From Eledone cirrhosa (lineage: Eukaryota), in NCBI GenBank assembly GCA_964016885.1, contig OZ024743.1, positions 17,856,001-17,920,000 of the forward strand: 64,000 nt of DNA, given 5' to 3'. A model generated the notes under the pieces. It saw nothing but the letters and a program-made list of their open reading frames with translations. It was not told the origin of the DNA and ran no database searches. This document shows, in pieces, positions 1 through 64,000 of the stretch (position 1 is the stretch's first letter; each line of letters starts with the position of its first letter). The position numbers were made by a program, and so were the translations under genes.

Positions 1-245
1 GGTCGTCACGATTGTCATAGGCACACTAGGTACTATATCAAAGAGTTTCCAAGAATGGTTAAAGAAGATTAGTCCAGCCCCACCTTTTGGAACACTTCAA
101 AAGGCTTGCTTGCTGTGAACTGCAGGAACCCTCCGATATGTCCTGAATGTCTGAGGTTACAGGTAGCGGCTTGATATTCATTTCAACAAACTTTCCAGTT
201 AAATAACATCAATGACTGAAACTCAAAAACAATAATAATAATAAT
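1..245 (+). mobile_element. 3' end of R4/Dong-type (RLE) non-LTR retrotransposon, family A
   Basis: nt 2-154 translate VVTIVIGTLGTISKSFQEWLKKI...LQKACLL*TAGTLRYVLNV*, nearly identical to the C-termini of ORFs 21741-22010 and 27660-28124. The same 3' UTR follows, then an (AAT)n tail. Confidence 0.9.
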
Positions 246-1499
246 GATTTTCAATTGACAGGGTAAAAATGTACTCATCTGTGGAGTTTAACAATTGGTT
301 CATTCATGTTAGTAATTTGAATAGTAATTGAATAGCATTGTTGAATTAAATCATTCCTGTTCTCTGAAGCAGTTTCTTTCTTAACGGACATACGGTATAT
401 TCAGTAATATCCATTACACAGATATTTAGGTATCGTGATATCTATCACAGTTATTTAGGTATCGCGATATATATAATGAATATTTTACGTCAGTATTCAT
501 ATTGGAATATTTGGTATAGGAAACACTTGGTGTTTTGTTCTTATTTATCGTTGTGGATATGCCCAAGCATACTTAAGATACGAGAATATATTTTCAATTC
601 GTTGCATTCTTTTATTACACAACACGCTTGTGTCTTATATGAGCAGCACTGCATTTCATACTATCTGGAAATCTATTGCTAAATACAAAATTAAATGTTA
701 TATTCGTGTAATCTTTTATACACTTAAACTATTCCTACACTTCAAATCCTTGGCCCAATCATGTTGAAAACTGTACATCTACATAACGCCTTGCTCCCTG
801 TAATATTCCTTTCAAGCGTACATCATTAAATATATTTATAAAATTCACTTAATATGCGTACGTCACTTTATTTTATATTGTTTACATGCACGTAATTTAT
901 GTATGATGTCGTCTGTTTAATAACGTCCATATTAAATTGCTTTTATTTTGGATACACTGAATATAGAGTAATATTCCAAAGATGATTTCTATCATATTAG
1001 ATAAAGTACCATGGCTAAAATGGCTCCAACTTCCATACCTTTCGCCAAAATAAAATACACTGATGGCATTTTTTTCTTTTTTTGAGAATTGAAAGTCATC
1101 ATATGTTCATATATAAAACCTAAAATTCGGATGACTTAGTTGAAGAGCTTCAGCCAAATCGAATTATTCTTGCTCGAAATGTGTACATTTATTACTGACC
1201 AGTAGGAGAACTACGGTTAATTGCTTTTTAGAAATATTTAATTTTACAAGCAATAATTATCTTGGAAAACATTAGTTTCTGCTGTACTTCAAATCGTTAA
1301 TTTTAATTGAGAATAATTATGAATAAGTTTACTGTTCACGAGGGGCCGAGTCATTGGAAATGTCACAAGTGTAAAACAGCGTGTTGTGAGTTGAGGAAAG
1401 AGGACAACAAACAAATGAATACAATAGATATACATCTGTAAAGGTTACGCCACCAATATTCATGAATATAATAGAAAAACATAACGAATGTCAACTAGG

Positions 1500-2080
1500 A
1501 AGAGATACCCACACTATTGTAGACTGCGCTTCAAGGTAAGTCCTGATAGAATCTCAACTGAAGCCTCTAAAACTGTGTCACCTAAGGGGCTCAGCATATG
1601 ACCTCACACAAGGTATTTCCCGCTTCATAATAAAGGATACTCCGAGGAGACATATTCAAGCTCGTCGATCCAACTGTCTTTACCCACTAGAATGCAGTAA
1701 TGCATTTGTAGATTCAGACTCAGCCCCTGAGTACATGGCGAGAAAGAAGGATTCTCTACTTATGCAATCGTCGAGAAAGACAGGCCAAGGCACCATTCTA
1801 CAGGAAAGGTAGGTGTAGGAGATTCTTTCGACACATACGGACCTCATCAACCATACGATTGTCGAATGCTAGGTACATCATCATGGAAATTCAACTGTCT
1901 AATATTTCCCGTAGCGTTTGCGGTACTGGTCCAATAGGTAAGGCGTTCTCGGTTCAGATGTAACATCTGCTACTCGTGTTCGAGGGAATCCACTCGTTAC
2001 TCAATTATCAAATTTGCGAGCAATACTAACTTATAACCTTATCTGGAACAGCTGATATAAAAGTTAGGTCCAATCCGGCT
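1500..2080 (+). pseudogene. Highly decayed LINE RT fragment (possibly RTE-like)
   Basis: GC-richer island with remnants such as PDRISTEASK (compare the PGxDxIxxExxK motif); many stops and frameshifts. Confidence 0.3.
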
Positions 2081-3711
2081 ATTACCTGATACCAGTTTGA
2101 ATATCAGCTAACCTCTTTATTTCGGGGTTACATGATGTTGCACATTTTGCTAAATGGTTATTATATATGGCTTGTGATGTAAGGGAATATATTTCTAGGT
2201 GAAATGTATCATTGAATCGATAATATATTGTGCTAGGTGTGAGCTGTTTCTCACAGAAGTACGTTGTATATATGGTATCGTGTTGTAAATACTGATATAA
2301 TTTATTCATTTGTTTACATCACACACAGTGTTCCGATTAATTTTTGCATATTTTCTTTTTGTTAAAATACTTCATTTGATGCCGCCTGCATGGTTAGTCT
2401 TGTTTCATGCAGCATTGTTAGAATGAGATAATAGCTCATCTTGAAAATCTTAATTTCATATTCCGATTGGAAATGTTTCAAATACGGTCATGAATGTGTA
2501 TGTGATAGGCACGGACTGCGCTGCCAAAGATGATAGTTTCGACTGAATCATTGCAGTTAGTGCATTCAGGTTTAAGATTGTTATTGCTTATTTTGTTTTC
2601 ATAATTGTTGTCTACTTTAAATCCAGAGTTTCTGAACCATTCTTCATTTTACCTGACATTTTCTCTTTAGAACCATACGAGTTCGATGGCTTCTTGTGGG
2701 GTTTGCTCTGTATTCCCCATTCAGTCTTAATTGTCATTCTATTCTCACTTTCAATCATTTTCCACCATCATCATCAGTTCATGTTCAGAATATGATAATA
2801 TTATTGATATTTGTGTTGTTGTTCTCGCTGTTGCGTTTGTATGGTTGGATCAGAAAAACATTTACAACATCGGAAATTTCCAATTGGCCCTTTGTTTAGT
2901 TTCTTTTCTGCCTATGTTGAATTTGGCCGAGGTTGTCCTCGGCTTTCAACTGTGCGCAACCACTAGATAATGTCCCATTCTAATATTGAATCTATTCATC
3001 TGATATGACCCTCAATCATTTCTGATTTTTGAGGCAAATTAAAAAGAAAGTATTCTACTACTCATACAGTTACAGTCATATATTTATTTTTGCTATATTT
3101 ATTCATTATATGTCCCTCATGTCACGTATGCTCTCCTCTCAATTTTATCTCATATAAATGTCCACAAGGTTTTTCAATTTTCTCTGAAGAAATAATCTTT
3201 TTTAAAATGCATTAATCTTTTCAAAGAATTACTAGTTTCCTTTAGATTCAGAACTTAGTTTATATCTGATTTGGCTATTTTCCACAATCATTCCTTTATA
3301 AATGGCTTATTACTTAGCATGACATGAGAGAAAATCATTGAATATACGTTCATGTAAATAAAAAATGCGCTACAAATTGTGAACGTGAAGCGTTATTAAA
3401 GTGCGTCCGAACTTGTCCAATCACACAGTTATTCATTATGAAAGACGACAATGCCAATATTTATCTTCTTATTCGAGACGGTTGCCAGTTTTATTATTGT
3501 TATTTTTTAAATATTTTTCATCAACGTTATATGGGCATTTGTTTGGAAACTTATGCCAGATTTCAAGGCTTTAAGATTACATTAATGTATTAAAAATTGG
3601 CTATGTTGAAAACGACTTGTGGGTCAGCACTGCAAACACAATGCTTGCTATGATGTTGATGTAAACTTGACCTGTAGAATATTTGTGGTCCAAAGATGAA
3701 CGTATTCTAAT

Positions 3712-5125
3712 ACTGAGACGATGGCTAAACCATTATCCGCACAGCCATAGAAACGACCAAGTAATTCGGGTCAAACAAATAAAATATGATTGAAAATGAT
3801 ATCCGGACTCCTGGAAGGTTGGTAAAATCCAGCATTTGGGTTTCTGCAACTCCTAAATCAAGTACTGTCTGCTTAGACAAATCATTGTTTCTACTTTTAG
3901 CACAAGGCCAGCAAATATCCCAGTCTATTATTACTGGTACTCTATTTTATCGACCCCGGAAGGATGAAAGGCAAAGTTAACCTCGGCGCGATTTGAAATC
4001 AGTCCGACCCTCTACCGACACTGCCAATCCACCGCACTAGACAAATAATTGTTTCTACTATTGGCACAAGGCCAGCAATTACCCAGAGCATTACTGGTAC
4101 TTTATTTTATCGACCCCGCACTAGACAAATAATGCTAAGCTTTTAGTAAGATGATGGAACAAGGAAGTCACTTTCTAAACAGGCTTTTAGTTCAAGTGCC
4201 AAACGAAGTACTGACCATTATCAAAACCCACGTGGGGCTCGACAAGGGGGGGCTACCCTTAGTTTTGGTGGATGAATTCAGTATGTGTATTATTATTGCA
4301 AAATTGCAAAATATCACAAAACGAATTAAGTTCTCAACAGAATGGTTTTAAAATTAACAAAATCTATTCATCAGTCAATAGAATTTACTAAAAAAAATCA
4401 AGAAAATGAACTGGTCAATAGCTAGACTCTGGAGATTAATACAAATATAAATTAATGAGAATCTTATTTCGGCTATTAGAAATTACCGAAAACAACTTCC
4501 GAGATGTGTGACAAGCGCTCCATAGAAGCTAGTGAACTAGAGCTACAAAATAAGTTAAAAGGCCAAACACACTGAGACGATGGTTAAACCATTATCCGAA
4601 CAGCCATAGAAACGACCAAGTAATTCGGGTCAAACAAATAAAATATGATTGAAAATTATACCTGGACCCCTGGTAGGTTGGTAAAATCCCGCATTTGGGT
4701 TTCTGCAACTCCTAAATGAAGTACTGTCTGCCTAGACAAATAATGTTAAGCTTTTGGTTAGAAGATCGAACGAATTAAGTCAATTTCTCAACAGGCTTTT
4801 AGTTCAAGTGCCAAACGAAGCACTGACCGTTATCAAAACCCCCGTTAGGCTCGACAAGGGGGGCAACCTTTAGTTTTGGCGGATGAATTCAGTATGTGTG
4901 TTATTATTACAAAATTGGAAAATATCAGAAAACGAATTAAGTTCTCAACAGAATGGTTTTAAAATTAACAAAAGCTATTCATCAGTCAATAGAATTTACT
5001 ACAAAAATCATGAAAATTAACTGGTCAATTAACTGGTCTCTGGAGATTAATTCAAATATAAATTAGCGATAATCGTATTTCGGCTACTGGAAATTAGCGA
5101 AAAACAACTTCCGAGATGTGTGGCA
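3712..5125. repeat. Tandem direct duplication of a ~600-bp unit; first copy interrupted by a SINE dimer
   Basis: actgagacgatggYtaaaccattatccg...cttccgagatgtgtg occurs at 3712-4512 and at 4571-5122 with high identity. Confidence 0.9.
3874..4133 (-). mobile_element. tRNA-derived SINE dimer with triple target-site repeat
   Basis: Two SINE units bounded by tagacaaat(c/a)at at 3874, 4038 and 4122. The empty site is visible in the sister duplicate near 4733. Confidence 0.9.
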
Positions 5126-5402
5126 ACGCCCCATATATATATTGTTATACTTTGGGGGGGGGGGGGGGGTCGTGTTGCCAATAAGAAACACACGCACCAG
5201 TAGCTTTCACTTCAATTTATTATAATAAATTTATAAATTTAGGAATTTATAAGTTTCCGGTGGTTGGTTGGTTCCACAAGCATTCTGTGATCTTCAGTGA
5301 CTGGGGATTCTTTTCTTTGTTTTTGTGCCTCTCCTTTGTCCTACGCCATCTTGTTTTTGTGTGTGGTACGTCAACATTATTTATAAAACTGTTTATATAC
5401 TG

Positions 5403-5467
5403 TATTTTGTCTGATGAAGGCATACCATATTTTAATTTGGTATCCCTGAAATATGTATAATGAAATA
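5403..5467 (+). ncRNA. Type I hammerhead ribozyme motif, family A
   Basis: Stem I UAUUUUGU/AUGAAAUA; core CUGAUGA at 5411; stem II AGG-C-AUACCA/UGGUAU-C-CCU; GAAA at 5448; near-palindromic stem III; AUA triplet. The element ends at TTAATATCGTA and runs into (TA)n. Confidence 0.8.
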
Positions 5468-5507
5468 AATATGGTTTTATAAATATAGTTTCCATTTATT
5501 TAATATC

Positions 5508-5634
<127 letters not shown>

Positions 5635-6654
5635 AGAGAAAACAAGACAACCAACAACGGAAACAATGTAAAACGAAAAAACAGTAAGGGGAGAGCTTGA
5701 ACAATTTCTTTTAAAATATATATATACAATTGAAGGGCGCTGGTCACCGGCTTTTGAGATGGATTTTGACAGTTTAGACCCCTACTAATGCTGCTGCTCC
5801 TACAATCGGTGTCATAGCGTCTGCATAAGCAACTTTCTGTAGAGTGGAGCAAGAGACGAGAGCCCAGACATTAATTTATTGATATTAAGGTATAATTGCA
5901 TGTGCATAACATTTTATCTGACGTCAAGGAAAAGGTGTGTTGCCTCTTACAGTACGAGTCATAAATGAAATAAATGACAAAAAGCAACAAGAAAAAAAGT
6001 GTTATCGTGTTAAAAAATGTGTTGAAGAGATAACACAAATATCACATTAGTATTGATAAACTTAATAAATATATATATATATTGAAGTTTGTCATGCTTG
6101 TCCGTAACTAAAATTGCAACATGACACTTTTTTCATAGCTAAGATTTGTTGTGTTTCTTTCCTTGTTCGTATTCTTTACGAAGAAGAGGGAATATAACGA
6201 AAATAATGAAACAAAAACAATACTGGAGAATGAGAAAATGGTGAAGACGAACAATTTGATAAAGTGTGTCAGCAACAATAACAACACAAGTAGCAAGAAG
6301 TAGATTAAGGAGTAGCAGTAGAATCAGGAGCCTTGCTGTCCGTAATTATTGGTCATTCTAAATACATCAAAGAGGTTTCGTAATGTTGACAGTTGTAGAA
6401 TATGGAAAGAAATATATGATATAGGAGAATTGCTATATAATTAATTGTATTATAAGGGCGCGAAATTGTTGGAATTGGAAATAACTATACCTGTTTTTGT
6501 TTGATTTATCTGAATGTCTTGGAAACTATTGCCAATGACTCATTCATCCGAAGGTTTGTATTCGCAGACAGACGGAGACTCACACACACAAACACGTTCA
6601 CACACACAATTACGACAGCGATCTGTAACACGTGTCATTACACAAGCAGATTAC

Positions 6655-6768
6655 TAATACTACTACTACCGCTACCGCCTCTACCGCCACTACTACTACC
6701 ACCTCCAACAAAAACATTCCTACTTCTACTACAAATACTACTACTACTACTACTAAACCTGTTATTGC

Positions 6769-6837
<69 letters not shown>

Positions 6838-6852
6838 AAATAGTAGTAGTAT
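6655..6852. repeat. (CTA)n / (GTA)n microsatellite
   Basis: Read directly; it explains the poly-V/S/T ORFs here. Confidence 0.95.
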
Positions 6853-7149
6853 ATGTTGTTGCTATTGTAAACGCACATATATGGAGAGAGAGAGAGTAGG
6901 AGAAAAATATATTTTCCACTTGGCCTGAAAGGCAGTTAAAAGAAGCAGTAGAGGCGAAAAAAGGGCAGTTGTTTATAAATAAAATGGTGAGGAACATTTG
7001 CCGAGAAAGTACTCCCAATCTTCTGTGAGGTGTGGTTTGATTATAAAAAGGCTTGTGATATGATGCCTCTGGTTGCGTTTGGAATGACTAGATTGAGTGA
7101 AAGTGGCAGAAGACACGGAGATATTTAAAAAAAATGAATGGCATCCTGG

Positions 7150-8175
7150 AGATTTGAGATGGCATCAGGAAGAGATGTTTTACAAGTTAAATTAAGAGGG
7201 AAATTTTCCAGGGTGATTGCTTATCACGTTTTTCTTGGGGGCAATGTTACACCTGGAAAGTAAAATGTGTGTACTCACTAGGAAAAATAGATACACCTTA
7301 AAACATGTATTATTCATGGATGACTTCAAGTTTTAGGGGAAAAAATAAACGTGATAGTTTCACTCGCTCAAATAGTAAGAGATTTTAGTGTAGACATTAC
7401 GCATAGCATTTACGATAAATAACTGCGCTATAGTTCAAATTGAGAGAAGAAAGAATGCCACTTCAGAAAGTATTCAATTATCCAACAATGGAGTTCTTAC
7501 TTCTTTGGGAATTACCTCGGATTCCTTCAGAGTGACATGGTACGTATATACGAAAGGAAGGGAAATGTTACACAAGAATATTTCCTGGGATGGCGGCTTC
7601 ATTGATTGAGAGGTGAAATAACTCAAGAACTTATATATATGTATCAAGGATTGCACCCACAAGCTGCTGTTGATGATGTCCACACGAGAAGAGAATATGG
7701 GAAAATGACAGATCAGCAGCGTGGGGATATTTTCATCTGTGAAAGTTAGCTTGAGTAAGTACCTAGGAAAAGTCGTGAAACGTTATTAAAGGAGGTTGTA
7801 AAATAAGGGATCTAAGGTGGAAAGTGTTATTCAAAGACGGAAAATCCAAAATAGCCACATAACGTAAGGTCAGGTTCAAAACCAATGGAATGATTGAAAG
7901 AGATGTAAGAAATTATTAACACGTACACATGGCTACGAAGAGGATGTCTGAAGAAGGAAACAAGGTATTTGATTATGGCAGCGTAAGTCCAGTTGATAAA
8001 GACAAAGTAGATCAAATTTACTGGGGATAGATTGGGCACGTCACCGGTTAGTAGAATGTGTTTAAAAGTGTAGCAGACAATTAGGACTTATTGTCTCAGA
8101 ATTGTCACATCAAGTTCGAAAGGCTTTTAGCGATGGATTATAAATATTTGAATAAAAATAACTATTATTAATAAT
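7150..8175 (+). pseudogene. Ancient degenerate R4/Dong-type LINE RT fragment
   Basis: Remnants IFQGDCLS (~7203), LFMDDFK (~7311) and GCLKKETRYLIMAA (~7941) match motifs of the younger copies at 21.6-28.5 kb. Confidence 0.65.
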
Positions 8176-9533
8176 GTTTTTTTTTTCTTTGTTTGTTTTC
8201 TTCAAATACGGTGATGATATAGTAAATTTTCCAGTAATTGAATTTGAAAGGCAGGTTACATTCAACGTTGTGATTCACATAAACAAAAACAATGTACGAG
8301 AAAGGAGAGGTATGCATATTCTCAAGGATACTTATTTTTAAGAGAATCCAGCAAGCTTTCAATTATAAGTCAAACCTGATCTCCACAGGCACCTATGATT
8401 TTATTATTTTATTCCCCTTCATATAGCCTTTGAAAAAGTTCTCCTTTTCACCGCATACCCCTATCTATTTTAATCACTTTTGGAAAGATACTCTCATTCC
8501 AACGTGGCAATTCCATTAATCTGGAAATTGCAAGCTGTGTTGAGAGTTTAACCAAAAGAAAATGTGTATTCTACGCAACCTTGTCCATAGAACGACACCC
8601 GAATAACGTCACATTCACCCGTGTAAACGCAGTCGGTGGAACGATATTCACTATGGATTAGGAAAATAATTTGACGTCCTCAACGCCTTAGCAGCAGTTG
8701 AAACATGCCACATCTTACCCATTCAAAGTGATTGATTGATTGTGAGCATACAGAAGGTATAACGCTCATATTGGACATGCCCTTTCGGCAGCACGTCTAT
8801 GCTTGTGTATTTTCTTCTGAAACCGGTGGTACTCAACTGCTATATTAAAATCATATACATTATACTGCTGCCTCGTGGTCACAATATGTGTTGAATGATA
8901 TTTGGTATAATGAAACTGCAAAAGCAGCTGATATACATAGACATAGATTTTGAGTGTTCGTGTGCGTGGAAATGTCCACCTTTTGTGTGTAATAATTTAT
9001 CGTAAATTTACTGTGAATATAACCTCCTTTACGTTCGAGATGTATAAACTTACTGTGAAAATATCGGCACTCCCGACGGTTTCGTCGGTTATACTATGTT
9101 TATCTCACGTATATATGTGTATATGTAAGACTTTATTATATTATTAAAATAATTTCTGCACATATTAAATGACACGTTACAGTATTATTAATTATTCTCC
9201 GTGAGACATGTTGTTAATATTGGTCTCTATGTGGGATCTCGTGCGTATTAGTATAACATCTATAATCCAGCACATAATGCATCCGTTGATATCACAATAC
9301 CTTGATTCCCATAATAAATTTGGATAATCATTATATTTCCTCATATAAAATGTAATGTCTAAATCTATTATAATTTAGATATTTAACATACATAATTTGT
9401 TGAAAACATCAGCATACATATTCAAATAATAGAGAAGACTGTAAATACTACAATATTTAATATATTTAGTATATTTAATTTCTTCAGAAAGAAATAGTAA
9501 AATTTCCAGAATTAATTCAACGTTTGCTCTCTC

Positions 9534-9666
<133 letters not shown>

Positions 9667-9689
9667 CTAACTCTGGGAGAAGCTCAGAC

Positions 9690-11682
9690 ATGCGCATTCT
9701 CGACAAGGTCCATACTCGACAGCATCCACCTCATGCGATACATCATAGAGAGGATAGGGTGTAAACCCGGCTTCGGTGGGGCCCTGGTCAACTTGGATCA
9801 GTCTAACGCTTTCGATAGGGTTGATCATCGTTACCTGGATGCGGTGCTCGAGGCGGCACGCTTCGGACCCGTGTGCAGGGGCTGGATTGCTGCAATGCAC
9901 AGCAGCAACATCTGCTCCAGTGTCAAGGTGAACGGCTACCTCTCGGAGCTGTTGCATATAACGCGATCGTTCCGGCAGGGATGCCCTCTTTCCTCCCTTC
10001 TGTACGTACTGACTCTCGAGCCACTACTGCGCAAGTTGGAGCTATTGCAGGGCATCCCTTTGGAACCGGGACTGCGAAATGCGGCGCCGGTCTACGCCGA
10101 CGATATGACAGTAATGGTGTCGAGCACCTCACAAATTGGGGTAGTCGGCACCTTACTGGAGGAATACGGAAGGTTCACAGGAGCGGAGCTGAAACGGGAT
10201 AAATCTGTCGGTTTGCAACTCGTGGAGAGGCAAACCGATGCCTTCCGCTGGACGGAAGGACCAGTAAAGATGCTCGGGGTCTGATTTTGTCCGGACCTCC
10301 AGGTGGAGAAGAGCTGGAACGAGGTGACGGCCCAGCTGTTTGCGCTCACCCACAAGTGGGCCGAGTGCAAACTATCCTTGAAAGGTCGAGCGGAGCTGGA
10401 GAACTCTTTTATAGCGTCCGTCATCTACTACCGCATGACCGTCGTGCATTGTTCAGCCAAAACGCTCACCAAAATGGAGCGGGCGCTCTTCCAATTCCTT
10501 TGGAAGAAACGGGCTCCTTTGGTGAGAAGATCCATCTGCTGCCAACACCTTTCAAACGGAGGTCTAGGGATGCCGTGGCTGACGATGCGCAAAAACGCGC
10601 TCAGACTGCGGCACCTCTACGTATTCCTCACCGGACAACCGGTGTGCGCCCCGTTCGTGAGGCGAGCCCTCCCACGACTCGTCTCGCTGACCGAGCTGCA
10701 GTCCTAGGTCAACCAAATACCGATGAAAATAGGCTACTGGCACATCGAATGTGCTCAGGCGCTCAAAGTCCTCTGGCAAACTGACCCGGCGATCAGTGGA
10801 GACTCCACTCCGATATTCTGTAGAGGGTTGGTCCGCAGCAAGTACGACGACGCGCTCGGAGAAACTCTAGGCGTAGAGGAGGACGAACTGGCCAGTCTGT
10901 TCGGTAGGACCTTCCGCCGGGACCAATGGACAACTTCCAAAATTCCCTGGCCTGGCAGTGCTACCGAGGAGCTCTACCAGTTCAAGACAAGCTCTACAGA
11001 CGCGGATGCCCGGGCAGGGACCCTTCGAAAAATATCTGTCCGAGATGCGTGCGCGACGAGGAAACCGTCGCGCACGCATTTGTACACTGCCCGGGCGTTA
11101 CAGACCTGTGGGGCTATGTAGAATGACTATTGTCGTGGGTGGGACCAATCCAATTGACCACCGAGTCCATTGTCATGATTAAATCGCCACCCTCCTTCAA
11201 AAACGAGGGAGAGGCGGTTTTCATTTGTGTTATGGCTATGGCGAAAGAGGTTATACGATGGACGAGGATAAACGGGCTGAGGTCAACACCTTTCTCTCCG
11301 CCGAACAGCTGATTCGTTTTTTCAAATATCATTTTGGAAGAAGAATCATGATGGTGAGAGAGGTGCTGTACACCAGCAAATTTTATAAAAGGTGGGTGAA
11401 TGTGGCAAAGATGGCCCGAGTGGTTGGACCTTCTCTCTATATAAGCCTGTAGGTTGGGGATAAAGAGGAAGAGAGTAAGGGATTACTCACTCTTGGTGCT
11501 CCTGGAGATGAGGGTTGTACATCTTTTGGGGGGGTGTACAACCCCTGTGTAACACCTCCCCCTATTGGGGTTTTCAATTGTTATTTGTTATTTTATTAAT
11601 AGTTTTATTTTCATACACCTGTATGTAAACTCCCCATCTGTATTTCTCCCCTTCTTTTGTGCCCTTGTGGCTAATAAAGACA
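9690..11682 (+). mobile_element. 5'-truncated L1/Tx1-clade LINE (RT plus zinc-finger C-terminus), disrupted
   Basis: LDQSNAFDRVDH, RQGCPLSSLLY, YADDMTV, GGLGMP and CPRC...ETVAHAFVHC motifs. T-rich 3' UTR with AATAAA near 11673. In-frame stops and frameshifts. Confidence 0.92.
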
Positions 11683-13021
11683 TTTACCTATCTCCTTCTC
11701 TCACTACCTCTCTATATCTCTCTCTATCTAACTCTCTGTATATATATAGAGATACAGAGAGAGAATATATATATATATTATTGTGAGTGTGTGTGTGTGT
11801 GTGTGTATATGTGTATGTTTAGGTTTGTATACATATAAGCATGTATGTGGGCGTTACTGGGTGTATTTATATTTTGACGTAAGCCACATCAGGAAAATGT
11901 TTTCTTCTCCACAATAATAGTCGTTAACTAAAATTTATGAATGGCAAATTTGATTAACATATTCCTGGTGACAAGAAGATATGGACAGAAGGAATTGCGG
12001 GGTAAATATTCCAGCGTCTCTTGGGTGTATTTCTTGCACATTATACATTTGCACCAGCGTCGAATTACCAGATATTGGGAAACATGACATTTTACGGAAA
12101 ACTTAATCCAGAAATAACTCAGAGTAATTGCTTAATGCAATCGCCTATCAAAGATTGTTGCTGGATTTTGTGTTATCACAGGCATCTCTGTCCCCTTTTA
12201 CCGTCTTCATGTATATTATCTCAATCATCTGTGATTGGAGGACTAAATTTCAAACTGAATTTACCTGTCCAGTTATTAATGGAACATGGAAAAGACATAT
12301 TCTGAGGCAAATAATTCTAGCACCACAGGAATTTATAATCGTATGATATTCATTATTTTGAATAGAAATTTGCATTTGATATCACCTTGCGGTTAGTTAA
12401 CCATAGTTATGAGATGAACCTATATATTTTTAGTTAACGTGTATAGTAAACCCATCTACATCCAATCATATTTACATCTGACAAAACCACAAATTGACAA
12501 TATAGAGTAAGTTGAAGTAAGTCTAAAAGAGAAAGAATCACATGGTGTCAAATATAATCATTCCGAAGATTATAGATTATATGTCGAAGAAGATTTAACA
12601 ATTACATAGCCACTGGTTTACAGATATTATCGAAAAACGGAGCAATTACCCGGGAGATAATATACCCGAAATGAGACTGAAACGATGCGCGTGTCTGTGA
12701 TTTTAGTATTTGGATATGAGCCTATTTAATGAACCTCCTTCGTCTGTGCTTTATCATCGGTCTAAGAAGCTTAGGATTGTTTAACTTCTGGAACATTGGG
12801 CCCCTATAATTTTGCACTTGAGATATTAGCTAGTCTTTTAATCGGGAACTTTTATTATTTTGTTTATATAAAGGTTTTGTGTTTTATATTTAGTTACGCC
12901 TCGAAACAATTCATTACTCAATGGTGTGCGACATTATATTATCAAGATCACTCGTATTGCTTTATTGCTAAAGGCTTTCACACTGTTATCTCTAGATTAT
13001 ATGCTATGGCATGATTCATCT

Positions 13022-13431
13022 CCTTATAGTAAAATAATTGTTTCTACTTTTGGCACACGGCCAGAAATTATCCCAGTGTATTACTGGTACTTTATTTTAT
13101 CGACCCCGTAAGGAGCAAAGGCAAAGTTAACCTTGGCGGGATTCGAACTCAGACCATAAATGGCCGTAACTATTTGCTACAAAGCATGGCGTCCGACCCT
13201 CTACTGAAACTGCCAATCTACCGCCCTTATAGTAAAATAATTGTTTCTACTTTAGGCACAAGGCCAGCAAATACCCAGTACATTGCTGGTACTTTATTTT
13301 ATCGACCCCGTAAGGATGAAAGGCAAAGTTAACCTCGGCGGGATTTGAACTCAGACTGTAAAGGGACGTAACTATGCTAGAAAGAATGGCGTCCAACCCT
13401 CTACCGATACTGCCAATTCACCGTAAATAAT
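13022..13431 (-). mobile_element. tRNA-derived SINE tandem dimer
   Basis: Two near-full units; ccttatagtaaaataat occurs at 13022 and 13225, with a partial copy at 13423. Confidence 0.9.
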
Positions 13432-14180
13432 GTTTATTAATGACATATATTAATATTTAATAGGATTTCCAGGCTAAATTATATTTTCGTTTGTGTAAGT
13501 TATGCCACCTTAACCTTTCCTGCAATGCAGTTATACGTACTTATCCTCATCTATTGAATTACGATGATACATCCGTTTTGAATTTTTTAAGGTTAGTCTA
13601 CGTAATTTATTTTCTCCATCGTCTTGCTCACTCCTTATGTTTTTCGATTCATTTCTGAATTTAGGTTTTATATGTAATACAGCTTGTGTTATAATCGTAT
13701 TTCATTACGAAACTAATCATACAACACATTAGCGACTCTTAGTGCAGTAACATTCCAGCACCAAATAACAGGTGCAATGAGAGGCCTCTGTGCAGCACTT
13801 CACTAAATAGACATTTACTTCCAGAATGCATTGAATCTATTAGTTTGACATACTTCCTGTTAATTTGAAAGGGGTTTAAAAATACTGCATAACCATTATC
13901 ACATGTAAAGTTTTCTATACATATATTCAAACATTTTAAAATTAGTATGATTTTGTTCATGCCACATACATTCAAGTTGCGCAGTCTTTGTAAAGTCCCT
14001 AATTGTATCATAGACGTTTCCATCACATACATCCTTCAATAATCAATTTATTGCAAACAAAGTTCTCCGATGTTACATTGTATAGTACTGAGAATCACAA
14101 GATCGGCGAATTGGTAGAGTAGGTAGGGTGATTCACAAATAATTAGGTGTATTTGTTCACACACACATTTATATATTTTC

Positions 14181-14251
<71 letters not shown>

Positions 14252-14518
14252 ATGCGTGTTATGTTAGTGTGTATGTGTGTGTGTATGCGCATGTATGTAT
14301 ATATATATATATATATATTTATTTATTATATTAAGGCTGATTAATAAGTCTTGTTAATTTGGAGTTTTACTTGTTTATCATACAGGCCTCAGACATGTAT
14401 CTCTAACGACACTGTAATGAACAGTAGAGCGTTCATAGAACAATACTCACTATGTAGCCTTAATAAAGTGCATCTCAAAGGTCTACTATGTTATTTTCTC
14501 TCAGCCATCCACCACAAA

Positions 14519-14570
<52 letters not shown>

Positions 14571-16889
14571 GGCACTTCAATAATGGTTTTTAAATATGGT
14601 CACATTGTCGGCAATTGTTGGATGATGAGAAATATGCTTATATTGACCTTCGTATAAGACCTACACATTATGTAATCAACTTCATGATGTGGTACGAGGA
14701 TAGCATCTTGGCAGCATTTTAAATCAAATCTTAAAGATCCAAAACAGATATTTTCTTTTCACTATACCCTATTATTATATATATTTCTCAATTTTATATA
14801 CTTTTAGTAGCATCAGAATTGGAACTATATCGAAGATTACTTTAATATACGAAAGTAACTTTAAAAAAAGAAAATTATATTATGCAAGATATTAAATTGT
14901 GTATTTTAATAACGGAAGAAAACTACGACAAGTATGATTGATGGAGGCTCCACTTGATTTCTTTTTCTTAAAGATATTGAATATTTGCTTATGTGTTTCC
15001 AAAAGAAAGGAAATTATTTGTCAAATTTTGAAATTAAAGTATGTACTAAGTGTCAGTTAGGAATAAGTACTGTGAGCTAAATGAAATGATCCGATAGTTA
15101 CAATGTCACCTCATAAGAAGATAATATATTGATTATTGAAATGAAAACTGAGATTTAAAATCATTAAAAGCCATTACAATTGAAGGCATTCATTTTCTGA
15201 TAAATGTGCACAGTTTTCTGTACATTATATATTACCACATTTTAGACTTTACTCTTCGTAATGATTAATATATTAAGATATTAATTTCTACGATCCATTT
15301 ACCATACTATAGAAGAAGAATTCCGAAAGTGTTAAACATTAAAAGGTATGTTTTGTTCGATCAATATTTCGTGATGATTAGAACAGAAAATACAATTTAA
15401 TTAGGTGGCAGGACATGAGATATTATACATGATAGGTCATTGAAATATGGAGGAATAAATGCATTTCAGTATTCTCAAGAAGAAAGAAAAGGGAGTATAG
15501 GTATACATGGCATGTCAAACTACATATATACTTGTGCCACCGATGAGTTTCATGAGTGAAATTGTTTGGTATGTTGTCCTCAAATTGTTCTCAAATGAAG
15601 AATTGTATCATTTAATTCGTTGCAAGCTAGTTTGTGAGTCTATTTTGACTTCAGCCATATCAGTAAATGATTTAACTTAATTGGGCATTGTCCGGACGTT
15701 CCTTGGTGTAAACATATATAATTGAATTAATTCTTAGCACAATATGGATATGATGTAAAGCATGTTATAAATCATCGAAATTAAGGGAATTTGGTGTTGT
15801 TGAATATACAATAAAATCACGTATTAGCAGTATGACCAGCTGGGTTGTAATGAGTTGATTTTTCTTTTGTATATTCTGTCGTTGTGAGATCTAATGAAAC
15901 GGTAACGTATTGTACAGTATTTGTATTTCCTAACTGAGTGCTAGACACACTCCACGTGTGAAAATGGTGGGTAGGTGTCACATGATTTTCTTGTAATATC
16001 CTGGACCGCGTAAGCAGAATATTGTATTAGAATCAGTAACATTAGAATATGATTGTTTTAATGGAAATGATGAAATGTTCAATTTGAGCACGGTCGTTGC
16101 CTAAACGACAAAGCTATCAATACAACAGACAATGTCCGCGAATAAATCAGCCAACGCTATAAATTTTCATCTCGAAATTTATATTAATTTCGTTGTTAAT
16201 ACCACCTGGCTGTCAAGATGTTTAGCTGTATTAAGAAATGAGAAAACAAGATTCAAATTAAAGTATTTACGAATATCATTTTCTTTTATGTAAGGTTGAT
16301 GGACTGGCAGCATAGGTACAGCATCAGACACCATACTTTGTATCATAGAATGATGGCCCTGCAAGATTTGAGATGAAATCCCGCTGACAGTAGCCTTGCC
16401 ATTCAAACTTACGGGGTCGTTAAAAGAAGCAAAAGTGAGTATTTGGGTCGGTTTAATTGACATTCCCATCCCCTTCAAATTGATGGTTGTGTAGCTAAAG
16501 CAGAAACTATTAATTTATACGTTACCGATTATTTCAAGTTTGATTAATTTGTTAATTCATTTATTCCGATTTTTCAGGAGCAAGTGATTCAAGGTATTTC
16601 AAAATGATATTTAATTTCAGCCATATTGTATTATGTATTGTGATTTGAGAATGTAACACTATACAGCCAACGAAAATTACATATGTATACGTATAACCCA
16701 AGACATGCATAAAATGTCTCATACAAAATAAACTATATATACTTGCTAACATGATAGATAACATGTTACGAAACTAAGAATAATTAAAAAATATTTTTTT
16801 CACAGGTATATATGATTCTTTTAATTGTTGCAATAATTGATTCATAAGTAATAACTGTACATATAATATATCCATAAATTGGAGCATGT

Positions 16890-16959
<70 letters not shown>

Positions 16960-17102
16960 TTAGTTAAGTAAAATAAGACCACACATTTCACAACGAAGAC
17001 ATAGTTTAGAGATAGTCAACATAGTTGTAATTTAATATAAAGGATGTAAAGAATAAACATGATAATACTAATAATGTGCTTTTACAATTGACTCGCTACT
17101 CC

Positions 17103-17183
<81 letters not shown>

Positions 17184-17188
<5 letters not shown>

Positions 17189-17264
17189 TGCTGCCATAAA
17201 ATGGTTGGTGTAACCTAACTTTGGTAACTTACTGACCCCGAGCAACGCCGGGCTTTAATGCTAA
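17184..17264 (+). mobile_element. Helitron-like 3' terminus (short copy)
   Basis: Hairpin CCCG-agcaacgc-CGGG about 10 nt before GCTAA (CTRR), embedded in (TA)n. Confidence 0.6.
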
Positions 17265-17273
17265 TATATATAA

Positions 17274-17385
<112 letters not shown>

Positions 17386-17398
17386 TTATATTTATATA

Positions 17399-17780
17399 TA
17401 CTAGCACTAAAGCCCGGCGTTTCTCGGGGTCAGTAAGTTACCAAAGTTAGGTTGCACCATCCATTTTATGTCAGCAATTTTTTTGTCTGCCAGGCACTGG
17501 GTGAATGAATTGCAGACCTGGACTGCCGAAGCAGGAGCTGTGCCAGCAGTGACAATTGTAGTTTCGCCTATGAATATTATCTCTGTGCAAAGAGGTGTTG
17601 ACATTTATTTTTTCACAGTACTTGCGCAACACGCGCGTAGACGATGCCAGCCGAACAACAGAGCAACGATGAAGTTGTTCTGCATGGTTGTCTAATGTGT
17701 GTTTTCTAAATTTAAGACAGTAGGGAGGGGTGTGATATGGGGGATAGTTAGCTGCTGTTTCTAGCAGGTTTAGTGACCTC
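17399..17780 (-). mobile_element. Helitron-like non-autonomous element, 3' end
   Basis: Reverse complement of the 17184-17264 end: CTAG terminus at 17401 plus the CCCGG..CGGG hairpin. The distal boundary is uncertain. Confidence 0.55.
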
Positions 17781-17802
17781 ATAGAGGATATTATTGTGTA
17801 TA

Positions 17803-17990
17803 AGGGCGGTGAATTGGCGGTATCGGTAGAGGGTTGGACACCATGCTTTCTAGCATAGTTACGTCCCTTTACAGTCTGAGTTCAAATCCCGCCGATGTTA
17901 ACTTTGCCTTTCATCCTTACGGGGTCGATAAAATAAAGTACCAGTAATGTACTGGTTAATTGCTGGCCTTGTGCCTGAAGTAGAAACAAT
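17803..17990 (+). mobile_element. Full-length tRNA-derived SINE (~190 bp)
   Basis: A-box-like TGGCGGTATCGG, B-box GAGTTCAAATCCC, central GCCTTTCATCCTTACGGGGTCGATAAAATAAAGTACCAG; 13-bp TSD attattgtgtata at 17790 and 17989. Confidence 0.92.
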
Positions 17991-18522
17991 TATTGTGTAT
18001 AGTAAATGAACTGATACTTTTTTCTTCCACGTTCGTTGATAGATGTTTTTAAAAAGATTTATCGGTATTATATTTGTTGTTGAATAAATTTATCTGTTGC
18101 TTTTGAATAATTGTTGTTTCGTATGAAATGTAATAAGTTTTCTTTGTCATTGAGGTAAATAAATGTTTGACCGCTGCACACCCAAAAACAAACTTCCCTC
18201 TCCCTCTCTCACTCTCTCTCTCTCTCTTAAAGTTTGCAAGTTTAATCGTATATCAGAGAAAGTTGCAGCATGTATGTAGTTTTCTTTTACTTTTAAGGGG
18301 AGTAGAGAGAGGTAATCAGATTCTATTAGTGGGGTTAAGCGTCATTAATTTAGTTGTATCGATTATTTCCGTAACTGGTGTTGAGTTTGAATGAATTAAA
18401 TAGTCGTCGACCTAATTTAGACCATTTACAACATTCTAACAGAGACGTTGAGTCGAATTAGTTTGAAATTGTGCAAATGTATAAACATGGAACATGCACA
18501 CACACACAACAACAATCTGCCT

Positions 18523-18638
18523 TCTATAGATAATTGTTTCTACTTTAGGCACAAGGCCAGCAATTACCAGTGCACTACTGGTACTTTATTTTATCGACCC
18601 CGTAAGGATGAAAGGCAAAGTCAACCTCTATAGATAAT
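18523..18638 (-). mobile_element. 5'-truncated SINE
   Basis: 3' ~95 bp of the SINE, with 12-bp TSD tctatagataat at 18523 and 18627. Confidence 0.9.
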
Positions 18639-18640
18639 GA

Positions 18641-18720
<80 letters not shown>

Positions 18721-18808
18721 TATTTCGTATCTCCAAAGAAATACGGTTTTAGGAAGCCGTAGCTATGCTAACACCCTCTGGTGATGTCCCGCAGAAGCAA
18801 GGGGGACA

Positions 18809-18852
18809 ACCGTCTATGCATTTCAGGCTTAACTGGCCTTCGTCAAGACGGT
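18809..18852 (-). ncRNA. Minimal type I hammerhead motif, family G
   Basis: The minus strand reads ACCGUC-UUGACGA-AGGC-caguuaa-GCCU-GAAA-UGC-AUA-GACGGU: 6-bp stem I, 4-bp stem II, palindromic AUGCAU stem III, with C3 changed to U. Confidence 0.8.
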
Positions 18853-19354
18853 CCCTCCCACCGCTTGCGACTGCTGGACTAGAAGACAGGCGAGAATATA
18901 TAGTTTTCTCGTATGTTGTAAATGAGGTGATTAATCTCATTTGCATATGACGCTGTATAAGTTGGCTCAACTTATAATAAAAAAGAAATAGGATTTCGGT
19001 TCAGGCATAGCTTTATACAATATGTATAAATGGTAACAAGCTGCTGGGTAATTGACAGAGTTGTGAAGTTGTGCCAGCTACGGTATTAGACATCTTCATT
19101 GGGTGTATGGTTCGTGTATTTGTTATTGATACGAATTGTAGTGAAATACATTTGCCTCAACAACTCTCCAAAGAATAAGTGGGTAAAGGAAAGAACAATA
19201 TTTATTTACTTTATTTAAACTAGAACTATCTTAAATACACATATTATTCGTTACATATTTATGTAATGAGTCATATTGATAATATTACTAACAATTCAGG
19301 TAACTCTGTTATTATGCCTTTCAGCCCACATATTGCTTGAATCCATATGTTTTG

Positions 19355-19387
<33 letters not shown>

Positions 19388-19403
19388 GGTGGTACTACTA
19401 CTT

Positions 19404-19436
<33 letters not shown>

Positions 19437-19485
19437 GTAGTAGTAGTAGTAGTAATAGTAGTAGTAGTAGTAGCAGTAGCAGCAG
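19355..19485. repeat. Compound trinucleotide microsatellite (GTT/GGT/CTA/GTA)
   Basis: Read directly. Confidence 0.95.
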
Positions 19486-19599
19486 ACACATGAATCGACA
19501 ATTGTAGTGCAATATATACTATTATGCTAGTACTGAGAACGGAATACGTACTAATGTAGATCAGATATACAGTTTTCACATTATTAAAATAATGCACCA

Positions 19600-19650
19600 T
19601 TAATACACTGGGTTAATTGTTGGCCTTGTGGCAAAAGTAGAAACAATTAT
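19600..19650 (+). mobile_element. SINE 3'-terminal fragment
   Basis: cactgggttaattgttggccttgtggcaaaagtagaaacaattat matches the SINE 3' end. Confidence 0.8.
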
Positions 19651-20189
19651 ATGTACGACTTGTAAATAATATAGCACACATTCAAAAATTATATCACGAT
19701 TAGCATTCAATTATATCACGAATATTACAATAGTATTGACGATGTGTGACAGTAAAGTATCTCGCTGATAATAATTATTTTCGCATGCAATCCATTCTTA
19801 TTCAACACAATTTAAACATAGCATACATCATATTAAAAATTATCAATATCTAAAGTCATTTAATTAATGTCAATAGGTCATAAGTTTGCGTTCCTATATT
19901 TGATGTTTAATATATTTCATTGCAAGTTATCTTTAGCAAACATATAATATGAATAGGTGGAATCAGTTGAAGATTCCTGTATCCTCCGAAATGAGTGTAA
20001 CTAAACACAATATATGATTAAAATTTACTCAGTGGAGTAGCTATAATATGTCCTAATAAAATAGAGTTATGCTTCGAGCTGAGCTTTAATCGGTGTCTCC
20101 AGGAACATTTACGCCCTATTTCTTTTTTTTGTTCCTTTCATTAGAAATAACAAATGTAAAAAACGTGATATATCATTCAATATATCATT

Positions 20190-20352
20190 CCTGGAGCTGA
20201 TCGACAGTGATACATATGTGAAATGTTATTAGATATGTTATGATGCAACACTGATTCTTTGTTCCTTTATTCTTATACTATTATATTTTACTCTGCGTGA
20301 GCATCGGGTGCTCACTCGGCATACCGCCTAGGGAAGCACTTTCTTGCACCTA
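20190..20352 (+). mobile_element. Older family-B-like element 3' end with tail
   Basis: gcaacactgattct and tactctgc...gggtgctc...ggcataccgc match 20885-20965. Confidence 0.6.
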
Positions 20353-20370
20353 TACATATACTTTCTTGCA

Positions 20371-21113
<743 letters not shown>

Positions 21114-21636
21114 CATACTGAATATCGATAGAATGTAATCATACTTTGTTAATGTTTAATAAATTATCTGAACGATAAGCGTTTATCTGCACACGTTTCA
21201 CTTTTTTCTACAACTCCAACGTTGTATTTTAATACCGGAAATGTACAACTCCTTGTAGTACAACTTATTTACAAATGTTACTGATTGTTTTTTTGCACCT
21301 CGTACAGAGAGGGTAAACCAGGAATCATTCGCAATTATTGTTCTGTTCCTTTATTGATCATTCCCCATCCTCCCACAATCACGGGTATTGTAACGTCCTT
21401 GAGGCGCCACATTTTCTAAATTTCAATAAGCAGATATTTATATTTTCGTAGCTTGTCAACTACTTTTGCCGGTATATTTGATCACATGGGATGCTCATGT
21501 CTATCAATAAAGAAACGTTGTTATATTGATCTTTTACAATGATGTCAGCTCCATTTGCTTTTATGGTCCTGTAAGTATGTACAGGAAAGTCCCAGATAGT
21601 TGTTACTTTTTCTCCTTCAGTTACAGCCTCGGGGTG

Positions 21637-24240
21637 ATTATTATTATTATTACCATCACTATTGTTCTTTGAGTCTCAGTCATTAATGTTGGTTAACTGG
21701 AAAGTTTGTTGAAATGAATATCAAGCCATTACCTGCAGCCTCAGTTATTCAGGACGTATCGGAGGGTTCTTGCTGTTCCCAGCAAGCATGCCTTTTGAAG
21801 TATTCCAAAAAGCGGGGCGGGAACAATTTTCTTTAACCATCCCTGGAAACTCTTTGAGATAGTACCTAGTGCGCCTATGACAATCGGGACCACTTTGATT
21901 TCATGGCAGTTCCAAATCCTTTTTACCTCCCACTTTAATTCCTGGTATCGGTTAATTTTCTCCCTCTCCTTCTCTTGCACTCTCGTGTCGAATGGGCAGG
22001 CCACATCCACAATCAGGCACGATCATTTTTCTTGTCCAAAACCACCAGGTCAGGTCTATTGTGTTCCAGTTTCTTGTCGCTCTGTGTCCTAAAATCCCAC
22101 AGCACCTTCACCTGATCGTTTTCACCGACTCTGGCTTGTGCTCATACCACTTCTCAGAATGTGGTAAGTTGTTTACTTTGCATAGGTGCCAGTGGATCAT
22201 CCTGCCCATCACATCATGTCTCCAGCCTTTATAGTGAGTCTAGGCTAGGTGTTTACACTCAGATACAATGTGATCCACAGTCTCCTCTCTTTCTCAACAG
22301 ATCCTGCACAGTGGGCTAGCCCCCTCCTTGTAAATATGGTGTTTCAGCCACTTCGTTTTGAGTCCCATCTCTTGCGAAGCCATTAGCATTCCTTCTGTAG
22401 CCTGGTCTCCTCTTTAAGGTCTCCTCTTTTCAACCAGTTCCATGTCTGTGGATCTCTGAATTCAGTTTTCTCAAAGAAGATACTATGAAGGGACTTTTCA
22501 TGAAGGTTGCTCTTTCTCCTTGTTGTTAATTCCTCCTTGGACATCCCCGCGTCCATTGTTCTCTCTTTCAGTACAATTCTGAGCCTTGTCTCCCTACTAT
22601 CAGTCACGTATTCGTGTAGGTTGTTTTTCTCCATCTGAATACAGTCCTCTATGCCGATAAGACCTCTTCCACCTTCAGATCTCCTTAAGAAGAGTCTATC
22701 GACATCACTCCTTTTGTGGAACATGTTGTAGATAGTCAATAGCTTCCTAGTCTTCCTATCCATTTCTATTTCTTCAGTAACATTCCATCTCAGAATTCCC
22801 GCACTGTACCTCATAATAGACACAGCTCGGGAATTTACTGCACGTATGACATTCCTACTGTTCAGATGTGATTTTAATACGCTCCTTACTCTCCGAATGT
22901 ATTCAGATCCTATCAATTCCTTCATTGTTTTTTTCTTGGTGTTATCTGCCTCCAGAACATCCAAATACTTGTATCCTTCTTCAGTGTCAATTACCTTTAT
23001 CATCTCACCTGTTGGTACCTGGATTCCCTTGATTCTGCTCAATTTACCCCTCTTCATCACAAGGACTCCACACTTACTAATACCAAATTGCATACATATA
23101 TCATTGCTGAAAATACGGACAGTGTCAACGAGCACATCCAACTCCTTCTCACTCTTCCCGAAGAGATTAAGATCGTCCATGAAGAGGAGGGTGATTGATG
23201 GTAAGCTCTGCCTTTCCCAACTTGTATCCTATTCTCAATTTCGCAGTATAATGTTCAGGGGCATCAGGGCAAGGACAAACAACAGAGGGGAGAGAATATC
23301 TCCCTGGAATATACCTCTCTTGATCTTCACGCCTCCCAAGGATTCTCCAGCTGATGTTAACTCTGTTTTCCAGGACTTCATACTTTTGCTCAACATATGT
23401 CTTATGTTATCTGCCACCTTGAAGATCTCTAGGATTTTGTTGATTCAAGAATGAGACACCATGTCAAATGCCTTTTTGTAGTCTATCCATTCCATAGCAA
23501 GACCAGTGTGTCTCCTCTTGCTATTCCTCATTACCATCTTATCAATAAGTAACTGGTCCTTTGTATCACGGGACTTATTTCGGCATTCTTTCTGTTCTGC
23601 CGGTAACAAGTCGTGTATGTGGAGGTAATGGTAGATTTCTCAGACACAATGCTTGTCAGCAGTTTCCACATTACGGACAGACATGTGATAGGTCTATAGT
23701 TGGTAACATAACCCTTGATTCGGACTTTCATTACCAGAAATGTGGTACATTTTGTGAACCACTCTGGTACCTCACATGACAGCAAGCAGTCATTGAACAT
23801 GGCTGTCAGTTTCGCGTGGAGGCATGTTATGTTTTTTAATCCAATACTCCTGCACAACATCTGGGCCTGGTGATTTCCAGTTGGTTAATTTTTTGGTCTG
23901 CCCCTTAAGAGTTTTAACTGTGATACTCAAATCAGTTTGTTTGTGTATCTGGCACTAATCTCCTTTTGTACTGTCTCAACCTACACTACCTGGTCATAAT
24001 GTTTAACATCCTGCTCCCATATTCCTCTCCAGAATGTCTCAGTTTGTTCCGCTTCAGGGATCAAGTCGTTGCCTCTTTCTTTCCCTTCAAGCAGTCTAAA
24101 CAACATCTTCTGGTTGTTGTCAAACATGCGGTTCTGTCTATACTGACTGCCTCTGCTCTCGTATCGCCTAATTTTTGCACTCTTTGCTACAATGCGTGTC
24201 TTCAGTTCCTCTATGATAATATTAAGCTTCTTTCCTCCTA
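21637..24240 (-). mobile_element. R4/Dong-type RT-RLE LINE, family A, 5'-truncated and disrupted
   Basis: NYRPITCL, GIFQGDILSPLLF, FMDDLNLFGK, GGRGLIG, then RLE-type DVACPFD...VPIVIGALG; flanked by (TTA)n. Confidence 0.93.
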
Positions 24241-24241
24241 G

Positions 24242-24299
<58 letters not shown>

Positions 24300-24301
<2 letters not shown>

Positions 24302-27122
24302 AGTTGCATTTATCTTGCTTTATGTTCATACGAGTTATCACCAAGTCACAACCACTGACCTCAAGAGACAACAAGGTCCGCCATCTTCAAGAAAGAACAT
24401 ACATACTCACTCATGCATCTTTAGTGTTTAGACTTGTGATGTACTTATATTGACAGAATCTTCCTTAGTATATGGGCAGTTCCCATTAGTACTATCTTTT
24501 GTATTTCTCCTATACGCGGGTTTCCTGGGATTTGCGATAAGTAATCATTAGACCCCTTAGGTATCATTCCCAGAGCGCCTACAACCACTGGTATTGTTTT
24601 AGTTCTCAATTTCCACATTTTTCCAATTTCTATCTCCAGGTGCTTATACTAGCTCAATTTTTCAAATGTTTTTATATATACATTCTTGTCTATTGGAACA
24701 GACATATCAATTAGCAGGCATACCCTCTTTTTAAAGTCCTTCAATATTATATCAGGTCTATTTGCATCTATTTTTCGGTCTGTTTGATGGGTTAAAGTTT
24801 TGTCAACATCAGGATTGTTAGCGCGCTCTGGGTATTTTCCATACAGAGGATTTTCTTGCCATTTCTTAGCCAGTTTCTGTAGCAGTTCTTTCTTTGCAGT
24901 TACTTTTACCTGCTTTGCTTTTTCTGTGTTTTCCATTTCAGCAGTAAATGGGACTTCTGAAATTTGTAGTCCATTACTGTATCTTTGTGCATCTTTTGTA
25001 ATGGAATATGATCTTTTGATGCTTTCGTGTTTCAAAACGAGTTTGATCATCCAATCATCTGATTCCCTTAGATATGTAGATAATCCAATTGTTGCAGTTT
25101 TCAACGCAATGTTTAACTGGATTAACCCACGTCCTCCTTCTTTCCTAGGGAGATATATTCTATCTATATCTGCCTTAGGGTGATGCATTCCGTGCATGGT
25201 TAAGAGTTTTCGAATTTTTGTATCGAGCCTACGGATTTCTGTGCTTGACCAGTTGATGACATTGTAACTGTAGGTTACTACTGGTATGGCAAGCGTGTTT
25301 ATGGCATCGATCCTATTCCTTGCATTCAATTCCGTTCTTAAGATTGCTGTTACTCTGCGTTAACATTCCTTCCTTATCCTTTCCCTCATTGTCGAGTGCT
25401 TGATTCCGTCTCCTTCACAAACACCTAGATATTTGTAAGTTTGTTCTTGATCAAGTTCTCTTATCACGTTCCACCGATCAAGATTAATGTCTGAACTCTT
25501 CAGCAGCTTTCCTCTGGTGAACGTTGCTTTGGCGCATTTATCTAGTACAAACTCCATTTTAATGTCATCACTGAACTGCTCCACAGTGGATAATAGCCCT
25601 TGCAATTGTTCATCATTTTTTGCAAATAGTTTCAGGTCATCCATGTAGAACAAGTGATTAATGGTTTTGTCATAGACTTTATATCCATGTTTTGTTTCAT
25701 TGAGCATTTTACTTAATGGTATAAGTGCGATGCAGAATAAAAGCGGTGATAAAGAGTCAACCTGAAAAATTCCACACTTAATATTAACTTCTCCAGCTTC
25801 CAGTGATTTTGTTTCACTGTTCAAAAGGAGTGTCGTTTTCCATGTCTTCATACTGAATGACAAAAACCTCCTGACAACGGTGGATATTTTGAAAATCTCT
25901 AAACGTTTTTCAATCCAACTATGTGGCAAACTATCGAATGCTTTTTTATAATCTATCCAAGCAATCGATAGATTTTTGTGTCTATTATGACAATCTTCCA
26001 GTATCATTTTGTTAACCAGAAGCTGATCCTTACAGCCATATGAGCCTCGTTTACACCCTTTCTGCTCAATGGGAAATAGGTCATTTGTTATCAGGTGGTC
26101 ATATGTGTATTCAGTTAGGACTGATGTTAACATTTTATACATTGTGGTCAAGCAAGTTATCGGTCTGTAATTTTTGGGATTGTTTGTCTCATCATTCTTC
26201 GGAAGCAGGAATGTAATGCCGTTAACTAGCCATGATGGTATCTTTTCTGGCTCCTTAACTATTTCATTGTAAAGTTGGGCTAACAGCTCATGAGACTCTG
26301 TGAAGGCATTTATCCAAAAGTTTTGTATTTTGTCTTTTCCTTGGGATTTCCATTTGCTGGCTTTTCTTAGAGCCAAGCGCAAGTGTTCAACTGTTATATT
26401 TTCACATATTTGTTCCTCAAGGTGAGCTGTATCTTTCATTTGTCTGTCTATCCATGGGGCATGTACGTTATGAACTTTTTCTTCCGCCCAGATCTTTTCC
26501 CAGAATTCTTGCACTTCCTCTTTGGGTGGTATTGATTTAGCAGTTATTGTTGACTTACCAATTTTCCTGTAGAAGTTTCTTTCGTTGTTTTTGAACATAT
26601 TATTGTCCTTATAGAATCTAGATCGTTTTTCAAAGCACCTTATATGAGCAGCTTTGGCCGACACTTTTTGCTTGATTATTTCTATTAGCATGTCTATGTC
26701 ACTTGTTGATTTTATACTGTACTTTATTTTCAATTTTCTAAGTTTAGTTTTTTTAACCTGTTCACCTACTTTATAGTTTGTTAAAATTTCTATGTCAGAT
26801 CGGAGAAGGTTTATTTGGCGATTGATGTTCTCTTGCCAAGTAGATTTCTTGTGGGAATTCCTTTGTTTTTTCATCTTCACTCCACATAAGTGAGTGGTGA
26901 TTTTAGCCGATGCATAACAGAGATGATTTAAATCAGTAATGTTTAGTTTGTTTGTGATGATACTGTTTTTGAGAATTATGTTATTCTTGTGTATTATCTT
27001 TTGGTTCTGTTTGGAGTTCTGGATCTTAGGGATGGTGTCTCGTTGCCCCATGTCAGATTCTTTCATTTTCATCCATTCGATCATAATTTCAACCTTCAAG
27101 TTGGCAAGTTCATTCTCATTCA
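24300..27122 (-). mobile_element. R4/Dong-type RT-RLE LINE, family B, 5'-truncated
   Basis: Long RT ORF continuing to NRPDIILKD...LIDMSVP (RLE); (TTA)n on both sides. Confidence 0.93.
25360..27122 (-). CDS. Open reverse-transcriptase region of family B LINE (~587 codons; ends at a premature stop)
   Basis: [45 protein letters not shown] and YKYLG. The ORF-track start at 27228 is read-through from the neighbour's UTR and (AAT)n. Confidence 0.85.
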
Positions 27123-27152
<30 letters not shown>

Positions 27153-27155
<3 letters not shown>

Positions 27156-27557
27156 TGTTGCATTTATCTTGCTTTATGTTCATACGAGTTATCACCAAGT
27201 CACAACCAGTAACCACAAGAGACAACAAGGTCCGCCATGTTCAAGAAAGAACATACATATTCACACATGCATCTTTAGTGTTTAGACTTGTGATGTACTT
27301 ATATTGACAGAATCTTCCTTAGTATATGGGCAGTTCCCATTAGTATTATCTTTTGTATTTCTTCTATACGCGGGTTTCCTGGGATTTGCGATATGTAATC
27401 ATTAGACCCCTTAGGTATCATTCCCAGAGAGCCTCCAACCACTGGTATTGTTTGAGTTCTCAATTTCCACATTTTTCCAATTTCTATCTCCAGGTCCTTA
27501 TACTTGCTCAATGTTTCAAATGTTTTTATAGATACATTCTTGTCTATTGGAACAGAC
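27153..27557 (-). mobile_element. 3' fragment of Dong-type family B
   Basis: Near-identical to 24300-24705; translates SKYKDLEIEIGKMW...ILMGTAHILRKILSI. Confidence 0.92.
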
Positions 27558-27585
27558 TATTATTATTATTATTATTGTTGTTATT

Positions 27586-28537
27586 CCTTGAATCTCAGTC
27601 ATTGATGTTGGTTAACTGGAAAGTCCGTTGGAATGAATATCAAGCCACTACCTGCAGCCTCAGATATTCAGGACGTATCGGAGGGTTCTTGCTGTTCCAA
27701 GCAAGCATGCCTTTTGAAGCGTTCCAAAAAGCGTAACGGGGCCGATTTTCTTTAACCATCCCTGGAAACTTTTGGAGAGGGTCCCCAGTGCGCCTATGAC
27801 AATCGGGATCACTTTGACTTCATGGCAGTTACAAATCCTTTTCACCTCCCACTTTAGGTCCTGGTATCGGTTAATTTTCTCCCTCTCCTTCTCTTGCACT
27901 CTCGTGTCGAAAGGGCAGGCCACATCCACAATCAGACACGATCTTTTTTCTTTGTCCACAACCACCAGGTCATGTCTATTGTGTTCCAGTTTTTTGTCCG
28001 TCTGTATCCTAAAATCCCACAGCACCTTCACCTGATTGTTCTCCATCACCACCTCTGGCCTATGCTCATACCATTTCTCAGAGTGTGCTAAATTGTTTAC
28101 TTTGCACAGGTGAAAGTGGATCACGCTGACGTCACATCGTGTCTCCAGTCCTTATAGTGGGTCTGGGCTAGGTGTTTACATTCGGACACAATGTGAGCCA
28201 CAGTCTCCTCTCTCTCTCCACAGATCCTGCACAGTGGGCTAGCCTCCTCCTTGTAAATATGGTGCTTCAACCACTTCGTTTTGAGGGCCTGCTCCTGCGC
28301 AGCCATTAACAATCCTTCTGTAGCCTTTTTGAGGTCTCCTCTTCTCAACCAGTTCCATGTCTGTGGATCTCTAAATTCAGTTTTCTCAAAGAAGGTACTA
28401 TGAAGGGATTTTCCCTTATGCTGCTCTTCCTCCTTGATGTTATTTCCTCCTTGGACATCCCCTGGCCTACTGTCCCTTCCTTCAGTACAGTTCTGAGCAT
28501 TGGCTCCTTACTATAGGTCACGTATTTGTATAGGTTG
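27586..28537 (-). mobile_element. 3' fragment of Dong-type family A (CCHC knuckle plus RLE)
   Basis: CRICGEREETVAHIVSEC...RHD, WDFRIQTD, DVACPFD; homologous to 21660-22625. Confidence 0.92.
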
Positions 28538-28565
28538 TATTATTATTATTATTATTATTATTATT

Positions 28566-31335
28566 GGCGACCTACGTAGTAAATTGTATCATCGTGAGCT
28601 CCGCAAATGTTTGTTGTTTTCGTTTGTTTAAAATTGCGATTTATGGAAAATTAGACGAGGCGCTTAGCAAAGGCATCGCGACCGACGTACTTGTGGCGAA
28701 ATTGGCCCGTGACCAATTATTCAATGCAAAGCACGAAGACTGCGTTGTCAGAGCTAGGGTGCGTGCTCTCTGACACGAGCGGACGAAAGCCGTTCAATTG
28801 GCCCGAGTGGCGGAGGCGCGTCGTGGCAACAAAGACACGATCAGGTCTTTGGTGGCACACGACGGGCGAAATGCTACTCGATCCATTGCAAATGTGTGAA
28901 GCTTTTCAGCGACACTTCGCACAGCTGTTAGGAGGCAGCGGCGTAACGGATGGAAGGATGGAATTTAGTGTGTACCTGGACGGACTGCCGCGGCTCTCGG
29001 CCACTGAGGCGAAGTGTTGCAAAAAGCCGTTAACAGCCGCCGAAGTACGGGGGGCAATGACTGGCTGCACAAGGGGTAAATCGCCTAGTTTGGATGGTCT
29101 GCCCTATGAACTTTACGTACAGATGCCAGACTTGCCCGGAGGCCTCTTGGGGCACGTCTACTGCAACTTTCAAAAGAACGGGAGAATTTCCCAGCTCTGT
29201 GAGCCGAGGAGCTGTGGCGCTTCTGAGAAAGGATCCGAACAAGGGGGATAACATAGATAATTTTAGGCCCATAACTCTGCTAAACACAGAGTTCAAGATT
29301 TTGGCCAAGGTGCTAGCAAATAGGTTGGCGCTTCTCGTTGGTGGCTGGTGGGAGAGGCGCAGACATGCGCCAATCCCGACAGAACCATCCACGACAACCT
29401 CTATCTCATGCGATACATCGTAGAGAGAGTAGCTAGGGAACCTCGCACGGGTAGGTCCTTGATCAATTTAGATCAGTCGAAAGCTTTCAATAGGGTCTAC
29501 CATCGTTACCTAGCGGCAGTCCTGGGGGCGGCTTGATTTGGGCCCTTCTTCAGAGGCTGGATCGCTGCCATGCACAGCGACATCTACTCTTTGGTGAGAG
29601 TGAACGGTCACTTTTCGGAACTGTTCAACATCATGCGCTCAGTCCGCCAAGGATGTCCCCTCTCCTTACTTTTGTACGTATTGACTCTCGAGCCATTACT
29701 GCACAAACTGGAGACGTTGAGGAGGATCCCGCGCGAACTAGAATGCAGAAGATCTGTGTCAGCATATGCGGACGATGTCACCGTAGTGGTGTCGAATGCC
29801 AAACACATCGAGGCGATCGGCAATACATTAAGAGAATACGAAGCGGTGACAGGAGCAATGATCAACCAGTAAAAGTCACTGGGCCTGCAGCTCGACACCT
29901 GGAGTGGCAGGTCCATGCCGTCTAATAGCGTCGTCGGGCGCTGGACGGACGGATCGGTTAAATTGCTAGGGTTATGGTTCGGTCCGGACCTCTAGACGGA
30001 CAAAAACTGGGACGAGGTGTCGAGCAGGGTGGCTTCTCTCACCCAGAAATGGGCGGAGAGGAAGCTATCCCTGAAAGGTCGAGCGGAGGTGGCTAAGGCG
30101 TACAACGCGTCCGTCATCTACTACCACCTGACCGTCGTACTTTGTCCTAAGCCCCGCCTGACTGCGCTGGAGCGCTTGCTCTTTTGCTTTTTGTGGAAGG
30201 GACGCGCTCCGATGGCCAGGTGGTCCATCTGCTGTCAACACCCAGTACGTGGAGCGCTGGGCATGCGTGGCTGATGATGTGCAGACACGCGCTCAAGCTA
30301 CGACATCTGCACTTCTTCCTCGAGGGTGATTAGGTGTGGTCGCCGTTTGCTAGACACGTCTTTCTCCAGCTCGTCTCCTTGACGGAGCTGCAGTCCTGGG
30401 TCAAGCGAAGACCGAGAGGGAGCGCTTGGTGACTGGAATATCTTCAGGCGCTCACAGCCCTCGACCAATCGGGCAATGTGATCGGTGGAAACTCCACCTT
30501 GGGGTTCTATAGAGGATTAGTGAATGGGAAGAGCGACGACGTACTTGGAGAAACTCTAGGCGTCGACGAAAATCAACTAGACAATCTCTTCTGAAGGACT
30601 TTCGGGCCGGGTCCTATGGACAACTTCTAGAAATCCCTGGACTGCTAGTGTTACCGAGGACCTTTGCCAGTTCGGAATAAAGCCTACAGGCATGTAGGTG
30701 CCGTCAGACGGGCATGTCCGAGATGCGCGCAAGGCGACGAAACCGTCCTGCACGCACTCGTCCAGTATCCGAGCATTCCTGACTTGTGGGTTTATATCGA
30801 CTACCTGCTGTCGCGTGAGGATTGCCCCGCCCTCTTCCTTCAACCGGGAAGGGCAGGCAGGTTTTATCTGTATGGTGGCCATTATGAAAGAAATAGTAAT
30901 GTGGACACGTTTGAAAGGGCTGAAGACGAGCACTTACCTCTTCTGTGATGTCCTGATTAACTTTTTCAAATTTCATTTGAAAAGGAAAATCAGTGTAGAG
31001 AGGGAAGTGCTCTTTTCCCAGCATTTTCTGGAAAGATGGGTGAGAGAGGCAAGAATGGCCCGAGTACTCTGAGTATGTGTCTGTAAATTAAAGGTGGAAC
31101 ACTGGGAGAGGGCCCTTCCCCTGGTGGTCAGGGTCACTGTGGCTTTTTAATGGGCTTTCTCCACGAATGTCCCTCGGAAGTCTGCCCGTATTGGGGATTT
31201 TTCATTGTTATTTTTTTGTTACATCCTCTGTTTTTGTTTTTTACACGCAAAAATGCACATTTGTACCGTCCTGTATTGTCCTGTATTGTCCTTAATGTCT
31301 ACTTTATGTAAACCCTTGTGGTTAATAAGGAAAGC
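28566..31335 (+). mobile_element. L1/Tx1-clade LINE, 5'-truncated and disrupted
   Basis: KSPSLDGLPYE, NFRPITLLNTEFKILAK, LDQSKAFNRV, RQGCPLS, YADDVTV and CPRC..ETVLH; related to the 9690-11682 copy. Confidence 0.92.
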
Positions 31336-31844
31336 ATTATTACCATGAATTCCATGAAATAATATTTGAGCCTGATTTATTTCTGTTAATTATTATCTCA
31401 TTAGTGGTACTTTCAGTTTTCTACATTAAATACTGGGCATCAAGTTAAAGTTAGGAAAAATATATCCAGGTGTGTTACTAAATTTGACATATGTTGATAT
31501 TAAAATCATTATTCATTGAAAATGTCTAAGGAGAAATGAATATAGAAAACATTTTTTTTTTAATCTCTTCATACAATTTATTAAATAAAGTAAGATATTT
31601 CGTAATCCTGCTGAATGAAATCATACGTTACAAAAATCCAATCATTGGTGCGAAATTCACTTTCATTTGCTGATCAAATATTTAAATGTTTAAATTCCCA
31701 ATAAATATATTAATTTTTAATTAAAATCGATAAAATGTGTGTGCTAAAATTAGTTCAACACAAATAAGTTCTTCATATGTGGTTGGAAAAAGAAAAGGTG
31801 CAATGGTTTCAAAATACAAATGGATGTCTCCAAATCTACCTTGA

Positions 31845-32027
31845 AATAATTGTTTCTACTTTAGGCACAACACCAGCAATCACCAAGTGCATTACTGGTA
31901 CTTTATTTGATCGACCCTGTAAGGATGAAAGGCAAAGTCTATCTCGGAGGGATTTGAACTCAGATCGTAAAGGAACGTAACTATGCTGGAAAGCATGGCG
32001 TCCGATCCTCTACCGATACTGCCAATC
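31845..32027 (-). mobile_element. SINE copy
   Basis: Homologous to 17803-17990. Confidence 0.9.
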
Positions 32028-32547
32028 AAAATGCCTAAGTGACAGTTGCATGCATAAAAATGATCTTATTTATTCTTTTGTTTAATAAAGACTATAAATA
32101 ATACGGATATTTAAAATAATTACATTTTGAAAACTGCTAAGATGATAAGGAGGAGGAAAAGTAAGTGCAGAGGGAAAGCGTATGGAGGGAGCGAATGAAT
32201 TTGATGATGTAGTATAATGTGAAAGATGAGGTAGATGAGGACGAATATATGCCTGGAATTGATGAAGATGACGTTGTTAACTTAATTGCGATATTGATGT
32301 GGTATATCAAACGATAAACATAATATTGACGATTATATAACACAGTGGGTCAAGATTCTATCTGCTCCTTTCTAGTTTTCAGCAAAAAATTGTACATCTA
32401 TTGATTACGCACTTATTTCAGCCAATTGCAAGTAATGGTTCGAACGATGTAATTGAGAGTATTTTTTCACTTAGTACAAAACCATTTTGCTGGTTACAGA
32501 GTTGATGAAGGTGAAAATGTATGTGTCGACTTACCTTGTACATCGCC

Positions 32548-32718
32548 ATTATATATTTCCTTTCCAGCATAGTTACGTCCCTTTATGATCTGAGTTCAAA
32601 TCCCGCCGAGGTTAACTTTGCCTTTCATCCTTACGGGGTCGATAAAATAAAGTACCAGTAATGCACTGGGATAATTGCTGGCCTTGTGCCTAAAGTAGAA
32701 ACAATTATATATTTCCTT
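32548..32718 (+). mobile_element. 5'-truncated SINE
   Basis: 15-bp TSD attatatatttcctt at 32548 and 32704. Confidence 0.9.
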
Positions 32719-32970
32719 CTCCTAGTCATTTCTGTGCGCAAAACCCACTTTTCCTTGTTCTCCACCTCATTCTATCTTTTCCATATTTCATTTGCCAGTC
32801 ACCCTTCTTGTGGTTTGTTTCTCTGTTGACCACTTGCCGCTGGCCTCTCTCCTCTGAGTCATTTGACAGCATTTAGCTGGTATAACGGCTGTTCTAGCGA
32901 AGGATCTTCTCATTTTTTATATATATTCAAATACATTCTCACTTTGTCTCAATCAGGGACAACATTATTC

Positions 32971-33030
<60 letters not shown>

Positions 33031-34877
33031 GGGTAGAAAGAGAAAGGCTACGATTTCTCAGTACCATTATAACGTCACTTACATTTCTTTGGTGGTAAAC
33101 GATCCATCATTCTGAGGTCTGAGTTGAAAAGCCTCCGAAGTTAACTTTATAAATCTTCTTCTCGAGATATTTTAATAAATATATAGTCTATTATTAGAGC
33201 TAATACTTGTTTTTTACCAATTTTTCTCGTGCCCATTCTGATTCTCTCTCCGTCTCTCGGATAAATCCTCCGTGTTTCTCTGCTCAGCAAAGGAATCGTC
33301 AATTATTCAAATATATAAGAAACTATATACACCCAACATCAGCCCCTGATGTAAGTCATCATTTCGATGCTAGGCTATTACTTATTGTTTTCACTAACTA
33401 CTGATTTTCTTTTATTAGATATAAATCTTCAAATTATATAGTATTAAATGTAGTAGCAATGTAACGAATACTAAAACCTGAAATATACTCTATGAAAAAT
33501 ATTGCTCTCATTGTTCATCGACGTCACGACTTTCAATGGTTATAATCTTTTTTTTAGATATGAAATATCATATTTATGTCATACATGTCGTCCATGTCAT
33601 CCATGTCATTTATCGGTGTTATAGTTTTTAGAACAAATCCCATATTATATCCTATTCAATATTTTCTTTTTAATTTCTTGATGTTTCCTGAATAAAATAT
33701 ATTGGAATGCAATATGAGATTTACTCCTCCATATGTGCCTGTGCGTAACCTATTGCAACTGGTGGTGGTATGGATATACAACACACGAAAAGCTTCGAGT
33801 TTCATCGGTGCCTACATTCTAGTAAACATTAAACATCTTATAGACTTCCCAATTATCATAAACGAAACCCTTTGCAAAGGTGCTCATGCATAAATCATGT
33901 TGTTCAACATCGCCTTCATACTTAGACGCCATTACCACTCTGCAAATGTGATCTGTAATTCCGTTTGCTTCGATCCTCACTGTTTACGACAACCGCAAGC
34001 AAATCAGGAACAGCAAACAAATGGCAAAAACTATGGAGTGAAGCCTTCCAAAATGTCTTAAATACACATATTGTGTAACGTTATGTGGCAACAATAAAGG
34101 ATGAGAGCATTCACAGAATTGAATAATGGTTCATGTAGGATTTAAGTTATATTGAGCAGCTCCTGGTAAAGTTGACTAATAGAGAAACACAGTATAAGCT
34201 TGGCTTCAATGTGTTACTGAAAAATCAAGTAATTCTATACCTCAATCTAGTGAATCACTTTTCGACTGTAATGGTGTATCTTATGAAATGTTGGATGAAT
34301 TTAAGTGTATATGGACACAAAGATGCGTAGGTTACTTTAAATAATATCACATCGATTTATATTTGTATTACATAACAGCAGTGAGCTCTTCAATATATAA
34401 TTACATGAATACGTTTTAAAGACAGGCGCAATCAGAAATAAAATTACCATAAACATAGGAAATGAATGATATTTAAACACTAAACCTGTTACGAAAATAT
34501 AAACCCCACGAATATAAATAACAAATATTATTCCCATGATGTATTTTTTCAGATAATTATTGTTATACTGAGATTGAAAAACAAAATATTTGATATACCC
34601 TATACGTGATAATTTTCAAGAGAGAAGATAATTAAATTGATTTTAGAAACTTTTAAATATCATCGGTATCTGTTTTGCTATATACTTAAAGACAAAGTGT
34701 TATTTTGAAACTGAGAACGAAAAAAAGATTGAAATATTCTTAAAGGTGAAAATAACGATCTACTCTGTGTGTAATATTTATTTCGCACAAACACACGCAG
34801 AAAAGATAAGTATTTCGTGTGTGCGTGTATATATATATATATATATATATATATGCATATATATATATATATATATA

Positions 34878-34972
34878 TAGGAACCAGTAAGACCCCGACA
34901 GCTGAGCTCAAGCCGTTTCGACGGCTAGGTGCGTTATGGTCCACCTGGTTCCTTACCACATTTCCTTCGTTA
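34878..34972. mobile_element. Internally collapsed family C fold-back element
   Basis: The first ~50 nt match the inverted arm start at 38111 and join directly to the distal tail (compare 38515-38558); (TA)n on both sides. Confidence 0.8.
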
Positions 34973-35281
34973 TATATATATATATATGCATATATATATA
35001 TATATATATATATCATAAAACATGTCTATAGAATCACAAGATAAAATATATACTATTTCCTCTCCCAATTAGCATAATTAACCATATAAAAAATCGATTA
35101 GACCAGGCTATAAGAATGAGGCTTCTATGAAGAAATCTCCGGCAAATAACCGAAACTAGCGCTTCGCGTCGGTCGTAGCGGAATATTTATCGAATATTTC
35201 GACAGCGTAATCGCCCAGATATAGTCAACTAAACAGAATTAGGTGTAAAATAAACTAGGAGAAAATAGAATACATTTAAAT

Positions 35282-35369
35282 ACCTCTACCATGGTTTCGT
35301 CCGTATTTTGAGTTTTCCAATAATTATGTAATAATTATATAAACTCGAGCGCCGGATTCATCAGGAAGC
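35282..35369 (-). ncRNA. Type I hammerhead motif, family E
   Basis: GCUUC-CUGAUGA-aUCCG...(GAGUUU/AAACUC hairpin)...CGGAc-GAAAC-CAUG-GUA-GAGGU, inside a ~360-bp island (35016-35377) between (TA)n runs. Confidence 0.85.
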
Positions 35370-35374
35370 TCGCT

Positions 35375-35413
<39 letters not shown>

Positions 35414-35414
35414 T

Positions 35415-35445
<31 letters not shown>

Positions 35446-35449
35446 GTGA

Positions 35450-35775
35450 AACCATGACCGCAGGAAGGCACTTTTCTCTAGCTCCCTATAATATCCTCCT
35501 GAGCATCAGGATGTGACTGGTGGTTGATCTTCCCTCTCTGAAGCTGTTCTGGTTGTCCCTGAGTTTCTTCTCCATCTCGGGCTGGATCCTGTTAAGAATC
35601 ATCCTATTGAGGGTCGTCTTTGCCACAAGTGACGTCAGAGAGATCCCTCTGTAATTGTTGGTGTTAGATAGATCACCCTTCTTTGGCACTGGGTCGATGT
35701 TACTGACCCTCCACTGATTCAGGGCAACTCCCTTCTCCAGTATCTAGTTACAGAAACCAAGATTAATATCATCAA
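35450..35775 (-). mobile_element. RTE-like LINE RT N-terminal fragment
   Basis: PKKGDLSNTNNYRGISLTS...NQNSFREGRSTTSHI. Confidence 0.85.
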
Positions 35776-35799
35776 AATCAAGGGGACTACTAATGTAGG

Positions 35800-36285
35800 C
35801 AGGAACCGCTGGAATTAGTTGAGGACTTCTTGTATTTGGGAGCAAAGATTGGGAATACTGAAGATGATGTGGTTGAGAGGAAGAGCAAATCCTGGGCGGC
35901 GTGCCACAGTTTGAGATCGGTTTGGAAGTCGGACTTTCGTGTAGATCCGCCTCCTCATTGCTGTAGTGGAGTCTGTGCTGATGGACGGGTCTGAGACTGG
36001 GACACTGACCAAGAAACTCACTCAGATGGCGGAGGGTACTATAAAAGAATGCTGAGGATTGCTCTGAACATTAATACCTATACGCTGAGGATGAAAACCA
36101 CAGAGCTGAATGGGAGCCTCCCAATAGTCAGCTCAATAGTGACACGAAGGAGACTGATGTCAGCTGAACATGCTCACCGACATCCACTGTTGACACTACC
36201 CTCAGTGCTCCCATGGGGCCTCTGCATGGACACACTGGAAGGGGAAGTACCAATGTTAACGTATGTTGATGCCCTATGTACCTGA
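35800..36285 (+). mobile_element. RTE-like LINE C-terminal fragment
   Basis: DFLYLGA, VVESVLMDGSETWTLTK, RMLRIAL. Confidence 0.8.
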
Positions 36286-36804
36286 AGGTAGAGGTGAATA
36301 TTTCACATAGCTGTTCTGTATCGTGGTGCTCCGATCTCTCTGTATCTAAGGTGGGAAAATATAGGCTTTATATACGTGTCGCCTTCTGTCCCCAACCTTG
36401 AGGGGATAGCCCACGCTCGAACCTGTTGACACCAAACGGGTGGTGACCTAGAGTTTCACCTATAGGTGTCATCCAAGGTTCAAGGCGGGGACAGATTTCG
36501 CTACATTAGTTCCCTGCCCAGATCGATGCAGGAGCAGCGATCGATTACAAAAGGGGCAGCGAAATCATATTGTCGATGCGTGTCCCAAAACACATAAAAT
36601 GTGGGTACTACGCCCGCATTTCGAGTGCAGAGAAATTTGGAGAGAGAAAAAAAATCGCATAATGCGTATGCATGTATGTGTGTAACATTTAGAAGAAACT
36701 GTAAATATACAAAATTGTGATCATGTAGTTCGAACTGTCGTGTATGGATAGATGACCGTTGGGGTTACGGTATCGATTTACGATATGATAACACAGAGGA
36801 ATAT

Positions 36805-37160
36805 TTCTCTCGATGTATCATCATACTGGATTCTTTTCCGGTGAGTCGACGTTTACGCTATGACATGAGTGTGTGCAATTTTGAGTTGCGTGCCTGGGTG
36901 AGTCCAGGGGTGCTTGTGTGAGTCTAAGCGACTAGTAACCGTGGGTTGATTACCATGTGTTTAATAGCTGTTGCCGTACCTTGACCAGTTGAATCTCGAT
37001 GTATTATCATACGTAAGTTGCTTTTCCAGTGAGTCGAGATTTATGCTATGACATGAGTGAGTGCAATGTTGAGTTGCAAGCTTGAGTGGGTCCAAGTGAG
37101 TAGTAACCGTGGGTTGATTATTATGTGTTTAATCGCTGTTGCCGTACCTTAACCAGTTGA
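36805..37160. repeat. Tandem duplication, ~170-190 bp unit
   Basis: tctcgatgta...ccagttgaa occurs twice. Confidence 0.85.
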
Positions 37161-37528
37161 AAAGTGATCTCGCAGAGACCCAACTGAAACCAGAATATAC
37201 CATACACAAAAACATGTTGGTTTGTGACGAAGAAAATGATGTGTGTTTGATGCAAAACGTGTACCATGGTACTGGCATATAATACAGTAAAACAAATAAA
37301 AAAATAAAAATGAACGTCCATGTACAACATGTAAAAAATATTGTTTTATATATTTATATAATTGTTCTTTACAAAAAGTTCAGTTTTCTCTTCTTTATGT
37401 AATAGTTTTCTTGCTAGGAAGCTAGTAGTATTGTCTGTTGTTGTTGTTGTTGGAGATTACGAAGCACGTGGTGAGGTGTTTGGTAATGAATCGAAAAATC
37501 AAAGCAAAGTCACTGTAAATATTCCGTA

Positions 37529-37591
<63 letters not shown>

Positions 37592-37594
37592 AAA

Positions 37595-37720
37595 AACACT
37601 GGAAGGTAATATCCGTAGTGGTAGAGCATTCAGTCCATGGGACGAGTTAGGTAGAAGTGGTAACACAACAGTTAGTTAACCATACCGAGAACAATTATTT
37701 CACCTTAGCGGATCCTCAGG
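37595..37720 (-). mobile_element. Family D hammerhead plus tail
   Basis: The minus strand reads CUGAGGA-UCCgcuaaGGU-GAAA-uAAUUGUU-CUCGG, followed by sequence matching 55151-55182 and then 56036-56098. Confidence 0.8.
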
Positions 37721-37730
37721 CCATATGAGC

Positions 37731-37825
<95 letters not shown>

Positions 37826-37841
37826 TATATATATATATATA

Positions 37842-38097
37842 TTCAGTTAACGAGGTATATTTTAAGGCACTCCAAGTAGAGTATATGAGTACTCTGTATC
37901 GAGGATAGTTCTAACGTTCGGCGTTGTTTGACTCAACAAGAAATTGTGGTATTCTGGTTGCCGATTCCAGACAGTTGCTACGTAAGCAGTTGCTGGAGTA
38001 TTAATTAAAAAGGAGTAAAGAATAACATGGATAGGCTGTAGAGTCGGGTTTATTCCCTACTGTACAGCCGATACGTGTTATTATTCACTCTTCTATT
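37842..38097 (-). mobile_element. Family H Penelope-like 3' end with degenerate hammerhead
   Basis: Homologous to 42614-42830; GAGTACTC at 37887; (TA)n on both sides. Confidence 0.65.
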
Positions 38098-38110
38098 ATA
38101 TATATATATA

Positions 38111-38556
38111 TAGGAAAAAGTATGACCATGACGGCAGAGCTCAAGCCGTTTCGACGGCTATTTCTGGACTAAAGTAAGTGTTTTTTTAGCCTGGTAAATA
38201 AATAGCCGAACTTTTCAAGGGTACTTCCTTATAAGGAAATATTGTAGTTATCGTTAGGGGGTTTGCATGCAGTTACCAGTTCGTCTTTTTTGTTGAGGAG
38301 TTGATCCTTCGTAAAAAAATGTTGACCAATCCCCTTGACAACTACAATATTTCCATATAAGAAAGTACCCTTGAAAATTTCGGCTATTTATTTACCAGAC
38401 TAAACAAAACTCTTACTTTAGTCCAGAAATAGCCGTCGAAACAGCTTGAGCTCTGCGGTCGGAGTCATACTTTCTCCTATTACCCACTCTAATACACTAA
38501 GTATTGAGTAATTTGGTGCGTTATCGTTCATCTGGTTACTTACCACAATTCCCCCG

Positions 38557-38558
<2 letters not shown>
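38111..38558. mobile_element. Fold-back hammerhead element, family C, in (TA)n
   Basis: Inverted arms ~38111-38264 and ~38327-38479, tail 38480-38558. Hammerhead fold at 38367-38465 with core UUGAAAA. Confidence 0.85.
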
Positions 38559-38602
<44 letters not shown>

Positions 38603-38747
38603 AGGGTTGAGGGACCTACCATGTTTATCAATGCCAGTACCGATTGTATCTCAGCGCACTCAATGGACAATGTAAAATACATTACCAGCGTAAACACATA
38701 GTTATTTGCCTCAACACAACACACGTAAATTGGGTGCCTATAAGGTT

Positions 38748-38857
38748 CTCGGACTCGAGTTTCTGCAGCACTAATGCAGCAGTAAGGTGCACTGCACCAT
38801 CTGTCTCCATAAAGTATGTAACACTGCACAATCGGCTTATGCTGCTTCATCGGCGGG
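38748..38857 (-). ncRNA. Hammerhead motif, family F (U4 to C)
   Basis: cccg-CCGAUGA-aGCAGCA...UGCUGCa-GAAAC-UCGA-GUC-cgag, in an island (38602-38917) next to (TA)n. Confidence 0.7.
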
Positions 38858-39721
38858 TATCGCCTAATCAATAACCAATCAATTGACATAATCCAAACAC
38901 CGGCCCGCGCCGGTCATTATATATCATCATCATCATCATCGTCATCGTCGTCGTCATAAAATGTCCATTTCTTCAAAGCTAGCATGGGTTAGACGAATTA
39001 TCCTCTTGTGAGATAAGCCAGGCCAGGTGGCCATGTGTTGCTCATTCAGAACTGATTTTGGTTTAGATTCTACAGCTAGATGACGTTCGTAACCCCAACC
39101 ACATAAACAAATTGAATTCTTACTTCTTTATGTCGTGGCACATACACGAATACTTTACAGTATGAGCTGGGTGCATTTTATTGTCACACCTACAAAACCA
39201 ACTTACGGGGTCTGTGTGACTTTGACGTGACACCTACACGATCAATTGACAGTATGGTCTGAGCGCTTTTTATCGTGTTAACTAAGCCACCACTTTACAG
39301 GTTGCGTTGAGCGAATTCGACTTGTTACCATGAAGGCAACATTATACTGTGGACTGGGGTTTGAAATCTGCATCATAATGTGTAGGCGTCTTTTGAGTAC
39401 AGAAAACAAATTTAAAATGTGGTATGTATGCTCCCATAGCAGTCAGAAAAATTATTAGCAAACGTTTAAACTGAAACCTGACGTCATGTTGAGCTAATAA
39501 GTGTGCTAGCTGATTTCACTTAACTGCTCATCCGATTATTCAACGTTAAACTTTCAAACCATCATTTTATAGTGGTGTTTTTAAATCAGCAAGTGTATTT
39601 TACAATGGGGAGAAAATTGAATATGCTGAAAACGGAATTATATGCTTCCCTAGTGATTGCTCAAAAGAATATTGTCAGGTAATAGGGTATATACGCCCCC
39701 ATAACTGAGAAAATGGGCATT

Positions 39722-39797
39722 AGCAAGTGTAGGGATCGAAACCACAGCTTTTATTGTCCGGGTAAGTGTGCTAGCAAGTTACACCAACCGGCCACCC
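39722..39797 (-). mobile_element. Degenerate tRNA-derived SINE head
   Basis: A-box-like TGGTGTAACTTG and B-box-like GGTTTCGATCCC; no clean cloverleaf. Confidence 0.4.
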
Positions 39798-40446
39798 AAA
39801 AGTACTCCATAAGTGATGTAAGTTGATAGCGGTATATATATAAATCAATACGTAGTTTTTAGAATAAGGCGGTGATCAAATATTCCCAAAAGAGTATGTT
39901 ATGCAAGCATCATGAATTGAGTGCAGCATGTGTTTGTATGAGTGTGTTTATGTGCATGTACGTTGTGTCTGGAGGGGCATGTTCTCGTGGTAAAGTTGTT
40001 CGGCTTACGTTCAGCAGCATGTAGCTTCAATTCATGTATACTCAACTGAAAATGAGTATCAGCAGTGGATGGTGGTTTAACCATTCGTTACACTGGCGGC
40101 CAGTTCCAACGGAAGCCGTGTACTCTCAGTCGCTTTACAACAAGGAAAACCGGATAAGCAACGGCCATATATATGAGAATAGCATTAAGGAAGACGCTGC
40201 GATTACATAAAGCGTTTATTAATCAAGATTATCTATATGGATAACATTACGGTAGCCATAGATATAACTGTAACGTATAAGCGCTTTATTTAATCAGAAC
40301 ATCTTTCTTAATGTTATTAGTATACAGTATCGCCATGGTAATTACACACTATTTTCGTAGTGTGAGCTTTCACCTGCTTACTCCTGTTTTTACCAAAGCA
40401 TATATTTTACTGAATATATGTATATATATTATTTACATATATATTA

Positions 40447-42519
40447 TCGACGACTCTATTTGGATAAAAAAATCCAATAGTACCCTATTCGACGTGTGTA
40501 TGGGCGCCAGCGATTCTGCGGAGATTACTGATCTTATCGGCCTTTTACTTCTTTTCTCTATCAAGGACGAATTCCCCAACGCGGGCGGTGGTTTGTACCG
40601 TGATGATGGTCTTTTGACCATGACTAAGTGCGGCCCTCGTGCTTGCGACAGGTTCAGAAAATAACTCACAGCCTTCTTTAAAGGCTTCAACCTCTCTATA
40701 CAGGTTGAGGCCAATCTCTCGGTCGTTAATTACCTCGACGCAGAGTACGAAAATGGACCTAGAAGAAATAGATCCCGTCGCATTTGTTGGTATAACCCAC
40801 CATATAATATGGAGGTGGCCACACCTTTAGCTAAGATCTTTCTTTCCCTTATTACGAAGTATTTTCCCCCTACACATAAATATAGTAACATTTTTATTAG
40901 AAATACTATTAATATTTCTTACACTACGACTCTTAACCTTGCACATACCATCACAACTTGAAATGTAGCTAAACTACCTAGCCGTAGGAACACGTGCAAA
41001 CCTGTAGTTAGTACTAACTGTAATTGTAGGAATCGGGTTGATTGCCCCTATCCGGGAAATGCCTCTCCAGTAACATAGTCTACAAATGTAAGGTTGAAAC
41101 ACCCACGTCCCTTAGGGCCCACATAGGGTTAACCGCCAAGAGATTCAAGCAGCGTATTGACATGCATACCCATTCTTTTCGTTACCCTCTAAGAAGGAAT
41201 ATGACGTCACTTTCAGCTTATATCTGGAGTCTAAAAGACAACCACACCCAATATAAGTTACACTAGGAGATCTTAGCTAGGGCTAGATCGTATAACGGAA
41301 ATAAAAGACCATGTGATCTCTGCGCCGCTGAGGCCCTGGAAATGCTCTACGCCACAGAACACATCTTGAACAAAATATCCGAGGCAATTTTGGCTTGTAA
41401 ACATAAATTGCACAAAACTTTCCTGTATTACAGCCCCACGTTATACCCTAACGGATAGTACGATCTATACGTGGCTATTTTACGTCTTGATATGGTAGCT
41501 AAGTATATGTTTTGTTTATACCATTACTTATTTGCATAGGTAAGTATATATTACTTGTATGTTTTGTGAGGGTACGTATACTTTCTCGTACGTATATTTG
41601 ATTGTATATGTTATGGCGTATATTTTTATATATATTCTGGTTCATATGGTTTGATATGTGTATACGGGAGTTTTGCGTCTGTGTGAGTATGTAGGTTCTT
41701 TCGTATGTAGGGTGTGTGTATATGTGTACTTCATGTTTTGGTTGACTTACGTCTCCGAACATTTGTGTATTTACATATAGGTATGTGTGTGCGCTTGTTA
41801 TATACGTATTTATTTATTTATATACGTTTATTTAAGTATTTATTTATTTATATACGTTTATTTAACTATTTATTTATTTATATACGTTTATTTAACTACT
41901 TATTTATTTGTATACACGCACGCACGCACACACATATTTATATGTGCGTAGTTTAGTATACCTATGGCAAGTGTTTTCGCGTATGCTTGTGTATGTACGT
42001 TTTTGCATGCGTGTATGTATTTATTTAATTTCTAATACCTCTGTTTTGTATTTTACTTTATTCTTAACTCTGAAGCGGAGATTAATTCGGTTTCCTAGTT
42101 AGAATTTTAGTCTACGACGTCAGCTATACCGTTTACGTGGTTTTGTCTTTGCGTGCAATTTTTCTCCATGGTCCACATATGACGTATGATCTTCGTTTTT
42201 TCAGATCATTGCCAGAGAACGTCTCTATTAACCACCTAAGAGAACTTTAGTCTACGACTTCTTTTATACCATAAATGTGGTTCTGTCTTTGCGCGTAATT
42301 GTTTTTCACCGATCCTATTAATGACGTATTGTATTCGTTTTTTTTCCGTTCTTTGCCAGGGAACGTTTCCACGGACCAAAGTATCTTCTTCCTGTCTTCC
42401 TCCGGTTGCAACGTTTTTTTAAATATCCACTTCTGCGTTTACATATTGACATTTGTTAGTTTCAGAAGATCCCGTTAAGGTTGAAAGCAGCGATTCTTTG
42501 CTTAAACTTTAATCTGTTA

Positions 42520-42525
<6 letters not shown>
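40447..42525 (+). mobile_element. Penelope-like element (Naiad-like), RT fragment + GIY-YIG + 3' UTR, disrupted
   Basis: FDVCMGASDSAEITDLIG, GLYRDDGL, then CNCRN..CPLSGKCLSSNIVY...HIGLT..FKQR...H..SF...LSAYIW...CDLC. Ends at (TA)n. Confidence 0.88.
41800..41908. repeat. 30-bp minisatellite in Penelope-like 3' UTR
   Basis: tatttatttatttatatacgtttatttaa(g/c) repeated about 3.5 times. Confidence 0.85.
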
Positions 42526-42613
<88 letters not shown>

Positions 42614-42616
<3 letters not shown>

Positions 42617-43683
42617 GATAGCAAGTTATCCTTATAGGTAATCAAGTTAGAGGTTGTGAGTACTCTGCGTCGTGGATAGTTTTAACGTACGGCTTTGTTA
42701 GACTTAAGAAGATGCTTCCATAGTTATGCACCGAGTTCGCGGTAGGTTCTATGCAGGTTATATTTGGAGTAATAATATTGAAAGAATGAAGAGTAACATG
42801 TTTGGCTCTACAATAAGGGGCTTTATTTAAAGTACTGACAATTTTTTCTTTGATCAGGTGAGTCTAGAGTTGCGTCACTCGATCTCCAATACATTATTTA
42901 CCTCTGGTCAACACATCAGAGTACGTAGATATAAATTCACGAGACATATATAGAAAAGTAGCGTATAATCAAAACAATAACATCAATAATAAAACATATA
43001 TGGTAAATAGGTAGAGAAGTTAGAGACGTAAAAAGTAAAAAGTAAAAAGTAAAAGATAAGATAGGGTACATTAAAAAAGTAAGAAAATGAGAAAATGGAA
43101 AATATAAAGAAATAAATAAGGATAAGTGAGAACATGTAGGTATCTAGAATGTTTGTAGTAGTTTTGAGTAAGTGTCCTTATAAGGATTCCTTGGTGAGTT
43201 TAGTGATAACATGGAAAACCATATTCGAGATGTACATTTGGGAGTGCTGGTTTAAATCATGGTGGTTTGAAGATTGTGAATCTGGTAGCTGTTCTATGCC
43301 TACAGAAAATTGATCTTTCTATTTTGCTGTTAAGCAGCATCATACCTTAAAATATGTAGTAGTTCTAAATTACAAAGTCCGCCGTGAGACATTGCGCTGC
43401 TGTAGGCTCTTGCTATCGATAATCTTGACCCGCTAATCTTATATTCCAGGTTTTTGTTTTTAAGCTGCCAGATTCTATTGGCGAGCGTCGTAGAGGTCTC
43501 CAGTCTACGGTTCTTCATGGAGTGTCTCCCCAGCCGTGGAACCTATGTAGTGCCAAGTAGGGTTGCCTGAATTTACAGTACTCAGGTATACCAACTCGAA
43601 TCCAGCCATCTATTCCATAGAGGGCACTTATCCGATAGCTGGCAATTACAAGGGAGTTCAAGAAAAAGTTGTACGTCCACAGA
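42614..43683 (-). mobile_element. Penelope-like 3' fragment (GIY-YIG + UTR, family H end)
   Basis: CNCQLSDKCPL...HYIGST...TTLANRIWQLK...ARAYS...GLCNLE; degenerate hammerhead at ~42833-42893; GAGTACTC at 42658. Confidence 0.8.
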
Positions 43684-46600
43684 CATGAGTGGTCAAGAAT
43701 CGTACACGTCACCGGTATTTCTAGCCACTCATGGTTGCCCACTTCTTGATTCTTCTCGTTCTCCACCTGTCAATCAAAATTTCTTCATATATGAGAATTA
43801 CTACTGTGGTGGGAGAGGGGCTGTAATCTGAAACAGCTGGCATAACTTCGACGTCTTCATTGCCCCTAGGTACATTAGTCTACATCGGCCAGGTACACAC
43901 CCGCAATTATGCTGTATGCGGCATTCATCATAAATAATGTTTTGTGGGAATGTTTTTAAAAACAAATCGTAGGGATATTTAGCATAACATTTGTAGGACA
44001 CAGCCTCAGAAAACCCTCCACTTTATATATTTCAAAAAGAAAAAGAAAAAGATAAAACATGTATTAAGAACGTTTTTAAAAACGTGCTTGAAAGAAAGCT
44101 TTCAACAGCCATTCAAACAGAAAGCCTGTATCAAAGGTGTGTTCAACAAATACACCCAATTCTACACTCACACACTGGACTCAGGGAGCGTGCATAGCCA
44201 AGACGCCGCCAATATATAGACAGATGAGAAAAGAAATATCGATGGAAAGACATCCGTACCCCCAAGCATACATGCTCAGACAAATACATCGACCCAGGCA
44301 TGCGCACACCCGTGCTCATGCATGTCTGTGTGGACACACATACATACATGCACCCGCGTGGTCCCACATCGGAGGCATATACTTGATGAGTAGCCCCTCA
44401 TCCTTTTTCTCACGCGCCGCTGCGGAGATGGTGCACACACTATTGTATAAGACAACGCATTTGAGGCATCGGCCAAAGCCGATCACGTGGCATGTGAGTC
44501 CGAAGGTGCCTGAACAATATGCCTAAATGTTACGGCAGCACCATATCCATGCACTAATCGCATATAGCGTGGGTGGCACAAATATAAAAAAAAACATGTA
44601 CGTACATAACATAAAATAATGAAATAATATACAATAATTGTTTCTACTGTTGGCACAAGGCCAGCAATTATCGCAGTGTATTACTGGTACTTTATTTTAT
44701 CGACCACGTAAGGATGAAAGATAAAGTTAACCTCGGCCGATTTAGAACTCAGAGCCTAAAGGGCCGTAACTCTTTGCTGCAAAGCACGGCGTCCGACACT
44801 CTACCGATACTGCCAATCCACAGGCGTAATAATATACAATAATTGTTTCTACTTTAGGTACAAGGCCAGCAAACACCAGTTCATTACTGGTACTTTATTT
44901 TATCGACCCCGTAAGGATGAAAGGCAAAGTCAACCTCGGCGGGATTTACAGAAAAAGATAAAATACAATAAAATAAATTGCTGGAAAAGGAGAATGCATA
45001 CATGACAAGCATGCAGATGGGTGGGTACCGGGCATTATCGAGGTGTGAGTAAAGTTGAATACAATAGTTGGGGGCTGTGGCGAAAATGTTTATATGATAT
45101 AAATAGGGGTTGGTGGTGTAAGGCACTGGGTAGGAGCCTGCATATGATGCAGGTCTCGTTGCTTGTGGATAGATGTGGACCGTGCGTGCGTGCACAAACA
45201 TGTTATATATATTGTGGTTATGCGTAACATCCATTTCATAAAAGAATACATGAAATGTGCATGGGTTTGATGTAGTATACATGGAATATAAAGGGTATGT
45301 GTTTCATAACATTATATATGGAATGCAGGTGGAGTGTATGTATGATTGTAATGTGCCAGCGACAGGCGTTGTATGCGTGTGTATATCAGCGGCATGCAAC
45401 GACAAAATTAAAACTTGAAATCAAAATTAAAACTAAAATTAACATTACAATTAACTGCGACATTAATGTTATAGATAGGATACTGCCCATGCTTATAAAT
45501 AGAAATAGCTTATGGAATTCAACTAAGGAGCTAATAGACTGGTTTACAGCGCTGCCCACCAAACAGCAAGTGAACTTCGTGCAGCTGGACATAGCAAATA
45601 TCTACGCCTCTATCTCACTGGTAATTGTAAACAAGGCCCTCATGGGCGCTATGATAAGGTCCAAGTTAACTAGAGGTGAAGTGGACATGATTATAGCTGC
45701 TAGAAAGACACTCATTAAGTTTGACGGTAGACTGTGAGAAGGAGAGACAGACTCGACAGTTTTGACATCACCATGGTGACGGACATGGTGGGAATTTATC
45801 TACTCCATAGGTTAGCAGAGGCGATTCCATAGATAGGCGGAGTGATATATAGGGACGACGCCTTATTTACCTTCCGCTCATTAAATTCCATCCAGCTGGA
45901 GCGCATACGGAAGCGCATCTCACAACGCATATAGATTTGAGGGAGAATGGGAACCCTAGGGACCACAACACATATGGACTGAACAGTAGTAACTCCACGG
46001 ACCAGGATGGGCAAACCATAGATAGTAAAGTAGATAACGCAGCACGGAGCTTTAGGGGTAATACCAAGACTAAGAATACCAGCAATGATACGCCAGGATG
46101 CTCGGGTAGCAGGACAGGGACGGAAAATAGGACTAGCAAGCGTGCCCAGAACAATTTAGCGAGAAAGGCCATTCCACAGACTTCACTAACAGTTTTATGC
46201 ATATGGATAGAATGGGGTTCAATTAAGAGTAGGTCTTAACCCGAGAGAGCAGCTTGACAATGCAAGCACTACTAGTAGCAGAACGACGACATAGAAATAG
46301 ATCTAGAAAAATAACATGGTTTAAGGCACCATACTCGAAGCATGTAAGCACTAACGTGCCAAGTCTCTTCAGGGCATTGGACGAGTGTTTCCCGGCTTCA
46401 CACAGGTACCACAACATGTTCAATCGGCACAGCGTGAAGTTCTCATTTTCCACGGCACCCAACATGGCAGACTCCATGGCCAGGGACAACGCATTGAAAT
46501 TGAGGTGATCCCACGGGCGCAACGATTAGGCAGCAAACCCGCCGGGGTGGGGAGGCTGCGCGGAGAGCACGCGGTGGTGGCTGATGGTTCTCGGCATGTG

Positions 46601-48979
46601 ACTGGGGGCTGAGCCGCGGCTGCGGAGGGCCCCATAACTTCCAGCAGAGATAGCTGATGGTGAACATTGAGTCCGCCACTCCGCCGAAGCACCACTCGAG
46701 GACCGGCGAGAACACAAATATGTCGCGAGGACCTCGTAAAGGGAGTTGCAAAAATGATGCACGGACTTGTAATTGCCGTGTCCGTGAGGAGTACCCCCTG
46801 CAGGGAATGTGCCTGACTAAGAGCCTTGTCTACAGATGTGCGGTTACCACGCATAACGATAGGCACACATACAATGGAGCTCCATCCACCACTTTTAAGT
46901 TGAGGATATACAACCACAAGAGCTCGTTCAAGGACAGGAATAAGAGGCACAGCACGAGATTGGCGGACTTAGTATGGAGAGTCAAAGCCAGTGGCATGGA
47001 ATATGACCTCATCTGGAGTATTGTACAGCATGTGAATGCGTAATCGGCCGGAGACAGAAAGTGTAAGTTATGCTTGTCCGAGGCTATAGAGATAGTAAAA
47101 CTTAAGGGCGACGCAGTCAACCCACGTCTGGAATAATCATGCTATGCAGACACAATCGTAAATGCACACTCTCCGCCCTAGTGATACCGGATGTATCTAC
47201 ATAGCGCACCACCGGCACCGCAACCCCAGGTGTGCGCATGAAGAGTATCACCATAGAACACTGCATAACTATGAATGCATGACATCACAAGCTGATAGCA
47301 ATGACAGATCCAACGTTGCCTACCTCGTAGAACATCATAATAGCACCACCACACCAATTTCAGGACGCCGACCCATTATAAGTAGGATTGGTCTACAAAC
47401 ATTATGTGTGGTTTTAAATGTTCAAATTTCTAAATTTTCAAACTTTAAGATTTTTAAATTTTTGATTTCCGATATTCGATACGTGGTGTTTAATTCGCTA
47501 CTTGGATGTTGGACATGATGCTGGTCTTAATGTTAATGTCGCAGTTAATTGTAATTTTAATTTTAATTTTGCTTTCGAGTTTTAATATTGTCGTTCCATG
47601 CCGCTGATATACACACGCATACAACGCATGCCGCTGGCACATTACAATCATACATGCTCTCCACGTGAATTCCATATATATTGTTATGAAACACATACCA
47701 TTTATATTCCATGTATACCTCAAACCCATGCACATATTATATATACTTTTATGAAATGGATGTTATACATAACCACAATATATATAACTTGTTTGTGCAC
47801 GCCCCCGCGGCCCACATCTATTTCACAGGCAACGAGACCTGAATCATGCGCAGGCTCCCAACAGTGCCTTAGACCACCAGGCCCCATGTAAATCATTTAA
47901 ACATTTGCACGACAGCCCCCAAATATTGTATGCAACTTTACGCACACCTCGATAATGTCCGGTACCCTTCTGCATCCTTGCCATGTATCTATTCTCTTTT
48001 TTCAGCATTTTATTTTTATTGTATTTTATTTATTTTGTTTTATTATTGTATATTATTTCATTATTTTATGTTATGTACATACAGTTTTTTTTTATATATA
48101 TGAGCTACCGACGCTATATGCATGGATATGGTGCTGCCGTAACATTTAGGCATATTGTGCAGGCACCTCTCGGACTCACACCGCCACGTGATCGGCTTTG
48201 GTCAATGCCTCAAACGCGTTGTCTCATACAATAGTGTGTGCACCATATGCGCAGCGGCGCGTGGGAAGACGGATGAGGGGTTGCTCATCAAGTATATGCC
48301 TCCGGCGTGGGAGCACGCAGGTGCATGTATGTATGTGTTTCCACACAGACATGCAAGAGCATGTGTGTGTGCATGCCTGGGACAATGTATTTGTCTAAGC
48401 AGGTCTGCGTGAGGGTACGGATGACTTTCCATGGACTTTTCGTTTCTCATCTGTCTATATATGTGCGGCGTCTTGGCTATGCGCTCTCCTCTAAGTCCAG
48501 TGTGTGGGTGTAGACTTGGTTGTATTTGTTGAAAACACCTTTGCTATAGCCCTTCTGTTTGAAAGACTGTTGAAAGCTTTCTTTCAAAAACGTTTTTAAA
48601 AACGTTCTTAATACATGTTTTTCTTTTTCTTTTTCTTTTTGAAATATGTAAAGTGGAGGGTATTCTACGGCTGTGTCCTACACATTTTATGCTAAATATC
48701 CCTATGATATGTTTTTTTTTAAATTCCCGCAAAACAATATTTATGATGAATGCGCATAATTGCGGGTGTGTACCTGGCCGATGAAGACTAAGGTGCCTAG
48801 GGGAAATGAAGATGTCGAAGTGATGCCAGCCGTTTCAGATTACAGCCCCTCTCCCACCACATTAGTAATTCTGATACATGATAAATTTTGATTGACAGGT
48901 GGAGACGAGAGGATCAAGAAGTGGGCAACCATGAGTGGCTATAAATGCCGGTGACGTGTACAATTCTTGACCACTCATG
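43684..48979 (+). mobile_element. Penelope-like element with ~1.45-kb inverted repeats
   Basis: Arms 43684-45471 and 47528-48979 are reverse complements. Between them are RT remnants (FVQLDIANIYASIS, FDITM, IYRDDAL, RKITWFKAPYS) and GIY-YIG (CNCR..PLQGMCL..LVY...FKLRIYNH...CKLCLSE). Confidence 0.9.
44623..44947 (-). mobile_element. SINE tandem dimer in left inverted arm
   Basis: aataatatacaataat at 44623 and 44828; the dimer is absent from the right arm (~48040). Confidence 0.9.
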
Positions 48980-49037
48980 GAATGATGACAACATGATCTA
49001 AATCAACAAACGAAGAAATTCGATATTAAAGGACAAT

Positions 49038-49324
<287 letters not shown>

Positions 49325-49325
49325 C

Positions 49326-49451
<126 letters not shown>

Positions 49452-50803
49452 CATTTGTTTTCATATGATTCTGAGCATAATCATACGTGATTTGCTTGTG
49501 ATGTGTCCTGCTACATAAATATATTCATGGGCCTTTCATTTCCCTTTTTAGCTCATCAATAGATATATTGATACCAGCAGTGTTAAAATACATTGGTGTT
49601 TATTAAACATCTCAATATGTCGATGTTTGACTGCACATGGAAGTTTGTTCTATGTATTGAATGCAGTATCATCGAACTATTAAAATCTACCGATAATTAT
49701 TTTACATTTACATTTTTTGTTTTTATTTGCTTATTGTATTACCCTTCAAGTGACACGCAGTGCATACTTTTATGTATATTATCGGCTGTTTTAGTGCAAT
49801 ATATCATTTAATTGCAGTAGAATTAATTGAAGTGAAATGATGAAAAGAAGCATCCTTAATTAAATAATAGATTTTTTTATTGTAATATATTAGGTAGAAA
49901 AAAGGCCAATAGAACTTCACCACATAGTGTTCATAGCTAACAGCTACGCACCTGAAATGAAAACATTATAAACATTTAAATATGATATTTATTGAGTTTT
50001 TCATTATTGTATTGTGGGATGTAAATAATTTATATATAAAGATAGATCCTGCAGAGTGGAGATGGTGGTTGAAATATATACCGTTTAACAATGAATAAGG
50101 AAAATCTGTATATCAATTTACGAATACTTTATATATGTAAACATTCCGAATAAAATTAATTCCTTGAAAATTGAAAAAGATTTTAAAGATATGTATCTAG
50201 ATTTTCAACTAAATACGGCATATATGATATGTCAAATCCAATAAATCACAAGCAAATATGCAAGTAAGGGTATATTATAAATTATTCTATATCACGTGCA
50301 TAGTCATGAATTTGCGTGATCCTAACCGAGCAAGCTTATGTATGGCTGTATATGCGCTCACATGTGACTGAAATGTGTACACGTATACATGAATGCGCAT
50401 GTACTTTTGTGTGCCATTGTTTATGTGTATGTATATATGTGTTTATGTGTGAAGGTTTGTTAGTATGTGCGGAGCCAAGGGCATTGGTAGATGACATAAT
50501 GGCAAGGTTCATTCATCAGCAACAACCACGACAAATACAATGGCAATGAGAACAGCCAACAGTAGCATATCAAACACGACGTTGACATGCTCAAATAGCA
50601 CAATGACGATACCGACGACACCAACAACAATATCGCTACAGCCTATGTAACTGATACCTGATGATTGGGTAGAATGTGTGTACTTGTGTTATGTAACGGG
50701 TAACGGCCTCATAACCACAACCACGGATCCACCGATTTGTGCATACTAAACACCAATTGTAAGGCCTATGGAATCACATATTATATATATATATATATAT
50801 ATA

Positions 50804-51190
50804 TACGATATTAAATAAATGGAAACTATATTTATAAAACCATATCTATTTCATTATATATATTTCAGGGATATCATATTAACAATATGTTATGCCTTCT
50901 TCAGACAAAATACAATATAGACAGTTTTATAGATAAATAGATTTGACATACCGGTATGTCAAATCTATTTATCTATAAAACTGTCTATATTGTATTTTGT
51001 CTGAAGAAGGCATAACATATTGTTAATATGATATCCCTGAAATATATATAATGAAATAGATATGGTTTTATAAATATAGTTTCCATTTATTTAATATCGT
51101 AAATATACTCCAAATACTTGTTGAGTGCTTTTATATCAGTTATAAATATTTACTAGTTGTAACCCAACAATTTAAATATAACTTTCCATA
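50804..51190. mobile_element. Family A element: 298-bp palindrome plus tail
   Basis: 50804-51101 is self-reverse-complementary about 50952/50953 and holds two opposed hammerheads (CUGAAGA at 51001). Tail 51102-51190; (TA)n on both sides. Confidence 0.92.
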
Positions 51191-53239
51191 TATATATATA
51201 TATATATATATACTTACATATTGATCAACAGGGATGGAAATTAAATCTCTCTTTTATAAACCCTTCGAAATACAGAGACCACACACGTTTTGTCGTTGTT
51301 CGTTTGGAGAGTCAAAGACTAAAGCAAAATCTTAAAAATAAAGTGTGAATTACTTGAACGTGCGTCCCCATATAAGATGTAAATAAGGGGCGCGAACGTT
51401 CTCCAACAGAATACGAGAAATTAATCGAACTAAAGAACGATGGACATTAAAGAGATTTGATGTATGCAACAGTAGATGGATTCATCGTTGTAGTTCTCAG
51501 TAGTATATTTAGCTGTTGTCCCCATCATTGTTGTTACTGTTACAGTTACCAGCGTCTGGTCATGAATCTACTCACTTCTTAAACTATCATCAATGAAATA
51601 AACATAATCTAATGAGGTTCACCGACACCCTCGCTTGTGTATTCAGATTAAGGAAGCTGCGGCCGACAGAAATCTGACTTTACAGCTTACCTCATGTCAA
51701 CATTGTTGGTCTCTTCTCTTTCCTTTCTTTCTATCTTCCTTTTATTCATTCAATTGTTTTTGTTTTCTTTTTTCTCCTACTTAGTGTCAGCGATGATGTA
51801 GTTGTAGTTGTTGACGTGCCTGTTGCTGATGGCACCTGTTCACATGGCGAACCTAACTTTTACCCACACACTAGGCTACAAAAACACACACACGTATACA
51901 CACATACGTGCATACACGCACACACATCTGCAAATATGCACACTCGCACACACACACAGACACACTCACATATAAACATATACACACGTACAGATACACA
52001 CAAAAACAAGCCTTCATACAGACACACAATCTTCGCATGATATATGGGTAGTGACTATATTTCACAATATTCCGTAATTATCTGATCGATGACTGTTGGA
52101 AATAATTTGCCTATCAATACATAATAGGCTTCCTTAATGTGACAGCAGATCAAGTACAAAATTAAACATTTATTGACATTTGGGTTTTGTCACTTTTGCC
52201 TGAATAATACATCCACACATACTAGCATTATTTTTATTTGCATCTTTCGTTAACATGGCATGGAGGTCACCTAAGAAGACTTTTAATTCATCTACTGTAT
52301 ACATAATCACATGCCGTGTATTAATCCACCCTGCCACCAAAGTCCTAACTTTGATAATCATTTACATTCATGTGGGTTACTTTTTAAAGGGTTGATCAAT
52401 TACTTGGGTCGGGGGTTAAATATTGAAACCTATGTTATTCACTCCAACAGTGCAAGCTTGAAATCACTGTATTGAACATGTTGTGGTATTAGGATGAAGA
52501 GTATATTTGAATAATAATCAATGTTAAAATTTCTTGCCATTTTATAAATAGAAAGTTAGGAGAGTAAAAGGATTAGTCTTGATATGATTTTAATTATATA
52601 TTTTGTATGTTTTCTCTGTTTGCTGTTTCACGTTTTACAGGATTTCGTAACAATCATCTTTAGCTGGTCATTTATATTTAATTGAGCAGTGTTGATTTCT
52701 ATTGTCTATCTCCTTTTGTATGGTTTTGGCTAACACGTATTTATTTATTTTCTATTTTCCGTGAAAGGAACATAAATTGTCTATTCATTGAGAATACTAA
52801 CTTTCTCATTTGCAAATATGGTATGGTAATTTGTATTACCATATTCAACCTTAATAAATACAGAAATGTTACTGTATTCGTATTATTGCATTGTTTCAAG
52901 TTCGTGACTAAGCTCAAACGTTTTCTTCAAAGGCAGTATCTTTTAGAACATGCCCCTTTTAAAATCTATGATAATTATTGTTATTAACATCTTACAATAT
53001 CATTCTCTCCGTTTCTTCTTAATTTATAGTAGCAGAAAAATCACTATTATACGATTATCTCATAGCATTCGGATATAATTTACACGCCACGCTCAATTCC
53101 GTAACATGTTACCATTGCAGATTATGTTCCACGTTTTACACAATTTATTAAGTTAGATAACATAAGTGTGAAGTATATAGATTTGTAAGATTATCTGTAA
53201 CGTATTGACAAGGAAGATGTGTAAATATGAATATAATCT

Positions 53240-53905
53240 CGTGACAGGTGCAATGAGTCAGAACACGAAAGAGCCGAACTCCGACCCAGATTCCCCCATC
53301 TCTCTCACCCCACCCATCTTTCTGTAGGGATCCCATGTGCTGGCCGCCCCACAGTCACGGCGGCAGAATAGAGAAGGCGTTTCCGCGGAAGATGGTGAGG
53401 GAGATGTGGTGGTAGAGATCTCGCGAGGCTCACATCTGCGGCTGGCCAGCTCAGCGCCTATGGTGAGGAGTAGGGAGGTAGCTCTAGGACCAAGGACACC
53501 TGAAGTCTCATCTGCCTCGGGCACGAGACCAAACCTGTCAGAGAGCGACCAGTACTTCTAGAGTTTGGCTTCCTCAGCCCGAAGAGCAGCTGAACATGGG
53601 GTATTCGCAGACTGCAGCGATTTGCGACTGGAGAAAGTTTCACTGCAACTGGCATCCCAGACGAGGTGTTTGCCACCGCGGAACGCGAAGATGATCAAAA
53701 CGTTATGTGCATATCCTAGACAGATGTTAATGGGACGGATGTTAATGGGAATATGGTAATACCGTTATATGTATAATGTAGACAGACGTTAATATGTTTT
53801 GTACTTATGTTCACTTAGTGTGTTCTCGTCAAACTTGTTTCTGAAAGCCAAGGCCACATTTCAATAAACTAACAGTCTCAAAGTTTACTTTCCTGGCTAA
53901 TGTAA
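53240..53905 (+). other. GC-rich island, possible solo LTR
   Basis: Sharp GC shift and AATAAA near 53863; no convincing TG...CA ends or TSD. Confidence 0.25.
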
Positions 53906-53959
53906 ATATGTTAAATTAAAACCCCTATAAATAGAGAAGCACGCTGGCAATCCAATCTC

Positions 53960-54021
53960 ATCGGGTAATCATATCTCCTCTGGTGAATGTATCGGGTAAT
54001 CATATCTCCTCTGGTGAATGT
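53960..54021. repeat. 31-bp perfect tandem duplication
   Basis: atcgggtaatcatatctcctctggtgaatgt twice. Confidence 0.9.
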
Positions 54022-54481
54022 AATGGTAGCATCGTTCAGAGAAATATGAATGTTTTATATACAATCATACATATAATAGTAAAAGTGTGAGTATTTGTAG
54101 TTGGGGAAACATATTTGATTTATATAGAAGTAATTTTTAATTTAAGGGCGAACATTGAATTTCAGCCCTGTTGCATGCTAGCCAGCTGTATTGGTTTACA
54201 ATCCGGTGAGGCTTGTGCGGGTAATGCACATGCCAAAGAATGCTCCAACATTTATTATTGCTAAATGATGGATTTATTGAAACTAGGTATTTCGCAGAAG
54301 ACGAAATTTTCAATTTTAGATAATAATTATTCAATATCATGTTTTAATTGTTTAGAAAATATATTTTTACTTAAGCTTATCGTCATATGTCAAATTGTAT
54401 TTGTACTTTTATAGTGTATATCTAAGCATTTTTTAAATATATATAGACACACGTTCTATATATTTTTATTTCATTTAACAT

Positions 54482-54535
54482 AAGGCGGTGGATTGGCAGT
54501 ATCGGCAGAGAGTCAGACGCCATACTTTGCCGCTA
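54482..54535 (+). mobile_element. SINE 5' head fragment
   Basis: aaggcggtggattggcagtatcggcagag matches the SINE start. Confidence 0.7.
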
Positions 54536-54869
54536 AAGCAACACCAACTAAATATACCAACTGTTTTATACTCTGCAGTTTTTGGTTTTTATCACTTCTT
54601 ACTATCCAATTCTATGTTTTATACATCTTTCTCATATTTTTTTATTGTCTCCAAATCTCAATTGATTTACCTATTCTATAACGTCCCTCCTCTATTTTCT
54701 CCAGAACCCTCTTTCGCCTACTTCCTCTGGCCTAATTTCATACACAAAGGTTAGAATTTGCTGTGTAGATTTCACTTTGAACGCCTGACCGGCTCCACCC
54801 ACTGCATCCATTGCACTACAGGCAAGTTAAGCCATCAAACTGCCATGATAGACTTAATTGTGTTTACAA

Positions 54870-55110
54870 GAAATTTTGACCAATCTTCTTGACAACTATA
54901 ATCTTCCCATAAGAGGAAGTACCCCTTGAACAGTTCGGCTATTTATTTACCAGGCTAAACATTCTAATTTAGTCCAGAAATAGCTGTCGAAACGGCTTGA
55001 GCTCTGCCGTCGGGGTCATACATTTTCCTATTTCCCACTCTACTACCCTAAGTATTGAGTACTCTGGTGCATTATGGTCCATCTGGTTTCTTACCACAAC
55101 TCCTTCGTTA
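54870..55110 (+). mobile_element. Family C direct unit with hammerhead and tail
   Basis: ACCCC-UUGAACA-G..CGGCUAUUU/AAAUAGCUG..C-GAAACGGC-uuGAGCUCu-GCCGUC-GGGGU at 54921-55016; GAGTACTC at 55057. Confidence 0.85.
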
Positions 55111-55148
55111 TATATATATATATAAATATATATATATGTATATATATA

Positions 55149-56101
55149 TAGAAGTGGTTACACAACAGTTAGTTCACCATAACAAGAACAATTGTTTCCC
55201 ATTAGCGGATCCTCAGCTCGGAATGGGCATGGTTATAGGAACAGGAAGGACAATCGTACGAAGGCGAATGCGCAGAAACCCGGTCAATTCACACAGGCAA
55301 TACTAGACTGCGTGCGAGAGGTGTAAGGGAAATAACTGAGAAAGTCCGAAAAGTTTTTAGGTTGAAAATAAAATTACAGAGAATCAGTCCGGAGCCTTGT
55401 AGTTATGCAACAGGTGTTTGGCGACGTGTGGACAACGTGTGAAAATTCATTTCTCCTGTTTAGGCAATCACTATTGCGTAATTTCTTTAGAATAATTATT
55501 CTTTCGTCAATGCATAAGCCACTCGTCGGATTTCCCCTTGCTTATGGCTTGGACGTAGTGATGGCTTTCCATTGAATGGAGTAGTCTATACTTGAGTCCT
55601 TGAGGGACCATACGTGGCTCGCGAGTTTCGTGGATGAACGTCTGTCCGGGTACCTGAAGGTAGACTGTTGGTTCAGGAAACGTCCCTTAAATCGGAACCT
55701 CCAGCATGCCCACATAGGATTTGACCTCCTGTGGTTCGTTTGGTCGGTTGGAAGTGACCACAGCTTCATAAATTACAGCTGGTGTGTTGCATTGCTGTTG
55801 AAGGGGGCAAGCTTCAGGCTTGCGGCAAGAGCACCATGCTGGGGTGTTGCTCCTAGGGCTGCTGGTGATGTGTGCCTTCATGTTCTTCGGGCAGGAGTAT
55901 CCTAGTTTAACTTTGTGTCGGTTAAAGATGGAGCGGTATTTATGACATATGGGAAAGTGTTTATCTAAGAGGGCTAGACATTGTTTTCCTACATTAGTTT
56001 TAATGTTGAGTGAGAAGGGAGAAGAGAACCAGATATTCTACCTAACTCGTCCCATGGACTGAGTGCTCTACCACTACGGATATTACCTTCCAGTGTTCCA
56101 C

Positions 56102-56106
<5 letters not shown>
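55149..56106 (-). mobile_element. Penelope-like GIY-YIG fragment with family D hammerhead and inverted tail
   Basis: CSCRKPEACPLQQQC...VIY...YVG...FKGR...LASHVWSLK. Hammerhead CGAG-CUGAGGA...GAAAC-AAUU-GUU-CUUG at 55183-55220. The tail lies on the + strand at 56036-56105. Confidence 0.85.
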
Positions 56107-56152
<46 letters not shown>

Positions 56153-57039
56153 GTCTCTCGCACACACACACACACAAACACGTGTGTACTTGTGTTTGCG
56201 TGTATGGGTGTTACTGCTTATTGCGACATATGTATGAATATGTTACATTGATTTTAGTTGCTCTTCATATCTTTTTTTGTATTTCCTTTTCCGTGAGTGA
56301 ATAGTTACTATACTTAATGAATGAGCAAACAAATCCCATGAAACAAGTTAAATATTGACGATAGTAAAATTAATATGTATACAGCGTTAAAAACAGTTAG
56401 TAGGATGAACCTTTTAACACATTTACAGATTACAAAGAATAAAAGTACCACCAGTATAAAAATGAACATTAGATTGCTGCACAAATTGGTAATGCCTCTT
56501 ACACAAAATAGTCTGTAACCAACTAATGTCATGCAAAACCACCTCTAAAATTTTGACCGCTTTAGCAATGGCATGTACACATTCAACCACGTCAAAATGC
56601 ACATGGATACAGACACACATATAAACACAGACTCACACGTACAAACACAAACACATATATATGTGTGTGTATATATTAATATAATCATATGTATTTTTAG
56701 GTATATATATTGATGCAGAAAAACAATTGATTGCTGATGCAATGATAGAAATTGGCCACAAACATGAATTTATTTTACGGCGCTGCTTTCCATATTGATA
56801 TATTGATGAAATTATATACAGTTCTGGCACAATGCCTGTTAAAACTGCTTAATTATTCCGAAGAAAAATTATGGAATGTTTACTAAATCTCAGAAGCACA
56901 CCTTTGAGGTTATCTTTATTTTGAATCTCGTCTTCTGGTATTTACACAATTTAAATGATTTACACACAACCATGAGGAATCCTTTGAAGAAATGACATTG
57001 AAATTCACTTGAGAGATTAATTTAGTTTTCACTGTGCCA

Positions 57040-60000
57040 TCATATTTTTGGCAAGCTGGTTGCACGGATCACGATGACTCTACTTCTCCCTTCCGACTTT
57101 GTCGTCCCTTGGTCATTAAATATACCCCGATCTCTTTCAGCATGCTCACAAAGCTGTTTTATAAGTCTGTCCTCATTTGGATATACGATCCTTTGTGTCC
57201 ACATCAACACATCGGTGACAATTTAATTTATTGTTCTCGATTTGTGTCCAGCGAATCTGTTCATCTCTCTTATAAGTTATGGCAGATTAAAGGTACATGT
57301 GCTTATAAATGCAGTGTTACAGGGTGCTGCTTCCATGACATGTTTAAAGCAACTTTGCACCTTTTGTTTGCTATGTTCTATCTCATTGCTTGATGAGTGC
57401 CCACTTACTGTTCGCAAACAGAACGACTGACTGTATTATCGCCTGGAAGCATTCAGATATTACTTGTTTGTGGAGTGTCGATTTCCAAATGTTTGTCAGT
57501 GTATCCAAGGTAACATACGTTTTGACTATGCGTGTATTTATGCTACTTTCAATCAGACCTTGATTCGAGATGTCTTCCAAGATAAGCAAACTGTTAGAAC
57601 ATGCAGGACTTCACACGTGTTTTTCAAAGTGAGTGCATAATTATTGCAGTGGTAGTCTCATCTGCGTTTTGGAAACGATGGCATATGAAATAGATTATAG
57701 ATTCACCGTTCGCTGTTGGAATCGCATGTTTAGGCTTATAATTCTATTTTCGTCATTGGTTTCATACAGGTATTGAATGTTCCTATTTGTAGTATCACGG
57801 AATCAGTATAAGCATTCATCTTTCCTTCAATATTGTTATTAAGCATTTGGCGTACCAGATTTTATAGCTTATGATAGGAACTAACATCTGATTCATCGGA
57901 TATAGAAGGACATAAGTATGATACGCAAACTGTCATTAAGTGTCACTATCATCGTACTGGGTTGTATTTTCTTCATACCATTTCATGAAATAAAGATGCG
58001 GGCTGAGAAGCATTACTACATCTATGGGAGAGATATAGGAGCTTTTGGTCGATGTAGAGGTCTATCCTTTCCAGCGTCTATATATCTGAGTTTAAGTTCC
58101 CCATTATGGAAACAGTGTTTCTCTATACATATTATGTCAACATTCTACTTAAGAGTCGATGTAGTAAGCTCCAGTAGTTGGCTGATTGGATTCAAAATGC
58201 TGATGTGTATTCTTTGCATTTAAAAAGGCTTGATTTTGACTTTGTCTCTACGGCGGGTATTTTGAAAAATTATGGCCGAAGTCGTTCATCAGTTGAATGT
58301 GGTATATTATGCAAAGTATAATTCCATTTATTGTTTCGTATAATGTCTCAATTTATTACCCTCAAATTCTACAATAGATATACCTGATCAAATTGATAAC
58401 ACAGAATTAGATAAGGCAAACATAGTGTACTGTGCCTCTCTAACAGTCATATCTCTCCTTCCGCAGGAATGTCAGTGGATATGTTATATACGAATGTAAT
58501 CAATATAAACGCATGAAATATACGAAGCTCAATATATTGTAAATCCCCTTTTTCTTTCCCGTTTTGCTTTGTTTTTCTTTCAATATATTGGATACATCCA
58601 ATTTAACTCACAACCACTTATTCCATATTCTCTGTATACAGTTCTAATGAATAACAATTTCATTTCGTTCATATCTTAACATTCGATATACCATTATAGA
58701 TATATTATATATTTCAGGTAATTATTAAACTTGTTCTCCCATAAGCTCTCTCCATCGTACAATACAACCCATTTTCTCTTGCCACGCGTGATGAGGATTG
58801 CATTCATTTCTATATAAAATCCGTCCCTCTATTACTGCGTTAATGTGTATGCAATTGTGCATATGGGAACTTGCAAGATTATTAGCATACATGGGATGAT
58901 ACATTAGGGAGCCTGCATCAGAGTATTTTAATTCAAATTGTTGCATGATAATTTTCTTTCATAGAAAGCAAATAAAACGAATGGTAGATTTGGCACCAGT
59001 CACAATAAATCTATGCACCTGAATGTATTACCCATATCATAGAAATTACGTATCGTAATATATACACGTGACACATACAATTCACTCAGAAATACGAAAC
59101 CAATAACTACAGCGATGCTGATTATTATCATGGCACTGTTCTGTTAATATTTTCCAAGAAAATCAAATAAACTAGTTGCAATTGCAAATGGCGTCGTAAT
59201 AGTTTACTGTTAGCCATATATCTCAGGACGCATGCAACAGTGGTCACACCGAAATCCACAACATTATAGTGTTATAGTGTTCTCATTGTCATAGGTGGTT
59301 AATACCTTCTTCTTTGACATGCCTACAGCACATTTATGTGATGATTCTCATTCAAAATGCTTCGTCTGTATGTACAATATAATCACAAGGAAAAAAGATG
59401 TACGATTGAAAATGTTATTCTAAGAAATAATGTTACTCAACTTTCATACTATTTAATTCATTAAACATATATAATAGAAAACAACATTTCCTAATAACTA
59501 ATCCAGATTATAATGTTGACGTCTATTTAAGTCTATGATTATAGTATGTACTATTTGTAGCTTAGAAATATAAGATTGTTCACCTTGTGTTTGGTGCCAA
59601 CCATAGAGGCTTGTTAAGTATAACATATCTGACTGGATTGCTATTCTAGCCGAATAACCCTAAACCCATCAGATGCTCTCAGAATTAGTTCAAAAGACGA
59701 ATTTCAAATACATACTGAAAAGGCATTCTTTTCGATAACAAACCAGATACAGTGTTTTAGTTCAGATATCAGTCTGTGGAAATGGGATTGAAATGGACTC
59801 GGTAATGAACTACAAGCAATGCTGGTCAACTATTTAACTGCTAGTGGGTAATACATATTATTCAAGCTAGACTAATTTCGCAAAACTTTTTACGTTACAT
59901 CGCATGGTGAGACAATAGTTGAGCGTAGTACATTCGATGATCGGAATGTCTATATTATCGTTAAGTAGTCTATCTAAATATACACCGTGGATTTGCAAGT

Positions 60001-60600
60001 TACAATCACGAAATGCATTAGCGTTTGGTGAAACCATATCAATTCATCCGCATTGGTTTGTGTCATTCTTCACAAACTTCACCAATTCCGATGCGAGGTA
60101 TTTGAATCTTCGCGCTCTCATGATTCCAGTACACATTTCTAAAAATTTGATACCACATTCACTTCACCCATTCCTAAGTTTGAGATGCTTACTGTGGAGT
60201 TTTGCAGTTATTGATATATTCTAACAACAACACTTAGTGGCCTGTTGGCATCAGCTGCCACCGACTACAGTATGCTATTTCTGTAGGCATCAATAAAATG
60301 TTCTTGTGACCCACACATATTTGCTTTGAATAGAATGCTTCTGATAATTTGAGTATGTTGTGCAATAGGTTCATCACATCGCTTCACAATCGAGGACATA
60401 TCATGAAAACATTCTAAGGACTATATGTTCAACATTAGCTACGTCAAATAGGAAGGACCTTTTTTCTTCTGAAATATTATTGAAGATAGATGAACACATT
60501 TACTCTGATACTTCATTGTATGAAGTCATATCCCTTTTAATATTTGCTCCTATCAATTTCCAGCTTCACTAATTCTCTCTAATCTTATATCTTAACATAT
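57040..60600 (-). pseudogene. Scattered, very decayed LINE (RTE-like) remnants
   Basis: Only faint motifs, for example RFKYLASE near 60090-60110; boundaries are not resolvable. Confidence 0.25.
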
Positions 60601-63354
60601 TCTACGAGAAAATTTATGCTCACAGTTTCCATATATCTTACCGTCTTGATTGTAGTGCTTACTGCGTCTCTATAGATCGCTGAGTCTCTTCATGCTCACT
60701 ATGAGAAGTTGCCTAAGGAAGACGGCAAGTTGCTAATACGTAACCTACACTTCTTGTAATTATCCTATCTATGACTGTTAAAGCCACATGTCGTTTGTTG
60801 TACTGTACGACGGCTGGTAGTTTTATATACTTGACATCAATGTGAGATTTGTCTTCAGCACGATCGATTTAGTGAAGGTTTATGATGAACAAGAAGCTAA
60901 CAATCAGTTGCACAATTACTTCAGACATACTGAAAACACAGATTTGAAAGCTTGTACTAATTATTCTATCGATGAATTATATTCTGAATTTGACCTTCGG
61001 TCAAGGGTACATATTTATAAAGATGTAAGCATTGATCACGCAATACTATTAAGTTGCATGTCAATGTTTGAGTGACAGACATAGTAGAGTTCGGACTAAC
61101 TTGGAATCCCGTAGGTAACAATATGCGCTTCAATAGTGCAAAAATTATTTTATAAATATTCACACGCTAATAAAAATGACCTGTGCAATCTGTATCACTA
61201 ATCTATCAACATTGCCTTGTAAATATTCTCACGAATAATGTACAACGCGCACCCAAACAACTCCCTATACATTCCTCGCCTCCCATTACTAAAACGTTTA
61301 TTATCCATCACGCTGGTCAAACACCCATGACATACTAGTCACCATTGATATAATATTCATCATCTAGTGGCACTTACACATTACCTCGTAGATGCATCAT
61401 AAATCACCCCATTATAAAGTAATGTACCAGAAAAAATACTGACATTTTTGTGATCGATTTACGCACTGCAACGTCTGTCCGTGTTACAATAATACAGACC
61501 CATATTTTACATATACTTGCGTAGGCGTGCTGTTAGGCTTAGGGGTGAGGATTTAATAAAACATTTGGGGTTTATATACATATTTTCGGAGGAGACCTAT
61601 CCATAATATTGATAAGGATTTCTTTACTACATTATACACGAGGAAATTGAAAACATAAGAATTGCGGTGAAGAAATGCAAGAAGAAATGTATGAAAGTAG
61701 TTTTGTAAGAAAATGTTAGAAGACGTTTGTTGAGTATATTTAATCAGAAATTATAAATATTAAATATATTTGTGATGTGAGAGCACATACACAAATGGTT
61801 TTATATAGAGGAAAGTTCCCTCGAAACAAACATTGTATAAAATAGATATAAGTGCAAAGGCAGCTAGCATTTTAACGTAGTATTCGAAATGAAATTTCAA
61901 AAGTAATACTTCTTTAATATTTGTATAATATTAATTTAATTAACTTTTCCTGAGTTCATAGAAATTTATTTGTTAAAATGTCCTTCCTGCGTAAATATTA
62001 ATTAAGTCTCTGATACAAAGGTGATGATTCGACCGAAGAAATTGATATTATCAAATAATAGACGCTCTTATCAACAATCAGATGAAGTATCAATGGATTA
62101 TCATCAATTTCTCAACTTGTTAATGTATCAACGCTATATATCAAATCATTTCTTTCGTAACATTGATGCCAAGCAGAGTTTGAATTAGGAAAATGTCGCA
62201 ATTGTATAAGTGAAAGGGATACCTAATTGTGTATGGATGTATGTTAATGTCTAGAATGCAGCGAGAGTGTGTATTTGAAACATGTAAACAGATAAAAAAT
62301 TTAAATTAAACAGAATTGAAATTAGTTTGAAAATTCAATGCGGGGTAATTAAATAGATTACTTTCTATTGAACGATTGATTTCAGCAAGCAATAATGTAA
62401 GTAAATAATTGATAGGGTTACATGAGAAATGATAGAGGTTAAGTGGATTATTGATCGTTATGTCAATAACAACCAATAGTTTAATCGAACCTTAAGAAAT
62501 CAACATAGTGACAAAGATTGTGTTCATATATTTACTTTATAGAAGGTTGAATATTTCACTGAGAATATTTTATACTGTTGAGAATGATGGAGTATATGAT
62601 TTCTGAAATAGATGTTGTCCACGTTGACAAAGCCCAGTGGATATATCGATACATATAAAAAAAGAATCAAGTATAATTATAAATAGTTGAATTCAAATGA
62701 ATATATTTACCCAGGTGTTGTCAACGAAAATCATTATATTGCATCATAAAGAAACCATAATGGTAAAATGCATAATTAAGTTGATATTAACAGAACCGAT
62801 ATTCATATATTAGAGTGACAATTGTTTCCCTTAGGCTGACTTATCATAAGAAAACGCATGTAAATAGATCTCTAAATATCGGAGGCGAAATATATGTAAC
62901 TATAGAAAGCTCGTTGTTATAAAAGAGTAGATCAGTTTTATGTTATATGTCATAGGAGCGTCCTGGCGGTCTGGTACTACGGTCAATTAGATGTGCATAG
63001 CTGTGGCATTTTGGTCTAGGATGAGTGGAAAACAAGGTCGATAGAACGACCGGCAATTGTACAAACATTAGATCTAATTCATAGTCAACAGCACGCAGAG
63101 GGTAATTACGAGTAAGGGACGGTCAATTAAGTAAGGTGGGGTTGGGAAAAGCTATCATTGAGAACTGATGGGTTTGTGGAGGCTGAACTTTGTAGGTGGG
63201 GTTTTGTAATAGATAGAAATGATTTGAAGTTTTGTTAAAGATTATTGATGGATAGTAGAGAAATGAATGGAGGGATCTGATGTGCGCGAGGAAAATATTG
63301 AATTGTGTGGCGGCATTCGGTGGTAGTGTAAATTTATTTCTAAATGTATTTAAT

Positions 63355-63788
<434 letters not shown>

Positions 63789-64000
63789 GGTAAACACATT
63801 ATATCAAAATATGACACTAAATACAAACTTTCTTACTGCCACATAATAGTTTCTGCTCATCTGCAGTTCAAGCAGTATAAAGCCTGTAACTTATGAACTG
63901 GATAATGATACAATGACTGAAGTTACTCCAAACATAAAACCTCGTTATTCTACAAGACAGCATCCCCTTAGTCCACAGAACATGGTAAAGATAATGCCAA

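What the first reader, a model, noticed from the sequence alone, without database searches (positions are those of the whole stretch)
51102..51130. Conserved ACTC...GAGTRCTC tail motif at constant distance from the breakpoint
Seen: GAGTGCTT at 51123 (A), GAGTGTTC at 20942 and GGGTGCTC at 20306 (B), GAGTACTC at 55057 (C), GAGTGCTC at 56061 (D), GAGTACTC at 37887 and 42658 (H), and GAGTGCGC on the minus strand at 38654-38661 (F). In A-D the motif starts 21-27 nt past the breakpoint. In those four it is preceded by an ACTC ~5-7 nt after the breakpoint that can pair with the GAGT. Inference: a cis-signal conserved across families, either a palindromic DNA site read by the GIY-YIG nuclease or an RNA hairpin switch that positions the RT. 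I do not recall this motif being described.
Basis: partly seen in the sequence, partly recalled or inferred. Interest (0 to 1): 0.75.

Follow-up and report, generated by a model that had tools for sequence, protein, structure and literature searches.

The report
Twin hairpins mark retrotransposon start sites
This motif is half of a small predicted RNA hairpin that one clade of Penelope-like jumping genes carries twice in a row, and inserted copies mostly end a few letters before one of the two hairpins, so each hairpin likely tells the element's copying enzyme where to start, which would explain the long-puzzling "tail" of these elements.

Summary
The motif is real for families A-D, partly for F, and not supported for H. 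It lies in the "tail" of Hydra-clade Penelope-like elements (PLEs) that insert into (TA)n. It is the 3' half of a bulged hairpin: RCUC, a variable inner stem, a U-led 2-nt bulge, GAGY, then RCUNU. Related elements from metagenomes have G-C where the window has A-U. The first inner pair is kept in 53 of 53 non-redundant copies (39 C-G, 14 U-A). A model built without window sequence finds A and C as the top window hits; it misses B, D, F and H. New here: 20 of 23 full-length 5' ends carry two hairpins, 55-74 nt apart, just before the ATG. Copies end 2-8 nt before hairpin 1 or hairpin 2, at a UA (TA in 50 of 50). The tail is therefore the spacing between hairpins. The 8-mer is a palindrome in only 2 of 51, so the DNA-palindrome idea fails. 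Likely role: an RT-anchoring RNA signal for the two internal start sites known from one Poseidon element; untested. The second hairpin was not seen for this host's families. Not found in eight literature searches or Rfam; an earlier scan note covers PLE stubs, not this motif.

The parts
51107..51131 (+). Family A hairpin 1: ACTC 51107-10, inner stem, TT bulge 51121-22, GAGT 51123-26, then GCTTT
   Evidence: (E 1.6e-4)
51102..51187 (+). Family A tail (86 nt), from breakpoint to (TA)n
50798..51101 (.). Family A head-to-head inverted body ends; hammerhead-like core CTGAAGA at 51001 and GAAA at 51039 on +
   Evidence: ribozyme by pattern and eye; not an Rfam hit
20921..20950 (+). Family B (B1) hairpin 1, TC bulge; tail 20918-20993; hammerhead-like core at 20780, GAAA at 20849
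   Evidence: not hit by models R1 or R2
20290..20314 (+). Family B (B2) hairpin with GGGT (U-G wobble); its minimum-energy fold is an alternative hairpin
55037..55065 (+). Family C (C1) hairpin 1; tail 55032-55108; hammerhead-like motif about 54920-55016
   Evidence: (E 2.3e-4)
38486..38514 (+). Family C (C2) decayed hairpin after the inverted arms 38110-38480
   Evidence: E 2.2; E 0.52
56045..56069 (+). Family D (D1) hairpin with a 1-nt bulge; tail 56041-56104
   Evidence: R2 E 2.5
55151..56037 (-). Family D inverted body: 5'-truncated, frameshifted Hydra-type ORF (CxCX5C linker, GIY-YIG region) and 3' end with hammerhead-like core at 55216, ending at the breakpoint into (TA)n
37570..37719 (-). 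Second D copy joining body end to tail in native order
   Evidence: native join also in 91 contigs
38653..38691 (-). Family F hairpin candidate (ACGC 5' arm, long inner stem, TT bulge) downstream of a hammerhead-like core at 38853
   Evidence: by eye; not hit by R1 or R2
45507..49200 (+). Decayed Hydra-type ORF (45507-47133) followed by a long 3' region ending tail-less at the B breakpoint; links family B to the clade by adjacency

Best explanation
The motif is the 3' half of a predicted bulged RNA hairpin that Hydra-clade Penelope-like elements carry twice between their hammerhead-like motif and the start codon, and each copy likely anchors the element's RT-endonuclease so that reverse transcription starts at a UA a few bases 5' of it. 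Shown: the element type, the covarying stem with a U-led bulge, the tandem duplication in full-length 5' ends, insertion ends 2-8 nt before hairpin 1 or hairpin 2, and a TA in that interval. Inferred: the hairpin acts as RNA and binds the protein. The endonuclease nicks (TA)n and the freed 3' end would pair with the RNA's UA. A start before hairpin 1 gives the tail-less end (breakpoint); a start before hairpin 2 gives the tailed end, so tail length equals hairpin spacing. Starts at the two sites on opposite target strands would give the head-to-head insertion with one tailed end seen at A, B1, C2 and D1.
For: Clade: the D ORF has CxCX5C and its full-length relatives have RT plus C-terminal GIY-YIG without the internal CxxC, as defined for Hydra. 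Presence: 33 of 53 loci (28 of 36 families) with enough sequence after the 3' ribozyme carry it, against 2/53 reverse strand, 0/53 ORF windows and 15/2650 shuffles. Covariation not built into the descriptor: inner pair 1 kept in 53/53 (shuffled mean 42.7, 0/5000), pairs 2 and 3 in 39/53 and 37/53 (21.9, 19.3), only with a 2-nt bulge; score 0.321 against 0.118 shuffled and at most 0.112 slid. Outer pair is G-C in 53/53 metagenome copies and A-U in A-D. Duplication: 20 of 23 ORF starts, spacing 55-74 nt, window tails 64-86 nt. Ends: 13 of 32 divergence points lie 2-8 nt before a hairpin, 10 of them before hairpin 2. TA within -9..-3 in 50/50 against 26, 14 and 20 of 50 in control windows. In family C reads, the common hairpin variants fall in the loop, second bulge base and free last base. 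PMC11167929 shows two internal RT starts bounding the tail and extension of both target strands for a Poseidon element.
Against: No binding or priming data. Folding does not tell the strands apart: the outer stem forms in 51/51 sense and 48/51 antisense folds. Hairpin 2 was not seen for any window family (no genome held). R1 misses B, D, F and H; D has a 1-nt bulge and a G-C first inner pair, unlike all 53 others. 19 of 32 divergence points are elsewhere: 14 are by eye cross-family matches ending with the conserved ribozyme, and 5 are same-family points at 21, 27, 30, 65 and 86 nt. L109 has one hairpin, L110 none upstream of its ORF start, and the published Hydra-1_Obim consensus has no clean copy (by eye). 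The 78 loci are the best of 549 for one query, so related to each other. The A-U variant may be a single event (tree unresolved). In the Poseidon element the start site is reported as not homologous to the target and lies in a different stem-loop.
Confidence: 0.68

Rival explanations
1. The hairpin is read as single-stranded DNA (cDNA or an extruded cruciform) by the GIY-YIG endonuclease, which cuts a fixed few bases away and so resolves the intermediate into tailed and tail-less ends.
For: The complementary strand folds nearly as often (48/51). PMC8557442 suggests the tail results from EN-mediated resolution. PMC11167929 cites earlier work that the D. virilis tail was needed for EN cleavage of a plasmid (original not read).
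Against: Both insertion ends are element 3' ends joined outward to (TA)n, as priming predicts. A TA sits at the end point in 50/50. In vitro, the two tail borders of a Poseidon element are RT start sites.
Confidence: 0.13
2. The hairpin is an RNA-processing signal: the transcript is cut at the UA just 5' of each copy, by the protein, a host nuclease or weak self-cleavage, and ordinary 3'-end priming then gives the two ends.
For: Fits the same end positions and the invariant UA. The motif has a compact conserved core with an unpaired conserved 3' flank.
Against: The Poseidon protein starts internally on uncut RNA, and the product does not change with 3' extensions. No Rfam family matches. No RNA run was available to look for such ends.
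Confidence: 0.1
3. The hairpins serve translation or RNA stability in the 5' UTR, and the ends follow only from an AU-rich stretch pairing with the (TA)n primer.
For: Hairpin 2 lies 14-31 nt before the ATG. The stretch before each hairpin is AT-rich.
Against: TA also occurs in 14-26 of 50 control windows where ends do not pile up, and the end-to-hairpin distance is narrow at both copies.
Confidence: 0.05
4. GAGTRCTC is a palindromic double-stranded DNA site read by the GIY-YIG nuclease.
For: GAGTACTC in C and H is a perfect palindrome, and GAG..CTC arms are symmetric in 26 of 51 related copies.
Against: Self-complementary in 2 of 51; last base C 27, T 12, G 9, A 5 of 53; the covarying inner stem and bulge are unexplained.
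Confidence: 0.03

Closest known systems
Tail and two internal RT start sites of the Poseidon element PAc (PMC11167929; main text and text of supplementary figures seen, figures not held)
   Same: Start sites downstream of a hammerhead, two sites bounding the tail, AT-rich target, a stem-loop near the start.
   Different: PAc has one AC-rich stem-loop inside the ORF, without RCUC/GAGY in the Fig. S1B letters, and start sites reported as non-homologous to the target. Here a sequence-conserved hairpin is duplicated in the 5' UTR, lies 3' of each end point, and the end point has a UA matching (TA)n.
Hydra clade of PLEs (PMC8557442; section 11, passages and supplement parts 52-53 seen)
   Same: CxCX5C linker, no CCHH, hammerheads, (TA)n targets. 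By eye, three of six supplied consensi show the clean hairpin (Hydra-1_Ajap twice at its 5' end), one shows variants, one stops before it, and one lacks a clean copy.
   Different: The main text has no 'hairpin', 'stem-loop' or 'palindrom' and gives the tail as 30-40 bp. Tails here are 55-86 nt.
RT-binding RNA elements of other retroelements: hepadnaviral epsilon, the 3' stem-loop of L2/CR1 LINEs and SINEs, R2 3' UTR, telomerase template boundary (all recalled, not checked here)
   Same: A small structured RNA element, in epsilon a bulged hairpin present twice, fixes where an RT begins or stops.
   Different: Epsilon primes from the bulge with a protein primer. LINE stem-loops lie 5' of a terminal start, and the telomerase boundary is a stop. 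Here the element lies 3' of an internal start and is not copied from that start.
tRNA D-arm
   Same: ACTC/GAGT or GCTC/GAGC stem followed by RC; several viral hits of the pattern were tRNA-like by eye.
   Different: Bulged, variable inner stem in place of a D-loop; ARAGORN finds 0 genes in the window; R1's best hit in those loci is E 0.29.

Membership tests
Hydra-clade PLE | RT with C-terminal GIY-YIG endonuclease in one ORF | tested here: met
   Window remnants at 55422-56067, 45507-47133, 40449-41446 and 43336-43662 match relatives by tblastn; full-length relatives show weak RVT_1 and GIY-YIG hits below Pfam's curated cut-offs. A, C and F have no linked ORF in the window.
Hydra-clade PLE | CxCX5C linker; CCHH motif absent; CxxC and CxH flanking the conserved E and N | tested here: met
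   D ORF has CSCRKPEAC; consensus of alignment A1 against the definition.
Hydra-clade PLE | Hammerhead motif near the 3' end | tested here: inconclusive
   Cores and GAAA by pattern and eye in A, B, D, F; C has a deviant core. Rfam gave no hammerhead hit. None found in H.
Hydra-clade PLE | Insertion into (TA)n with inverted ends and a one-sided tail | tested here: met
Hydra-clade PLE | RT phylogeny inside the Hydra clade | not tested
   No reference PLE clades were included; the tree covers the linker and endonuclease only and leaves window rows on long branches.
Neptune-clade PLE | CX2-5CxxC linker and CCHH motif | tested here: not met
Hydra tail hairpin (model R1, built from metagenome loci only) | Significant covariance-model hit | tested here: inconclusive
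   Met for A and C1 (E about 2e-4); not for B1, B2, D1, F or H. B1, B2 and D1 match the simple descriptor.
Hydra tail hairpin (model R1, built from metagenome loci only) | Second copy just past the tail end in this host's families | not testable with these tools
   No genome held; the listed loose ends at the C tail end show only (TA)n.
Palindromic DNA recognition site | 8-mer is self-complementary | tested here: not met
   2 of 51
tRNA or tRNA-derived head | Cloverleaf with anticodon and T arms | tested here: not met
   0 genes by ARAGORN; no Rfam tRNA hit

The most novel reading that the evidence does not exclude
The PLE tail is the footprint of a duplicated RNA start signal. A protein dimer sits on two tandem hairpins of one transcript and primes both strands of a (TA)n target from two UA sites, which makes the inverted, one-side-tailed insertion in one step. 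A portable element of about 35 nt would then program internal reverse transcription of any RNA into (TA)n.
Probability: 0.45. Interest if true: 0.85.

Novelty: new variant of a known kind. Interest (0 to 1): 0.72.

Why it matters
How PLEs, the closest relatives of telomerase RT, choose two internal start sites and make inverted, tailed insertions is an open question; one element has been studied in vitro (PMC11167929). This gives a clade-wide, covarying RNA element at a fixed distance from both sites. It offers a simple account of tail length and a direct mutational test (break, restore, move or delete each hairpin). It also gives a marker for defining Hydra element boundaries and for spotting non-autonomous derivatives.

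Tried and rejected
No own genome is held. A word-based homolog search for longer proteins found none; the full HMMER search did. Protein scans of viral contigs gave nothing. The sequence pattern in viral contigs gave 37 stretches, none beside a TA run longer than 12 nt, several tRNA-like; they served as a negative control. My first label, Neptune, was dropped. The idea that the 8-mer is an RNA dimerisation palindrome via G-U pairs fitted the five A-D variants but fails in 49 of 51 related copies. The tRNA D-arm origin was rejected. No RNA holder was listed, so expression was not examined. Adding A and C1 to the model did not recover B, F or H. The tree did not place the window families (second tree quick mode only). 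The automatic end tally mixed families and TA runs and was replaced. Three readings of H as a hairpin were tried by eye; none holds in both copies. Rfam gave only microRNA-like matches, all below gathering score. bioRxiv 10.64898/2026.07.22.740005 (parts 1-2 of 5 and passages) and PMC7229834 (passages) do not describe the motif in what I saw.

Full report
Observation. A, B1, C2 and D1 share one layout: (TA)n, an inverted element end, in most cases a direct copy, then a one-sided extension of 64-86 nt, then (TA)n. Tail-less copies fix the breakpoints: 3-5 nt lie between the last shared base and ACTC, and GAGT starts 21-26 nt in. For C this holds genome-wide, with 3541 and 3387 reads and 254 contigs leaving the element at 55031 for (TA)n; 91 contigs give the native join for D. 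H has the 8-mer but neither a 5' arm nor a ribozyme core. F has both, with ACGC for ACTC (by eye).

What the elements are. D's inverted body encodes a truncated protein with 2682 relatives at E up to 0.001. [quoted passage not shown] This is the definition of the Hydra clade of Penelope-like elements, which also targets (TA)n and has hammerheads (PMC8557442 section 11). Three further ORF remnants of this type lie in the window. B is linked to one by adjacency. A, C and F have no ORF here, and their assignment rests on layout, hammerhead-like cores and the hairpin.

The motif is half of a hairpin. I fetched 78 loci, the best of 549 confirmed in metagenome contigs, in 50 families at 80% identity. 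Of 53 loci with at least 130 nt after the 3' ribozyme pattern, 33 (28 of 36 families) have GCTC...GAGCRCT. Controls were 2 of 53, 0 of 53 and 15 of 2650; the descriptor was written after seeing these loci. By eye, most of the 20 misses stop before the hairpin position, often in TA-type repeats; three have one mismatch and two are false ribozyme matches. From 109 sequence-only matches I dropped 18 tied to neither a ribozyme nor an ORF start and collapsed the rest to 53. With a 2-nt bulge (TT 33, TC 11, TA 9) the first inner pair holds in 53 of 53 (39 C-G, 14 U-A; shuffled mean 42.7), and the next two in 39 and 37 (21.9, 19.3). Bulges of 0, 1 or 3 give nothing comparable. On 51 of these 53 aligned (one cut by a contig start and one duplicate left out) the covariation score is 0.321, against 0.118 shuffled and at most 0.112 slid; RNAalifold returns the same fold. 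Relatedness can inflate such scores, and the four outer pairs were required by the search and say nothing by themselves. The window families have A-U where all 53 have G-C; one origin of that change is not ruled out. A model from the 51 finds A and C1 as the best window hits (E 1.6e-4 and 2.3e-4) and misses B, D, F and H; its best hit in 37 viral pattern matches is E 0.29. Among family C reads, hairpin variants above 4% are at two loop bases, the second bulge base, the free last base, a rarer C>T at 55062 in the 3' flank, and a C>T at 55038 that leaves a U-G pair.

Not a palindrome. The 8-mer is self-complementary in 2 of 51, and the base after RCT is free while the next is T in 52 of 53.

Two copies, two ends. 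Of 30 ORF starts, 23 have at least 200 nt upstream: 20 carry two hairpins, 2 one, 1 none. Spacing is 55-74 nt and the ATG follows 14-31 nt after the second GAGC (25 pairs). Comparing other copies with 28 such junctions gave 32 divergence points. Thirteen lie 2-8 nt before a hairpin (3 before hairpin 1, 10 before hairpin 2). Fourteen are, by eye, cross-family matches that end with the conserved ribozyme, and 5 are same-family points elsewhere. The binomial tail on all 32 is 1.7e-6, but the points are not independent. A TA lies within -9..-3 of the hairpin in 50 of 50, against 26, 14 and 20 of 50 further upstream and 11 of 51 downstream; a few of these may be target TA. All four window breakpoints have it too. 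Hairpin 2 was not seen for this host's families.

Mechanism. PMC11167929 (main text read) showed for a Poseidon element that RT starts at two internal sites bounding the tail, that both target strands are extended, and that the protein is predicted to be a dimer. The simplest reading here is inferred: each hairpin binds the protein and holds a nicked (TA)n end on the UA just 5' of it. The hairpin used is not copied, which is why hairpin 2 appears only at internal junctions and why the tail equals the spacing. Folding cannot say which strand or molecule is read (51/51 sense, 48/51 antisense), so a DNA-hairpin role for the endonuclease and an RNA-processing role remain as rivals.

Novelty. The tail, the two starts and the ribozyme are in print (PMC8557442 passages, section 11 and supplement parts 52-53; PMC3846280 passages; PMC4209133 parts 1-2 of 4). 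Eight library searches and Rfam showed no description of this hairpin or its duplication; the Hydra paper's main text lacks the words hairpin, stem-loop and palindrome. Its consensi show the motif unremarked. In that 584,000-character supplement, which also holds Naiad and Chlamys consensi, six 9-mer forms gave 8 hits: 4 at Hydra ends and 4 in non-Hydra sequence with no 5' arm seen by eye (line breaks can hide matches). Subscription papers, Repbase notes, the 2004 D. virilis study, figures, and bioRxiv supplements were not seen and could mention it. I found no Neptune loci to test. I rate it a new variant of a known kind of RT-positioning RNA element, interest 0.72.

Noticed in passing
window 34880-34970: Short family C insertion whose tailed piece begins immediately 3' of the conserved flank of hairpin 1, as if copying from site 2 stopped at an occupied hairpin 1 (one case).
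   Followed up: no
window 43684-49200: About 5.5 kb Hydra insertion with long inverted arms and a SINE-like tandem at 44627-44948. A second hammerhead-like motif with GAAG in place of GAAA lies near 48776-48830 (by eye).
   Followed up: partly
window 37843-38096 and 42615-43662: Family H: two copies end at about the same point in (TA)n, with GAGTACTC 51-52 nt inside. No hammerhead or clean hairpin was found; an endonuclease remnant lies at 43336-43662 minus.
   Followed up: partly
L051, L057, L063, L067, L089-L094, about 35 nt before hairpin 1: One sub-clade has a further unbulged RCTC/GAGT stem between the ribozyme and hairpin 1, possibly a third degenerate copy (by eye).
   Followed up: no
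L109:179-212 and 2665-2698: Family with a single hairpin before the ORF; its 3' copy diverges just after the hairpin, an exception to the twin pattern.
   Followed up: no
L085: Two different full-length Hydra families lie tail to tail across one (TA)n run, each with twin hairpins and a tailed end.
   Followed up: partly
window 17184-17481: Palindrome of two copies of about 80 nt around a (TA)n run, not one of families A-H.
   Followed up: no
window 22383-28541, 9674-11421, 29349-31065: Decayed LINE-like RT copies (Pfam RVT_1 on 25363-27240 and 9667-10281).
   Followed up: no
window 3874-4118, 13022-13423, 17790-18003, 31844-32027: Abundant SINE-like family of about 200 nt, sometimes in tandem pairs.
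   Followed up: no
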